Of a stretch of 64,000 nucleotides of DNA, positions 1 to 64,000 are shown piece after piece (positions within the stretch are counted from its first letter, which is position 1; the number at the start of each line of letters is the position of its first letter). A program made the translations under genes and the position numbers. The DNA is from Bacteroidota bacterium. GTDB taxonomy: Bacteria; Bacteroidota; Bacteroidia; UKL13-3. Location of the stretch: contig JAIYCU010000028.1 of the NCBI GenBank assembly GCA_027487835.1, positions 22,930-86,929 on the forward strand, in the 5' to 3' direction. The notes beneath the pieces were generated by a model. It ran no database searches and had not been told where the DNA came from. It saw only the letters and a program-made list of their open reading frames with translations.

Positions 1-47
1 AAGAACAAGGAAATCAATTTAGATTTTAGAGTAAGCATCTGTCAATA

Positions 48-407
48 TTATTTTATTTTTTTCGAAAGGATATAAGCCACAGAAACACCAATGGCATAAG
101 CCAGAATATCAATCCAGAGAAAGCCATGGCCCAGCACCAATGCTCCCAATTTGGTGGCACGAATGGCTTGCAACCAGGATGACTGATACAATTGTGTTAT
201 CTCGATTACGCAGCAAATAAGCCATGCATATACGGCAATTTTATGCGAAGGATGCTGGCTAAAACAAGTACTAAGCAGAAAAAAAATCATCACTGCATAC
301 AAGGCATCACCCGTTTCTGCTGGTAAAAAGCTAAGCTTTCTAGAAAAAATGCCCAATAGAATGGTGATGAAGGTAGCAATTGCAAATTTCAGATGGGGTT
401 TAATCAT
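48..407 (-). CDS. small integral membrane protein (about 4 TM helices; DUF2809-like guess)
   Basis: 119-aa ORF with a hydrophobic helix pattern and no catalytic motifs. Confidence 0.5.
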   Translation of the reverse strand: MIKPHLKFAIATFITILLGIFSRKLSFLPAETGDALYAVMIFFLLSTCFSQHPSHKIAVYAWLICCVIEITQLYQSSWLQAIRATKLGALVLGHGFLWIDILAYAIGVSVAYILSKKIK

Positions 408-431
408 AGGTGTTTAGCAGCCTTAATTGAA

Positions 432-1112
432 TTATTTCTTTAAGTAAATATATAGGCCCACTTGCAAAAAATCTCTACCTGTTTCGTCATTAATTTTATA
501 ATCAAATTGGTGAAGGTATCCAAGCATCATTGCATAAGTAGAAGAAGGCCTGTACTGAAGGTTTGCTGAAATTCTATTGCGTTCAAAATAGGGTTCTCTA
601 TCTGTAAAAAATATTTCATTGCTTGCTGTTACAACAAACTGCTTTTGGCCATCCATCAACTTTCCGAAAGGATAAGAAACGGAAAGTCTATACCTAAACC
701 TATTGCGATAGCCATTACTGGTAAAGCGCATTTCTGAACGATAGCGTTGTTCAACCTTAAACTTTAAAACGGTTTGGTTCAATACAAGTTGAGGCCATAA
801 TCTAAATTCATCATTGTTTTTAGGCACTACAAAATTTCCCCCTTCGCGGTATGTTTGATAAGTACCCGCGCCAAGTCCTATGCTTAAACCTGGTGCAACT
901 TTGTATTGAAATCCAGCCTTGGCTTCATAATAATGGAACTGATGGTAGAAGCCTAAAGAACGCAATTGCGATTCGGCAAAAACGCTCAACTTTGGCGTGG
1001 TTTGGTAGGAAAGACTAAGTATGTTCCAAGTTCCTAAACCGCTGTATTGCGCGTTGAGTAACTTAAAACTTATAGAAATCAGAAACAGTAATCTTGATTT
1101 TTTTTGCATCAT
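432..1112 (-). CDS. DUF2490-like outer-membrane beta-barrel protein
   Basis: The internal start MMQKKSRLLFLISISF gives a signal peptide. Alternating beta-strand pattern with an aromatic C-terminus. The ORF-track start at 1163 would overlap the terminator hairpin, so 1112 is preferred. Confidence 0.55.
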   Translation of the reverse strand: MMQKKSRLLFLISISFKLLNAQYSGLGTWNILSLSYQTTPKLSVFAESQLRSLGFYHQFHYYEAKAGFQYKVAPGLSIGLGAGTYQTYREGGNFVVPKNNDEFRLWPQLVLNQTVLKFKVEQRYRSEMRFTSNGYRNRFRYRLSVSYPFGKLMDGQKQFVVTASNEIFFTDREPYFERNRISANLQYRPSSTYAMMLGYLHQFDYKINDETGRDFLQVGLYIYLKK

Positions 1113-1162
1113 AAAGTTTGATAGTAACAATTTATAATGTCCATTGTTCTTCTTCAATACCA

Positions 1163-1199
1163 AAAAGAGGCTGTTTCAATAATTGAAACAGCCTCTTTT
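1163..1199. terminator. rho-independent terminator hairpin (aaaagaggctgtttcaa / ttgaaacagcctctttt), bidirectional
   Basis: Perfect 17-bp inverted repeat. It is followed by a T-tract on the minus strand, directly downstream of the 1230..1673(-) gene. Confidence 0.75.
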
Positions 1200-1229
1200 A
1201 TTTGTATTGGTTTGAACCAAGAAAACTAT

Positions 1230-1673
1230 TTAGAAAAATTTTGACACATTGCCTAACAATCCACCAAGATCACCAGCATTACCACCAGCAAGGGAACCTA
1301 AAATGCCTTGCATACTAAAGCTATCATCGTTTGGATCATTGGTTTTCTTAGACAAGCTGTTCATTACAATTGGAAGTAAGTTGTTTACAATTCCTTCCGA
1401 CTTGCTAGGTTCAATTCCAAACTTACTTGAAATTAGGTTTGCCACATGACTACCCATGTTAGACATTTCCAATCCATTAGCACTTGCACCATTTGAAATT
1501 AAGCTAGTGATACCTTCTAAACTTCCACCACCAGCAAGGTACTTTAAATGATCCATGATTCCTTCTGCAGTGGTATTAATTACTGCATCATTGTTTTCAT
1601 TCGGGACGTCGCTGTTGTTAATGATGGCGTCTGAGGCGTTTTCTTTTACAAGATTAATCAGTTGTTCTAACAT
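1230..1673 (-). CDS. hypothetical Gly/Ser/Asn-rich protein
   Basis: 147-aa ORF followed by an intrinsic terminator. No recognisable domain. Confidence 0.5.
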   Translation of the reverse strand: MLEQLINLVKENASDAIINNSDVPNENNDAVINTTAEGIMDHLKYLAGGGSLEGITSLISNGASANGLEMSNMGSHVANLISSKFGIEPSKSEGIVNNLLPIVMNSLSKKTNDPNDDSFSMQGILGSLAGGNAGDLGGLLGNVSKFF

Positions 1674-1780
1674 ATTTTTTTTACTTTGATATTCTACATC
1701 TTCTAATTACCACCAAAGGGTACCCATAAAATGTAGGAATAATTTATTTATAAAGTAAATATAGAAATTAAAATGGTAAT

Positions 1781-4700
1781 TTATTGGCTTACCATAATTT
1801 TCTCAGTATAAATTTCAGAGCCAATTTTTATGTTCACAAAATATAAACCTGCAGGCATTTGATGTTTGTGATTAGTAAAAATTAATCCCCCCTTATTTGA
1901 CAAAGTAAACTCTTCCATTACCTGGCCCATTATATTAATTACAGTAACCTGGGCTGGAGCCTCTTTTTCAAGCGTATTAATTGATAAGGTAAAATTATCA
2001 TGCGAAGGATTTGGATAAATTTCCAAAACATTCATTGGCAATTTATCGGTTTCAACCATTTCTTCTAATTCCATGTTTTGGCCCGACTTATTTAAAGTGG
2101 TTGTTCCATTTAAAACAAATGTTTTAGCTGATCCTGTTCCGCAATTGTTAATGGCTTCCACTCTTAAGGTACCCGACCTAAATAAATTTCCAAATGTTAA
2201 AGATAGGGTATCTGTTGTGGTGGTAATTACATTTCCTAATGCAGTGCCAGAATGAGCGGTAACATTTGTAGCAGGAATAGTCCATTTATAAGAAATCAAC
2301 TCACTTCCATTTGTTACACTTGCCGTGTACCTAACCCTTGTATTTTTAATAGCGGCACCATTGCTTGTAACTTTATAAACTACTGCCTTGTCTGTTTTTA
2401 TAGGCACTCTAAATGTCGACGCAAACCCCGCGTTATTAAATGGCTTTACCGAAATGAAGCCAGAAGTAAATAATGAATCAAAAACAACACCTATGCTGGT
2501 AGCAGTTGAAGAAACCACTTTTAGACCCGTTATTCTTGCAGTATCGTAACCTGCAATGGCTGAATCTCCAATTCGAGAAATCCTTGAACCTTTTGGAAGA
2601 ATATATTGATAACCCAAGTTCCTAACAGGTGTTGCCTCAACGGTAAAATCAAATTCTGAGCTTATACCCGAATTTACTTTAATTGGGCAGGCATTAGTTA
2701 AAACTGGAATCGCACGAATCACAGCATTATTTGACAAATTAATGGTTGGCGATTGAGAAAGCACAAAGTTTTGATTATTTACAATTTTGGCTACCACAGT
2801 TCCTTCTCTCAATAACCCTGTGCCAGAAACCACACTTAATAGCATCCCTTCAGATAATCCAGCAGTGGTTGACACGGTAACAAAAGTGGCAATATTTGAT
2901 GCGCCAGGTGCTGAGGTATAAGCTTCAAACTTATTTTGAGGAACTATGTAAGCATTAAGCACCGACCCAGCCGAAACATTTGAAGTCATGTTGTTTTTAA
3001 GCCTAAACTGTGTAGCATTTACAATTGAGTCAACCGTGTTGGATACTCCAATTATTCCAGCGCCTGATTTTAATCTTATAATGTCTCCTACCTTCAAGCC
3101 CAAAGTGTTGGTAACATTTACAATTTTTCCATTTGAACCTACACCCACAGTTGAAGTCCATGACGGATTGCCAAGGTTATAATTAGGATTTGATATAAGA
3201 TAGTTTATTCTAAAACCAGGCAAGGTCTTCGAAATTCTTACAGAATCTCTTGGAGAAAAACTATTAGAAACTGAACTCTGGGCATTGCAATAAATATACT
3301 TTGGTTTAGCAATAGTAGAAACAAACTTAACAGGATCAGTAAACCTAACTGCTAAAGTTCTAGTACCTTGTCCTGAAACAATCAACACGCCTGTAGGTAC
3401 TGTCCAATTGTAATAATCTGCATTGGGAACATTGGCACAAGTTAGACTTAACGCAGTAGTTGAGCTTGCTGTCCCAATTTCAATTGAATCTTGATTGATT
3501 ACCAAAGGATTTAGGGAAATTGGAGAAATTGTCATTGCAAGTAGTTGCCCACCTTCTACTAACTCGCTTGTTGTAGCATAATGCGCTTGACTCACAAACA
3601 AAAACTTTCCTGAACCTAAAATATTCCTCATATCAATAACCCCTGAGGCTTCTTCTTCTTGAGTCAAAAAGTTAGTTCCTCCAATTCTAAATCTAGTAGA
3701 ATCATGTTCAGCAAGCTGCAACAATTGGTCGGTAACAATATTATAAACCCAAGTTTTACTTAGGTGGGCATTGTTGCCAGCATTTTCCTGAATTATAATC
3801 CTACCCAGCGTATCAATGACAATATTGTCCATCATTTTGATTCCTTCTGTTCCATCTAAAACGGCTGTGATGGTTCCACCAAATTCAGGATTTCTGATAT
3901 TTGTAAATCTAAGTCGATATAACCTGCTAGGATTGCTAAAGGTATTTGAAGTAACAAAATAAAAATCGGCAGGAGTTTTAGGATCCCAAGCACCATCTTC
4001 TGGTTGTAAAAATTTAGTTACGCCTTGGGCATTACTCACAAGCTCAATACCAGCACCTGTTGAATCTTTCACAATTCCTAAGTCAACCATAGTAAAATTA
4101 GTATTAGGCGCAGGGAAGCTTCCATTTAATTCTTGGCTAAGTCCTGTAACTTTTACGGCAAATAATTTTCCATTTGTTAAACCAGCCTTTTCAATGGCAG
4201 AACCAGAATCTATTTTGTTACCAGAATAAAAATAGACTTGGCCTCCCATTTCATTGTCTAGGCCAGCAACTATTGTTCTTTGCCCTCTTGAAGGACAAAC
4301 CACCACATTCTCCCAATTTAATTTACCCAAAAAAGGAAGTTCCACGGTAGTATCTGCATTATCTCCTGTTAATACATGTGCAAAGGCTCTTCCTTCAGCG
4401 CCATTTTCTTCTCCACTTAATAAAATTCTGTCTAGCGTACCAAAAGTACTAGAGGAATTATATAAGGCCGATATAACGGGTAAATCTGCTGAACTCAATT
4501 TGCCAAATCCCATTGGCATTGGACTAGCCGAATCATATAAATCATAGCTTTGGGTTGCGCTGTTCCAAAGCTTTACTTTTTGGATCAAATCTGAACCACT
4601 TTCTATAGTTAAATCTGATTTGTTGATTATCCACTTTGAAACAAAAGCACCTGTTGAGCCATGCGCCCTAGTAATTCCTTGTGCACTTCCTAGTTTGTGG

Positions 4701-7114
4701 TTCATTAATAAAGTGAAGGTGCCATTGTTGTTATCATAAGCCCCTAAACCATCTGGTATGCCGACCATTTTATATCCACCAATTGCCTCTCCAACAGTTA
4801 GCACAGAAGCCAAACTTACTTGAGCGTTGCTAGCAGTTACATAATTTGTTACCGCCAAATTTCTAGTAACTGTTATCGTATATATTTTCACAGTTACGCC
4901 ATCTTCTGCTGTTACTTTTACTTCAATAGTATTGCTTCCGACATTTAATAAAAGCATCCCAGAAATTGTTTCATTTTCTAAATTTCCATATGCACCACCA
5001 TTGATTCTAACTTGAATGGTTGCACTGTCTTGTGATAAAGTTGGTGTAACTTTAAATCCTTTAAAGGCATTAGGTACAGTGCAGGTATAGCTTTGGTTCG
5101 AACCTAAAAAATTAGGGGAAAGATTTAAGCTATTAGGCACTAAATTTACTAGGTTTGCATCATTAGAAAAAACCCTAGTGATGTTCAAAATATAGGTTCT
5201 GGTGCTAATTCCGTCTTCAGCAGTTACACGTAAATAAAAGGTATTTAAACCATTTATTAATGCAAAAGTATCAGAAGGTTCACCACTAACAATTGGGTCA
5301 AAACTGATATTATTTCTGCTAATCTCAATTAAGGCATTGGTGTCGGAAATGGTTGGGGTTATGAGAACACTAGTTGCCATTAGCTCAGCAGCATAAGTAG
5401 AAGTTAAGGGAGAAAAACTTGGAGAAATAGCTCCTGTATTTAGCGACAAGTTATTTAAATTGGCATTTGCAGAAGGAATAGCAAAGTAAGCTGCGTGATT
5501 GTTTTCAATGGTTTGAATTTCAGTATTTGAATAGATATGCGTAAACAAAAGCAACTCATTCAATTTACCCGTATAAAAAACTTGGCCATTCGCAGCCACT
5601 TGGTTGGCGCCAATGGCCAAACTGCTCACAGCGGTTCTTGTTCCTGTATTTAAAGTAGCATTTGCCTCCAATGCATTGCGTGATGCGAAAATATTCGCAG
5701 CACCATTGCTTGAGTTTCTAGTAAAGGAATGGATTTTTGAGGCGGCATTATTACAGATAACATTTCCTGCTGTAGAAACATCACCCAAACCAGCACCGCC
5801 ATTCCCAGCTGTAAATTTGTTGTTGTAAATTCCATAGGCAAAATCGCTCGTGGTTCCGTTTTGGGTAGCACCCAGCAAACCATTCATGTTATGCCATGAA
5901 GCAGCGGCACCACTAGAATTATTTACACTCGTTGCATTATAAACCACGGTTCCACTTAAGTTAGTATTGAAACTACTGGTAGTTATGGTGAGAAACTTAT
6001 TTCCAGAAAACTGAAGACTGGGTTTAAGGTTATTTAAAACAATATCTCCTGCGCTAATAGCAATTGGTTGATTGCTTGTATTTGCTTGAAAGGCATTTCT
6101 ATTGCTATTCCCACTTTGATCATACCAAATTGCCACAGTTGCTGTGGTACTGCCCGAAACCAAAGAATTTAACTCATTACTTGTTACAGGAGAAATAGCA
6201 GTATCATAAGTTCCCAAAACAGCAGAAATATTTGAATTAAGCGAAAAATCTTTTGTTACACTATCAGGATATACATCATAAAAATTACCACCAATGTTAA
6301 CTCTTAATAAGGGGCCAGTATAAGTGGATGAAAGTAACCTTAGCGCATAAGACCCTTGTGGGAGTGAAGTTTCTGGTAAGCCAACAAAATTTAAGGCATT
6401 TAATCTTACTACAGAGATTGAATAGATTTTGATGGTTGTTCCATTTTGCGCAGTTACCTTAACTTGTATGTTATTGGTACCATAATTAAGTGCCAAAGCA
6501 CTTGAAGGGTTTCCGCTATTTACGGTGGCATAAGCCCCATTGTTTACTCTAACCTCAATGCTTGCATTGGCTTGGGCCTTTGTGGGTGTAACCGTAATGC
6601 TGCCAGTTGAACTCACAACATTAGTAACATAACTTAGCGTATTTCTGCCAAAACTTGGAGCAAGTGCACCAGAACTTATGGTTAAAGTATTTAAATCTGC
6701 ATTGGCAGATTGTATTGTATAGCAGAATGAACCTCTGTTCATTAAAGTATCACCACCGTTGCTTGAACCCGTTAAAACAGTGCCGCCCCCGCCCGAGGCC
6801 GTGATTGTCCAGGTAGGTGTGTTGTCATTATTGGTTCCGTTTGTGCTTACCCAAAAAGTGAAGGGTCCATTGTTAGGAGCAGTACCTGAAGCTACATAAG
6901 TAGATGAAGTTGAGTTTGGACCCATGGTATGAACCACATTACCCGCTAAATTTCTAATTTCACAATAGGTTTCATCATAATAGCTTGATCCACTAAGAGA
7001 AATTGAGTAGGTAGTTGTACCGCATTGGGCAAAGGCAGTATTTCCTTGCCATTGGATTACAAAAAGAAAGGCAATAACTAAGCTTTTTAAGGTATTTTTC
7101 AAAGATGGTTTCAT
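1781..7114 (-). CDS. giant T9SS-secreted multidomain protein: signal peptide, 3 cadherin-like beta-sandwich domains, LamG/ConA-like lectin domain, beta-propeller phosphatase-like (PhoX/DUF839-like) module, Ig-like region, T9SS type-A C-terminal sorting domain
   Basis: N-terminal signal peptide. Cadherin-like beta-sandwich repeats (TLTISSGALAPSF..., LSLNTGAISPSFSP..., NLVPNSLNLSPNF...). LamG-like GKLNELLLF motif. About 430-aa module at aa 772-1200 paralogous to a module in the 7285..13998 gene. C-terminal YPNPSHDNFTLS...GLYFVNIKIG matches the T9SS type-A tail. Confidence 0.85.
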   Translation of the reverse strand: MKPSLKNTLKSLVIAFLFVIQWQGNTAFAQCGTTTYSISLSGSSYYDETYCEIRNLAGNVVHTMGPNSTSSTYVASGTAPNNGPFTFWVSTNGTNNDNTPTWTITASGGGGTVLTGSSNGGDTLMNRGSFCYTIQSANADLNTLTISSGALAPSFGRNTLSYVTNVVSSTGSITVTPTKAQANASIEVRVNNGAYATVNSGNPSSALALNYGTNNIQVKVTAQNGTTIKIYSISVVRLNALNFVGLPETSLPQGSYALRLLSSTYTGPLLRVNIGGNFYDVYPDSVTKDFSLNSNISAVLGTYDTAISPVTSNELNSLVSGSTTATVAIWYDQSGNSNRNAFQANTSNQPIAISAGDIVLNNLKPSLQFSGNKFLTITTSSFNTNLSGTVVYNATSVNNSSGAAASWHNMNGLLGATQNGTTSDFAYGIYNNKFTAGNGGAGLGDVSTAGNVICNNAASKIHSFTRNSSNGAANIFASRNALEANATLNTGTRTAVSSLAIGANQVAANGQVFYTGKLNELLLFTHIYSNTEIQTIENNHAAYFAIPSANANLNNLSLNTGAISPSFSPLTSTYAAELMATSVLITPTISDTNALIEISRNNISFDPIVSGEPSDTFALINGLNTFYLRVTAEDGISTRTYILNITRVFSNDANLVNLVPNSLNLSPNFLGSNQSYTCTVPNAFKGFKVTPTLSQDSATIQVRINGGAYGNLENETISGMLLLNVGSNTIEVKVTAEDGVTVKIYTITVTRNLAVTNYVTASNAQVSLASVLTVGEAIGGYKMVGIPDGLGAYDNNNGTFTLLMNHKLGSAQGITRAHGSTGAFVSKWIINKSDLTIESGSDLIQKVKLWNSATQSYDLYDSASPMPMGFGKLSSADLPVISALYNSSSTFGTLDRILLSGEENGAEGRAFAHVLTGDNADTTVELPFLGKLNWENVVVCPSRGQRTIVAGLDNEMGGQVYFYSGNKIDSGSAIEKAGLTNGKLFAVKVTGLSQELNGSFPAPNTNFTMVDLGIVKDSTGAGIELVSNAQGVTKFLQPEDGAWDPKTPADFYFVTSNTFSNPSRLYRLRFTNIRNPEFGGTITAVLDGTEGIKMMDNIVIDTLGRIIIQENAGNNAHLSKTWVYNIVTDQLLQLAEHDSTRFRIGGTNFLTQEEEASGVIDMRNILGSGKFLFVSQAHYATTSELVEGGQLLAMTISPISLNPLVINQDSIEIGTASSTTALSLTCANVPNADYYNWTVPTGVLIVSGQGTRTLAVRFTDPVKFVSTIAKPKYIYCNAQSSVSNSFSPRDSVRISKTLPGFRINYLISNPNYNLGNPSWTSTVGVGSNGKIVNVTNTLGLKVGDIIRLKSGAGIIGVSNTVDSIVNATQFRLKNNMTSNVSAGSVLNAYIVPQNKFEAYTSAPGASNIATFVTVSTTAGLSEGMLLSVVSGTGLLREGTVVAKIVNNQNFVLSQSPTINLSNNAVIRAIPVLTNACPIKVNSGISSEFDFTVEATPVRNLGYQYILPKGSRISRIGDSAIAGYDTARITGLKVVSSTATSIGVVFDSLFTSGFISVKPFNNAGFASTFRVPIKTDKAVVYKVTSNGAAIKNTRVRYTASVTNGSELISYKWTIPATNVTAHSGTALGNVITTTTDTLSLTFGNLFRSGTLRVEAINNCGTGSAKTFVLNGTTTLNKSGQNMELEEMVETDKLPMNVLEIYPNPSHDNFTLSINTLEKEAPAQVTVINIMGQVMEEFTLSNKGGLIFTNHKHQMPAGLYFVNIKIGSEIYTEKIMVSQ

Positions 7115-7239
7115 TTGCTTGGGTAGTGCTAAATAAATTGGTAAAAAGTGCTTCTAAAATAAAGTAGTAAAAATAGTTAATTTAAACCTAGAATAAGGAT
7201 TACTTTAATTATTAAACTATTAAGTTATTTCTAACAAAA

Positions 7240-7267
7240 AAGCCCGCCAACTTTCGTTGGCGGGCTT
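7240..7267. terminator. rho-independent terminator (agcccgccaac-tttc-gttggcgggct) flanked by A/T tracts
   Basis: 11-bp GC-rich stem with a 4-nt loop. T-tract on the minus strand, directly downstream of the 7285..13998(-) stop. Confidence 0.8.
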
Positions 7268-7284
7268 TAAAAAAATACTTAGAA

Positions 7285-10200
7285 TTAGTTATTTACAATA
7301 ATCTTAATTGTGTTCAAGGTTGAACCAATTCTTACTTGTACAAAATATAATCCTGGTGTTAGGTTATGGTTTATTTCGCCCAATACCACTCCGTTGTTAT
7401 TATCAAAAGTGTACTCATCAACCACTTGTCCCATCATGTTTAAAATTGAAACGTTAGCAGATGCTTCCTTTTCTTCAGCAATAACGGATACAGTAAAGTT
7501 AGTTTGATTTGGATTTGGATAAACTGTCAACTTGTTGATTGATAAATTTGTAATCTCGATTTCTTCTATCAATTCAATCTCTTTACCAGCTTTGTTTAAA
7601 GAAGTTGTTCCATTTAAAGTAAATGTTTTTGAAGTACCAGTTCCGCAACTGTTCATCGCTTCAACTCTCAAACTTCCAGATTTAAACAAGTTTCCAAACA
7701 TTAATGAAAGCGTGTCTGTGGTTGTAGTTACAACATTAGCTAGAGCAGAACCCGATAGTGGCGTTACATTTACCGCAGGAATTGTCCATCTGTAACCCGT
7801 TACTTCGCTACCATTGGTAACACTCGCTCTATACCTTACAGCGGTATTTTTGATTGCTGCACCTGTGCTAGTTACTTTGTAAATAGATGCTTTGTCATTT
7901 CTAACGCTAACTCCAAAACTTGCACCAGTTCCAGCATTGTTGTAAGGAAACACCCTAATTGTGCGTGTTGTTAAAGAATTATCAAATACAACTCCGATTG
8001 AATTTGATTTAGTAAATACATCTAATAGAGCTACAGTTGCAGTATCATAACCAACAATGGTAGAATCTCCAATTCTTGAAATTCTTGCTCCATTAGGTAA
8101 CATAAATCTATAACCAATATTGTTAACTGGAGTGGCAACCACTGAGTAATCAACCTCTGAAGTAAAACCAGTAGTTACACTAATTGGGCAAATATTAGTT
8201 AAAACTGGGGTTCCAGCTAAAACTGCATTATTGCTTAAATTTACAATTGGTGTTAATGAAAGTACAAATTTGGTTGAATCAATTATTTTAGAAACAACTG
8301 TACCTGCTTTTAAGGTTCCTGCTCCTGAAACTAAATTTACAGACATTCCTTCTGCTAATCCAGCTGTGCTTGTTACAGTAATAATATTTAAGGCATTGGT
8401 TGCACCTGGAGCAGAAATATACCTAGCAAATGTATTTTGAGGTACAATGAACGACTTCAAGGTAGCACCAGCAGAAATTCCAACCGTAACATTGTTTTTC
8501 AAACGGAATTGTGTTGTGTTCAAAATTGAATCTACTGTATTGTTTAAACCTGTGTTTCCAGTTCCAGCAGTAACCTTAACTAAGTATCCAACTTTTAATC
8601 CAGCTGTACTTGAAACGTTCACAATATTAGCTGAAGAACCAGCAGTTGCAGTTGACATCCATTCTCCTTTGGTTAAGCTCATGTTTGGATTTCCAATAAT
8701 GGCCGCAATGGTAAATAATGGTCTAGTTTTAGTAATTCTTACACTATCTATTTTTGATGAAATTCCTGAAAGTAATATTCTTGCTTGACAAGTAATTACT
8801 CTTGGCTTAGCAACTGGGCTAGAGAATTTAGCAGGATTAGTAAATCTGACAGTTAAGTTAGTAGTTCCTTGTCCTGAAACAATAACAACTCCAGCAGGAA
8901 CTGTCCATCTATAATCATCGGCATTTGGAACCGCAGCGGCAGTAACATTTACTAAACTGTTTGAATCGATTACACCAATTTCAATAGAATCTTGAACAAT
9001 GGCAACATTTCCAACTGATAATTCTGAAATGCTCATGGCAAGCAATTGACCACCTTCTACCAATTCAGTAGTAGTTGGGTAATGTGCTTGGTCTACAAAT
9101 AAAAACTTGCCTTTACCTAAAATATTGTGCATGTCAATGATACCAGATGCTTCTTCATCTTGGGTCAAGAATTTAGAACCACCTGTAAGGAATCTAGCAG
9201 TATCATGACTAGCAATTTGAATTAACCTATCGCTTTCAATATTGTACATCCAAGTTTTACCTAAATGTGCTTGGTTACCAACATCTTCTTGAATAAAGAT
9301 ATTTCCAAAGCTATCGATAGCCATATTATCCATCATTTTAGCACCTTCAGTTCCATCTAAAACTGCTGTGATGGTTCCACCATCTTCTGGTTTAGCAATT
9401 GATTTGAAAGATAATCTCCATAAACGGCTAGGGGTTGTGAACGAAGCAGTGGTTAAGAAATAAAAGTCATTTGTTTTTCTTGGGTTCCATGCACCATCTT
9501 CAGGGCGTAAGAATGCAGTAACAGCATTTGCCGCACTTCTGCTATCTAAACTAGCTCCTGTTGAATCACGAACAATTCCTAAATCAACCATGGTAAATGG
9601 TGTATTGGCAGCAGGAATGCTTGCAGTAACTTCTGTAGCTAAACCAGTAACTTTTACGCCAAACACTTTACCATTATTCAAACCTGCTTTGTCAATTTCA
9701 GTTCCAAGCTTGGTTTTTGTACCAATATAAAAATACACTTGTCCGCCTGTTACATCATCTAATCCTGCCACAATGGTTTTATTTCCTTTTGCTGGACTAG
9801 CCACTGCATTTTCCCATGAGTATTTACCTAAATATGGTAACTCATAACTTGTTCCAGCATTCGTACCTGTTAAAATATGCGCAAATGCTCTTCCTTCTAC
9901 ACCTGATTCTTCTCCACTTAAGAAAATGCGCTCTGCAGTTCCTGTGGTGCCATTTAAAAATGCAGTCACTGGAGGTAAATCAGCAGAACATAAACGACTA
10001 ATACCAGCAGGCATTGGCGAACCAGCATTATACGTATTAAATGTTTTTGCAATTGGATCCCACAATTTAACAGTTGTAATTAAATCAGAACCACTTACAA
10101 CTGATAAGTCAGACTTATTAATAACCCATTTTGATATAAAAGCACCTTTTGAACCATGTGCTCTAACAACTCCTAATGAATTGTTTATTTCATGGTTCAT

Positions 10201-13200
10201 CAATAAAGTAAAGGTACCATTGTTATTATCATATGCTCCTAAACCATCAGGTATACCTGCCATTTTGTATGAACCAATGCCGTCACCAACTGTTAAAATT
10301 GAAGTAATGCTTACATCGCTTCTACTTGTTGTAACATATGGTGTTTGAGAACTGTTTGGACCAGCACCCATTCTGAAAATACCTTCTTGTCTTGAATTTA
10401 ACAATTGAATACGTCTATCCGCAGTAATTAAAGTATCACGTACGTTATAAGGATTTGTTGAATGATGCGTTCCCATATATTCTGCAAATGCATCTTGTTC
10501 TGAACCAATAGCCACAAAAGTTGCAATACCTGTCGCTTTAATTGCTGTATCCAAATTTACTCTATTAGAAATATTAGCAGGGAATGGATAATTATCTCCA
10601 CCTAAAGGAGAACCAATAGACAATGGATTAGCCAAGAAGTTTAAAGTAACAATCTTGTACACACGTGAAGTGTCACCGTGCAAATATCCTCCCATTACCA
10701 ATGTATCAAGGATATTTCCTAAAGAATCTGTGATGGCTAAAGATTGAATTCTATTACCTATTGTTTTTGTAGTATCATAACTAAAGGCAGCACCTCCAAT
10801 TTGTGGGAACTGACCCGGTGTAGCGGCAGGTTTTGTTGCAGCAACACCATGCTCTAGGATTCTTTTTAAACCAGCAGCATTTGTTGTTACAATCACAAGT
10901 CCATTATTGAAACGTAAAGAGTTTTCAATGTCTAATTGAGAAATATCTCCGCGTGCTTTGCCAGCCGAAGGATTAGCCAAGGTATTTTCAAAAACTGTAT
11001 TCATGCCAACAGCATTTATATTTCCGATAGCAGAACGAATACCTCCCCCATTTTTAATTGAAACTTTTACCTGGTTATCATATTGTTTAGCATACCATAA
11101 GTTTGCATCTGCCGATAAGTTACCAAAGTTAGTTTCTTCTGTTCTTACAAAATTTCTTCTTCCTTCTAAAAACACATTCGACTTACCAAATTTATTGCCG
11201 TCTTTGTTATTAATAACAGATGCAATTGCAGAAGTTAAGGTTCTAACGTTTGCACCTTTGCTACCAGCAGTGAAACCAGCAGTATAAGTACCATATAAAG
11301 CAGTAACCATTGCAGTATCAGCAGCATAAGCTCCATTTATAGTTGAATCTAGAAAATTTGGAAGTAATACACCTAATGAGTCAAAATCACAGACAAAACG
11401 ACCCACGTATTTCCACTCAGCCGTTGTGTTTAAAATGGCCAATGGCTGGTTATCATTATTAACTGTCAAGATCGGATATCTATCAGCAACTGTTGTTCCA
11501 ACTCTAATTCTATCATTACCATCTGCGCATAATGAATGTGAACCACCTGCTATTATAATGTCTACACCTTTTAATAATGGGGCTAAAGCTTTCTCATTTG
11601 CCAATTGTTGTAAGTGACTCATCAAAATAATTTTGTTGATTCCCATTGCTCTTAATGAATCAATCACTGGTTGTAATACTGAGGCTAATGCCGGCATGTT
11701 ATCTGTACCACCATTAATTACTGTGGTAGCTCCTGGTGAAGAAATAGAGGCCAATACTTGTGTGGTTGCCCCTACAATTCCAATTCTCTCGCCATTAGTT
11801 TCAATTATCGCAGAAGGAGCAATCCCTTTCTTTTGGCTATTAGCAGTAATATTAACAGAAGTTTTAAAACTATCTACCACTAATCTTTGCGCAGTAGTTA
11901 AGTAGCTTAAGTTAGCATCTGCAGCAAAATTTAAATTTGCACTCAAGTATGGAAACTGAGCACCAATCCAACGCTTGTCTGCACCATTGCTTCTAATGTC
12001 TACCCCAATAATACTATTCACTTCAGAAGTTCCTAAATCAAACTCGTGGTTACCAAAAGCTGAACCTTGGAAACCCATTATATTCATCATAGCAATATCA
12101 GTTCTACCAATTGCTGGTCTTATAGCTTGTGTTCCTGCATAATAACTACTAGCAGTATTACGCAAAGGAGTTTGCATACTTGCATCTTCTCCTGCACTTA
12201 AAAACGGACTAGGAATAAAACAATCTCCAGAAGCTAATTTAACTGTGTTAGGATAAGTACCTTCCAAGGTGTCTAATACAGCGGCAAAGTTTGGCGCATC
12301 AATGGGTGCATCAAGTCCACTTTCCATATCTGAAGCATGTAAAACTTGTAATTGGAAAGCACTACGTGAATTCACTTGGAAAATAGCAACGGTTCCACTT
12401 ACCTCATTTGATAATAAGATTAAATCTTTTCCATTTGGACTTTCATTTCTAGGAACAAAAACAATTCCTTCTGGACCTAAATCACCACCTGAATTTAATC
12501 CTGGTGTTTGAGAAAAGTTACGTGTATTGATATATTGAACAAAATAAGGATTATTAGGATTAGTGATATTATAGACCATAATACCGCCAATTCTTTCTAA
12601 ACCAACAAATGCATAAGTACTGTCTAGTATTTTTCCAATAGTTACTGATTCTGGTTCAGGACCTTTATTATCACTTCTATCATCTAAGGCATTTGTATTA
12701 TGTCCAGCATTAAAGTTACTAGGGAACATAGCCAAAGTTCTTTGTTCAAAATCGTCTTTGCTATCCCAAACCAAAGCACCCGTTGTGCCATTCCAAATAG
12801 AAAATGAACGGGATCCAAACGTAAATATACTGTCAATCTTACCATCACTGTTAAAATCACCATAGCGGTTGGTAACATTTAATCTACCTAATGCTCCTAA
12901 AGCTCTCAATGCTGTTACATTGGAAACTCCTCCAAATTTAACGGTATCCAGCACATAGGAAGTAGCGCCAAGACGCACTTCTTCATTGTTTGCAGCACCC
13001 CAATCAGCTCTTGCATCCCCTTCATTAGCAGTTACTAAAAAAGTTTGATTTCCTACATTGTAGCTTGAAATCGCATCAGGTTGATACATTCCAAATACTG
13101 GCCAATTAGCTATAGCAGCTTGTGCCGTAGTATTATTTAAACTTCTATCCGATGGATCGAAACCATTTCCAGTTAAATTATAGTTTTTAAAACCTAATGG

Positions 13201-13998
13201 TAATAGGGAAGTAACGGTTGCCGAATTAATATTAACTACAGCGATTGCGTTGTTTTCTTGGCAAGTAACCCAAGCAGTTAAATTATCGTCAGAAACAGTG
13301 ATATATTCAGGTTCTAAATCTTCTGCAACAGTTGAGTTTCTTAAAAAACTACCTCCTGATTGAATTCTTCCTGTAATTTTTATTTTAGAATCAATTACAG
13401 CAGGAGAATTGAAAGCTGTAAAACCAGCAGTTTGAACATTCGCTTGCGTTAAACCTGCAAAACCACCAGAAACATTAATGATAGAAACTGAACCTTCTGG
13501 GTCGATGGTGTATCCATTGTTTGGTTCGCCTTCGTTAGCAACCAAAACTCTATTACCATTAGGCGTAAAAACAACATTATCAGCATTTGCACCAACTTTT
13601 ACTTTACTAATAAAGTTTCCATTGATGTCCATAAATACAATGCTACTTGCATTTGTTTTGCCATTTGAGTCCAAAATAGCAGCCGCAATAATTCCTTTTT
13701 TGTTGCAAGCAACAGAGGTAATGTCACTTCCATAAGGAGCCATTGAAATAGAACTAATTTGAACTGGGCTAGCAGGATTAGCTAAATTAACAATCCTCAA
13801 AGAATTGTCAGGACCGTTTGTAACAAACATCCTTTTAGAACTTGGATCGTAAGCTGAAATTTCAGCTACACCTCCGTCTTGGTTGTAAGTTCCTATGGAG
13901 TATCTTCCAAGGAATTGCGCATTGATTTGCGCGTTAACTTTTGTGCCTGCAATTGTTAAGAGCAAGACAAACAAAAATTTGTAAAAAGATTTATTCAT
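7285..13998 (-). CDS. giant T9SS-secreted multidomain phosphoesterase: choice-of-anchor-I-like beta-propeller, metallophosphoesterase/5'-nucleotidase (UshA-like, N and C domains), PhoX/DUF839-like beta-propeller module, Ig-like region, T9SS type-A C-terminal domain
   Basis: Signal peptide. N-terminal region aa ~25-545 has a choice-of-anchor I pattern. LQVLHASDMESG metallophosphatase start at about aa 548. 5'-nucleotidase C-domain motifs (FGNLSADANLWY, IKNGGGIRS). Module at aa 1230-1660 paralogous to the 1781..7114 protein. C-terminal LTVYPNPNQTNFTVS...GLYFVQVRIG T9SS tail. Confidence 0.85.
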   Translation of the reverse strand: MNKSFYKFLFVLLLTIAGTKVNAQINAQFLGRYSIGTYNQDGGVAEISAYDPSSKRMFVTNGPDNSLRIVNLANPASPVQISSISMAPYGSDITSVACNKKGIIAAAILDSNGKTNASSIVFMDINGNFISKVKVGANADNVVFTPNGNRVLVANEGEPNNGYTIDPEGSVSIINVSGGFAGLTQANVQTAGFTAFNSPAVIDSKIKITGRIQSGGSFLRNSTVAEDLEPEYITVSDDNLTAWVTCQENNAIAVVNINSATVTSLLPLGFKNYNLTGNGFDPSDRSLNNTTAQAAIANWPVFGMYQPDAISSYNVGNQTFLVTANEGDARADWGAANNEEVRLGATSYVLDTVKFGGVSNVTALRALGALGRLNVTNRYGDFNSDGKIDSIFTFGSRSFSIWNGTTGALVWDSKDDFEQRTLAMFPSNFNAGHNTNALDDRSDNKGPEPESVTIGKILDSTYAFVGLERIGGIMVYNITNPNNPYFVQYINTRNFSQTPGLNSGGDLGPEGIVFVPRNESPNGKDLILLSNEVSGTVAIFQVNSRSAFQLQVLHASDMESGLDAPIDAPNFAAVLDTLEGTYPNTVKLASGDCFIPSPFLSAGEDASMQTPLRNTASSYYAGTQAIRPAIGRTDIAMMNIMGFQGSAFGNHEFDLGTSEVNSIIGVDIRSNGADKRWIGAQFPYLSANLNFAADANLSYLTTAQRLVVDSFKTSVNITANSQKKGIAPSAIIETNGERIGIVGATTQVLASISSPGATTVINGGTDNMPALASVLQPVIDSLRAMGINKIILMSHLQQLANEKALAPLLKGVDIIIAGGSHSLCADGNDRIRVGTTVADRYPILTVNNDNQPLAILNTTAEWKYVGRFVCDFDSLGVLLPNFLDSTINGAYAADTAMVTALYGTYTAGFTAGSKGANVRTLTSAIASVINNKDGNKFGKSNVFLEGRRNFVRTEETNFGNLSADANLWYAKQYDNQVKVSIKNGGGIRSAIGNINAVGMNTVFENTLANPSAGKARGDISQLDIENSLRFNNGLVIVTTNAAGLKRILEHGVAATKPAATPGQFPQIGGAAFSYDTTKTIGNRIQSLAITDSLGNILDTLVMGGYLHGDTSRVYKIVTLNFLANPLSIGSPLGGDNYPFPANISNRVNLDTAIKATGIATFVAIGSEQDAFAEYMGTHHSTNPYNVRDTLITADRRIQLLNSRQEGIFRMGAGPNSSQTPYVTTSRSDVSITSILTVGDGIGSYKMAGIPDGLGAYDNNNGTFTLLMNHEINNSLGVVRAHGSKGAFISKWVINKSDLSVVSGSDLITTVKLWDPIAKTFNTYNAGSPMPAGISRLCSADLPPVTAFLNGTTGTAERIFLSGEESGVEGRAFAHILTGTNAGTSYELPYLGKYSWENAVASPAKGNKTIVAGLDDVTGGQVYFYIGTKTKLGTEIDKAGLNNGKVFGVKVTGLATEVTASIPAANTPFTMVDLGIVRDSTGASLDSRSAANAVTAFLRPEDGAWNPRKTNDFYFLTTASFTTPSRLWRLSFKSIAKPEDGGTITAVLDGTEGAKMMDNMAIDSFGNIFIQEDVGNQAHLGKTWMYNIESDRLIQIASHDTARFLTGGSKFLTQDEEASGIIDMHNILGKGKFLFVDQAHYPTTTELVEGGQLLAMSISELSVGNVAIVQDSIEIGVIDSNSLVNVTAAAVPNADDYRWTVPAGVVIVSGQGTTNLTVRFTNPAKFSSPVAKPRVITCQARILLSGISSKIDSVRITKTRPLFTIAAIIGNPNMSLTKGEWMSTATAGSSANIVNVSSTAGLKVGYLVKVTAGTGNTGLNNTVDSILNTTQFRLKNNVTVGISAGATLKSFIVPQNTFARYISAPGATNALNIITVTSTAGLAEGMSVNLVSGAGTLKAGTVVSKIIDSTKFVLSLTPIVNLSNNAVLAGTPVLTNICPISVTTGFTSEVDYSVVATPVNNIGYRFMLPNGARISRIGDSTIVGYDTATVALLDVFTKSNSIGVVFDNSLTTRTIRVFPYNNAGTGASFGVSVRNDKASIYKVTSTGAAIKNTAVRYRASVTNGSEVTGYRWTIPAVNVTPLSGSALANVVTTTTDTLSLMFGNLFKSGSLRVEAMNSCGTGTSKTFTLNGTTSLNKAGKEIELIEEIEITNLSINKLTVYPNPNQTNFTVSVIAEEKEASANVSILNMMGQVVDEYTFDNNNGVVLGEINHNLTPGLYFVQVRIGSTLNTIKIIVNN

Positions 13999-14117
13999 AA
14001 ATATGTAAAAATTTATGACCCAAATAAACCTAATGTGTGTTACTGAAAGTTCCCTTAAATATTAACTAAACAACATTTAAAAGTAAACAACAATTTCTTC
14101 ATATATAAATCTACTTT

Positions 14118-16424
<2,307 letters not shown>

Positions 16425-16489
16425 TCAAAGCTAAGGGCTATATTTGATTCATAAAAACGATAGTTTCAATAATAACATTGATAAAATAG

Positions 16490-17428
16490 ATGAACATTCA
16501 ACAGTTTAAATATGTGTTAGCCCTAGAAGAACATAAGCATTTTGAAGTTGCAGCCGAGCGAAGCCATATTACCCAATCTACCTTAAGTACCATGATTTCT
16601 AAATTTGAGGATGAATTGGGCATTAAGATTTTTGACCGCAAAAAGAAACCCGTACAGCTAACCAACGAAGGGGTTGTAATTGTGGAACAATTAAAAGTGA
16701 TTATCAATCAAATTGAGCAACTCAAGGAAATCACCAAAGAAGTAAAAGGAGAAATTACAGGCACCTTAAGCTTATCTGTTATACCCACCTTGGCCCCCTT
16801 TCTACTTCCCCTTTTTCTGCAAGATTTTGCCAGTAAGTTCCCAAACCTTAACATAAAAGTGCGCGAAGAGCCTACTTCTGAAATTGTACGTAAGTTAAAA
16901 TCGAGGGAGCTTGATATTGGCTTGCTTTCTATCCCTTTAAAAGACAAGGAAATTTTGGAAGTGAAATTGTTTGATGAACCCTTTTTATTTTTTGATGCCA
17001 AGGCCATTACGCCCAAAAATGTTTCGGCCAATAAAATAAAGGTAGAAAATTTATGCTTAATGGAGGAGGGCCATTGCTTAAGAACGCAAGTATTGCGCCT
17101 GTGCGAGGTAAATACCTTTCCCACCAATAACAAACTTAATTTTGAATACAAAGCAGGTTCTATTGATAGTTTGTTGCGCTTTGTAAAGGCTAATCAAGCC
17201 AGTACCCTCCTTCCCTTTTTGGCCACACAAGAATTTAACGCCCAAGAAAAAACACATTTAAGTGCCTTTAAAGCACCTATACCCTACCGCACCATCGGAC
17301 TCGTAGTGCACAGGCATTTTGTGAAAAAGAAATTATTAGAGGCCCTTCAGCAAGAAATCATTGTAAAGATTTCAAGGTTTCTGCAACCGCTAGATATCAA
17401 GGGAGAAATGTTACTCCCTGTAGAATAA
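16490..17428 (+). CDS. oxyR: LysR-family hydrogen-peroxide sensor/regulator OxyR
   Basis: LysR N-terminal HTH. Divergently adjacent to katG. Redox cysteine pair GHCLRTQVLRLCE has the same 9-residue spacing as E. coli OxyR C199/C208. Confidence 0.85.
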   Translation: MNIQQFKYVLALEEHKHFEVAAERSHITQSTLSTMISKFEDELGIKIFDRKKKPVQLTNEGVVIVEQLKVIINQIEQLKEITKEVKGEITGTLSLSVIPTLAPFLLPLFLQDFASKFPNLNIKVREEPTSEIVRKLKSRELDIGLLSIPLKDKEILEVKLFDEPFLFFDAKAITPKNVSANKIKVENLCLMEEGHCLRTQVLRLCEVNTFPTNNKLNFEYKAGSIDSLLRFVKANQASTLLPFLATQEFNAQEKTHLSAFKAPIPYRTIGLVVHRHFVKKKLLEALQQEIIVKISRFLQPLDIKGEMLLPVE

Positions 17429-17567
17429 GGTGCGTAAAAAACTAATAGGTTCAAACCGAAACCTGCGCCTTAAAACCCTAGCGCCAAAATTGATAGAAAG
17501 GTTTATGGGATATTAATGGTAAATTTAAAAAATTATTACTTGCTCTTAATAAACTTTCTAAACCTGA

Positions 17568-18137
17568 ATGATAATTTATATTAAATACATGGTGAGTTTG
17601 CGTTGCAAAATGATTGTGAAAACTGAACTAGAAAATCTAGGCCTTCATTATATTGACATAGACTTTGGCAATGTTGAAATTTTGGAAAACATAAACGATA
17701 CACAACGCCAAACCCTGCATAAAAACTTAATGACAAATGGATTAATGTTACTTAGCCAAGAAAAAAGTGATCTCATTGATACAATTAAAAGCATCATTTT
17801 AAAAATGATTCATTATGCAGAAAATGATGAGGTCTCGAAATTAAACTTCTCTAATTACTTAGAACAAACCCTTGGCCACCCCTATGCCTACCTCTCTACC
17901 GTTTTTGCCGAGGTAAAAGGCATTACCATCGAACAATATATCATTCTCAATAAAGTAGAACGGGTAAAAGAATTAATCATTTATAATGAATTGAGCTTTC
18001 TAGAAATTGCCAATAAGTTATATTATAAAAATATTTCTCACCTCACTGGGCAGTTTAAAAGAATTACAGGTCTTTCTCCTTCTTACTTTAAAAAACTGGC
18101 CCAGCAAAGAAAACGCATTTTGACTGGCGACCATTAA
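17568..18137 (+). CDS. AraC-family transcriptional regulator
   Basis: C-terminal AraC-type HTH (LEIANKLYYKNISHLTGQFKRITGLSPSYF). Confidence 0.7.
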   Translation: MIIYIKYMVSLRCKMIVKTELENLGLHYIDIDFGNVEILENINDTQRQTLHKNLMTNGLMLLSQEKSDLIDTIKSIILKMIHYAENDEVSKLNFSNYLEQTLGHPYAYLSTVFAEVKGITIEQYIILNKVERVKELIIYNELSFLEIANKLYYKNISHLTGQFKRITGLSPSYFKKLAQQRKRILTGDH

Positions 18138-18253
18138 AGGCGTCCCCTAATGTGAGATTCCTATAACATTATTCCTAATATGTGTAAGGCCTGATTTTTT
18201 AATTGCCTGCATCTTTGCTGCGTTATTAATCTATAACAATTTATCGCAACAAA

Positions 18254-18895
18254 ATGAAAACAATTAAATTCATAGCCTTCGCTGCATTATTAATGCTTAG
18301 CGGCTCAATTTTTGCCCAAGACGCTGCGCTCGATAACAGAGCAAAAGTGCTGTTTGGCCTTAAAGCCGGACTTAATTATTCTAATGTTTACAATTCGAAA
18401 ACAGATGCTTTTAGGGCCGACCCTAAATTTGGCTTGGCAGGGGGTGCTTTCTTGAGTATTCCTATTACCAAGTATTTTGGATTTCAGCCAGAAATTCTAG
18501 TTTCACAAAAAGGATTTGAAGGCGAAGGCACCTTATTAGGCAGCAAGTATAACTTTAAAAGAACTACTACCTATATTGATATTCCGCTTCAAATTACAGT
18601 TAAACCTTCCGAATTTATATCCATTTTGGCTGGTCCACAATTTTCTTACCTCATTAAGCAAAAAGATGTTTTTACCAATACCAGTGTAAGCTTTTCGCAA
18701 GAGCAAGAATTTAAAAACGAAAACATCCGCAAAAACATCCTTGGCTTTGTGGTGGGCATTAACCTTAACTTAAGGGGCGTAATTTTAGGCACCCGTTTGG
18801 GTTGGGACATTAGCAATAACCATGGCGATGGCTCTTTTACCACCCCACAGTATAAAAACACTTGGTTTCAAGCCACCCTTGGCTTTACCTTATAA
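18254..18895 (+). CDS. outer-membrane beta-barrel protein (OmpW/porin-like small OMP)
   Basis: Signal peptide MKTIKFIAFAALLMLSGSIFAQ. Amphipathic beta-strand pattern. C-terminal aromatic LGFTL. Confidence 0.7.
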   Translation: MKTIKFIAFAALLMLSGSIFAQDAALDNRAKVLFGLKAGLNYSNVYNSKTDAFRADPKFGLAGGAFLSIPITKYFGFQPEILVSQKGFEGEGTLLGSKYNFKRTTTYIDIPLQITVKPSEFISILAGPQFSYLIKQKDVFTNTSVSFSQEQEFKNENIRKNILGFVVGINLNLRGVILGTRLGWDISNNHGDGSFTTPQYKNTWFQATLGFTL

Positions 18896-19023
18896 GTTGC
18901 TTTAATACTTAAACAAAAAACTACTTCTCCTTACTTTATTTTTCAAGAATCAACTTTTTGGTAACAAGGCTTTTTGCAGGTTTAGGCATATGTTAAAGGC
19001 CATCCCATGAATGATTAAAAAAA

Positions 19024-19896
19024 CTATGATTCCAATTCAGGTTTTCGGCCAATGTTTACAATATAGCCAAAAGCTGCAGCCGTAAAAAACATCACAAGGC
19101 TATATATCGCAGGAGGAATGCTCATGGCACTGTTCCCAATTACAGAAAGCGCAATATAAATTGCCAATGTACCATTGTGAATTCCAATTTCCATGCCTAT
19201 TGAAATGGATTGTTTTTTTGCAAGTTGAAACAACCTAGGAATGTAAAAACCAATCATCATACTCAACACATTAAATACCAAAGTTACGGTTCCAACTTGT
19301 AGAAAAAATGAAACAACATTGTCTTTTTCCTTCAATAAAGCCACCAAAATGATGGCAACTAAAAACAAGGCAGATACTACTTTAATAGGTTTCTCTAATT
19401 TGCTAGTCAAGGATGGTTTTCTAGATTTCAAATACATACCTATGGCAACAGGCACAAGCACAATAAAAAATACTTCAATAATCTTTTTAAACTGCATGGG
19501 AATGGTTTGGTCTGAACCCATGAAATATATAAAGGAATAATTGATGATAAAAGGCAAGGTAAAAAGCGAGAGAAGGCTATTTGCGGCGGTAAGCGAAATA
19601 TTAAGCGCAACATCGCCTTTGGCCAAATAACTAAACAAATTGGCTGTAGGGCCGCCGGGCGATGCCGACAAAAGCATGAGGCCTACAGCAAATTCTGGAG
19701 AAAGGTTAAACAATTTTGCCAGAAAAAAACAAAGAATGGGCAACAATAACATTTGACAAAACAGGCCAATAAATATGGCCTTTGGATAAACAATCACCCG
19801 TTTAAAGTCGGCAATTGAAAGGGATATACCCAAGCCTAGCATAATAATACCGAGCGCCAAAGGCAATAAAATTAAGGTAATGTAATTCGATTCCAT
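19024..19896 (-). CDS. bile acid:sodium symporter (BASS/SBF) family transporter
   Basis: 290 aa polytopic membrane protein. The LLSASPGGP motif is typical of the SBF family. Confidence 0.75.
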   Translation of the reverse strand: MESNYITLILLPLALGIIMLGLGISLSIADFKRVIVYPKAIFIGLFCQMLLLPILCFFLAKLFNLSPEFAVGLMLLSASPGGPTANLFSYLAKGDVALNISLTAANSLLSLFTLPFIINYSFIYFMGSDQTIPMQFKKIIEVFFIVLVPVAIGMYLKSRKPSLTSKLEKPIKVVSALFLVAIILVALLKEKDNVVSFFLQVGTVTLVFNVLSMMIGFYIPRLFQLAKKQSISIGMEIGIHNGTLAIYIALSVIGNSAMSIPPAIYSLVMFFTAAAFGYIVNIGRKPELES

Positions 19897-19983
19897 TCGT
19901 TTGATAGTTGTTTATAAGTAGCTTATCCTATACAAACATATCAATTTTTACCATTCAAAAAACACCCCTAAATCTATACTAAT

Positions 19984-20556
19984 TTATTGTTTAAAGGGAA
20001 TATCTATGAAAGACCCATTTTGAAGGGTAAGGGTATTTGAATTAATAGCAGCCTGAAAACTAAAATTTCCTGAGATGGTATTTTTAAGGGTGTCATAATT
20101 AGTTATGTTTAACACCCCTTTATTAATTGCATCAGTGGCATAATGTTGTAAAGTTTCGTTGCTTACGAGTGATAGCACTGCATAATTATTATTATCTAAG
20201 ATAAATGTACCCGTATCAGAAACATTACTTATAAATAATGTAATCCTACCTGCCCTATTTGAAGTATCATCCGTAAACTTTCCAAAACTCATTAAACTTA
20301 ATTCATTGGAATTTATGCCGCCTCTGCTAGCAAAATAATCTACACCACCGACTGGAGAACCAGCGGTAGTTTTAGTTGAACTCGTACTTACCCAATCTTT
20401 TTTAACGGAACTACTTCCAACGATTACCTTTGCCATGAATCCAACAGTAGGTTCATTTACCACCTTAACGGGTGCAGTAATGGTTTGTTCTTTTTCTTTT
20501 TTACAAGCCCCCGTTACTAGAAGCAATAACGCAAGCGCGATAATCGTTTTTTTCAT
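19984..20556 (-). CDS. hypothetical lipoprotein
   Basis: Internal start MKKTIIALALLLLVTGACKK gives a lipobox. Placed downstream of conserved element A. Confidence 0.55.
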   Translation of the reverse strand: MKKTIIALALLLLVTGACKKEKEQTITAPVKVVNEPTVGFMAKVIVGSSSVKKDWVSTSSTKTTAGSPVGGVDYFASRGGINSNELSLMSFGKFTDDTSNRAGRITLFISNVSDTGTFILDNNNYAVLSLVSNETLQHYATDAINKGVLNITNYDTLKNTISGNFSFQAAINSNTLTLQNGSFIDIPFKQ

Positions 20557-20654
20557 TTTTTTGTTAATTTTAATGTACATTATACTAATTAGACACTATT
20601 ATTCTAAAAGGTTGCCTCCCCATAAATTATTCCTTTCTAACATCACTTGGCCGA

Positions 20655-20760
20655 TATTGTTTACCAAACAAACTTACCTAATCCTTTTCAATCAAAAAAT
20701 ACAACTTATTTAAAAGCCATGGCAGGTTATGTTAAATTAAAAATTAAGGTATGTTTGGCG
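20655..20760 (-). promoter_or_regulatory. conserved promoter-bearing intergenic element, copy A (core reads GGTATTTTTTGATTGAAAAGGATTAGGTAAGTTTG on the minus strand)
   Basis: Shares the acccaatccttttcaatcaaaaaatac core and the gccatggcaggtt block with copies at 26.4, 28.4, 31.9, 41.3 and 46.45 kb. Contains a Bacteroidetes -7 TAnnTTTG box, 60-140 nt upstream of a minus-strand start. Confidence 0.6.
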
Positions 20761-20791
20761 GCCACCAGGAAACGATGACTGTAGTGTTCAG

Positions 20792-21466
20792 TTATTCCTT
20801 TAACCTTTTTCCTTCCGAATTTATATAAAAATTTTCTCCATTTTTTTGTGCATAAATTTCTACATTATTCTCAACTACCAATAAATCGTAAAGGAATGGA
20901 ATTACTATGTCTCCGTTTTTATTTATTGCCCCATAAGTATTATTTTTTTTTACTATTGCCAATCCATTAAAAAAATTATCAGCACCATCAAATTGAATTG
21001 GAATTTTTACATTTCCTAAGGTGTCTATAAAACCATATTTGCCATTTTTAATTACAGCACAAAGGCCCTCTGTAAAACCTGTGTAATTTTCATCTACTCC
21101 AATCATAATTGTTGTTTTTGAAATATCACCATTTGCACCATACTCATCTTGTTTATATATTCTTGCACCAATAGAAATATTAGTATCTATTTCATAAATT
21201 AGTGGAATAATAATTTGGTTTTTATAATTTAAGAACCCTAACTTATCATTTTGGACCACCTTTATTAGATTATATCTTATATCACCTATTTTGTCATAAT
21301 TTGCTGGAATAATAACATTTTTGTTTTCGTTTAACAGCCCAATTTTATTTTGAACCAAAAATGGTATGTATCCACTTTCAAAAGCGGTTAATAAAATAGT
21401 GTCTTGAGCAGAAACATAAAAACTGTTCAATAAAACTATCAGAATTAACTGAATTTTTCTTTTCAT
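20792..21466 (-). CDS. WG-repeat (KWG) containing secreted protein
   Basis: Repeated KYGFID...G..IP..FD / YGAINKNGDIVIPFLYD WG repeats. Signal peptide from the internal Met MKRKIQLILIVLL. Confidence 0.7.
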   Translation of the reverse strand: MKRKIQLILIVLLNSFYVSAQDTILLTAFESGYIPFLVQNKIGLLNENKNVIIPANYDKIGDIRYNLIKVVQNDKLGFLNYKNQIIIPLIYEIDTNISIGARIYKQDEYGANGDISKTTIMIGVDENYTGFTEGLCAVIKNGKYGFIDTLGNVKIPIQFDGADNFFNGLAIVKKNNTYGAINKNGDIVIPFLYDLLVVENNVEIYAQKNGENFYINSEGKRLKE

Positions 21467-21468
21467 AT

Positions 21469-22062
21469 TTAATCTTTTACATACTGAGGCAGACGACAAA
21501 TTTCTAGTTGCAGACGCCATTTACTATATGGTTCATTTCTTAGAGGCGCCTGTAGAATAGTAATTAATAAAATAGTAGACTTTGTAATGCTATTCCTTAA
21601 ATCTTTGATGCCAGACATACTATTTAGTTGTATTTCTGCTAGTACGGTATTGCTTTTTACAAGCACACAATTATCACTACTATACCGTCTGCCATTTTCA
21701 ATGATGGATGCCGTATAATATGTTTGAGCTCCTGTATCTGTATCTAGAACCTGAGGTATAATTTGATCAATCAGACTCATAGAAATTGTATAGGATACAT
21801 CAGTGTTGAATTTAAAGACGCTCTTTTTTTGCTCTAATTTTTTAAATTCGGCATCACGTACTGCATAATAGATAGAGTCTTTATAAAAAATTATTGTTTC
21901 ATCATAGTTTTTCTCTAATACGGCTGGCTTAGGATCTGTCCAAGTATTAGTAGTGCTATCGTATTGACTTATCAAAGTTTTTGTTACCAGATATTTGCCT
22001 TGAGAAAAAGAATAGTTACATGTTAGTGTAATTAAAAAACAAAGAGCAATTATTTTTTTCAT
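21469..22062 (-). CDS. hypothetical secreted protein
   Basis: Signal peptide MKKIIALCFLITLTCNYSFSQ. No recognisable domain. Confidence 0.5.
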   Translation of the reverse strand: MKKIIALCFLITLTCNYSFSQGKYLVTKTLISQYDSTTNTWTDPKPAVLEKNYDETIIFYKDSIYYAVRDAEFKKLEQKKSVFKFNTDVSYTISMSLIDQIIPQVLDTDTGAQTYYTASIIENGRRYSSDNCVLVKSNTVLAEIQLNSMSGIKDLRNSITKSTILLITILQAPLRNEPYSKWRLQLEICRLPQYVKD

Positions 22063-22064
22063 CT

Positions 22065-23603
22065 TTAAAGTTTTTGAATTGTTCGTACTTCACTAATTGT
22101 TAGGGCTCTGTTGTAAAACCTAAATTCATCTAATGCACCATTAAAAGGAACTCCTGAATTTGGAAATTCAGACTTTCCTATTACAATATCATAACCTGGT
22201 GCACCATTCCACAGATTCGAATAATTGCTTGGAAAATTCCAAAGCTCAATTCCATCCAAATACATCTTTAATTGATTACCAGATTTTGAAACTGCATAAT
22301 GATGCCAAGTACCAATATTGTTATTTACTCCACTTGTATTACCACCACCGTTACTACCTATGTAGTAACCGAAATTATTATTGGTAGAACTTAAAAGGAT
22401 TGCATACGCAACATTGTATAAAGTTCCAGTATTACCACCTTTATAAATTATTGTTTGCCATGATGTACTTTTATTACCATCTGCAGTCCCTGTTCCATCA
22501 CCATTGTCTGCCAAACGTGAATCAAATCTTGCCCAAAATGTAATTGTATAATCAGTATAGCTTGATGAAATACCAGAAGATCCCGCTAATTTAATTGAAC
22601 CCGGAGAGTTTAATCCTCCAAATTTGTAAGCTGCGTTGGATGTGCCATTTCTATCATTTGTTAGCGTGGCACCATTAACTAAACCATTGTAATTTGCACT
22701 TACAGTATTATTAGCATTACCCGTGAAAGGTAAATTTATTAATAAACCATTTTGAATATTATCGTTTGCATTAGTTACAACCGGAAACGCAACATAACAT
22801 TCTCTACTAATAACTGCAGTTGGTAAAAATGAATAGGGTATCCAAAAAAATCCTTGGTCTTGGACACTGGCTCCCCATGAATTTTGTATTTTAAACGCAC
22901 TTCTATCATTGTCATATCCAACAATTGTTACTGCATGTCCACCTAAATTTTGACCAGAAAAAGAATTGTAAACAGTATTAGTTTGAAGATTTTCATAAGC
23001 ATTAATTGCAATAAAAACTGGATACCCAGCAAGCAAACAAGATTTAATTCTGTTTGTATTGTTCTTATCAACTAATTTCCAACTATGTAACTTGTTTTTT
23101 GCTGCGGCAGTAATTTGTGCAGATGTTGGTTGGGAGGAACAGTCTGGGTCTGAGTATGGCATTTCAGCCAAGGTACATACTCCTTTATTTTTAAGTATCG
23201 AAAAATTATCTAGGTATGAGGAACCACCATATTTGCAATTATTACCTTGTCTTATCTGATTGTATAAGAATGATGGACTGCATAATTGAGAATTATCATT
23301 ATAATTAGTTCCGTTATTTTTGTTCATAAAATAACTCATACCTGCATAGGCTGTAGAAAATGAACAACAAGAACCAATGCCTCCTTGGTTTCCTACCGGG
23401 GGCATATTTAAACTGAAACTATTTGGCATTGTGCCCATGTCAAAATCTGAAATATTATCAATCTGGTCTAATTCTTTATCGCTTGCTTGGACAAACCCAA
23501 AGCCCTCCAATTGCTTTTTTAATTGTTTTTCACAAGAGGTAAAACCTACAATAATTGTAGACATTAAAAGGAAAAAGAATGAAAATTTCTTTATTTTAAT
23601 CAT
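22065..23603 (-). CDS. papain-family (C1) cysteine peptidase lipoprotein with C-terminal LamG/concanavalin-like domain
   Basis: Lipobox GFTSC. Catalytic Cys context QGGIGSCCSFS, His in GGHAVTIVGYDND, Asn in IQNSWG. C-terminal LamG-like motif NGALDEFRFYNRALTISEV. Confidence 0.8.
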   Translation of the reverse strand: MIKIKKFSFFFLLMSTIIVGFTSCEKQLKKQLEGFGFVQASDKELDQIDNISDFDMGTMPNSFSLNMPPVGNQGGIGSCCSFSTAYAGMSYFMNKNNGTNYNDNSQLCSPSFLYNQIRQGNNCKYGGSSYLDNFSILKNKGVCTLAEMPYSDPDCSSQPTSAQITAAAKNKLHSWKLVDKNNTNRIKSCLLAGYPVFIAINAYENLQTNTVYNSFSGQNLGGHAVTIVGYDNDRSAFKIQNSWGASVQDQGFFWIPYSFLPTAVISRECYVAFPVVTNANDNIQNGLLINLPFTGNANNTVSANYNGLVNGATLTNDRNGTSNAAYKFGGLNSPGSIKLAGSSGISSSYTDYTITFWARFDSRLADNGDGTGTADGNKSTSWQTIIYKGGNTGTLYNVAYAILLSSTNNNFGYYIGSNGGGNTSGVNNNIGTWHHYAVSKSGNQLKMYLDGIELWNFPSNYSNLWNGAPGYDIVIGKSEFPNSGVPFNGALDEFRFYNRALTISEVRTIQKL

Positions 23604-23683
23604 GTTTATATACTTTAAATTTGATTGTTAGAGTCGTATTATTATAATTTTTGTTCAAAATATTTTTTATCCTTTTTAGTTAT

Positions 23684-24205
23684 TTAAAAAGTCCTACAAA
23701 TTGATATCCCAACTAAATCACCATAGCCCTCTATAGTGTTTTTCAAATAATGACCTCTTAAAACTAAATCTCCTAAAAATTCGAATTTTAAAGCGAAAGT
23801 ACCCTCTAAACCTTGTCCAATAGTGGCGCCATATCTATCAGTACCAATTAAAAAAACTCCAAAACCTCCGCCAACTGAAAATCCAAAGCTCATATCTTCA
23901 GTGTCTTTGCCACCAGAAGCAAATCCATAGCTATATTCTAATTGTGGTGTTGCCCTATAGTTTATAGATTTCTCCTTAGTTAAAGAATCACTATAAATAA
24001 AACCAGCTAATTGAACTCCTAAGGAAATAGAAGTTTTATCAAATTTAAGAAAATTATATCGTGGCAAAACGGCAAATCCATATTGTAAAACAGGAAGGTC
24101 TTTGCTATCTAAAACATCCATTCCTATGTCTACATAGAAAGCTTTTTGACCAAATGATACAAATAATGATAAAGTAAAAATGAATGAAAGGGCTAATTTT
24201 TTCAT
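23684..24205 (-). CDS. small outer-membrane beta-barrel protein (hypothetical)
   Basis: Signal peptide, Gly/aromatic-rich beta-strand pattern, C-terminal ICRTF. Confidence 0.5.
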   Translation of the reverse strand: MKKLALSFIFTLSLFVSFGQKAFYVDIGMDVLDSKDLPVLQYGFAVLPRYNFLKFDKTSISLGVQLAGFIYSDSLTKEKSINYRATPQLEYSYGFASGGKDTEDMSFGFSVGGGFGVFLIGTDRYGATIGQGLEGTFALKFEFLGDLVLRGHYLKNTIEGYGDLVGISICRTF

Positions 24206-24368
24206 CGTGAATTAGTGATTATAGGTAAATATTAATGCCTGCTTTTGAATTACTATTAGTTATTTTTTGATTTTTCCAACTGACAATATCATTATTTTCA
24301 TTTTCGAGATGTTTGTTTTTAGTTAAGTTTTAATTGTATAATGGAAGAAGAACAAATTAAAATATTAC

Positions 24369-25388
24369 TTATTCTTCAGATACAACCATTGTTAAGGCTT
24401 GAGAATTGGGGCACATAACTTTTTTTCCATTTTGTTGAGCTGGAATCCATTTGCCCGAACTTAGTTTTATAACCCTTATTAATTCTTCTGCTACCAGATT
24501 ATCTCCACTCACTATCTCAATACCTCCAATTGTGCCATCTGACATGACAATAAATTTTACAACAGCTTTATATACACCTTCGGGTTTCCCTAAACTTTTC
24601 AAAATATCTGAGTTAACATTTATTGAAAGAAACTTGGACCAATCTCCATCAAATATTGCCCTTGTTTCAACTGCATCAAATGTTTCTTCTGGATTATCTG
24701 ATTCTTCAGTTATAACATCCCCTCTGTTTCCGATAGGCGTCCCATTGTTGTTATTAGGATAAAAAGCAAAAGGAATTTCTAAACCTCCACGATATTCCTT
24801 TTTGTTGCTAATAATATTATAGCCTCTTTCCATCCAAGCTTCTACAACCGTATTAGAAGCATTTACATCAATTAGATTATCTATAAAATCAATTTTATGA
24901 CTTGGGCTTGGCAAAGGCTCACCTTGTTTTGTGAAAATATATTTAATACATTTTTCTTCATGCAATGGCTTTATGACCCTAGATTGTTTGAGTCCCTTAT
25001 CTTGTAAGGGTTCATCCAAATCCAAACTAATAGCTGTGCCGTCTTTATACTCTTGATAACCTGTTCTTACTCCTCCATAATATTCCCCTAACCATCCAAA
25101 ATTAATACCTGAAGATTTTGGTAATGATGAACCAATTTTTGGTTGTTCTAAAGCATTATGGAAAGTTACATTGCAAAGTACTGGTGCATAAATATAAGTG
25201 CCTTTTGTATTTTTAAAGTAAATGGTTACTTCGTATTGGTCATAGTTTACATTGTCTATTGTCACAGAATTATACCTTGTTGCAGCGTATCCAAGTAATA
25301 TTCCATTTTCATTTATGAGGATTTCACTTTGCCCATTTACAAAAGCAAACTGAAATACCAAAATTGTGATTAAAAAGAGATTTTTCAT
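24369..25388 (-). CDS. hypothetical secreted protein with TonB-C-terminal-like domain
   Basis: Signal peptide. C-terminal VKFIVMSDGTIGGIEIVSGDNLVAEELIRVIK...GKKV resembles a TonB_C fold. Confidence 0.45.
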   Translation of the reverse strand: MKNLFLITILVFQFAFVNGQSEILINENGILLGYAATRYNSVTIDNVNYDQYEVTIYFKNTKGTYIYAPVLCNVTFHNALEQPKIGSSLPKSSGINFGWLGEYYGGVRTGYQEYKDGTAISLDLDEPLQDKGLKQSRVIKPLHEEKCIKYIFTKQGEPLPSPSHKIDFIDNLIDVNASNTVVEAWMERGYNIISNKKEYRGGLEIPFAFYPNNNNGTPIGNRGDVITEESDNPEETFDAVETRAIFDGDWSKFLSINVNSDILKSLGKPEGVYKAVVKFIVMSDGTIGGIEIVSGDNLVAEELIRVIKLSSGKWIPAQQNGKKVMCPNSQALTMVVSEE

Positions 25389-25513
25389 TTTGTTAATTTT
25401 TCGAATCGCCTCTTTTTTAAAGCGATGCTTATTTCATCCATTTTTTAAAAATTGTTTTAAAAAACAAGATTAAATCAACTATCAATAAAAAAAAATACCT
25501 ACTTCTAGGTATT

Positions 25514-26293
25514 TTATAGGCAATTTTCATTTATAACTTTTGCTACCAAATCAATGGGGTTTTTGCAATTTGCTTTTATTAAAATGTTTTTTCGATGCGT
25601 ATTAACTGTATGAAGGCTTATGCTAAGTTCTTTGGCTATATATTTACTGTTTTTACCCTCTACTATGTATTTCAATATTTCTTTTTCTCTTTTTGTAAAA
25701 ATATCAACCGACTTAGTTAAATTTTGTGTAGTTTCAATATTGTAATATGAGGGTTCGTTGTCAAATCCTATAATAGAAAAACTAGGTTTTCCTTCTTTTT
25801 TTATATGTGTAATATCGGTATGTAGTACAAGATTTACATAATAATTACTTTCATCAAATTCTATAGGTAATATTTGATGAAGCAAACGGATATAACCATT
25901 ATTTTTGGTTTTAATTCTATAATCATGCTGGGATTTATAACAACCTCTTTTTGCTAAAGCCAAACTGTTAAAAAACTCTACTGTGTAGGTTTCATAGCTT
26001 AGAAAATAGGGTTTGTCCTCAGGATGTATCTGATCTAAAAAAAACAATGCATTTATTTCGCTAGGCTCATAACCCAATACATTTAAAACATTTGGACTTA
26101 CATGTTCGATTTCCATTTGTCGAAAATTAAAAAACATATTGTAATGTTTGCCTATATGAGAAAAATCCAATATTTTTTTATTGAGTTCAAATGATAATTC
26201 TATATTTTTTGTATTGGAAATATTTTCTGATGTAATAACGTTTTCCCAAACTTTTGAGGCAGACTGATATAATGACGTTTTTGATTTATCCAT
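25514..26293 (-). CDS. LuxR/GerE-family transcriptional regulator with N-terminal PAS-like domain
   Basis: C-terminal LuxR HTH (EKEILKYIVEGKNSKYIAKELSISLHTVNTHRKNI). Confidence 0.75.
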   Translation of the reverse strand: MDKSKTSLYQSASKVWENVITSENISNTKNIELSFELNKKILDFSHIGKHYNMFFNFRQMEIEHVSPNVLNVLGYEPSEINALFFLDQIHPEDKPYFLSYETYTVEFFNSLALAKRGCYKSQHDYRIKTKNNGYIRLLHQILPIEFDESNYYVNLVLHTDITHIKKEGKPSFSIIGFDNEPSYYNIETTQNLTKSVDIFTKREKEILKYIVEGKNSKYIAKELSISLHTVNTHRKNILIKANCKNPIDLVAKVINENCL

Positions 26294-26387
26294 AACGATT
26301 TGTATGATAACAAGGGGTAGAAAAAGATTTGTGTTTTGGACAAAAGATATTTCGAGTAGTCGTCGTTTAAAATTATCACCACCGATT

Positions 26388-26465
26388 TAACTCCCGCAAC
26401 TTAATCTCAATAATTAAACATTTTTGAAAGCGATTTCAGGTTCAGCTAAATTAAAACTTTAAGGC
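26388..26465 (-). promoter_or_regulatory. conserved intergenic element, copy B (short variant)
   Basis: Shares gcaacttaatctcaataattaaac and the ...tcaggtt...aaattaaaacttt blocks with copy C. Lacks the acccaatcc core. Confidence 0.45.
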
Positions 26466-26556
26466 TTTGAATCAAGTCATCTCGAAACGCTAACTATTGT
26501 GCGGAGGATGTTTATTACCCTTATATTATTGCACAATTTAATTACACTATTGTATC

Positions 26557-28239
26557 TCAATTATAATTTCCAGTACCAGTAGCTACAAGATTTGTTGAAC
26601 CTGTGGAAATATTTTTCATTGTTATTGTGAAGGAAAATGATTTTGCTCCAGTTTTTGTAATTGTACCTGAGGTAGATTGAGATACTCCACCAAAAAGCGT
26701 TGCGGCCCAAAGATTACAATTATCGCCATTACCATTTACATTAAAAGTTCCTGACGAAGCATTAGGCATATTGTAAATGATAAAATTTTGGGCACCTATG
26801 ATAAGTACATCTATTCCGGTACAACCTAATCCTGTTGCTGCAATTGATGAACAACTACCATTAATTGTTTGCCCGTTATATGTAAACTGGCCTGTTCCTT
26901 CAGTGCCTCCACCGCCACTTCCATGTGGGTTAGAGATAGATCCGTCACAAATTTTGTTTAAATTTCCTAAACTCGTTACCCCTGAAGGAAAGGAAGCATA
27001 TTCCTTTATGATTTTGTCACTAATAGGTTCGTTTTTATTTTCTTCTTTTAATGGAATTCTTAACGAGTGTATTTTTATACCTCCATCATAGGCTGTTGGG
27101 AAAGTAATTTTTTCACTTTCAAATCCTTTATTTTCAAAAATAGATATATATGCGCCGTAATCATTACTTCCAAAATTAGCAGTAATAAAAGGATAATTCC
27201 CAACAGCACAACCAGCTGCATAATTGTTTGCACCTAAACCAAGGTTAATACCAATCGAAGATCTAAGATAAATAGAGAATCCAGGAATAGATTTAACATA
27301 ATTATCTAGCCTTGCAAAATCTAATTCAACTTGTACTACGTAACCATAATCAGGAACATAGCTATTTGGCACATAGTTAGGCATACAAACATTTTTAGAA
27401 TAAGTTATCGTTGCTGTAGGCTCCATTTTACCTAACGCACAAAAACTAGTTTGGGACGGTAATACCATTGTAACATCTAAACCAGAAACAGTTGGATTTG
27501 CCGACTCTTCCCAAATTTTTGCAGCCTCATCATAAGCAAAAACTTTTCCACCATTTTGAGCTGCATTTGCATACTTTCCAGGGACTTGAACCTTTAAACT
27601 AACACTACCTGTATTAGGAAATACTCTAACTCCGTTTACACTATAATTAATTGCTACCCATCCATAAATAAATAACCAATTATCATTACCACCGCTTAAT
27701 CCAGTGAAATCTTGTCCAGGAAATGCTTTTCTATAAAATTCAAAATCATCTGGTTTGATATATCGAATACTAATATTTACATTTCCAGTAACGGGTGTTC
27801 CATTTTCGTATTTAAATCCTCCACTACTATTAAATGTCCAACCAGTGTCAGTAACTGTCCCGCCTGTGCTAGGAATTGTGCTAGTTTCTACCGCCTTTAA
27901 CAACATAACTTTATAGGAGGTGTCGGGATTTGTAAAATTAAATAAATTAAGGCTACCGGTAAAATAGCCATCTTTTTTAACTTCAAATCTATACTTTCCA
28001 TAAGTTTCTTTGGGAGTATTAAATGTTGCAGATCCGGTTGAATTGCTGTTTGCCGTGTTTGTCCCATCACTAATTTTAGCATTGATAATAGGTTGATTGT
28101 TTTCATCAACAACCATGATTTTATAATTCTTTTCTTTGTACTGAGGGGAGATAGTTGTAGTGCTGTTAATGTTATCTTTTTTACAAGAGTATGCGCTAAT
28201 TATAAAAAGTGCAAAAATTAATTGGGGTAGATTTTTCAT
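26557..28239 (-). CDS. hypothetical surface lipoprotein (560 aa, beta-rich)
   Basis: Lipobox IISAYSCKKD. Gly/Asn/Thr-rich beta-sandwich-like composition. Confidence 0.55.
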   Translation of the reverse strand: MKNLPQLIFALFIISAYSCKKDNINSTTTISPQYKEKNYKIMVVDENNQPIINAKISDGTNTANSNSTGSATFNTPKETYGKYRFEVKKDGYFTGSLNLFNFTNPDTSYKVMLLKAVETSTIPSTGGTVTDTGWTFNSSGGFKYENGTPVTGNVNISIRYIKPDDFEFYRKAFPGQDFTGLSGGNDNWLFIYGWVAINYSVNGVRVFPNTGSVSLKVQVPGKYANAAQNGGKVFAYDEAAKIWEESANPTVSGLDVTMVLPSQTSFCALGKMEPTATITYSKNVCMPNYVPNSYVPDYGYVVQVELDFARLDNYVKSIPGFSIYLRSSIGINLGLGANNYAAGCAVGNYPFITANFGSNDYGAYISIFENKGFESEKITFPTAYDGGIKIHSLRIPLKEENKNEPISDKIIKEYASFPSGVTSLGNLNKICDGSISNPHGSGGGGTEGTGQFTYNGQTINGSCSSIAATGLGCTGIDVLIIGAQNFIIYNMPNASSGTFNVNGNGDNCNLWAATLFGGVSQSTSGTITKTGAKSFSFTITMKNISTGSTNLVATGTGNYN

Positions 28240-28367
28240 TTTTTTATTTTATGGCTATTTATTTTTTCAATTTTAATTTTTAAAATTTCTTTTTTTGAGT
28301 TTCAATAATAAGAATTAACTATCAATTTAATGGTGGCACTTTTGAGAAATTGACACAACTATTTAAC

Positions 28368-28490
28368 ACCTGCAACTTCATTTCGATAATTAAACCAACA
28401 TACCCAATGCTTTCCAACCAAAAAATACCTTGAAGAAATATGACATTATTAAAAGCCATTGCAAGTTCTGTTACATTAAAACTTACTTAA
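28368..28490 (-). promoter_or_regulatory. conserved promoter-bearing intergenic element, copy C
   Basis: cctgcaacttcatttcgataattaaac...acatacccaatgc...caaaaaatacc...gccattgcaagttctgtt. Upstream of the 26557..28239(-) start. Confidence 0.6.
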
Positions 28491-29184
28491 GGTTAATTCT
28501 GTATCCAACATTTAAAGAAATTAAACCATCATTTATAAACGGATAGCCTTCTAGAAGCGCAAATGCAGTTCCACTATTGCCAGGGCCATTATTTGGATAT
28601 GGATTACCAGTAGATAAGCCGGGATACCCCTCAGGGAAAATAAACCGCTGGTAATAACTTCCCATTAATATTCCACCTAACATCGCTTCAGCAAATAAAT
28701 TACCTCTCCCAATTTTTAATCTGCTTCCAATTGCTAAGGTGCAACCCAACCCTTGGGATAGGTATTTTTCATTGAAAGAAGGATAATTGGTGAAGCTGAT
28801 AACAGAGGATTGTTTATCTAGATGATAGCCAATTCCAATTTCTACATAAACCCCAGCCTTAGACTTTTTTATAGTACCCAATAAATATCTTGTCAAAACA
28901 CCTTCAAAAATTAAATACAAGTCAGGCTTTTTAGTAATATAATAATTGGACGCTGAATAATCGTAATATTGATTATTATAAAGTAGGGTTTTAAGTCCAA
29001 TCGCTGATTTCTCATTTTTTGCAAATTCATATTTTAAACTTCCTCCATAATTATTATTACCATCCTTTAAGGTGATTGCTGCGCTAAGAAATTGTTGCTT
29101 TATTTTCGAAGCGTCGCTATTTTGTGCATTTACACCGAAAGTGAAATGGATTATTGCGATAAACAAGGGTATTATTTTTTTCAT
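28483..29184 (-). CDS. hypothetical secreted/outer-membrane protein
   Basis: Signal peptide MKKIIPLFIAIIHFTFGVNAQ. 4-nt overlap with the upstream desaturase gene suggests an operon. Confidence 0.55.
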   Translation of the reverse strand: MKKIIPLFIAIIHFTFGVNAQNSDASKIKQQFLSAAITLKDGNNNYGGSLKYEFAKNEKSAIGLKTLLYNNQYYDYSASNYYITKKPDLYLIFEGVLTRYLLGTIKKSKAGVYVEIGIGYHLDKQSSVISFTNYPSFNEKYLSQGLGCTLAIGSRLKIGRGNLFAEAMLGGILMGSYYQRFIFPEGYPGLSTGNPYPNNGPGNSGTAFALLEGYPFINDGLISLNVGYRINLK

Positions 29185-30275
29185 CTTTGACTTGCGGCCC
29201 CGCCAAGCTCCTTTAGCCTGAGCAAATGTGATTTCACTGCTGATGCCAAGCTTGGTTGCTGTATGTAGGGAAACCCATACTTTTTAGAAGTGGCCTCCAC
29301 AATTTTTGAGATTTTGGGATAATGGATATGGCAAATATTTGGAAACAAATGGTGTTCAACCTGAAAATTTAAACCCCCAACATAACAATTCAACCACTTA
29401 TTCTTGGGTGCAAAATTGGCGGTGGTCATTAATTGGTGAACAGCCCATTCATTTTCTGCATTTTTATCATCATTAATAGTGGGTTGAGCAACACCTTCAA
29501 CAATATGAGCCAGTTGAAATACAAGCGCAAGAATAAAGCCTGCAACCAAGTGCATACATACAAATGCAATAAGAACCTGGTACCAGAGTAAATCTGTATA
29601 CATTATTGGCAAGGCAATTACAATAAATAGGTAAACCAATTTAACAATTATCATTAAGGAAAACTCCCAAATAGGTTTACCCAAATGTTGTTTCATTATG
29701 CCTGAACGATAATATCCTATCAATTGGGGTAAATCTCCAAAAAGCAAGGTGAAAGTCATTAAGGTATATAAAGGAAAGGTATATAAATGTTGGTATTTAT
29801 GAATAGGCTTTAAAGGCGTGTGTTCGGAAAATCGCATAATCCACCTTGTTTGTATGTCTTCATCTAATCCGTCTAAATTGGTATAGGCATGGTGAAAAAT
29901 ATTGTGCTGAATTTTCCAGTTAAACACATTGTTGCCAATTATATACATACTCCAACCCATTATTTTATTTACCCATTTGTGCTTGGAATAGGCGTTATGT
30001 AAAGCATCATGTGATACATTCATACCAATGCCGGCAGAACCTAAGCCAGTTAAAATAAACATTAAAAATGCCCACCAAAAAGAAAGGTTGAAATATAAAA
30101 CTGCTATAAATGGCAAAACAAACAAAGCAAAAACCAATACAGTTTTTAATGCCATCTTGTAATTCCCTTTGGGTGATACCCCATTGTCCTTAAAATAGGC
30201 GTTGACATTTTTTCTTAACTCTTTTGCAAAAAGTTTCTGACTTTCCATATCACTTTGAAATTTAACCAGCTTCAT
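29181..30275 (-). CDS. membrane fatty-acid desaturase (three His-box family)
   Basis: Histidine boxes HDALHN, HNIFHHAYTN and QVEHHLFP, plus multiple TM helices. Confidence 0.85.
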   Translation of the reverse strand: MKLVKFQSDMESQKLFAKELRKNVNAYFKDNGVSPKGNYKMALKTVLVFALFVLPFIAVLYFNLSFWWAFLMFILTGLGSAGIGMNVSHDALHNAYSKHKWVNKIMGWSMYIIGNNVFNWKIQHNIFHHAYTNLDGLDEDIQTRWIMRFSEHTPLKPIHKYQHLYTFPLYTLMTFTLLFGDLPQLIGYYRSGIMKQHLGKPIWEFSLMIIVKLVYLFIVIALPIMYTDLLWYQVLIAFVCMHLVAGFILALVFQLAHIVEGVAQPTINDDKNAENEWAVHQLMTTANFAPKNKWLNCYVGGLNFQVEHHLFPNICHIHYPKISKIVEATSKKYGFPYIQQPSLASAVKSHLLRLKELGGAASQR

Positions 30276-30303
30276 AATTTAATCCAATGAAAAAGTTTCT
30301 TTG

Positions 30304-30606
30304 CTATTCTATTTTTTCAACCTCAATCCAGCCTTCATTTTCATGCAGCATAAAACAGACAATTGCGTCTTTTGCTGAACCCCTACATTCCTTTATCTTC
30401 TTAAAAGTTACGGATACAGTAGCGCCCTCAGAAAAGGAGGATACTTTTTCGAGATTACAAACTTGATAGTCTTTGCCATCTAAACGCAAATAGGTCCCGG
30501 TGCAGTCACGCTCAACGGTTACGGTTAGATTTCTTTCCTTTTTGCAACTAGGAAAATATGCTATCAAAACAAGAAGGATTAAAAATAGTAAGTTTCTTTT
30601 ATTCAT
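30304..30606 (-). CDS. small hypothetical lipoprotein
   Basis: Internal start MNKRNLLFLILLVLIAYFPSCKKE gives a lipobox. Confidence 0.5.
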   Translation of the reverse strand: MNKRNLLFLILLVLIAYFPSCKKERNLTVTVERDCTGTYLRLDGKDYQVCNLEKVSSFSEGATVSVTFKKIKECRGSAKDAIVCFMLHENEGWIEVEKIE

Positions 30607-30849
30607 TTTGGCTATGTCTTTTGTGATTTGCAAATTAGTCTAAAGCTAAAACGGTTCAAAGTTATTTTTAGTTGTATGCTTGTTTAAAAGCAAAAAAGCC
30701 ATGCAAAAGGAGTTGAACTCCCCTCACACGGCCTTTAAGCATCTATTTATGAATGGAAAACTAGTCTTCTAGAGCCATAGGCAGTGTCCTCCCCTATTTT
30801 TCAAGTACAAGGATAAAAATCTTATTTATTTTGAGAGGTAGAATTAATT

Positions 30850-31800
30850 CTATTGTGGGGTCGTTAAAAATTCATGTATATCCTTTGTCCATTCGTTTTT
30901 ATATTTTTTCAAGTAGTTTTCGTGTCCAGCCTCCTGATAAATTTTCAATTTCTTCTGTCCTCCTAAATTTTTAAATATCTGGTTAATTTCTTCTCTGCTT
31001 ACTTTCTCATCTTTTGCTCCAGATAGTAAAAGTGTAGGGCAATTTATTTTCTTAGCGTAAACTGTTGGATTGTGTCCAAATGCCCAAAATCCATTTTGTA
31101 GTCCACCCCAAAAAACCAAAAGTCCTGCCATTGGAAATGTTGGTGCGTTCATTGTTTTAAACCTTGCACAAACTATCTTATACATAGAGCCAAATGGACA
31201 TTCAATGATTATTCCTTTGGGTTCAATGTGATAATCACTGATAGCTTTCATTGTGGCAACAGAACCCATAGAAGTTCCAAATAGGTAAATGTTTTGTTCT
31301 CCTTTATCAGTCAAGTAGTCATAACACGTTTTAACTTGTTCGGCTTCTAAAAATCCGATTGTAGTTTGGTTGCCTTCTGAACCGCCTGAGCCCATAAAGT
31401 CAACAAGAAAAGTGTTGTAACCAAGTCCAAGAATAATATCTGACTTGTCTAGCATTGAAGATTTGTTGCCTCCAAAACCATGAAAAAGAATTACTGTCCC
31501 TTTTGCGTTTTCTTTCTTAATACTCCAGCATTCAATCTCTTTATTACTTTTTAGTTTGATTGTTTCAAAGTCGCTTGAAGGAACAGTTGAGTTTTCAGAT
31601 CTTGGATTACTTACACCAAAAATTATAGTTTTTATTTTTTGTCCTGTTGATAGTTTTTTAGGGTCCTTTGTTTTTTCAACTTTACTATCATCAAAGTGAG
31701 TAAACTTGAACGAATGAAAAATTGCAACAAGGTTCATCAAAACGAAAATTGTCGTAAAAGTCCAAAGACTTCGTTTAATCCATTTTCTCTTATGCTTCAA
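30850..31800 (-). CDS. alpha/beta-hydrolase fold protein (S9/dienelactone-hydrolase-like)
   Basis: N-terminal TM anchor. HGFGGN oxyanion region. Nucleophile elbow GTSMGS. Confidence 0.75.
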   Translation of the reverse strand: MKHKRKWIKRSLWTFTTIFVLMNLVAIFHSFKFTHFDDSKVEKTKDPKKLSTGQKIKTIIFGVSNPRSENSTVPSSDFETIKLKSNKEIECWSIKKENAKGTVILFHGFGGNKSSMLDKSDIILGLGYNTFLVDFMGSGGSEGNQTTIGFLEAEQVKTCYDYLTDKGEQNIYLFGTSMGSVATMKAISDYHIEPKGIIIECPFGSMYKIVCARFKTMNAPTFPMAGLLVFWGGLQNGFWAFGHNPTVYAKKINCPTLLLSGAKDEKVSREEINQIFKNLGGQKKLKIYQEAGHENYLKKYKNEWTKDIHEFLTTPQ

Positions 31801-31844
31801 GTTTTATTTTTTAGGTGTCTGCCTTTTAGGTTTGCCACTAGCGT

Positions 31845-31930
31845 TTTAATCCCAGCAACTTCCTCTTTTATCTACAAACAAACATACCCAATCCTTTTCA
31901 TTCAAAAAATACCTGTAAGTGGATATGGTT
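31845..31930 (-). promoter_or_regulatory. conserved promoter-bearing intergenic element, copy D
   Basis: cccagcaacttcctctttt...caaacatacccaatccttttcattcaaaaaatacc, 50-130 nt upstream of the hydrolase start. Confidence 0.6.
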
Positions 31931-32394
31931 TCCTTTTCAAAATTTTGCTTTATTGATAGACTTACCTCTTTTGCTCTGATTACTTTTTTGCATGGCCAAA
32001 AAAGTAACCAAAAAAGCATCCCAGCCGCACCCTACCGTTCCGGTTTGTATGATTTGTTTTCATTCAAATATTATAATACCTAATTGTGGGTATAAGAAAA
32101 ATGCCGAGAAGAATAGCGTTTGAAACAAGTAAACCTAGATTTCAATTTAATACGCGCGTTCCATCTCTTGTATCACCCCATAAAAAAATGGCGCAATTAG
32201 CTTTTCATTTTGCCGACTTAGGCAGGTGCCTTTGGCTTTGGTAAAAACCTAAGCGAATAAGCACGCCAAAATTGCGTTTAGGTTAAGGCAACCTTTTTTG
32301 AAAGTTCAGCAATTGGTTTGCATTTAGTTTATTCTAAATCAAAAGGAACTTATTTTTCACAAAGTCATTTGGTACATTTTTTACTTTCAACATT

Positions 32395-33150
32395 TTAAAA
32401 AGGCAAGTTTACAGATTGACACCAAAAACGAATCTGATTAATTACATTTTCATTTATTAAAACGGCAGCATTACATTCACCATTACTTCTTGAATGGATT
32501 CCGATAGCCTGAAAACCGTCTTCTGTTTTTATCCAAATGGGCGAACCACTGTTTCGTTCTTCCGTAAACATATCATAATTAATGTATGACCCTTTGTTTT
32601 CAACACTGTTCGTACTATCAGTCCAAATTTCAAAAAAGTCTTTATCCCCTGGCGAACCTGTAATATTCACAGGGGTAGGTATGTTTTGCATTAATCCAAT
32701 CGCATTTAAAGAATAACAGCCACCAATTTTTTTATACAAAGTGGAATCTGGAAGAATAACTATTGAATAGTCTCTATTTATTTTCCAATTTATCCAATAA
32801 CCTGATTTGTAAAATTTGTTTATTCCTTTAACTAAACTAATCGTATCTGATGCCAAATAGGTTGCTGAATCAATTGAACCAAAATAAAGTTTTACGGTAT
32901 TAACAGAACCTGTGGGGTACCAAGCAAAATTATGACCAGCAGTAAGCAAAACTCTTGGATGTATTAAAAATCCGGTTCCCCAACGTGATGTTTTTCCTCT
33001 TGTCATTTCCATATAACAAGTGTATGAATTGGGCAAATTCGGTCCTGTGATTCTTTGTCTCTTAGATGAATCTAAAACGCAACTAACCTGTGATCTTACA
33101 CTGTGTAAAAATGCAAAAAACATGATTAAGTATAAAACTAGCGTTTTCAT
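32395..33150 (-). CDS. trypsin-like (S1-family) serine peptidase, secreted, with atypical motifs
   Basis: Signal peptide. LLTAGHNF in place of TAGHC. NSGSPIW in place of GDSGGP. Confidence 0.55.
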   Translation of the reverse strand: MKTLVLYLIMFFAFLHSVRSQVSCVLDSSKRQRITGPNLPNSYTCYMEMTRGKTSRWGTGFLIHPRVLLTAGHNFAWYPTGSVNTVKLYFGSIDSATYLASDTISLVKGINKFYKSGYWINWKINRDYSIVILPDSTLYKKIGGCYSLNAIGLMQNIPTPVNITGSPGDKDFFEIWTDSTNSVENKGSYINYDMFTEERNSGSPIWIKTEDGFQAIGIHSRSNGECNAAVLINENVINQIRFWCQSVNLPF

Positions 33151-33407
33151 AAATAAGAATTTAGTATTTCTTGATTGTTTCTAAGGGTTTTAATGTAGTC
33201 AAAGTTAAAGATTTTCTCATATTGTTAATAGAAATTCTATTTCCAAAATCAATGAGGAAATATATAACATGTTCAATAATCTAAGTGGTTTTACAAAGTT
33301 CTTTCAATTGCTTAAGGTGAATAACCATTGTTAAATCAACCTCAATTTATTATTTCTCATTAGTTTTAAATTATAGAAATTATTAACTAATGTAATTTGG
33401 TTTAAAG

Positions 33408-34781
33408 TTATTTGCCAATTTTTGTAGTAACGATTACTTGTAATCGATTATAATTTGGGCCTTCAAATTGACTATTAGAAAAATCCATTAAAGTGTATTG
33501 AATAGTAAGTCTATCCAAAATCAAGGCAAATGAAAGAGAATAATACCCGAAAGGTTTATTTGCAACCTTTAATGTTTCATAAAATTTCTTTGTACCATGA
33601 ACTAAACTTGCTGAACCCCGTATTGAAAACCCAAAAAATTTATCATCAGTGTTATTTACACGACTACCATTATCCCCAAATACTTGAAAAGGAACTAAAA
33701 TGCTTGGATTAATTTGGAAAACATTATTAATTAATAAATCATTTTCCGCAATATATCGGCCAGCAATTGGGGCATCAAGTCCAATATAATTAGCCAATTC
33801 CGTTGTAAATGAAATCTCAGTTAGGCTTTTTGAAATGTTATAGGAGATTAATGGATATCTTAGTCCTATCGAAAATTCCCCTCCACCGCTCACCGTTTTG
33901 TATAAAGTAGAACGAACCATATTTGAAGAGTCTATTTGATTTAGTTTTTCTAACAGTTGAGCGGAATCTAAACTGCTCCTTGTTGCTTCATCTAAACTTT
34001 CAGGTGTTATACGTGAAAGCATTGTATTTACAGATATTTGAATTGGGCCGCTGTAACCAGTAAATAAGTTACTTTTTATAGACCCAACAGAATCCCAACC
34101 TTCAATATTTACATTAGAAAGGAAATTGTTCTTTCTACTTTGCTGATAATACATCATAGATGTAGCAGAATTGCGACTGGGTAAAAATTTTAATTTCGGA
34201 TATTCAGAATATCTATTCCAAATGCTTCTAGACATTCTGTCGTGCTCAATCTGACAACTAGTGTATGCAATCTCGATTACTCGCTTAATTCTATCTTCCT
34301 TAACCTCATCATTTGATAACATTATTTCATCATACATTTTCAACTTTCTTCGATTGATTATTTTTTGAACAGAATCATTAACTATATTATTCAATTTCAG
34401 TCTCTTGCCATAATTCTCACGGTCAACCATACCTACTTGTTGAAACTGTTGTATTTGAGTTAAATCTGGGTGTAAATAAAAGATAATACGGTATAAAAGT
34501 TCCACATTTATAGCTTGTATAGAACTACCCACTTCTACCAAAGTATGTTTCATAATAAAACCAATAGTAGTGTCAATTGAGACTTTATAATAATAATCGG
34601 AAGAGTCTATTACAGTTACATTTGTTCCAACTTTTAACTTTCCAATTATATTATCCGGAGATGGAAATGTAAAAGAAGGTTTGGAATAAAGATATATTTC
34701 TTCAAAATCAACAACTTTTTGTTGACCAAATGATGAGATTGTCAAGAGCAGCAGCAATTGTATTAACAGTAGCTTTTTCAT
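33408..34781 (-). CDS. hypothetical secreted protein with N-terminal SH3b-like domain
   Basis: Signal peptide. YLYSKPS...GKLKVGTNVTVIDSSDYYYKVSIDTTIGFIMK is an SH3b-like pattern. Confidence 0.5.
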   Translation of the reverse strand: MKKLLLIQLLLLLTISSFGQQKVVDFEEIYLYSKPSFTFPSPDNIIGKLKVGTNVTVIDSSDYYYKVSIDTTIGFIMKHTLVEVGSSIQAINVELLYRIIFYLHPDLTQIQQFQQVGMVDRENYGKRLKLNNIVNDSVQKIINRRKLKMYDEIMLSNDEVKEDRIKRVIEIAYTSCQIEHDRMSRSIWNRYSEYPKLKFLPSRNSATSMMYYQQSRKNNFLSNVNIEGWDSVGSIKSNLFTGYSGPIQISVNTMLSRITPESLDEATRSSLDSAQLLEKLNQIDSSNMVRSTLYKTVSGGGEFSIGLRYPLISYNISKSLTEISFTTELANYIGLDAPIAGRYIAENDLLINNVFQINPSILVPFQVFGDNGSRVNNTDDKFFGFSIRGSASLVHGTKKFYETLKVANKPFGYYSLSFALILDRLTIQYTLMDFSNSQFEGPNYNRLQVIVTTKIGK

Positions 34782-35541
34782 TTAAGTTAGTTTTTATAGG
34801 TCAACGAATTTAATAAATTTTACACTTTGTTTTTTACTTTACATAAATTTAACCTGTATATTTAATAGACTTAAATTCAGCCAGCCCAATATTTAATTTA
34901 TTTACATAAATGTAAATTTCGGAAAGATACTATTAGGTTCTTACGTTCTTATTGCCGGTATGTTTTTAATTAATGTTAAGCTAACTTTTTTGTATACTTC
35001 GGTTTGTCTTTCATAAACAAGTCAGCCTTTTATTTTTCAAAAAGTTCAAATATAAACCTCATTCTGTTAGCATAAATTGTAAACGGCTTCGGTCTGCAGG
35101 CTAGGTCAAAAACTCTTTCTAATTCGTTTTAACCTTTTACTAATGCTGGAGGTATAGTCAAATGGTCGTAAAGGTCAGTAAGTGAATTAATAAGAAATTT
35201 TAATATTGCATCCAATACTTTTTAAGCTTTTGCAACAATTGCTTGTATTTATTTAACAATATGGTATAAGTATTGGGCTACACAAACAAATGCGCCTCTT
35301 GGCAATAACGCAACTGCTTTGGTAAAAAACCATAACAAATGGGCCTGCCATATTTCTCTGGTGGGTAGAATAATATAAGCTTCCTGTAAACAATTGGCTA
35401 AATGCAATATCTTGGGTTCAGTTTGATCCAACTCAAATTTTGCATACTTAAAAGCGGGTAAGTTTAAGACGTGCTTTTGGAAGAGAAAAGCGCAGAAGTA
35501 TTATAATAAGAAAAAATATAATATTGGAATTTTATAATGCC

Positions 35542-36726
35542 TTAAAATCTTGAAAACAGGGCTCTTAGAAAACATATAAAAGTATTATTAGTTAGTGATA
35601 AAATAAAAAGTCCAATAGCAAACACTGGAGTCAACCAAACTAAGAAACGAATAATGTTTAAATAGCTTTTTTGCTTACTGTGTAGATTATTAATTTTGGT
35701 AAATGTTGTTGTGAAATCATCACCAAGAATTCCAATTTTCTTATCATCAACAGAGTTTTCAAATCTATCAATATCATCTTTCACAAAGTCTATTGCAGAA
35801 AATTGATTACGCAGAAGAACTTCAAGTAAAACACTAAAAACAAATGCACTTAAAACCAAGGCGAAATTGAAATAGATTTTTTCGCCAGTAAGGTCAAATT
35901 GTCCAATTATTAATAAAAAAGCTGCTGGTATTGCCACAAGTTTTGTTTGTGCATCATTAATTACTGCTTGGATTTTTTTGCTGTATTCAATTATCTCCTT
36001 GTCAATTTCTGATTTAAATTTTTGATAAGAATACTTTTCTAAATATAAACTGTGGCTTTTATGGTAATTTAATGTAAGGTCTGAGAAGTTGGTAACCAAA
36101 AAATTGAATCTGTTTTTAGGTTCAATTATTTTTGATAGTGAAGCTATCAATTCATTTGTAAAAATAATTCGTCTCTCCTCCCTATCTGCTGAATCTTGAA
36201 TATGGCTAATTAAACTGTCTAGTTCTTTTATTTCAATTAAATCTTTGGCTGAATAATCCGTAGTTAGTATTAATTGCTTTGCTTGAAAAAAAACAATTTC
36301 ATTGCCCTTTTGATAATCTGAAATACTTCTTAAAAAAGAAATAAGTTTTGTAAATGCTGTATAATTTTGGATTTGAACTGGTTGAACTTGTTGGGTTGAA
36401 ACGTAATTCAGTGAGTTTACAAAGTATTTATTTTGAATATTAGATTGAGATGAGAAATTTATTAAATCTTCGAATGATTCAAAATACTTTTCATCTCCAA
36501 GTTGGTTGGAATATAGTCTTACTTTAATTCTATCGTTAATTGCAATTTGGTCAACTAGTTTATTTCGATTTAGAACAATTACAAAATTCTCAATGCAATT
36601 TGCGGCTGACAAACTTTTTAGTTTTTCTATTTCATCAAGATTAGGCACAAAAAAGCCGACTATTTCATTTCCTGAAATAGTAACTTCTTCAAGTCTTTGT
36701 CTTATCTGAATAAAATCGTTAAGCAT
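35542..36726 (-). CDS. hypothetical protein with C-terminal 3-TM region (candidate membrane effector; partner of the NdpA-like gene)
   Basis: 394 aa. The soluble N-terminal ~270 aa is charged and helical. TM helices are LVAIPAAFLLIIGQF, FALVLSAFVFSVLLEVLL and FLVWLTPVFAIGLFILSL. A 3-nt gap separates it from the upstream gene. Confidence 0.6.
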   Translation of the reverse strand: MLNDFIQIRQRLEEVTISGNEIVGFFVPNLDEIEKLKSLSAANCIENFVIVLNRNKLVDQIAINDRIKVRLYSNQLGDEKYFESFEDLINFSSQSNIQNKYFVNSLNYVSTQQVQPVQIQNYTAFTKLISFLRSISDYQKGNEIVFFQAKQLILTTDYSAKDLIEIKELDSLISHIQDSADREERRIIFTNELIASLSKIIEPKNRFNFLVTNFSDLTLNYHKSHSLYLEKYSYQKFKSEIDKEIIEYSKKIQAVINDAQTKLVAIPAAFLLIIGQFDLTGEKIYFNFALVLSAFVFSVLLEVLLRNQFSAIDFVKDDIDRFENSVDDKKIGILGDDFTTTFTKINNLHSKQKSYLNIIRFLVWLTPVFAIGLFILSLTNNTFICFLRALFSRF

Positions 36727-36729
36727 TGA

Positions 36730-37524
36730 TTATTCGGGGTCTTCTTCATTCGCAAATTGTCTTCTTAAATCATCAGGCAAATTAGTTATTCGTAATTCAT
36801 TTGTCTGTTGGTTGTAAAAAATACTTTCATTTACTAAGCCACTATCAAATTCAATTGTTAGTTTTTTGCTTCGATAAACGTAAAATTTCAAAGTCTTTAG
36901 TGTTTTATTGTGGCCTTTAATAAGAGAGCTTACTCTATAATCTTCACTCGCTGCAAATTCTTGAAACATGTCAGGCTCATCAGCACTTATCATTGATGAT
37001 ATGTGATGCAATGAAATATCCTCTTTTCTTCTAGTTTGAGCATAGCAATAATTCAGAACTTGATTTCTTAAATTTTCTTCTTCTTGAGTATCTAATTCTA
37101 GTTGTGGCAAATAATCGAGAAAAGCTCTTTTTAAGGATTCTGATGATTCTTTTGCAGATGTTTGGTCTGTACATCCAATAAATCTTTTAAAATAATTAGA
37201 AACATCTTTTCTTCCTCTTGCGAATGACAAATACGTTTCTTCATTATTGTCCCAACGAGTAACATTAACTGAATTGGCAACATCTAATTTGTCAATATCA
37301 AGACTGAATATTTCTTCAATACTCAAATTGTCATTTATATTGTATTGCTTTTTGTTGTTCAGCATTACAGTCATTACAAATTCTTCATTTTGTAGTGTAT
37401 AATGAGCAAAAACTACATAACCTCCTGTGGCTTGCGGAACTGCATTAATTACACCCAATAAATGATTCATTGCAGAAGCTGTGAAATCTAAAAACTGCTG
37501 TTCAACAAAGTAGTTTCTTAACAT
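36730..37524 (-). CDS. nucleoid-associated protein NdpA/YejK (NA37) family homolog
   Basis: [34 protein letters not shown] aligns with NdpA [34 protein letters not shown] aligns with YLTFLKGR. C-terminal [13 protein letters not shown] aligns with TIKGTPPNLRDQL. Confidence 0.6.
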   Translation of the reverse strand: [264 protein letters not shown]

Positions 37525-37736
37525 TGTTTGAAAAGGAAAAGTTACTGCATTCGGGTCAAAGATTCCATAGTTTGGATTTGACTTTTTGTAATAAACTTGC
37601 TTTATGTTTGTTACAAATTCTGTTTCTCTTTCACCGACTGGAAGTAGGTTTTCACGTAATGTTATTGTTGCATTACCTTGTGATTCTTTGTCCAGCCTGT
37701 GAACTATTATTGAGTGTAATTCTATATTATAAATTT

Positions 37737-38081
37737 TTACAATTCCCCTTTAAAAGCCTTGTCCAATAAACTTGGAATTAGTTTGGTTAATTCCTGTTCG
37801 GTTTGTTTGTGATGTTCTTTAACTGCATTTGTTTTATTGAGTAGTTCAACAAATTCTCTTTGCAATTCAATTGAAGGAACTGGAACTAATATTTTCATCA
37901 ACTTGTCTAAGCCCAATGTTTTGTTTCTTCCTATCACAATAATTTTTCCGTCAGTGAAAGTCCGCTGTTCAAGTATTAAATCGTCTGACCATTGGCTATC
38001 ATACAGCTTGGGCAACACTTCCTTTCGGCAAGTGTCCGCTTCGCTATCGTGATTGTCAATATGTATAGTTTTATCACTCAT
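37737..38081 (-). pseudogene. chimeric relic ORF: HsdR N-terminal domain fused to HsdS C-terminal conserved tail (type I R-M remnant)
   Basis: N-terminal SEADTCRKEVLPKLYDSQWSDDLILEQRTFTDGKIIVIGR matches HsdR_N (SEAxTRxxLIDPxLxxxGW...). C-terminal PVPSIELQREFVELLNKT...LIPSLLDKAFKGEL is the canonical HsdS C-terminus. Confidence 0.55.
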
Positions 38082-38145
38082 TTACTCGTCATAATATAGT
38101 TTGTCAAAATACCTTTTTTCTCGATGTATTGGCTCGGCTTTTTAA

Positions 38146-41100
38146 TTAAGTTGGTTGTTCATCCTCTATATTAATTTTTAGTACTATTGCAAATTGAGCA
38201 AAACTTGATGATAGGTTAGTTTTAGTTATGTTCCTATTTTTGTGATTTCTGAATTCATCTTCAACTTCTGCTGGTTCAAAATGTTCACCTAAGATAGTGG
38301 CTAAATAAATTGAAGTTAATTTGTCAAAATCATTAGTTGGCTTTTGGAAATTCAAATTAATTGTAGTTTTTAGTTTGTGAATTTTTGAGATTTCACTCTT
38401 TGGTATAGATGGAATCAAAATCTTACTCAAAGCCCATGAAGTAACTCGTTGCAAATTATAATCACCCGATTTAATCCATAATTTTGTCAAGTATATAACA
38501 TATTGTATCCTTAAACTATCTGGGAAAATATTTACTTCTCCTGACCAAGCAACACTCCAGCATATTGAGAAATGACAATGGGCATCATTTGTTTTGAGTA
38601 AGTCATACATAATTTTGAATATTTCCTCTGAAACTGAAATTTCTGAAATTCCTATTTCAAGTGGTCGAAATGATAAACCATACGCAAAGTTCATCATGCC
38701 TAATGCTGCTATACATTTATTTTCATTCGTTTCGCTTTTTAATGATAAAAGAATTTCATTTGGAATTGAAGATATATTTTCTGAATTCGCCAAGTCAGTA
38801 TAGAAAATGTCTGCTAAAGTTGACCCTAATGGGGACGAATATTTATCATCATATTTTCCAAAAAAACATTCTTTAACTCTTTTTCTAAATGCATTTCCAA
38901 ATTTATTTTTAAGAATAATATCTGTGTTTCCTCTTCCAAGGATTGTATAGATGTTTTTCGCATACCATTCAATTGCAGTGCCTAATAAGTCTGGACTAAT
39001 TTGAATTTCATTTGCAAGGCAGCTACCTAAAAGGGAGGGCGCAAGTTTATCTTCCTTTAGTTGTTCCTTTTTTTCTTTAGTGGCAATAATTTTTGATTCA
39101 GAAATTAAATATTCAATTAAGTCTTTTGTATCCCTTTCTAAAAGAACAGCAGCCAATGGTATTACCTCTTTCCAATTTTCATTATTTACATTTGGCTTAA
39201 TAATATCCACAACTTTACTTTCAATATCTGATAATGGAATAAACTTTTTTACTATCGCTTTCGCTGTCAAATACTCTTGGAAACTTAAATGCAAAAATTC
39301 ATATACCGCAGTTATGTTACCTGAATCAAGTTGTTTATGACCTGTCATTATTAGTAAGCTGCTTCTTGATTCAACCCTTTTTATAAATTCAGTGGGATTA
39401 ACATTTGTATAGCCTAAAATTTCTGGCATTTGTTTACGTGCATCAATGAGACAACCATTAAGTTCTTCTGAAGTAATCGTTTGTTGACCATTTTTAGTCA
39501 TCCAATATGCTACAAAAGCAAGTTGGGGTTCTGCTTCTTCAATGTCAAGAATTTCATGTCCTTCAACATTCCATGTCACTAAGAGAAGCTTAATCATTTC
39601 TTGATATAAAACACTTCTTTTAGTTGGAAGATACCCTGCCCATCTTTTAACAAAAAGTAGAGTAGTTAAGAGAAGTGGATTCTCGGCTAATACTACTATT
39701 CTATTGTCCTTTATAATTAAATCACTTAGCTTATTTGCTTCTTTAATTGTGTTTTCTGAGTCGTCTATAATTGCTTTGTGCCATTTTAAACACAGCTCTT
39801 CAATTTCCTCACCAATCAAATTTGAAACTGTATAGTTCTCACAATAAGTTGCTAATGAACCAGCTACAACTCTAAATCCCGCCTCTCGTGATGTTACTAT
39901 AATATTAATTGTAGGGTATGTTGCAATAAAGGTTCTCAGTTGGTTTACAAAGGCAATTCTATTCTTGTCTTCTGCAATTTCATCCAATCCGTCAATTAGT
40001 AACAACGCATTACCATTTTGCAATGACTTTGAAACTAAAATTGAAAAATCATCAGCGCAAGAATGAATTTCTGCTCTAGCAGGTATTCCGTTAATAATAT
40101 CAGTAATACTTAAAGTAACATTGTCCCCAAGTTCTCTACACCTTAAAAAAATTGGAAACCAATCTTTGTCAGGAAGTTTGTCATTTATTTGTATACGCCT
40201 TTCAGGGAAAGCATATGCAATTGCTATACGCTTAATAAGAGTTGATTTTCCGCCACCTGGCTTTGCAAGTATTGCAAGTTTTGATTTCTTTTCTAGGATT
40301 TCACCTATACCTTCTCTCGGTTTATCATCAAAATCAAATTCATCATTTATCCTTATTTGCAGTTTTTTACTCAAATGAAGAGGGACAAAAATATTTTCCA
40401 GCTTTACTTTAACCGAACCAGCTTCTTTATCAGTAGGTAATCCTTCAAATTGGATTTCACCTAATTCATTTTCTAAATACTTGAAATATTTTTCGCCTGT
40501 CTCTTTTAAGTTTCGTTTGGCTACTTTGGTTGTTTCCTCTTTGTTTAATAGGGTTAGTCCATCAAATAAATTTTTAATGTTATTGTCTATTAAAATTATC
40601 TCTTCTGCTAAATCTTTAATAAGAGGCTTTCCTTCCGCATGAACTAAAGCAACATGAGATGGTTTTTGTCCGTGCGAATCTGAATAATAAATTGCCCAAA
40701 CCCAACCTTTATCGTAAGCCAATAAATCGGCATAATCAAGCATATATAGCCCTGATATTAAATTAGATGAAGATGAAATTGCCTTCTCTATTGAGACTAA
40801 AACTCTTCCACGAATCAACTCCTCTACAATTTTTTCTGGCTTAATTAAAATTACTCTTTTATTGTCGGCTTCATTTTCTTGTTCAATTGCAGTTTCCTTA
40901 AAACCTGAAAGAGATATAAAATATCCTACAATGCTAATGCCTTTTGCCCCTTTTTCTTTTTTGCTTTTTCTTTTTTCGACATCAATAGCACCAACAAATT
41001 TGTTTATGTCCGCGCCACCTATTTTTTCTGAGTGAGCTTTACACTCAGCAATAGCTATTTTTTGTTCCGTTCTGTGATTTGAACTCAAATCTAATTCTCT

Positions 41101-41232
41101 GCCTGATTTGTGAATATTAAGCCTTGGTTCATCATATCCCAAAGTATGGAAAAGGTCAGACATCAATCGTCCAAAAAGATCACCTTTTTTGTTTGAATCA
41201 ATTTCTAAAATTTCAATGTTTCTAAGTTTCAT
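38146..41232 (-). CDS. NLR-like antiphage STAND protein: N-terminal Mrr-like PD-(D/E)xK nuclease, central NACHT NTPase, C-terminal helical-repeat sensor (bNACHT/Avs-like)
   Basis: N-terminal ELDL...AIAECK PD-(D/E)xK motif. Walker A AKPGGGKSTL. NACHT Walker B LLLIDGLDEI. NACHT-specific IIVTSRE. About 500-aa helical repeat C-terminus. Confidence 0.8.
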   Translation of the reverse strand: MKLRNIEILEIDSNKKGDLFGRLMSDLFHTLGYDEPRLNIHKSGRELDLSSNHRTEQKIAIAECKAHSEKIGGADINKFVGAIDVEKRKSKKEKGAKGISIVGYFISLSGFKETAIEQENEADNKRVILIKPEKIVEELIRGRVLVSIEKAISSSSNLISGLYMLDYADLLAYDKGWVWAIYYSDSHGQKPSHVALVHAEGKPLIKDLAEEIILIDNNIKNLFDGLTLLNKEETTKVAKRNLKETGEKYFKYLENELGEIQFEGLPTDKEAGSVKVKLENIFVPLHLSKKLQIRINDEFDFDDKPREGIGEILEKKSKLAILAKPGGGKSTLIKRIAIAYAFPERRIQINDKLPDKDWFPIFLRCRELGDNVTLSITDIINGIPARAEIHSCADDFSILVSKSLQNGNALLLIDGLDEIAEDKNRIAFVNQLRTFIATYPTINIIVTSREAGFRVVAGSLATYCENYTVSNLIGEEIEELCLKWHKAIIDDSENTIKEANKLSDLIIKDNRIVVLAENPLLLTTLLFVKRWAGYLPTKRSVLYQEMIKLLLVTWNVEGHEILDIEEAEPQLAFVAYWMTKNGQQTITSEELNGCLIDARKQMPEILGYTNVNPTEFIKRVESRSSLLIMTGHKQLDSGNITAVYEFLHLSFQEYLTAKAIVKKFIPLSDIESKVVDIIKPNVNNENWKEVIPLAAVLLERDTKDLIEYLISESKIIATKEKKEQLKEDKLAPSLLGSCLANEIQISPDLLGTAIEWYAKNIYTILGRGNTDIILKNKFGNAFRKRVKECFFGKYDDKYSSPLGSTLADIFYTDLANSENISSIPNEILLSLKSETNENKCIAALGMMNFAYGLSFRPLEIGISEISVSEEIFKIMYDLLKTNDAHCHFSICWSVAWSGEVNIFPDSLRIQYVIYLTKLWIKSGDYNLQRVTSWALSKILIPSIPKSEISKIHKLKTTINLNFQKPTNDFDKLTSIYLATILGEHFEPAEVEDEFRNHKNRNITKTNLSSSFAQFAIVLKINIEDEQPT

Positions 41233-41261
41233 TAATCTTTTGTTTTTAAAAAGTTATTTTG

Positions 41262-41490
41262 AAGCTGTAATGCCGCAAATTTGTTTTCCATCAACTAATT
41301 TAATACATGCAACTCCAACTTATTTAACAAACTTACCCAATCCTTTACAAACAAAAAATACCCAAAAGTGGGTATATGAAAATATTCTAAATGAATAATG
41401 ACACATTGCACATAAAGTATTAATAACTTAAAACGAAAGATTCAATACACATTTCTACAAACCATTGCAGGTTCCGTTCAACTAGAATTT
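41262..41490 (-). promoter_or_regulatory. conserved promoter-bearing intergenic element, copy E, containing perfect palindrome ATACCCAAAAGTGGGTAT (41358..41375)
   Basis: gcaactccaacttatttaacaaacttacccaatcctttacaaacaaaaaatacccaaaagtgggtat...aaccattgcaggttccgtt, upstream of the NACHT gene start. Confidence 0.65.
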
Positions 41491-41586
41491 ATCTCATTAT
41501 GTTAATTGTTTCTATTGGCATTCGATGGTTTTCAATCCATGGCTTGGCTTGGGGTCAAAATGAAATGCTTGCTGTTGTAGGCAGTG

Positions 41587-42063
41587 TTAAAGAGAAAACA
41601 CCAAAGGAATTACAATTGAAAAAATAAAAAGAATGTAATAAAATATATTTTCCCAAATTTTAAATAGAGAAATTAAAAAGTAGCTTATTTTATATTTACG
41701 TCTCATGTTTGGCTTAACTATTGTAATAAGGGGTCCATGTAAACTTAAAATATCTTTTTCATTAGATTTTATTAAATATTTCTCGAATAATTCGATTGTT
41801 TCTTGTAAATAAATATATCCAGTTAAAATTATTATGTGGAGAGTAAAAAATGTTATCACAATGCTTAATAGTAAAAGCTGAATTTGATTTAATTCAAAGC
41901 CTTTAGTTATTGAAAATCCAAAAGCCGAATTCCATAAAATTACAAACCAATACTTTAAATTTGTTAAATACTCGTATCTTTTTGTTCTAAGTTCAATAGT
42001 ATTGTTGAAATTTAAAAGCAGAAAGTCTCTTTTAAATTTTATATCTTCTGGCTTAAAGGACAT
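41587..42063 (-). CDS. small polytopic membrane protein (hypothetical)
   Basis: 158 aa with 3-4 predicted TM helices. Sits between the NACHT and RloC-like genes. Confidence 0.5.
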   Translation of the reverse strand: MSFKPEDIKFKRDFLLLNFNNTIELRTKRYEYLTNLKYWFVILWNSAFGFSITKGFELNQIQLLLLSIVITFFTLHIIILTGYIYLQETIELFEKYLIKSNEKDILSLHGPLITIVKPNMRRKYKISYFLISLFKIWENIFYYILFIFSIVIPLVFSL

Positions 42064-42440
42064 ACTTTGTTTTTTGCTTTAAAATTTGGGTATATAGAAT
42101 AACATTGTCATAATTTCAGAGTGTGAAAAACCTCATCAAACTTTTTAGTGTAAAAATATCAAAAAATGAATGATTAGGCAAGTATCTTGGTAGTTAAATT
42201 TGCATCAGCAAAACAATTATGGATAACATCAAAGTTAGTAATATCGATCAGATGGAGCTTTGTTGTAATTCTGGAGATACCTTTACACTTCTTCCATTTT
42301 TTTGTTTCTGGATAGACTCATATTTCACTCCAAAGCTTTTTACAAAGCCTATTAAAGTTTTGCCAGTTTGTTGGTTTTCTTAATGATTTTGAAATTTCCA
42401 TTATTAAATGCGAGGTGTCCCTAAAGGTTATAGCTTAACA

Positions 42441-42556
42441 ATTCGGAGGTTTGCGATGGCGGGGATTATTAGCACTAAACTTCATTCGGAGAACTGAATT
42501 TCCACCTTGCACAAAAGTGTCTGCGATGCACGGAACCCCGCCTATTGCAAATGTGC
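42441..42556. other. GC-rich structured element E2: 15-bp long-range stem (tttgcgatGGCGGGG ... CCCCGCCtattgcaa) enclosing about 70 nt, 3' of the RloC-like gene
   Basis: Local GC far above surroundings. Homologous (about 65-70% identity) to element E1 at 45075..45205. Stem base pairs covary with E1 (C:G vs T:A, G:C vs C:G). Shared inner motif GTGTCTGnGAnGCACnGAACC. Confidence 0.6.
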
Positions 42557-42604
42557 TGCTACAAGTTGGGCTTTTGTCTGTCTGAATATATGTTGTTTCA
42601 AATG

Positions 42605-44995
42605 TCATAATTGAACTTCAATTAAGTTAAGAGTGTCTTGTATTAGGTTGTCCAATTCAGGTTCAGTAATAGTATTAGGGTTAATACCTAACATTGTGTA
42701 ATCTGGAGTTGGGTCACCATGATGTGGTTTCCAGGAAACTCCATTAATTAAATGAAGTGTAGATATTATTGTTGTCCTGTTTGCATTGTCCCTAAATACA
42801 ACTGGCAATGTATCTAAAAATGTAATTAATCTTCCAAATGTTTGTATTCCTGTCATAGTTCGAACTTCCTTGTAGAATTTGAACCGTAAATGTGCTTCAA
42901 GAACATTTCTCAACCAACCTAAAACAGTGTCTTTAATTGCATGGTTTGGGTTACTTCTAAAAGCCTCCAATGCTTCAATATGTTTAAAGTATTCAATTTT
43001 TACCAATTCTTCTAAATCACATAGTTCAAGTTTAGATGCTTTGGCTACGAAATCTTCCTTTATACGAAGTGTGCATTTTAAGGTTGCTCCAATGTCTTTG
43101 CCTATTTCATGAAGAAAATATTCATTGTGGCTTAAAACAACCACCTGCTTTAGTTGTTGAAATAATGTTCTAATAATTCCAATTGTATAGGTTCTTCTAT
43201 TAGTATCTAAACTTGATAAAGGGTCATCAAAAATTAAAATTTTATCTTGGCGGTTTGGATCAATGTCAAGTTTGGATAAAAAGAACGCTAAAGCAATTGT
43301 GCTTTTATCTCCCTCGCTCAAACATTCCTTGGCATTAAATGGTTGATTTGGGACAAATGATATGTCCTTGCCGTCTATTGTCAATTTGTAAGCGATTTTG
43401 CTTTGTGTTGCTCTTCCTGCTGGAGCAACATGAACAACATCCTCTATTCTAAAAAGTGTCTTGAAAACATTGCCCAAATAATGGTTGATACGTGTCTGGT
43501 AGCTATTGAAAAAAGTTGCTGCTGTGGTTTGCTGTTGTTGCGATAAAGCTGTGTATGCTGTTTCTAAACCTCTAAGTGTTTGTTTCTCGGCAGACAATTG
43601 AGTGCAAAGCGTAACAATGGGAGTTTCATATCTCTTTTTAATTCTTTTTAGTCTATCAACCGCAAGCTGTGCATTTGCAGCAGTCTGAATACCTGCACGA
43701 AAAGTTGTAATTGCAGCATTGTAAGTTGTAATGCTTTGATTGTAGCTTTCAATGTTTGTGTTAATGGTCTGTCCAGAAGACAGAAAAACAGTAGCGGTGG
43801 CGGTAGCCACCGCTACTGTAGGATTTTGTATTTTTTGTTGGAGTGAATCAATTAACCTTTGAAACTCTGCTCTTAAAACAGTTTCGTCCGCAATGATGTT
43901 AAAAATTGGTGGATGAACTGTATTTGGCAAGTGCGTAGCCCATAACGTTACTCTCCCTGTATTTGTCTGATTGATATTGTTTATCGCTTGTATGGCAGCG
44001 TCCAAATTGAAGTTTTGAAGCGAAGTCAAATGTGATTGTAGTCGTAGAACTAAAGCGTTAAAGTCAGCATTAAATTTAGTGATATAGGCGTTTAGAATTT
44101 CAACATTGCCATCAATAGTCTGCATACAAAATGGACAAGAAATTGTGGGTTCATTTGCTGCTTGTTTTCTCTCCACATATGCAAATCCTCTTTGCAGCCA
44201 ATTTTCAGGTCCGTCAAGTCCGTTGTCTGTCAAGTCTTGACAATGATTTGAAAACAAAGTTTCCAAAGCTGCATTTTGAATTGCTTGTGATGTTGTCTGT
44301 AAGTCTGTGATAAGAGAAGTGAAATCAATACCCGATATTATTCGGGTGAGAGCAGTAAGTTGTTGTAATGTTTGAATTATTGTGTTTGCATTCGCACTCG
44401 CTAATGCAGCCTCCGCCGCTGTAATTTGTTGGTCAATTCCGCTAGATTGTGTTACAGGAATAGCAAGAAATGAAGTAATTAAGTCAGCGGTCAAACTGTT
44501 TCCCACTTGCTGAATTAATTGTTGTTCAATATTTGTTATTGATTGTTTTGATATGACTTTAGCAGCTTTGTTTTGTTCAATTTGATTTTGAATTGCAATT
44601 CCTTGTGCACCGATAACAAATTGATGAAGTTGCTTTTTATGTTCATCATTAAAGTCAAACCCTGAATAGATATTGTCGTTGACAAAATGAATGTCAAAAA
44701 TCTCAATATTATCAAAAGGAGTTGTCCAACCAGCAGCCCTTAAGGTGTGAAATGTATTCGGTGTCCCTGTTTGAGTTATTTGTGCTGCTTGTGCTGCTAT
44801 ATGGTTTGTAGAAATTCTACTTCTAACGATTTCAGGTTTGTTGGTTGTCAAGGAACGAAACACTGAAGTTAGTGTGGTTTTACCACCTCCATTGTTGCCA
44901 TAAATTAAGGTCAGCTTTTGAAAATTAATCTGTCCAGCAGCAGTGTAGTTGCGGAATTTTCCAATGGAAGTAAGTCGTTCAACTTTGTTTATCAT
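42605..44995 (-). CDS. RloC/PrrC-like anticodon-nuclease-type ABC ATPase (AAA_13-like): split ABC head with long coiled-coil insert, CxxC zinc-hook, C-terminal HEPN-like domain
   Basis: Walker A GNNGGGKTT at the N-terminus. About 450-aa Gln/Ala-rich coiled-coil with SCPFC. ABC signature LSEGDKSTIALAFFL, Walker B ILIFDDP, H-loop VLSHN. C-terminal roughly 190 aa carry an Rx5H match to the HEPN Rx4-6H motif (LRNVLEAH). Confidence 0.7.
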   Translation of the reverse strand: MINKVERLTSIGKFRNYTAAGQINFQKLTLIYGNNGGGKTTLTSVFRSLTTNKPEIVRSRISTNHIAAQAAQITQTGTPNTFHTLRAAGWTTPFDNIEIFDIHFVNDNIYSGFDFNDEHKKQLHQFVIGAQGIAIQNQIEQNKAAKVISKQSITNIEQQLIQQVGNSLTADLITSFLAIPVTQSSGIDQQITAAEAALASANANTIIQTLQQLTALTRIISGIDFTSLITDLQTTSQAIQNAALETLFSNHCQDLTDNGLDGPENWLQRGFAYVERKQAANEPTISCPFCMQTIDGNVEILNAYITKFNADFNALVLRLQSHLTSLQNFNLDAAIQAINNINQTNTGRVTLWATHLPNTVHPPIFNIIADETVLRAEFQRLIDSLQQKIQNPTVAVATATATVFLSSGQTINTNIESYNQSITTYNAAITTFRAGIQTAANAQLAVDRLKRIKKRYETPIVTLCTQLSAEKQTLRGLETAYTALSQQQQTTAATFFNSYQTRINHYLGNVFKTLFRIEDVVHVAPAGRATQSKIAYKLTIDGKDISFVPNQPFNAKECLSEGDKSTIALAFFLSKLDIDPNRQDKILIFDDPLSSLDTNRRTYTIGIIRTLFQQLKQVVVLSHNEYFLHEIGKDIGATLKCTLRIKEDFVAKASKLELCDLEELVKIEYFKHIEALEAFRSNPNHAIKDTVLGWLRNVLEAHLRFKFYKEVRTMTGIQTFGRLITFLDTLPVVFRDNANRTTIISTLHLINGVSWKPHHGDPTPDYTMLGINPNTITEPELDNLIQDTLNLIEVQL

Positions 44996-45074
44996 GCTTG
45001 AAAGGTGTTCTTGTCAATTGTTTGTATTATGCAGTCAGCTTCATGTTAGCACGGTCGTCATAGCCTTGCTGGTA

Positions 45075-45205
45075 AAGTTTTCGGGCTTGGCGAAGGTGGC
45101 GATTTTCACCACAAATGTTGATGCGGAGAACCAAACTTTGATTAACCTCAAATGTGTCTGTGAAGCACTGAACCGCCACTTTTGCCAAACCCGTGTTATG
45201 TGCAG
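45075..45205. other. GC-rich structured element E1 (homolog of E2): long-range stem ttggcgaaGGTGGCG ... CGCCACttttgccaa, between the SIR2 and RloC-like genes
   Basis: Direct-orientation homolog of E2. 15-bp stem with two G·T wobbles. Compensatory changes relative to E2. Covers the spurious 62-aa ORF 45027..45215. Confidence 0.6.
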
Positions 45206-45211
45206 TATTTT

Positions 45212-46393
45212 TCACTTTATAAATTCAGATTTTTCAAGATTTGGATAAGTCTCAATGAATTCCTCAAACGTGCCTTTAAAGGTTTCAAGTTGACCAATTT
45301 GCTTTTGGGAGAAAATTTGATTTACTTTTTCCCAATGAGCATCTGATGATGTTGGGTCTACTACTTTGATTATAGGTTTATTTCTATTCCAATTTAAAGC
45401 ATGTTGTAATAAATTTAAAAATGCTAGGTCTGATTGAGGAAATGAATATCCGATTATAATAATTTCTTGTGCTTCAATTAGTGATTTGAATGTTCCATCC
45501 CAAAGTTCTTTAGCTGTAGAATTTTCGTTCTTACCTAAAATTGGGGCAACTAAATCATGTTCAAGTTTTGCTCCACAAATGCCACATTTAAATCGGTCAA
45601 ATAAATTTCTTATTTCTTCTGTACTATGTTTGTCATCGTAATACATTGAGTAACTATTCACAATTTTGTAGTTATGGATAGTCTTACAGTTTGGACATTT
45701 AAACCAATCAAACGACCCATGTAATTTAATCAATTCATGGTGTTTACTGTAAGTCCATTTATATTGTTCATTACGGATTAAATGAGCTCCGTCACTAAAT
45801 GTATAGATTGGTACTATATAATGTGGCACAACATTAAAATTGCTTTCTACGCCAACTACACCCCAGATGTGGTCAAAATATTCGTCATCAAGTTTACAGT
45901 CATAGTTAAATGATATAGTACTTAATACCGGTATGTTATTGTCGTTAATTGTTTTGAACCATAGTCTATCAAAGAAATTTTTGTATAATTCTTTTGAGTT
46001 GTCTAAAAAAATTGTGTTATCAATGAATTTAGAAGTTTTGTTGTCAATGGCAGAAAAGATAATTTTTGTAAGCGTTTTAAATACTTTAGTTAAAGTGTCT
46101 TGGTTCAGAAGATAATTGTCAACATGAATTATAGAATTGTTTCGTATAAAATAATCAAGTTGTCCCAAGAGATTTTCATAATCAATCCACTCTTTTTCCA
46201 AGTCTTTTCCTTGCAATTCCAAAACAATTGATTTTACTATTGTAAATACTTCCTTAAAATGACTTGATTTACATTCCTTGATAAATTCAATTATAGATGT
46301 TGGAAGCTGATTAAGAGTTGGAATTCCATAAGCAAAAGAAGCTCCTGCCCCGAAGACACAAGCTGTTCTCTTTATATTTTTATGGTCTGTCAT
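45212..46393 (-). CDS. SIR2-like (SIR2_2/DSR-type) defense-associated protein with C-terminal Cys-rich zinc-ribbon
   Basis: N-terminal ACVFGAGASFAYGIP matches the SIR2_2 hallmark (hFhGAGhS..GhP). C-terminal CPNCK...CGICG. Defense-island context. Confidence 0.65.
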   Translation of the reverse strand: MTDHKNIKRTACVFGAGASFAYGIPTLNQLPTSIIEFIKECKSSHFKEVFTIVKSIVLELQGKDLEKEWIDYENLLGQLDYFIRNNSIIHVDNYLLNQDTLTKVFKTLTKIIFSAIDNKTSKFIDNTIFLDNSKELYKNFFDRLWFKTINDNNIPVLSTISFNYDCKLDDEYFDHIWGVVGVESNFNVVPHYIVPIYTFSDGAHLIRNEQYKWTYSKHHELIKLHGSFDWFKCPNCKTIHNYKIVNSYSMYYDDKHSTEEIRNLFDRFKCGICGAKLEHDLVAPILGKNENSTAKELWDGTFKSLIEAQEIIIIGYSFPQSDLAFLNLLQHALNWNRNKPIIKVVDPTSSDAHWEKVNQIFSQKQIGQLETFKGTFEEFIETYPNLEKSEFIK

Positions 46394-46417
46394 TTAATAT
46401 TGCAAATAACTTGATTA

Positions 46418-46500
46418 TAAACGCACTAATGCACCCAATATCAAACAAACATACCCAATCCTTTTTAATCAAAAAATACCCAAAAGTGGGTATATTTAAA
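46418..46500 (-). promoter_or_regulatory. conserved promoter-bearing intergenic element, copy F, containing palindrome ATACCCAAAAGTGGGTAT (46476..46493)
   Basis: caaacatacccaatcctttttaatcaaaaaatacccaaaagtgggtat is near-identical to copy E. On the coding strand it carries the TTTTTTG / TATGTTTG (-33/-7-like) boxes just upstream of the SIR2 gene. Confidence 0.65.
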
Positions 46501-46510
46501 ATAGTCTATT

Positions 46511-47002
46511 TTAAGATTCCTTATTTATAATCTCTGAGTAATTGCTGTTAGCAAGAGCTAACTTTTTTGATTTAACTAAATTTTTTAGGTCTTTGAGGGA
46601 ATAGCCAGATGTTTTTTGGAAATGAGGTAAATCCGTAAATTTCCAATCACCTCCCCACTCCCATCCATACCTTTTACAAATGGTTACTACTTCAAACCAA
46701 TCCGCTCTTCCATCTTTATCAAAATCTACATTGGTTTCCCAACTAGCATTATCAAATTTACTATTGCCTTTATTATCAACTAATAAAACGATATCAAATG
46801 CTAATCCGTAATTATGATAACTCTGGACGCTTTTAGCATTTGTAACTTTTTTGCCTGGCTTGGTTCTGCCAATCGCATACAGCTCATCTTGTTCTTTAAA
46901 CGTTCTTAAGGCGTATGAAAATCTACAAATGGCTCTTCCAGGTAAAGCTTGGTAAATTTCACTATACATTTCAATTACTTCTTTTCTAAGCAATGGGTGC
47001 AT
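46511..47002 (-). CDS. peptidase M15 family (L-Ala-D-Glu / D-Ala-D-Ala peptidase, endolysin-like)
   Basis: SVQSYHNYGLAFDIV and DWFEVVTICKRYGWEWGGDW...DLPHFQ match the zinc-binding H/D/H architecture of M15/VanY-like cell-wall peptidases. Confidence 0.75.
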   Translation of the reverse strand: MHPLLRKEVIEMYSEIYQALPGRAICRFSYALRTFKEQDELYAIGRTKPGKKVTNAKSVQSYHNYGLAFDIVLLVDNKGNSKFDNASWETNVDFDKDGRADWFEVVTICKRYGWEWGGDWKFTDLPHFQKTSGYSLKDLKNLVKSKKLALANSNYSEIINKES

Positions 47003-47100
47003 TAATTTAATGCGTTCTAAGGTAATTTTATCCTTAATGGCTGATAATAGGTTTAATGGTTTTACAATTTATATTTTCATTTTTTAGATTTCCAAAAAAT

Positions 47101-47128
47101 AGCACTGCACAAAATTTTGTGCAGTGCT
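47101..47128. promoter_or_regulatory. perfect 28-bp palindrome AGCACTGCACAAAATTTTGTGCAGTGCT flanked by A6/T6 tracts, in divergent intergenic region
   Basis: Exact inverted repeat with no mismatches. Lies between the divergently oriented M15 peptidase start (47002) and the 47184(+) gene. Confidence 0.5.
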
Positions 47129-47183
47129 ATTTTTTGTTTTCAAGAATTTTTGTTAAATAATGTAGGCTTAAATTTTTTAAAAC

Positions 47184-47918
47184 ATGAAAGTATTAAAAGA
47201 TGGTGCCATGACGCGCCAAGCAGCAAACTTCTATTCCCTTATTGAGATGGCTACCAATTTGGGCACAGAATTTAAACCTATTAAAGAGCAATTGAAACTC
47301 GACAAGTTAAATGCTCTACACAGCAATGTGATTAAAGCCATTGATGATTGGACGCAAGCGGAGAACGCCTTACAACGGGCTACTTCTTTAAGAAAAGACA
47401 CATTTGACAAACTCAATTCCTTTGTTACTTTAATCCATCGAGAGGTTAAAATAGCAGGTATTGATGGCGAGGTAAAGGGGGACATCGAATTAACCCTAAA
47501 GCAGATTCGTGGCAATAAAAGAGTAACTAAAAGTAAAGAAGATAAGCCAATTGAAAACAGCGCTGTTGCCAAAACAAGTTACAAAAATGCTTCTATGGAA
47601 AAGAAGCTAGATATATTTGCCAAACTAGTTGACATTTTAAGTGTTACACCAGAGTATGATAGCAGCTATGCAGATTTAAAAGTGCAGGCCTTAAAAGACA
47701 AGGTAGTTGAATTAAACACTTTACAACAAAATTATCTTTCCGCAATACTAACTCTTCAAGATGCCCGCTCCAAACGTGATATAATTTTAGACGACCCTGC
47801 CACTGGCATGATTAGGGTAGGTCAACTTTTAAAAGAATTTCTCAGAATTTACTACAAAGATTCCAAGACCCAACTCAAAACCATTAGTGCTATTAAGTTG
47901 ACCAAACGTACAAATTAA
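47184..47918 (+). CDS. hypothetical protein (244 aa, charged/helical)
   Basis: ORF only. No recognisable motif. Confidence 0.45.
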   Translation: MKVLKDGAMTRQAANFYSLIEMATNLGTEFKPIKEQLKLDKLNALHSNVIKAIDDWTQAENALQRATSLRKDTFDKLNSFVTLIHREVKIAGIDGEVKGDIELTLKQIRGNKRVTKSKEDKPIENSAVAKTSYKNASMEKKLDIFAKLVDILSVTPEYDSSYADLKVQALKDKVVELNTLQQNYLSAILTLQDARSKRDIILDDPATGMIRVGQLLKEFLRIYYKDSKTQLKTISAIKLTKRTN

Positions 47919-48054
47919 TTAGTTCTAACATTTTATTATAGTAGGGATAAGTGGGAAAATAATGGCTTCCTACTTATCCCTTTTTTTGGCACGATCCCAA
48001 AAAGTGTTTTGATAATCTGATAAATGTTTTAACTTCCCCGACAAATATTATGGC

Positions 48055-48285
48055 CTATCCGACAAAGGTTTTGACCTCCCCGTTAAGTGCTTTTGCCTCC
48101 CTGACAAATGTTTTTACTTGCCCGACAAATGTTTTGACCTCCCCGATAAGTGCTTTTGCCTCCCCGACAAATGTTTTTACTCGCCCGATAAATACTTTTG
48201 CCTCCCCGACAAATGTTTTTACTCGCCCGACAAATGTTTTGACCTCCCCGACAAAAGTTTTTGCCTCCCCGTTACTTCTGAAAAC
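48055..48285. repeat. minisatellite: about 11 tandem copies of a 21-bp unit (consensus CCCGACAAATGTTTTGACCTC with TTTTACTCG / TTTGCCTC variants)
   Basis: Direct tandem repeats visible by eye. Both overlapping ORFs (48050..48415+, 48055..48309-) only translate the repeat into heptad-like repeats. Confidence 0.85.
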
Positions 48286-48514
48286 CTTGACTAAGTATCC
48301 AAATTCCAATGCATCAGTAAATCCGTTTTATCTGATAAACATATTTTTCATGCGCCACTTGAATGAGGCCATAAACAATATTTCTATAAAAAAACAAATA
48401 CAAGACCATAATTAATATGACTTAATCCTATAAGTAGGATTTACCTTTATCAATAGGTAGATTTTTCTTTTATAGTATCTCTTAAGTATTTACGATTGTA
48501 TAAAAAATTAAACC

Positions 48515-49189
48515 ATGGTAAATACATTAAAACCAAACGAGAAAAAATACTTGTTGATTCATGCAAAATTTGAATCGCTAAAAACTACTGAAGAAGGATT
48601 ACACAACATTCAATGGGAGTGTTTGTATAAGGGTTTATTGGCAGAAGAAATATTAATTCAATATGAGCAACTTAAAAACAAATACGATATAATTATTATT
48701 GATAGGTATTTACCTGTTATGGATACGCTAAATTTTTTAATTAAATATAGAGAGCTAGATCCCATAACACCAGTACTGGTTATAGCGCATGGATTTAATT
48801 TTGAAGACTACCATCAAATTAAATTAATGTCAAACACTTACTATGGACCAAAAGAAATATCTATGCTAAAACTTAGTCTTCAAAATTTTCATAAAAATGA
48901 AATCTTAGACCTAGAGCACTCCCTTATAAAACATTGGGTAGAATTAACAAACACCTATTCGCTAGTGACTTTTGAGGGGGCAATTGAAAAAATTAAAATA
49001 ACAACTTTCGAACAAAACTTATTGAATTTAATTGGAAAAGGTTTAAGCAATAAAGAATTAGCTAAACAATTAAAGGCGAGTATGTCTCATGTTCATCATA
49101 CAAAAAGCAAACTCACCAAAACATTTGGCCTATCACATAACCGCTTGCTACTTGCCTATGGTGTTATTTATAATTACATTGAAATTTAA
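48515..49189 (+). CDS. LuxR/GerE-family regulator with N-terminal receiver-like domain
   Basis: C-terminal HTH NLIGKGLSNKELAKQLKASMSHVHHTKSKL. N-terminal alpha/beta receiver-like region. Confidence 0.65.
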   Translation: MVNTLKPNEKKYLLIHAKFESLKTTEEGLHNIQWECLYKGLLAEEILIQYEQLKNKYDIIIIDRYLPVMDTLNFLIKYRELDPITPVLVIAHGFNFEDYHQIKLMSNTYYGPKEISMLKLSLQNFHKNEILDLEHSLIKHWVELTNTYSLVTFEGAIEKIKITTFEQNLLNLIGKGLSNKELAKQLKASMSHVHHTKSKLTKTFGLSHNRLLLAYGVIYNYIEI

Positions 49190-49337
49190 AAAAACTTACA
49201 GATTCCAAATTCTCTGATAAAATCTTCCAGTAGCAATGAGCTACTAATTAATTTAAAGAAAGAGTCGATGCAATATTGACCTTTTTTTTGTGCATAGGAG
49301 TGTATAGAAGCTCAGTGCCCTAAGACTTTACCAACCC

Positions 49338-50948
49338 TTAATACTTAATTACCTTCACCACCTTTGCCGCGGCAAAAGCATCTTGAACCTTGAGAAAGTA
49401 ACAACCATTGTGGAGGTGGTTTAAATCAATGGCATTGTCTTGGGCTGAAAGCAAACCCGCTGCCACCTTATTGCCATTGCTCTGAAACAATTCATAGGAA
49501 ATTTCTGTGGCAGGCCAATTTTCAAAGGTAAGTTGAACCTTGCCACTGGTAGGATTTGGATATAGGTTGAAGTTAGGCTGCACACCTTCTCCCTCGTTCC
49601 CAATTTTAGCCAGGTATTGTGCATACATATACCCACAATCCAAAGTTTTATTGCCCACTTCTATTTTAAAGTTAAAAGAACTGCTTACATACAAGTTGTT
49701 CCATTGGTCTTCGAATATCCATACCGCATATGGCACATTTGGAAAGAGATAAGAATCGATTTCTTTTCCATTTTGTGCTTCATAGCTTACCCGGCAAAGG
49801 CCATAATAGTGATGGTACTCTAGGCTAATGGAATCCCATATATCTGTTAGCCTACCATACACCACAGGGTTATCCTCTGAATTTGTCATAATCTTAGTCA
49901 TGTAAAATTCAGTGGTATCCCTTCTATATCTTGGGGTGGGTTTTATCCAGCTTACCTTTCCTTGGCTGTTTAATTTTGAAACAAAGTAAGCGTAGCTTGA
50001 AAAATTATACAGCAGACTGTCATTTAAGAAAGTTTCACCTTCTGAGGAGCCTAATAAATAGGCGTCTCCCTTTGTATCAAAACATAAATCATGCACATAA
50101 TTAAAATCTTTACCACTTAAAATACTGGTGTATTGAGATTGCCCATTTGCCTGCAATTTGAGGATAGAAAAATCTATGCCCCCTTTGGTAATAAAGGTAT
50201 CTCCCTCCCAAGTAAGTGCTTCTTGAAATTGCCCAAAGGCAAATAAATCGCCGGTAGGCGTAACTTTTATTTTAGGACAAAAAACCATCCCTTGCAAGGT
50301 GCGCACCCAAAGCAATTGGCCCTGTGTATTAAATTTTGAAATAAAAAATTTAGACCCACCTGTTTTAGCACCATACAAAACCGTATCCCCTATGGACAAA
50401 GGATACTCAAAAGAGCCGGCTAAATAGCAGTTAGAAGAATCATCCAATAAAACTTGATAGGCATAATTGCCGCTAGCACCCCCAATTGCTTTTGCCCATT
50501 GCGCTTTGCCATTGGCACTATATTTTGTTAGAAAAATATCTGTAGCGCCACCATTGGCAGTTAGGGTTATGTTATCAAAAGAAAGGGAATTGTAAAAAAA
50601 GCCAGTTATAAAAAGTTCTCCTTGTGCATTGGCGCAAATACCCTGACTTTGCAGCGCAGCGCCATAGCTGTTAGAGGAAGTTGCCGCCCACACCAATTGC
50701 CCTTTGGTATCATACTTTGCAGCAAAAACATTTTCTAGGCCATTTGAAGACAAGCTTACCCCATCAATCGTTTTCCAAAGCTGGTGGTAAACACCCCCAG
50801 CATAACTATTGCCGGCCTTATCTACATAAAAAGAACCTGATTGAGCACCCCAAGTTTGTTTTAGCCAACTGGTTTGTTGCGCTTTTACCACTTTTGAGGC
50901 AACAAAGGCAAGGTGCAAAAAAAACAAAAAATGAGCAGCTGTTTTCAT
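49338..50948 (-). CDS. T9SS-secreted beta-propeller (SBBP-repeat-like) protein with type-A C-terminal sorting domain
   Basis: Signal peptide. Repeated G..Y..G...D..GN.YV.G blades. C-terminal LYPNPTSGKVQL...GCYFLKV T9SS tail. Confidence 0.75.
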   Translation of the reverse strand: MKTAAHFLFFLHLAFVASKVVKAQQTSWLKQTWGAQSGSFYVDKAGNSYAGGVYHQLWKTIDGVSLSSNGLENVFAAKYDTKGQLVWAATSSNSYGAALQSQGICANAQGELFITGFFYNSLSFDNITLTANGGATDIFLTKYSANGKAQWAKAIGGASGNYAYQVLLDDSSNCYLAGSFEYPLSIGDTVLYGAKTGGSKFFISKFNTQGQLLWVRTLQGMVFCPKIKVTPTGDLFAFGQFQEALTWEGDTFITKGGIDFSILKLQANGQSQYTSILSGKDFNYVHDLCFDTKGDAYLLGSSEGETFLNDSLLYNFSSYAYFVSKLNSQGKVSWIKPTPRYRRDTTEFYMTKIMTNSEDNPVVYGRLTDIWDSISLEYHHYYGLCRVSYEAQNGKEIDSYLFPNVPYAVWIFEDQWNNLYVSSSFNFKIEVGNKTLDCGYMYAQYLAKIGNEGEGVQPNFNLYPNPTSGKVQLTFENWPATEISYELFQSNGNKVAAGLLSAQDNAIDLNHLHNGCYFLKVQDAFAAAKVVKVIKY

Positions 50949-51006
50949 AACTATAACAGATGAATTATCTACTCAAGGATACGATAAATTTTTAAGAGAA
51001 ACTTTT

Positions 51007-51645
51007 TTATAGCTTAAACCCAAGTCGGATAGAAAACTCTAAGGGAAAAAAGGATGGCTTTGAAAAGAGTAATTTGACAGCCTCTTCCTTGCTAAGATCA
51101 CTGCTTGTTACTTGGAAGAGATTGTAGTAGGAATATCCATAATTAAATTGCAGAATAGTTTTTTTCTCTTTTTTAAAAAACAATTGATGTCCAAGCCCTA
51201 TGCCTGTACCGATATATTTCCCTTTAAATTTTTCTGTACTCATCATACCAAAGAGAAATCCTTCTCTTGTATCGGTATAATCTATGCTGCCACCCATTAA
51301 ATTTCCATACCCATACGTTTCAAACCTTGGGTGAAGAACAAAATGGTAACGGTATTCGGCGCTAAAACGGCTACCATTCAAGGTTAATTCATAATCTGTA
51401 TTAAAAAGAGTTTCGCCTTTTCTTTTAAGGTAGTAAGCTGTAAACCCAGCTAGGATGACATGCCTATCAGAAAACCGATAAGCCAATTGAGGGTTAAATT
51501 TATAGAATAATGAGATAGGTTGATTCACATAAAGCCATATCCCATTTTTTTGAAGCGTATCGGTTTTAGCAAGGTCTTGACTGTTGGCACCTATGCTAAA
51601 ACAAAGCATAACCAAGAGGAGTGAAATGCAATTTTTGTGTTTCAT
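51007..51645 (-). CDS. outer-membrane beta-barrel protein (hypothetical)
   Basis: Signal peptide from the internal Met MKHKNCISLLLVMLCFSIGANSQ. Beta-strand pattern. C-terminal RLGFKL. Confidence 0.55.
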   Translation of the reverse strand: MKHKNCISLLLVMLCFSIGANSQDLAKTDTLQKNGIWLYVNQPISLFYKFNPQLAYRFSDRHVILAGFTAYYLKRKGETLFNTDYELTLNGSRFSAEYRYHFVLHPRFETYGYGNLMGGSIDYTDTREGFLFGMMSTEKFKGKYIGTGIGLGHQLFFKKEKKTILQFNYGYSYYNLFQVTSSDLSKEEAVKLLFSKPSFFPLEFSIRLGFKL

Positions 51646-51690
51646 AAACAAATGAATTAAATAGGGTAAAATAAAAATCAATATAAACTA

Positions 51691-52251
51691 TCAATTAAAA
51701 ACATAGCCAAACCTTAGTTTTAAATCAATGGGTGTACCAGGGCCCCCTAAATAAAAATCACCTTCATAAGAAAAACTTCTATTGCCACTTAAAATGCCTA
51801 CATTTAAGCCTATAGTGGGTTGGAAGAAATAGTTCTTTTCTTTATCCAAAAAAATATTCCAACCAAAGCCAGACCCAAACGAATAATAAGATTCTAAATC
51901 GTAATTCTTCCCGGGTCCATATTGACCAATGGCTAGTCTGCCATAATAAAACCGTTGAGATTTTGGCTTGCTTTTATGAAAGGTTTGTAACTCTAAGGCC
52001 ACTTGAGGGCCAATACAAAGACTACTATTGAAATAGCTAGCACTTAAAAAGAGGGTTAACTGTTTTGTTTTATAACCCAAATAAATAGTAGGCTTAGTAA
52101 TCCATGTTAAAGGTTGCCTCACCATTAGCGTAAAATGGTTTTTAGGAATAGAATTTTGGGCTTGGGGGATAGTATCTTGCGCTGCACTACTATGAGCATA
52201 TAAGATGCTTAACAACAAACATAAAAGCTTAAAAAAATTAGACTTCATCAT
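51691..52251 (-). CDS. outer-membrane beta-barrel protein (hypothetical)
   Basis: Signal peptide MMKSNFFKLLCLLLSILYAHSSAAQ. C-terminal RFGYVFN. Confidence 0.55.
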   Translation of the reverse strand: MMKSNFFKLLCLLLSILYAHSSAAQDTIPQAQNSIPKNHFTLMVRQPLTWITKPTIYLGYKTKQLTLFLSASYFNSSLCIGPQVALELQTFHKSKPKSQRFYYGRLAIGQYGPGKNYDLESYYSFGSGFGWNIFLDKEKNYFFQPTIGLNVGILSGNRSFSYEGDFYLGGPGTPIDLKLRFGYVFN

Positions 52252-52285
52252 AGGTTTTAGTATTTTTATGATACGAACTTAATTA

Positions 52286-52324
52286 GAAATACAAGTTACA
52301 AAAACAAGTTAAAACTTGTATTTC
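52286..52324. promoter_or_regulatory. 12-bp inverted repeat GAAATACAAGTT / AACTTGTATTTC with a third ACAAGTT copy in the loop
   Basis: Perfect arms. Lies in the divergent intergenic region between the 52251(-) and 52393(+) starts. Confidence 0.4.
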
Positions 52325-52392
52325 TTACTGCATAAAACTGTAACAGTAAATCATAAAAAAAATCAATTTCCAAAATTTAACTAACTTGCCTT

Positions 52393-52695
52393 TTGAAAAT
52401 GGATCCTAAATCACCTAACACACAAGCAGGATTTTTGCAATCTATTAACCTAATGCTTTTAGGTGGATTATTGCTTTTGGCGGTAATTGTGGCCGCAAAC
52501 AAGCTTCTCATCCACTATTTATACGCCAATTCACCCTTTCCTAATAATTGGTTAGGCAATTTAGCCAAAACAGAAAGTAAAACTTTTAGCATAGTATCAA
52601 GTATAGAACTATACCTTACTTGGTTTGCCTTGTGTTTATCGTTATTGGGGATGATAAGTGTGATTATAAAACTGGTTAAAACCTGGCAAGACTAA
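52393..52695 (+). CDS. small membrane protein (hypothetical)
   Basis: 100 aa with 2-3 TM helices. Sits immediately upstream of rsmE. Confidence 0.45.
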   Translation: MKMDPKSPNTQAGFLQSINLMLLGGLLLLAVIVAANKLLIHYLYANSPFPNNWLGNLAKTESKTFSIVSSIELYLTWFALCLSLLGMISVIIKLVKTWQD

Positions 52696-52699
52696 GCGC

Positions 52700-53416
52700 A
52701 TGCAATACTTTTTTTATGAAAATTTAGAAGGCAGTGCGTTTGCCTTTGGCGAAGAAGAATCTAAACATTGCATTAAGGTATTGCGGCACAAACGCGGCGA
52801 TACCTTACAATTGATTGATGGCAAAGGCAATTGGGCCGAAGCCCTGATTGAGGAAGAACACCCCAAGCATTGCAGCGGTAAGATTACCAAACGCGTGCAC
52901 CATGCCCCTACCATGCCCTACCATTTTACCTTGAGCATAGCGCCCACCAAACAACATGAACGCATGGATTGGTTGGTAGAGAAAGCCGTGGAGATGGGGG
53001 TGCATTGCATTCAGTTTATACAATGCAAAAACAGCGAAAGGCCCAAAATAAACCTAGAACGTTTGCATAAAATTGCCATTAGCGCCCTCAAACAAAGCAA
53101 GCAGTTTTATTTACCTACTTTTAAACCCTTGGTGCCATTAGAAACTGCCTTGTCAACTGCCACGCAAGACCTAAAACTAATTGCCTATTGCTTGAGTGCG
53201 CAAGACCAAAGCCTTTATGCCTATTTGCAACAAAGGCCTAGCCATATTCATCTGTTGGTGGGACCCGAAGGGGATTTTACCCCTGCAGAAGTGGCACTTG
53301 CCCTTGAAAATGGTTTTAATACCTGTAGCTTAGGTCCGCATATTTTAAGAACCGAAACTGCTGCTTTGTATGCCCTTGCAGCAAGCGCTGCGGTATTGGG
53401 TCAAACCAAACCTTAG
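52700..53416 (+). CDS. rsmE: 16S rRNA (uracil1498-N3)-methyltransferase RsmE
   Basis: N-terminal PUA-like region (HCIKVLRHKRGDTLQLIDGKGNWAEALIEE). C-terminal SPOUT fold with LLVGPEGDFTPAEV. Confidence 0.8.
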   Translation: MQYFFYENLEGSAFAFGEEESKHCIKVLRHKRGDTLQLIDGKGNWAEALIEEEHPKHCSGKITKRVHHAPTMPYHFTLSIAPTKQHERMDWLVEKAVEMGVHCIQFIQCKNSERPKINLERLHKIAISALKQSKQFYLPTFKPLVPLETALSTATQDLKLIAYCLSAQDQSLYAYLQQRPSHIHLLVGPEGDFTPAEVALALENGFNTCSLGPHILRTETAALYALAASAAVLGQTKP

Positions 53417-53419
53417 CTA

Positions 53420-54646
53420 CTAGTGCGCCAAGTACTTTTTAAACCGCTTAATGGCTTTTTTAAATGTGCTTGTGCTAATGGTATTGTTATAAATTTCATT
53501 GCCTTTTGTAAAGCGTAAATCGGTGGCCACAATTCCAATTCTTTTTATACCATTTAGGGTATTTGTGTCGGCGGGAGGCAACACAATGGTATTCTCATAC
53601 ACTTTATACACTTGGGTGGTCTTTGGCAAGTATTCAAACATTTTATCATTGATATAAATGCCTGCCCTGTTTTGCGCCATGGCAGGATATACAATGAGGT
53701 TATGGTGTATGCTCACTTGCAAGCCAAAACATTCTATGGCATTGCCATAGCTATAAAAGATTTTATTATAGGCCACCTCTGCTTGGCAAGGTTGCCCAAT
53801 GATAATGCCACTCATTTGGTTAGGAATCCTTGCATAACTATCATACGAAATCACATTATGGGCTACCCAAACACCTTTAGCAGCCGCAACCTGTATGGCA
53901 TCCCAGCCGCTGCTATCTATGCTGTTTTGATAAATGGCTACGCCAATAATGGCATGTGGCAAAACTGAAACCGTATCTTTAAGGCCCTTGCAAGGTAGGT
54001 TCAACCCGAACCCATTATTATAAAAACTATTGCCAATATACATTCCTTCATTGCCTACATGATGGATATAGTTATGGTGTATTTGAATATCATATAAAAC
54101 AAACTGTTTAAACCTTGGCAAGTCTTTGCAAACAGGGTCGGTTTTAATAGAAATTCCTGAAGAACCAATATAAGAAATCTCTACGCCACAGATTTCTATA
54201 TTGCTGCTAAAATCATTAAAGCTAATGGCATTGCCTTTTGGCAGTTGTGTAATGGTAATGCCATAGGCCTTTTTGCGTTTGCTAATGCCTTGTAGTTTTA
54301 GGTATCGCACCCCAGCGAATGCGAGTCCGTAAAAACCATCTACTGGTTTGGTAATGATAACAGGCCCTTGCCAATTGCAAATGACAATGGGGTGCAGGGA
54401 ATCGCCTTGTAGATTTTCAAACTTCATGGGTGCACGGGTACCTGCAAGGATGGCCAAGGTATCGCCCGCTCCTGCATGTAAATAAAGTGCATTAAACACT
54501 TCATGGGCACTGCCCACTGGGAGGCTGTCTACTTGGCGTATCCAATCTATATGGGGTTTTATGAGAAAGGTTTTGGCTTCTGTTTGAACCCAAGCAAGGA
54601 TGCCCAAACTTAGGCCGAATAAAAATTGCTTTGATAATAGTGGCAT
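53420..54646 (-). CDS. right-handed parallel beta-helix (pectin-lyase-fold) secreted protein
   Basis: Signal peptide. Repeated N/H-rich beta-helix rungs (IHHNYIHHVGNEGMYIGNS, IHHNLIVYP). Confidence 0.6.
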   Translation of the reverse strand: MPLLSKQFLFGLSLGILAWVQTEAKTFLIKPHIDWIRQVDSLPVGSAHEVFNALYLHAGAGDTLAILAGTRAPMKFENLQGDSLHPIVICNWQGPVIITKPVDGFYGLAFAGVRYLKLQGISKRKKAYGITITQLPKGNAISFNDFSSNIEICGVEISYIGSSGISIKTDPVCKDLPRFKQFVLYDIQIHHNYIHHVGNEGMYIGNSFYNNGFGLNLPCKGLKDTVSVLPHAIIGVAIYQNSIDSSGWDAIQVAAAKGVWVAHNVISYDSYARIPNQMSGIIIGQPCQAEVAYNKIFYSYGNAIECFGLQVSIHHNLIVYPAMAQNRAGIYINDKMFEYLPKTTQVYKVYENTIVLPPADTNTLNGIKRIGIVATDLRFTKGNEIYNNTISTSTFKKAIKRFKKYLAH

Positions 54647-54654
54647 CGTTCTAC

Positions 54655-55506
54655 TTAAAACGCAAAGAGTAGTCCGACCGAAATACCAATATTATCAAAC
54701 GGCAAGCCAACAGATAGCGATTGATTGGGCGCATCATTGCTAATGGGTTGAGAAGAATCAACTACATACTTATCTTCATATATTGTTTTTCGAGCCCTTG
54801 CGCTTAAGGAGTTAATGGCATCATTGCCATCAATGGTATATTTTACTACTTCAGCTTGACTAGGTTCATACCGTACCGATTGCAAATTACATTCTCCAAA
54901 AAAACTGAGTTGCTTAGACACTTGGTATTCCAAACCAATACCTGCCTGATAGCCAAATGCGAGTCCACCACTCACTTTATTTTCTCTATAGATGGACTTA
55001 TTATTGGCGTTAATAGTTGAAACATCCGTTTGTATGATGGTATAGTTACCTAAACCAAATACCAACCCAAATTTGGCATAAGGGCTTAGCTTTTCAAAGG
55101 GATAATGTACTAAAAAAGTTGGGCTTATAAATGCCATGCGGGTGGTATAACTATTCTCAACCAAGGAATTTCCATAATTGACTATTTCTTGTTTGTTAAA
55201 AATAGTGGAGGTAGCACCGCGTAAATAGTTTACGCCAAGCTCTAGGCCGATAGTTTTATTTAAGCGATAGCCAAAGGCCAATCCGCCTTGCAAGCCACTG
55301 GCCCATTTAATTTGGGTTCTATCGTAGGTATATTTGATGCTACCAGACCCATTATCTACCATGGTATAATTAAAGCCAATATTCCCATTAATGGCAAACT
55401 GATAGCCAGTAGAAACCTTTAGGTAACCTTTCTGTGCATGGGTATTTGTGAGGGCGATAAGAAAAAAGAAAAGTAAAAGGCTAGGTTTAAAGAAATTAAT
55501 TTTCAT
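54655..55506 (-). CDS. outer-membrane beta-barrel (porin-like) protein
   Basis: Signal peptide. Alternating beta pattern. C-terminal LLFAF. Confidence 0.6.
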   Translation of the reverse strand: MKINFFKPSLLLFFFLIALTNTHAQKGYLKVSTGYQFAINGNIGFNYTMVDNGSGSIKYTYDRTQIKWASGLQGGLAFGYRLNKTIGLELGVNYLRGATSTIFNKQEIVNYGNSLVENSYTTRMAFISPTFLVHYPFEKLSPYAKFGLVFGLGNYTIIQTDVSTINANNKSIYRENKVSGGLAFGYQAGIGLEYQVSKQLSFFGECNLQSVRYEPSQAEVVKYTIDGNDAINSLSARARKTIYEDKYVVDSSQPISNDAPNQSLSVGLPFDNIGISVGLLFAF

Positions 55507-55576
55507 GCTATTGATAAATTATTAGGATTACAAGGTAAAGAATTTTACGTACACATTTGGATGCTTTTTTAAAAAA

Positions 55577-56425
55577 ATGTATGTTGCTGCAATGCAAAAA
55601 GTCATTTCTTGCTTCATGGGAATTTTCTTGCCCTTTCTCTTGTTTGCGGTGAACCCACCCAAGGCAAGTTTAGGATTTTTACCCAAAGAAAGTAAAGAAT
55701 TCTTACCCAAGTACAAATTCATTTCTAGCTTTACCGCAGATAGCCGTGCCCACCGATTAAGCTTTGCGAGAAACTCAGACCAAAACAGTTATACCGCCTC
55801 CATGGGTGGGAGCTTTGCCTTGCTTAACCATCGCTTGGGCCAAATACCATTGCAATGGAGTGCATCGGGCTCAACTTGGTTAACCTTGCAAAGAACCAAA
55901 GGTTCAGGAGGTGTGGTAAACAATGATTTTTTTGCAGATATTTGGGTAGATGCGGCTTTAACCAGCCATTGGTATTTGCGTTTTGGAACAGGGCATAGTT
56001 CGCAACATTTATCAGACGATGCCATATTATTGGGTTTGCCTTTTAGTAATTATGCCAAAGATTATCATTTTGTGGGCGCAATTTTTAAAAAGAAAAAACT
56101 TCAAGCCTATTCTTTGGCTTATTTTAATTATAATTTTAAAACACAAGGCGACATTTCTAGAAAGTGGTTGTTTCAGGCAGGTTTTGAACATGCCCCTTTG
56201 CGCATTAAAGACAATGTTTTTGGGTATTATGCCTTAGACATTAAATGCAGGGAAGAATTACGGTTTGAACCCACCGTGAATATGCAAATAGGATGCAAGG
56301 TAATAGATGAGGAAGGTGCTGCGTTCAGGATTGCCTTGGATCAAACCATAGGAAAAGAAGAACGTGGTAGTTTTATGTATCAAACTCGTAATTTTGCGCG
56401 ACTAGCCCTTTATTTCGACTTTTAA
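55577..56425 (+). CDS. hypothetical protein (possible outer-membrane associated)
   Basis: ORF with hydrophobic N-terminus and C-terminal LALYFDF. Confidence 0.45.
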   Translation: MYVAAMQKVISCFMGIFLPFLLFAVNPPKASLGFLPKESKEFLPKYKFISSFTADSRAHRLSFARNSDQNSYTASMGGSFALLNHRLGQIPLQWSASGSTWLTLQRTKGSGGVVNNDFFADIWVDAALTSHWYLRFGTGHSSQHLSDDAILLGLPFSNYAKDYHFVGAIFKKKKLQAYSLAYFNYNFKTQGDISRKWLFQAGFEHAPLRIKDNVFGYYALDIKCREELRFEPTVNMQIGCKVIDEEGAAFRIALDQTIGKEERGSFMYQTRNFARLALYFDF

Positions 56426-56427
56426 TT

Positions 56428-57309
56428 ATGCGTAGTGTTCAAACCCTTATATTATTTCTTACTACCTTACTAGCACAAGGTGTGTTGGCACAAGACAGCC
56501 TAAGTACGCCTAAGTTTAGTAATCGCCAAAAAATAATTATGGGCAGTTTAGTACTGCAACAAGCAGGCAGTATGTATTTAGAATACAAATGGTGGTGGGA
56601 GCATAACTACCATGATTTTCACCATGAAAATGATGGGGGCTTAAATAATTACAGTTTAGGAATAGATAAAGTAGGCCATTTTTATACTTCTTATATGTAT
56701 AGCAACCTATTATATGAGTTAATGAAATGGGGCAAATTCTCAGAAAAGAGCAGCGAATGGGTGAGTGTTGCCCTTCCCTTTGCCTGGGCATTAAGTATAG
56801 AAGTTGGGGATGGCTTTTCTAAATTTGCATTTAGTAGTCAGGATTTACTAGCAAACTCAATGGGCATTGCCTATGCCTTGGCCCAAAGAAAAGTGGATGT
56901 TTTACAAAAGTTCAAATTCAAATACAGCTATTACCCTTCGCCATATTTTAGAGAAAGGGATATGAAAGGCTGGTCATTGGTTTCTGATTACGACGGACAC
57001 ATTTATTGGTTAACGGCAGATGTGCACGGACTCTTGCCCAAAAGGTTTAAGCCGTATTGGCCAAAATACCTAAACTTGGGTGCGGGTTATGGCATACAAA
57101 ACTTTAGACCTTTAGATCCTTTTACAGATGGGCCCATGTTATTGCGGAAGTTTCATATTGGCTTTGATTATAACTTAGCTAAAATAAAGGTAAGCAAACC
57201 CGGTTGGCAAGCCTTATTAAAAATGGCAGATCATTATCACTTACCTGCACCCGGATTTTCGAAAGTTGGCGGGGATAACTGGCGGTTTAAGGCATTATTG
57301 TTGCAGTAA
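56428..57309 (+). CDS. secreted hypothetical protein (DUF2279-like periplasmic protein)
   Basis: Signal peptide MRSVQTLILFLTTLLAQGVLAQ. DKVGHF motif. A 2-nt gap to the upstream gene suggests an operon. Confidence 0.45.
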   Translation: MRSVQTLILFLTTLLAQGVLAQDSLSTPKFSNRQKIIMGSLVLQQAGSMYLEYKWWWEHNYHDFHHENDGGLNNYSLGIDKVGHFYTSYMYSNLLYELMKWGKFSEKSSEWVSVALPFAWALSIEVGDGFSKFAFSSQDLLANSMGIAYALAQRKVDVLQKFKFKYSYYPSPYFRERDMKGWSLVSDYDGHIYWLTADVHGLLPKRFKPYWPKYLNLGAGYGIQNFRPLDPFTDGPMLLRKFHIGFDYNLAKIKVSKPGWQALLKMADHYHLPAPGFSKVGGDNWRFKALLLQ

Positions 57310-57588
57310 GGCCTTGATTTAAGGGCTTACTATAAATAGTCGCACCTAAAAAGCCACTTACATAGAAATTTTATCCTCTAAAATAAGCAAGCAATTCCCA
57401 TTTTGGGGTTAATAGCTGCCTTTTTCCCTTTTTAATACACACATTGCGACAATTAATACAGCAACTCAAATAAATTTATATCTATTGGTATAAAATTTAA
57501 GGCAATTAAACATTTTAGTTGAAGACTTAATGGGATAAAAAATAGCTTCACATATTATTAATGTAGTCCGTTCTACCTAAATTAATCT

Positions 57589-60500
57589 ATGAAACACGTT
57601 TACAAGCAAATGAAATTCGTATTAGGTTTATCCTTATTCGCATTATTCTGTTTAGTTGGAATCAATGCCAATGGGCAAACTGCCTCTGTCACCTTGGGAA
57701 GCAACCCCGCGTGTCTGGGAGTAAGCAATGCAATTGAAATTACCTATTCTGGGTTAAGCACAGGTGATGAATATGCCGTGAAATGGGGAGCCACAACGGT
57801 AGGTACTATTACCGCGCCGCATTCAGGATCAGGCACTGTTAACCTAAACACCAATAGTTTAGTTTCAACTTCCCCAACTGGGTTCGAGTTTGAAAATCAA
57901 ACAACACCTGGCATTGATGCTACAGCAAGTTTTACCTTAAATGACTTGCCAGCTGCACCTGGTTTTGATTCAGATTATTCTGGAATTTATGACGGGACCT
58001 TTCATACGGGAGTGGTAACAGTTAATGTAGGAGAATCAGTGGTTTGGTATACCGCTTCTAGCGGTGGTAGTGAAACCGATGGTTTAAAAGCAGCAGGAAC
58101 TGCTACTTTTTATGCAGCGGCAAAAATAGATGCAACAGGTTGTTTTAGTAGTTCAAGAACTTCTGCGGATGTTGCAATAGGTGCAAAAACATTAACGGTA
58201 AATGTAACAGCACAAAATAAAGAATATGATGGAAACGATGCTGCAGCCTTAAGTTCAGCTTCATTTTCAGGCGCACTTGGCGGTGATGATGTAAACATCG
58301 GTGGAACAGTAACCGCTAACTTTAATGATAAAACAGTTGATAATGGCAAAGCAGTATCTTTATCTGGTGTTTATACCAAATCTGGCACAGATGCTGGAAA
58401 TTACAGCATTACCCAACCAAGTGGCTTAACGGCTGATATCACTCCAAAAGAATTAACGGTAAATGTTTCAGTTAGTGATAAAGAATATGACGGCAATGAT
58501 GTGGCAACCTTAGGTTCTGCTTCATTTATTGGGGTTGTAGGCGCAGATGATGTAAACATAGGTGGAACAGTAACGGCTAACTTTAATAATAAAACAGTTT
58601 CTTTTGGCAAACCAGTTTCTTTTAATGGTACTTATACAAAATCTGGTACAGATGCTGGTAACTATTACATTACGCAACCTAGTGGTGCTATAGCTAATGT
58701 TAATTACAAGGCATTAACGGTTAATGTATCTGCAAATAACAAAGAATATGATGGAAATGATGTTGCAACTTTAAGTTCGGCATCATTTGTTGGCGTTATA
58801 GGTGGCGATGATGTAACACTTGGTGGAACAGTTACGGCTAACTTTCTTGATAAAACAGTTGATAATGGCAAAGCAGTTGACTTAAATGGTGCTTATACTA
58901 AATCTGGAACAGATGCTGGAAATTACAACCTTACACAACCGAGTGGGTTAACGGCTGATATTACTCCAAAAGAATTAACGGTAAATGTTACCGCTAATAA
59001 TAAAGAATACGATGGAAATGATGGCGCAACTTTAGGTTCTGCTTCTTTTGTTGGTGTTGTAGGTGGTGATGATGTTACAATTGGGGGAACAGTTACTGCT
59101 AACTTTAATAACAAAACGGTTAATAATGGCAAGGCAGTTTCTTTATCTGGTGTTTATACCAAATCTGGAACTGATGCAGATAATTACAGCATAACTCAAC
59201 CAACAGGCTTAACTGCTAATGTTACCGCCAAAGAATTAACAGTAAGTGTAACCGCTAATAGCAAAGAATATGATGGCAATGATGGCGCAACTTTAGGTTC
59301 TGCTTCTTTTGTTGGCGTTGTAGGTGGTGATGATGTTACAATTGGGGGGACAGTAACTGCTAACTTTAATAACAAAACAGTTAATAATGGCAAGGCAGTT
59401 TCTTTATCTGGATTTTATACCAAATCTGGAACTGATGCTGGAAATTACAGCATTACCCAACCAACAGGTTTAACAGCAAATGTTACCGCCAAAGAATTAA
59501 CAGTAAGTGTTACTGCTAATAACAAAGAATATGATGGCAATGATGTGGCAACTTTAAGTTCAGCCTCTTTTGTTGGCGTTGTGGGCGGTGATGATGTTAC
59601 AATTGGTGGAACAGTGACGGCTAACTTTAATAACAAAACGGTTAATAATGGCAAGGCAGTTTCTTTATCTGGAGTTTATACCAAATCTGGTGCAGATGCT
59701 GGAAATTACAGCATTACCCAACCAAGTGGTTTAACCGCAAATGTTACAGCTAAAAATTTAAACATAAGTGTTACGGCCCAAAACAAAATATTTGATGGAA
59801 ACGATGAAGCTACTTTAAATTCAGCAAGCTTCAGTAATTTGATTTCTGGAGATGATGTAACCCTTGGTGGCACCGTAACTGCTAATTTTAACAATATTAA
59901 TGTTGGTAATACAAAGCCTGTTTCTCTTACAGGAACTTATACAAAATCAGGACCTGATGCTGGTAATTATAACTTAATTCAGCCAAGTGGTTTAACAGCA
60001 AACATTACACACCAACCAATAACTATTACGGCCCTTAACCAAGCTAAATGCCAAGGTACAGGCGTTACTTTAAATGGAACAGAGTTTAGCATTTCAGGTA
60101 TTATTTCTCCTGATGAAGTAACTTCGGTTACCTTAACTACGAGTGGTGCATCAAGCGGAGCGGCTGCAAGTTCTACGCAATATGCCATTGTTCCAAGTGC
60201 TGCTGTAGGTTCAGGATTATCTAATTATAGTATCAGTTATGTAAATGGTGGATTCTTAGTAAGATCTAATCCTACTGCTAGTTTCTCATTTAATGACAAT
60301 ACACAATGCTTTGTTGGACATGGGTTCAACCTAAGCAATACTTCTTCTAATGGAAGCACAACTGGTTCTGGCACAATTAACGCTTGGAGCTGGACCGCAA
60401 CAGGTTCTAGCAATGCAGCCTTTACAGGTGTTGGTCCACATGGCCCATTAACCTATGCTAGTCATGGCGATTATACTATTAACTTAAGCGTTACTGACCA

Positions 60501-63500
60501 ACATGGTTGTACCAATAGCACTAACTTTACTAATAATGTAAGGGTTTACCAACACCCAACCGCTTCTTTTACTACAGCTGAAACCAGCGGTACTGCAAAC
60601 AATGATTATAATATTTGTACTGGAGCAACCGTAACTTTTAATGGTTCTGGTTCTAGCTTTGGTTTTGGCGCAAGCAGTTTACTTTACCAATGGAGAAAAG
60701 ACAATGTTGACCAAGTTGGGTCAGGCGCAACTTCTTCAATCTATACTCCAGCTGTAAACGCAGTGAGCAACCCAGATGCCATTACTTACACTTTAAGAGT
60801 AACTGACAACAATGGTTGTACAAGCAATGCTTTTGCAACAGAGCCTTCTCAAGTAATAAATGTTTATCCTTTTGCTAACCCAAGTTTAACAACTCCTGAT
60901 ATGGGCGCTCAAGGTTCTTATGGAACAACTTCTTTAAATGGAAATGGTGGTCAATTAATTTGTAATGGAGCCGCTATTTTTAGTGGATCAGCAACTATTC
61001 CTTCAGGTTCTGTAGTATCATATATATTTAACTACGGAGATGGAAGTTTATTAGAAGCGGTTACTGACCCAAGTTTAATGAAGCATACCTTCCCTACTGT
61101 AACAAATGTGCCATGGGGAACCCCAGGAGAGCCAAATGTGAGGTATAGCATTCAAATGACTGCGGTTACAAACCAAGGTTGTTCTACTAGCACAACTATT
61201 TCAAGAGATATTAAGACAGGCCCTGATGCAAGTGTTGGCTTAACAGATGCCGCCACTCAAAACTTGACTGGCAATAGCTTTGAGTTTTTATTTGGCAATG
61301 TTGATAGACATCCATCTTATAAAATAACCAACTTATGGGATTTTGGAGATGGCACTACCACTACCGCCTCTTATTTAAACATCACGCCAAAAATTTATAC
61401 GGCAGCAGGAAACTATCGCGCCCATTTGATCATTTACACCAATACAGGTTGTACAGATACTGCGCATTATGATGTAACTGTAACGCCAGCAGCCGCAGCA
61501 TCTTTTAGCGTAACGCCTAATAGCTGTGCAAACAGAAATGTTGCATTTAACAGTGGAGCGAGTGTAGGTGCAATTTCTTATGCATGGAATTTTGGAGATG
61601 GAAATACTTCTACCCTAGCCAATCCAACACATACTTATGCTGCAGATGGCAGTTTTACTGCAACTTTAACCATTAATGGCGGTGTATCAACTACCAACCA
61701 AAGTGTTACGGTAATTACCAACCCAATTGCAGGAACAATTAGTTCAAATCTAAATTCTTGCACCAATGAATATACATTTAGCAGCAATGCCACAGGTTCA
61801 AACCTTAGCTATGCATGGAGCCTTGCAGGCGGATCAGGCGCTGCTTCTACCACTTCAAGCATCCAAAGAAGTTACAGCACAAGTGCAACAGCTACCGTTG
61901 ATTTAACGGTAACAGCAAATGGCGCTTGTTCTACATTGGTAAGTCAATTATCATTTACACCAGAAGTTGCCATACCAGGCCCAGATGCTGGTGTTTCTGC
62001 AACATTGGTTAGTGCTTGTTCTACCTCAGTAACCATAACTAATTCATCAGTTAATGCAGATACTTACGAGGTAAAAGTTGATGCGGGTGCGTATGCATCG
62101 CAAACTACATTTCCATATAATATAGACTATTTAACGCCAGGGGTACATACAATTTATCTTAAAGCAAGTGCCTCAGGTTTGTGTCCAGATGAAACATCAG
62201 TGAATGTTACCATCGCGCCTGCACTTGCAGGATTTGATGCAACACCTCCAGCTTGTGGCAAAACAATAAGTTTTACAAATACATCGAGCATTAGTTATGG
62301 CACAGCAACCTATAATTGGAATTTTAATTCAGGCGAAGGAACCTCAACCAGCACCAACCCAGATTTTACCTTTGCAACAGGAGGAAGTAAACCTGTTACT
62401 TTGACTGTAACAACAGTATCTGGATGTACAATTGGCGTTACGGGTGGCGTAAATGTGAGTACATTAGTTGGACCAACTGCAAGCTATAGCCATTCTGCAG
62501 CAACAGGATGTGGAAATGGAAAACAGTTTACGAATACCACAATTGGTTCAGGATTAACTTTCAATTGGAATTTTGGAGATAATACCAATACCAACGTAGA
62601 AAACCCTATTAAATATTTTGCAAGTAGCGGCAATCACCAAGTTATCTTAACTGTATCTGACGGGGTTTGTTCGAACAGCAGCACCCAAACTATTAGCATT
62701 TCACCTTTTAGCGGCAATGCAGCCTCTTTTGAAGAAGGAAACGGTAGTTATACGCAAGCTTTAAGTGGAAATAATTTCTACTTTGAGAATACCACTACCC
62801 ATACTGCAAATGGCGGTTGGACCCCTAGCTACTCATGGAATTTTGGCGATGCAACCACTAGCACCAACACCCATGTATTTAATAAAACATATGCGGCAGC
62901 AGGAACTTATACCATCACACTAACAGCCACATCAAGTTTAGGTTGTTCAACAACTTTCACTAGAAACGTTACAATTACTGCTTCAAATACTGCAAATTTC
63001 AGTTATACGCCTAATGCCTGTGGAAGTTTAGATATTGCTTTCAACAGTTCAGCCTCTATTGGTGCAACTGCTTACAGCTGGAATTTTGGAGATGGAAACT
63101 CATCTACCTTGGCAAACCCAACACATACTTATGCGGCTGCAGGTACTTATGCAGTAATATTGACCATCAATGGAAGTGTGGTTTCTACACCTCAGTCGGT
63201 TATTGTAACAACTGCTCCTACTGGAGTATCAATTACACCTGCTTCAAATGCTTGTACCTCTACCTATTCTTATACCGCAGCGGCTACAGGAAGCAACTTA
63301 ACTTACCATTGGAGTTTTACGAATGTAGATGGAGGTTCGCTTTCAAGTACTTCGGCGGTGGTTAACAAAAGTTATACTGCATCGGGTACAGAAAATGCAA
63401 CGCTAACAGTATCTTCTGGTGCTTGCTCTACTTCGGTTACATTAAGTGGCTATTCAGTTTCGGTAGCAGGGGCATTAGTGACTGCTAACTTAACAGTATC

Positions 63501-64000
63501 GGCTGCAGATGCATGTTCAGGTGTTAGAACCTTAAACAATACGGGCAGCACTGCAGTTTCTTATCAAGTTAGGATAGATAATGGATCATTTACAAATCAA
63601 ACTACCTTCCCTTACGACATTACTGGACTAAGCGCTGGTCAGCATAGGATTGCTTTAAAATCAATTAATGGCAGTTGCGAAGATATTGATGAAGATACAA
63701 TTGAGGTTGGAAGTGTAACAGCAGGATTTACCCCAACACCAAGTACTTGTAACAAAAGTGTATCTTTCTTAAACACTACTGTTGCTTCTTATGGTGCACC
63801 AACTTATGCTTGGACCTTTACAGGAGCAAGCCCAAGTAGCAGTACAAGTACCAACCCTAGCACTACTTATACAAGTTCTGGCATCAACAGTGCAAGCTTA
63901 GTGGCAACCTTAAGTAATGGATGTTCTTCAACAAGTACTAATGCAACCATTAATGTTTCAAGTGGTACTGGCCCAGTGCCATCGTTTTCAAGTAGTTTCA
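57589..64000 (+). CDS. giant surface adhesin (partial, runs off the window): signal peptide, 7 tandem about 87-aa MBG/YDG-type repeats, then more than 10 PKD-like domains with a 1.4-kb higher-order duplication
   Basis: Translated manually in frame 1 from ATG 57589 (alternative ATG 57610) with no stop before 64000. Repeats KELTVNV.A.NKEYDGND.ATL.SASF.GV.GGDDV.IGGTVTANFN.KTV.NGKAVSLSG.YTKSGTDAGNY.ITQP.GLTA. PKD signatures WNFGDG..S...NPTH.Y. Confidence 0.85.
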   Translation, partial: MKHVYKQMKFVLGLSLFALFCLVGINANGQTASVTLGSNPACLGVSNAIEITYSGLSTGDEYAVKWGATTVGTITAPHSGSGTVNLNTNSLVSTSPTGFEFENQTTPGIDATASFTLNDLPAAPGFDSDYSGIYDGTFHTGVVTVNVGESVVWYTASSGGSETDGLKAAGTATFYAAAKIDATGCFSSSRTSADVAIGAKTLTVNVTAQNKEYDGNDAAALSSASFSGALGGDDVNIGGTVTANFNDKTVDNGKAVSLSGVYTKSGTDAGNYSITQPSGLTADITPKELTVNVSVSDKEYDGNDVATLGSASFIGVVGADDVNIGGTVTANFNNKTVSFGKPVSFNGTYTKSGTDAGNYYITQPSGAIANVNYKALTVNVSANNKEYDGNDVATLSSASFVGVIGGDDVTLGGTVTANFLDKTVDNGKAVDLNGAYTKSGTDAGNYNLTQPSGLTADITPKELTVNVTANNKEYDGNDGATLGSASFVGVVGGDDVTIGGTVTANFNNKTVNNGKAVSLSGVYTKSGTDADNYSITQPTGLTANVTAKELTVSVTANSKEYDGNDGATLGSASFVGVVGGDDVTIGGTVTANFNNKTVNNGKAVSLSGFYTKSGTDAGNYSITQPTGLTANVTAKELTVSVTANNKEYDGNDVATLSSASFVGVVGGDDVTIGGTVTANFNNKTVNNGKAVSLSGVYTKSGADAGNYSITQPSGLTANVTAKNLNISVTAQNKIFDGNDEATLNSASFSNLISGDDVTLGGTVTANFNNINVGNTKPVSLTGTYTKSGPDAGNYNLIQPSGLTANITHQPITITALNQAKCQGTGVTLNGTEFSISGIISPDEVTSVTLTTSGASSGAAASSTQYAIVPSAAVGSGLSNYSISYVNGGFLVRSNPTASFSFNDNTQCFVGHGFNLSNTSSNGSTTGSGTINAWSWTATGSSNAAFTGVGPHGPLTYASHGDYTINLSVTDQHGCTNSTNFTNNVRVYQHPTASFTTAETSGTANNDYNICTGATVTFNGSGSSFGFGASSLLYQWRKDNVDQVGSGATSSIYTPAVNAVSNPDAITYTLRVTDNNGCTSNAFATEPSQVINVYPFANPSLTTPDMGAQGSYGTTSLNGNGGQLICNGAAIFSGSATIPSGSVVSYIFNYGDGSLLEAVTDPSLMKHTFPTVTNVPWGTPGEPNVRYSIQMTAVTNQGCSTSTTISRDIKTGPDASVGLTDAATQNLTGNSFEFLFGNVDRHPSYKITNLWDFGDGTTTTASYLNITPKIYTAAGNYRAHLIIYTNTGCTDTAHYDVTVTPAAAASFSVTPNSCANRNVAFNSGASVGAISYAWNFGDGNTSTLANPTHTYAADGSFTATLTINGGVSTTNQSVTVITNPIAGTISSNLNSCTNEYTFSSNATGSNLSYAWSLAGGSGAASTTSSIQRSYSTSATATVDLTVTANGACSTLVSQLSFTPEVAIPGPDAGVSATLVSACSTSVTITNSSVNADTYEVKVDAGAYASQTTFPYNIDYLTPGVHTIYLKASASGLCPDETSVNVTIAPALAGFDATPPACGKTISFTNTSSISYGTATYNWNFNSGEGTSTSTNPDFTFATGGSKPVTLTVTTVSGCTIGVTGGVNVSTLVGPTASYSHSAATGCGNGKQFTNTTIGSGLTFNWNFGDNTNTNVENPIKYFASSGNHQVILTVSDGVCSNSSTQTISISPFSGNAASFEEGNGSYTQALSGNNFYFENTTTHTANGGWTPSYSWNFGDATTSTNTHVFNKTYAAAGTYTITLTATSSLGCSTTFTRNVTITASNTANFSYTPNACGSLDIAFNSSASIGATAYSWNFGDGNSSTLANPTHTYAAAGTYAVILTINGSVVSTPQSVIVTTAPTGVSITPASNACTSTYSYTAAATGSNLTYHWSFTNVDGGSLSSTSAVVNKSYTASGTENATLTVSSGACSTSVTLSGYSVSVAGALVTANLTVSAADACSGVRTLNNTGSTAVSYQVRIDNGSFTNQTTFPYDITGLSAGQHRIALKSINGSCEDIDEDTIEVGSVTAGFTPTPSTCNKSVSFLNTTVASYGAPTYAWTFTGASPSSSTSTNPSTTYTSSGINSASLVATLSNGCSSTSTNATINVSSGTGPVPSFSSSF

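Follow-up and report, generated by a model that had tools for sequence, protein, structure and literature searches.

A SIR2-like gene and a gene for an RloC-like ABC ATPase lie side by side within the window (the whole stretch of 64,000 nt that was analyzed) and raise the question of whether they form one defense system or are neighbors by chance. A previous sequence-only reading considered an NAD-depleting SIR2 next to a HEPN tRNase to be an unusual combination. Both open reading frames that it described were found, on the minus strand and 216 nt apart. The features of the locus are as follows.

46439 to 46500, minus strand: 62-nt direct repeat, copy 1, between an M15 peptidase gene and the SIR2-like gene
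45212 to 46393, minus strand: SIR2-like gene, 393 aa, GC 0.303
46337 to 46351, minus strand: SIR2 GAGAS motif, residues 15–19
45899 to 45907, minus strand: SIR2 N163/D165
45719 to 45721, minus strand: SIR2 H225
45575 to 45697, minus strand: SIR2 internal zinc module, C233xxC...C270xxC
45066 to 45207, minus strand: E1a, attC-like imperfect palindrome, GC 0.46
44996 to 45075, minus strand: conserved leader of the RloC-like cassette, from upstream comparison and blastn
42605 to 44995, minus strand: RloC-like ABC ATPase gene, predicted anticodon nuclease, 796 aa, GC 0.361
44876 to 44899, minus strand: ATPase Walker A GNNGGGKT, residues 33–40
44126 to 44137, minus strand: ATPase hook CPFC, residues 287–290
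42896 to 42910, minus strand: ATPase R696-x3-E700
42719 to 42736, minus strand: ATPase S754...H758-H759
42429 to 42570, minus strand: E1b, second attC-like site, in the orientation of E1a and 69% identical to it
41321 to 41382, minus strand: 62-nt direct repeat, copy 2, 87% identity, downstream of ORF158

The two repeats bracket a 5.1-kb segment composed of the SIR2-like gene, E1a, the RloC-like gene, E1b and ORF158. An intrinsic-terminator hairpin (ATACCCACTTTTGGGTAT with a T-run after it) is present in copy 1. No hairpin with a U-tract that resembles a terminator lies between the SIR2 and ATPase genes, so the two genes may be transcribed together, as cassettes are, and may be coupled to some degree. 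An Hsd fragment near the locus (37737–38081) is a remnant and does not represent a functional R-M system.

The SIR2 assignment is based on PADLOC matches and on fold, not on Pfam. The PADLOC Aga_SIR2 profile matches the protein at 5e-12, whereas Pfam SIR2_2 scores 20.1 bits, under its gathering cut-off of 24.5 bits, and Pfam SIR2 is also under its cut-off. The SIR2 identity given by the sequence-only reading was thus retained, but its SIR2_2 type did not reach the Pfam threshold. An AF2 model (pLDDT 78) had 35 matches in the PDB at E ≤ 1e-3, every one a SIR2 protein, with the SIR2 of E. coli SIR2-HerA as the top match (8uae, E 6e-11, TM 0.55). The GAGAS motif is present where it had been reported and is accompanied by N163/D165 and H225. 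Among 18 homologues, G17, S19, N163, D165 and H225 are invariant, and G15, A16 and H225-G-S are also invariant or nearly so. With a Rossmann fold, a GAGxS motif and the catalytic N/D and H residues, the gene product is predicted to be a catalytically intact sirtuin-fold enzyme that consumes NAD+. What had been taken for a C-terminal zinc ribbon, C233xxC...C270xxC, is the internal zinc module of a sirtuin.

The Walker A, CxxC hook, ABC signature, Walker B and H-loop attributed to the 796-aa protein were all located. The signature (LSEGDKS, 559–565), Walker B (ILIFDDP, 586–592) and H-loop (LSHN, 621–624) are nearly invariant in the homologue alignment. The search for AAA_13 that had been proposed as a check gave a match at 3e-44, and SMC_N and ABC_tran match too. 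Positions 7–212 of the SMC_N profile are spread across residues 11–638, as in a split Rad50-like head. Since the head is split, and A, T, Q, I and L abound in the insert and Pro and Gly are few, the insert is presumed to be a coiled-coil, and a single CxxC occurs at 263–294 in 20/20 full-length subfamily members. The PADLOC profile PDC-S06 matches residues 1–714 at 5.3e-70, and homologues of 90% identity carry the IMG name "wobble nucleotide-excising tRNase" (the COG4694 name). In the supplement of PMC11811056, one and the same protein carries the DefenseFinder call RloC and the PADLOC call PDC-S06. The PADLOC PrrC model matches the ABC part only (residues 543–712, 4e-8), and a secondary PADLOC match is to LmuB (4e-17). 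From the ABC motifs, a presumed coiled-coil insert with a CX2C that splits the head, the family profiles, and an order of CxxC and R-x3-E...H like that of G. kaustophilus RloC, the sequence supports membership in the RloC family by architecture, in agreement with the earlier proposal.

The carboxy terminal domain requires more caution. The published RloC triad is Arg-X3-Glu-X36–52-His, often with a Ser preceding the His (PMC2610378). R696, E700, S754, H758 and H759 are invariant in 26/26 family members, with a Glu-to-His spacing of 57, just beyond the published range. The sequence-only reading had pointed to an Rx5H motif in RNVLEAH (696–702); its arginine is indeed conserved, but H702 is the wrong histidine, being kept in 9/26 members and replaced by N (6), F (5), A (3), Y (2) or T (1) in the others. 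No conserved Arg is present 4–6 residues before H758 in the 26 members, so that R696-x5-H702 exists here and a conserved HEPN Rx4-6H does not. The predicted model of the domain is all-alpha (pLDDT 91.4). A Foldseek search against the PDB gave no match at E ≤ 0.001 (best E ~0.5); among the non-significant matches, HEPN was the sole recurrent class (TMt 0.4–0.59, prob up to 0.90), comprising 1wol (prob 0.90, TMt 0.59), 2q00, 1wwp, 1ufb, 3o10, 2hsb, 8xeh and 8xdj. The proposed HEPN similarity is only suggestive: the fold class of the modeled domain is coherent, but the matches lack significance.

An RloC-like ABC ATPase might carry at this position, in place of an anticodon nuclease, a nuclease of another kind (RNase or DNase) or a domain for regulation or binding. 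The domain is confined to 41 clusters (50% identity) among 1.84 billion representatives and a phmmer search with it found no link to PrrC-sized proteins; the unconserved Rx4-6H motif, the fold matches without significance and the long Glu-His spacing also favor such a domain. Against this, the invariant R-x3-E and S...HH occur in the order and near the positions of the triad that mutations have validated in G. kaustophilus RloC, the AAA_13 and PDC-S06 alignments run through residue 714–718 and so take in R696 and E700, and no fold class besides HEPN is coherent among the structural matches. A domain other than an anticodon nuclease is unlikely on balance, and the ATPase is treated below as a predicted anticodon nuclease.

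The attC sites of integrons are variable in sequence and conserved in structure and in their AAC/GTT triplets (PMC4889954). E1a begins 5 nt past the SIR2 stop codon and has an outer stem of ~19 bp, with CATAAC as the R'' box and TTTACC (45076–45071) as the R' box, the conserved GTT having become TTT. E1b begins 35 nt past the stop codon of the RloC-like gene; its R'' box is TGTAGC, with AAC changed to AGC, and its R' box, GTTAAG, places the predicted 3' end of the cassette at the G of position 42439. Covariance-model matches recorded for E1a were 138 and 120 bits, and no Rfam family matches it. When 20 site copies were aligned, 83% of stem cells paired and double compensatory changes were found in 18/19 stem pairs; the covariation score was 0.58 versus 0.175 for shuffles and ≤0.12 for slid controls, in an alignment that was itself fitted to the model. 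TAAC...GTTA is conserved across the copies. The sites accordingly have the marks of attC: structured imperfect palindromes, AAC...GTT triplets, a variable center, one site per cassette and a shared orientation.

The cassette boundary was defined by placing the upstream sequences of 30 loci side by side. In about 15 other loci, homology to the window begins exactly with GTTACCGGCAAGG and the sequence upstream is unrelated, which sets the 5' boundary of the RloC-like cassette at the (G)TTACC core. When the 216-nt spacer was searched with blastn, only its 3' 80 nt matched upstream of ATPase homologues. In 11 other loci, the homologous gene has an attC-like site directly after its stop codon (L007, L008, L009, L016, L017, L018, L019, L022, L028, L029 and L030). 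Arrays of alternating ORFs and sites were found in L028 (7 sites), L030 (6 sites), L019, L008 and L029. From the flanking sites, the arrays elsewhere and the homology that starts at the GTTA core, the ATPase gene appears to be a disseminated integron-like cassette; at 74–92% protein identity it is spread over Bacteroidota, Chlorobiales, Spirochaetia, Bdellovibrionota and an Arcobacter plasmid.

A Xer/IntI-like tyrosine recombinase is encoded upstream in L019 (L019:3818–4942). It scores 211 bits on TIGR02249, under the cut-off of 265, and aligns to VchIntIA over residues 11–180 and 236–307 only, so that the IntI-specific segment is absent; an IntI with the IntI-specific additional domain, as in a complete integron, was not found. 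In 8 of ~10 metagenome loci of recombinase homologues with enough downstream sequence, arrays lie on the recombinase's strand. The term CALIN denotes attC sites that are clustered without an integron integrase. Since two sites are left, each with one mutated core triplet, and there is no recombinase within the window, the locus resembles a CALIN and may be seen as a decayed cluster.

It is very unlikely that E1 is something other than a recombination site, either a structured RNA (a regulator or an antitoxin of the ATPase) or a MITE/REP-type repeat that flanks the gene by chance. In favor of such a reading, the RNA fold is stable (z = -2.6 for E1a), the element lies on both sides of a toxin-like gene, no canonical IntI goes with it and its R boxes depart from the RYYYAAC/GTTRRRY consensus. 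Against it, the sites form regular arrays after many unrelated ORFs, always in ORF orientation, and these arrays recur adjoining one tyrosine recombinase family. Inter-locus homology breaks exactly at the GTTA core, structure and the AAC/GTT triplets are kept as in attC where sequence varies, and the ATPase gene is also found without the element, as on the Arcobacter plasmid. With E1 read as a recombination site, the attC-like sites could, tentatively, make up with the Xer-like recombinase an integron-like cassette platform that has not been described.

The question of joint function was then addressed through recurrence of the pair. No SIR2 neighbor was present in any of 30 loci of ATPase homologues, a set that includes the neighbors on the Arcobacter plasmid (L035). 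A tblastn search with SIR2 gave nothing in 29 genome loci, Pfam analysis of 28 upstream and 24 downstream neighbors detected no SIR2, and the neighbors of the ATPase homologues form no clusters. For SIR2, the sample is small: five homologues were looked up, giving four independent contexts since P0002 is on two contigs with the same neighborhood. Such an ATPase was found in 0/4, the homologues either standing alone or having GmrSD/HNH genes or unrelated genes as neighbors. There are seven SIR2 homologues versus >120 clusters of ATPase homologues, the latter at 74–92% identity across phyla, and the genes differ in GC (0.303 versus 0.361). The sequence-only reading had itself named a failure to co-occur elsewhere as grounds for refutation, and this is the outcome in the available samples. 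With an attC-like boundary between the genes as well, a meaningful SIR2-RloC combination is not supported, and the two are best regarded as chance neighbors.

The least likely alternative, and a highly improbable one, is a single two-gene system like SIR2-HerA/Nezha or Lamassu-Sir2, in which the ATPase would be the infection sensor and would turn on the SIR2 NADase as well as its own nuclease: the shared strand, the 216-nt gap without a U-tract terminator, the best fold match of SIR2 to a SIR2 that depends on an ATPase partner, the LmuB match, and the reported pairing of sirtuin effectors with ABC ATPases such as LmuB (bioRxiv 10.1101/2024.01.29.577857) speak for it, but it has to contend with the lack of recurrence, the cassette boundary, the unlike GC content and phyletic spread, an ATPase that has its own effector domain and stands alone everywhere else, and a fit to RloC/PDC-S06 (5e-70) far better than that to LmuB (4e-17). 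The obligatory partners of those systems (HerA, or LmuB with LmuC) are likewise not in place, as neither HerA nor LmuC was identified among the window neighbors of the pair by Pfam and PADLOC profile searches.

Two independent single-gene defense modules in a small islet, with the RloC-like gene as a mobile cassette in a decayed cluster, is therefore the probable explanation of the locus. By analogy with G. kaustophilus RloC, the Rad50-like ABC head with its coiled-coil arms and CxxC zinc hook would sense DNA ends or damage in infection, and ATP hydrolysis would switch on the all-alpha nuclease domain (R696, E700, H758/H759). The activated domain may then cleave tRNA anticodon loops, halting translation and leading to abortive infection. 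The predicted NAD+ consumption by the SIR2-like enzyme would be independent of the RloC-like gene, and nothing indicates a joint function. The mobile cassette would comprise the RloC-like gene, its ~80-nt leader and the downstream attC-like site. The SIR2/RloC-like finding is in itself unremarkable; of greater interest is the cassette platform that emerged alongside it. If true, the platform would be common in Bacteroidota and neighboring phyla, groups considered almost free of integrons, and would move defense genes between phyla, including a remarkably conserved RloC-type anticodon nuclease.

The known system closest to the ATPase is RloC of Geobacillus kaustophilus and Acinetobacter (DefenseFinder "RloC", PADLOC "PDC-S06", COG4694), reportedly the subject of Davidov and Kaufmann in 2008 and of Klaiman et al. 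in 2012. The ATPase shares with it a stand-alone gene, a length (796 aa) inside the published 658–897, ABC motifs, a Rad50-like insert and a central CX2C at a like position (C287 versus C291). By residue positions, not alignment, K44/C291/D572/R692/E696/H737 of G. kaustophilus RloC are collinear with K39/C287/D591/R696/E700/H758. The ATPase differs in that its His is 57 after Glu (published 36–52), with an invariant HH and a conserved Ser four residues earlier, its carboxy terminal domain is a narrow subfamily and its gene travels in an integron-like cassette. E. coli PrrC, which acts via tRNA cleavage and abortive infection, appears similar in sequence in its ABC ATPase N-domain and C-terminal nuclease with an R-x3-E...H triad; however, it is ~400 aa, has neither zinc hook nor coiled-coil, and lies within a type Ic R-M system that keeps it silent.

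The SIR2-like protein shares the sirtuin fold, GAGxS and the N/D and H catalytic residues with SIR2-HerA (Nezha), ThsA, DSR2 and the SPARSA SIR2; in the PDB it is closest to 8uae and 8sub (E 6e-11 to 1e-9), at only 12–16% sequence identity. Unlike these systems, it lacks a long sensor domain as well as HerA, TIR/SLOG and pAgo, still has the CxxC...CxxC zinc module of sirtuins, and belongs to a very small family (seven close homologues) with no conserved neighbor.

The cassettes resemble those of integrons in their ~140-nt imperfect palindromes, which keep the AAC/GTT triplets and vary at the center, a single site per ORF end in uniform orientation, a boundary at G|TT and arrays that adjoin a tyrosine recombinase. 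With two sites inside 4 kb and no integrase, the locus corresponds to a CALIN by IntegronFinder definitions (Cury et al. 2016). The differences are in the R boxes, (C)CGGTAAC / GTTACCGG instead of the RYYYAAC / GTTRRRY of attC, in a Xer-like recombinase without the ~55-residue IntI-specific segment and with a 100-aa N-terminal extension, and in the hosts, for the most part Bacteroidota, a phylum in which integrons are reportedly rare. Defense cassettes have reportedly been described within integrons themselves by Darracq et al. in 2024 and Kieffer et al. in 2024/25, in preprints.

The two genes lie on the minus strand of the window, where both open reading frames were recovered at the positions given by the sequence-only reading, separated by 216 nt.

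45212..46393, minus strand: SIR2-like ORF, 393 aa
45066..45207: E1a, attC-like element between the two genes
42605..44995, minus strand: ATPase ORF, 796 aa
42429..42570: E1b, second copy of the element, after the ATPase gene

All of the motifs previously noted for the 796-aa protein were located in its sequence.

residues 33-40: Walker A, GNNGGGKT
residues 287-290: CPFC
residues 559-565: ABC signature, LSEGDKS
residues 586-592: Walker B, ILIFDDP
residues 621-624: H-loop, LSHN
residues 696-702: RNVLEAH

A profile search for AAA_13, which the same reading had suggested, produced a Pfam match at 3e-44. Positions 7-212 of the Pfam SMC_N profile were stretched across residues 11-638, and this spread shows a Rad50/SMC-type head interrupted by a long insert. 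The ORF also has a perfect palindrome with a 14-bp stem (window 43788-43819), which in the second coiled-coil arm encodes a peptide that is itself palindromic, TVAVATATATV.

As defined, RloC proteins are 658-897 aa in size and have ABC motifs, a central CX2C zinc hook within a coiled-coil insert, and a C-terminal Arg-X3-Glu-X36-52-His triad in which a Ser often precedes the His (PMC2610378; PMC3458546). The window protein, with K39, C287, D591, R696 and E700, is collinear with RloC of G. kaustophilus, for which the residues are K44, C291, D572, R692, E696 and H737 (PMC2610378; PMC3458546). PDC-S06 was the best PADLOC model (5.3e-70, residues 1-714), and a defence-finder comparison indicates that the same proteins are named RloC in DefenseFinder and PDC-S06 in PADLOC (supplement of PMC11811056). 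The PADLOC PrrC model matched the ABC part only (4e-8), a phmmer search of PDB sequences returned Rad50/RecF head matches only, and homologues with 90% identity bear the IMG name "wobble nucleotide-excising tRNase". The RloC architecture proposed for this protein is therefore borne out by the PDC-S06 match, the collinear residues and the IMG naming; by all testable sequence criteria it is a member of the RloC family, and its gene adds one more to a known kind.

A phmmer search with the C-terminal 167 aa, run on 1.84 billion representatives, identified only 41 clusters, always as the C-terminus of proteins of ~770-806 aa or as fragments of such proteins, and neither PrrC nor any other architecture was reached. 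Twenty-six of these clusters, 25-59% identical within the domain, were aligned: R696, E700, S754, H758 and H759 are invariant and every full-length member has a single CxxC. The Rx5H motif put forward earlier did not hold up, since its histidine, H702, is kept in only 9 of the 26 members. The conserved pattern is R-x3-E-x53-S-x3-HH, and not an Rx4-6H motif; it is the pattern of the RloC/PrrC triad, but with a spacing of 57 that is slightly above the published range. The residues to mutate are thus R696, E700 and H758/H759, and not H702. A model of the domain was all-alpha (pLDDT = 91.4). When searched against the PDB with Foldseek, it gave no significant match (best E of ~0.5), and HEPN domains were the only coherent class among these non-significant matches (1wol, with prob 0.90 and TMt 0.59; 2q00, 1ufb, 3o10, 2hsb, 8xeh and 8xdj). 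Membership of the HEPN fold is plausible, and we infer tRNase activity for the protein.

The SIR2-like protein presents the motifs GAGAS (15-19), N163/D165 and H225-G-S. What had been taken for a C-terminal zinc ribbon is a CxxC...CxxC module at 233-273 that sits internally, as in sirtuins. The assignment to the SIR2_2 type stands in part: PADLOC SIR2 models match (up to 5e-12) and the fold agrees with SIR2, whereas the Pfam SIR2_2 and SIR2 scores are both under their gathering scores. The PDB matches of an AlphaFold model (pLDDT = 78) were all SIR2 proteins, the best being SIR2 of E. coli SIR2-HerA (E 6e-11, TM 0.55), followed by SPARSA, ThsA, DSR2 and sirtuins. A phmmer search against PDB sequences returned nothing.

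The two genes had been viewed as an unusual combination; however, when recurrence was checked, no co-occurrence was found within the samples. The ATPase has more than 120 homologue clusters (74-92% identity, full length) in many lineages, and an Arcobacter plasmid carries a copy with 74% identity; a conserved, widely transferred Bacteroidota gene is now placed in the RloC anticodon-nuclease family. In 29 fetched genome loci of ATPase homologues, tblastn with the window SIR2 gave no match, and a Pfam scan of neighbours (28 upstream, 24 downstream, the Arcobacter plasmid included) identified no SIR2 of any kind. The neighbours include integrases, restriction enzymes, ArdA, DUF4365, HD-CE, DUF3800 and a reverse transcriptase, and do not cluster among themselves. 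From a search of 5.8 billion proteins, SIR2 has seven close homologues. Homologues of SIR2 occur in four independent settings, all of them without an AAA_13 protein: downstream of GmrSD_N and HNH genes on a conjugative element (one neighbourhood, shared by the contigs L001 and L002), alone and adjoining a tRNA fragment, before an unrelated 476-aa protein, and before a GmrSD_N protein. These neighbours have no relation to each other. GmrSD_N was considered as a conserved SIR2 partner since it is near two homologues, but the arrangements differ and there is no mutual similarity.

The GC content of the SIR2 gene is 0.303 versus 0.361 for the ATPase gene. A recombination site between the genes accounts for their adjacency, and SIR2 and RloC are paired by chance, as cassettes that happen to be neighbours. 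For the pair as first read, the outcome is mostly corrective: a striking gene pair in a defence island is no system unless the pairing recurs.

Some homologues are damaged. The closest metagenomic SIR2 homologue (71% identity, L003:8001-9178) has a frameshift near its 3' end and adjoins the apparent 3' half of a tRNA gene (L003:9390-9440), an arrangement that suggests a tRNA-targeting genomic island. RloC-like homologues are broken into two or three ORFs at L029:6001-8365, L030:6001-8399 and L032:6001-8396 and are probably pseudogenes, as would be expected of a toxic abortive-infection gene.

The 216-nt spacer folds as a long stem (z = -2.6). Rfam has no family for it and identified nothing in the window, and tRNA genes are absent from the window. 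The element in the spacer, E1a, is 69% identical to E1b, which lies in the same orientation 35 nt after the ATPase stop codon, and more copies follow ATPase-gene homologues in other genomes. Sites of this E1 family were found with covariance models built from these copies; the first model (six copies) was too narrow and identified three arrays near recombinase homologues versus eight with the second. The homologous gene has a site right behind its stop codon in L007, L008, L009, L016, L017, L018, L019, L022, L028, L029 and L030, and one immediately upstream in L016, L019, L020, L028 and L030. Arrays reach seven sites (L028). The sites are always on the ORF strand and start from a few to ~50 nt past a stop codon. 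In a 20-copy alignment, 83% of the stem cells are paired, 18 of the 19 stem pairs have compensatory double changes, and the covariation score is 0.58 (shuffles, 0.175; slid controls, at most 0.12); the alignment was fitted to the covariance model, and this biases it towards the structure.

As readings of E1, a retron-like ncRNA and a type III antitoxin were dismissed since the sites follow many unrelated ORFs and, in the case of the retron, there is no reverse transcriptase. The ends of E1 are inverted boxes, ...CCGGTAAC and GTTACCGG..., with TAAC/GTTA kept in ~16 of 18 copies. Upstream of the ATPase gene in ~15 loci, the sequences are unrelated before a GTTA and then share a common leader, GTTACCGGCAAGGCTATGACGAC.... 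The attC sites of integrons have a variable sequence, a conserved structure, AAC/GTT triplets and a boundary at G|TT (PMC4889954). Likewise, E1 sites occur one per ORF and homology is broken sharply at GTT. These features are characteristic of attC sites and cassette boundaries.

The window contains only two detectable E1 sites in 64 kb, even with the filters off, and one core triplet is mutated in each: TTTACC where GTTACC is expected in E1a, and TAGC where TAAC is expected in E1b. A tblastn search of the window with the recombinase gave no match, and none of the 27 window ORFs scanned has a Phage_integrase domain. The locus is apparently a decayed two-site CALIN by the IntegronFinder definition. 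The SIR2 gene itself may have arrived as a cassette, given that only 5 nt separate its stop codon from E1a and that its ATG is preceded, at a distance of 20 nt, by a GTTATTTGCAA motif; however, no such sites follow SIR2 homologues elsewhere. A 62-nt direct repeat, 87% identical, is also present, with only two copies in the window.

41321-41382: 62-nt direct repeat, with a terminator hairpin
46439-46500: 62-nt direct repeat, with the same terminator hairpin

The repeats flank a 5.1-kb segment of SIR2, E1a, the RloC-like gene, E1b and ORF158, an ORF downstream of E1b, and may be an insertion scar or a recombination substrate. Terminator-like hairpins are found only within this repeat, before SIR2 and after ORF158, and with none between them the SIR2 and ATPase genes may be co-transcribed. 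Cassettes usually are, and co-transcription is no evidence of functional coupling. A sigma-70 promoter scan, ill suited to Bacteroidota, did no better than shuffles. Two Logan metagenome contigs with an identical RloC-like protein (L036 and L037, position 1-41) start 111 nt upstream of the ATG, inside E1a; the assembly may have broken at the repeat, or strains may differ at the cassette junction.

By analogy to characterised RloC (PMC2610378; PMC3458546), the zinc-hooked Rad50-like region would watch DNA, and ATP hydrolysis would set free the C-terminal nuclease to cleave tRNA anticodon loops and stop protein synthesis in infected cells. For SIR2, NAD+ hydrolysis is the predicted activity. The two may plausibly be abortive-infection effectors, adjacent in a small islet of defence genes where a Mrr-NACHT protein and the remnant of a type I R-M system are also encoded.

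38146-41232, minus strand: 1028-aa protein, N-terminal Mrr_cat restriction-endonuclease domain and NACHT NTPase
37737-38081, minus strand: 114-aa ORF, N-terminus as the start of a type I R subunit (EcoAI family)

The first is a candidate STAND-type defence protein just downstream of the cassette pair. The C-terminus of the second corresponds to that of a type I specificity subunit, and the ORF appears to be what a deletion left of an hsd locus. Elsewhere, at 48050-48415, ORFs on both strands are built of a repeated PTNVFT/SP-rich unit, indicating a tandem DNA repeat of ~30-33 nt. The last 6.7 kb (57310-64000) has no listed complete ORF of at least 120 aa and no Rfam hit, and is probably one very large ORF that runs past the window end and resembles those of 1777 and 2237 aa at 1781-13998.

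In Mariniphaga sediminis (L019), an array begins ~850 nt past a tyrosine recombinase of 374 aa that is encoded on its strand.

3818-4942 of L019: recombinase
5793-5934, 8421-8562 and 9636-9775 of L019: E1-family sites

The recombinase is at the threshold of the NCBIfam model "site-specific tyrosine recombinase/integron integrase" (220.7 vs 220 bits) and under that of the TIGR02249 integron integrase (211 vs 265). It aligned with VchIntIA (2a3v) over residues 11-180 and 236-307 only, pointing to a protein of Xer-like length that has a 100-aa N-terminal extension and no IntI-specific segment. In another locus (L034), a truncated recombinase homologue is directly before a GTTACC boundary. Among 24 fetched metagenome loci with homologues of the L019 recombinase, about ten have at least 1.5 kb downstream, and eight of these have one to four downstream sites on the same strand with ORFs between. 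The loci in which a recombinase of this kind precedes attC-like sites on the same strand, spaced by one or two ORFs, are L019, L042, L043, L045, L047, L053, L056, L060 and L063. From these arrays, the complete platform is a recombinase with a co-oriented cassette array, found mostly in Bacteroidota and metagenomes.

Integron cassettes have already been documented to carry defence genes (bioRxiv 10.1101/2024.07.02.601719; 10.1101/2024.07.02.601686), and the main text of either study makes no mention of RloC or SIR2. These arrays, next to an Xer-like recombinase that lacks the IntI insert, may represent a so far undescribed integron-like platform. An Xer-driven integron analogue in Bacteroidota would give defence genes a new reservoir and a new vehicle, and this by-product could outweigh the finding on the gene pair. 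Bacteroidota are described as having few integrons or none (PMC9024848); such an analogue, if true, would account for the small number reported by the standard finders, which require IntI.
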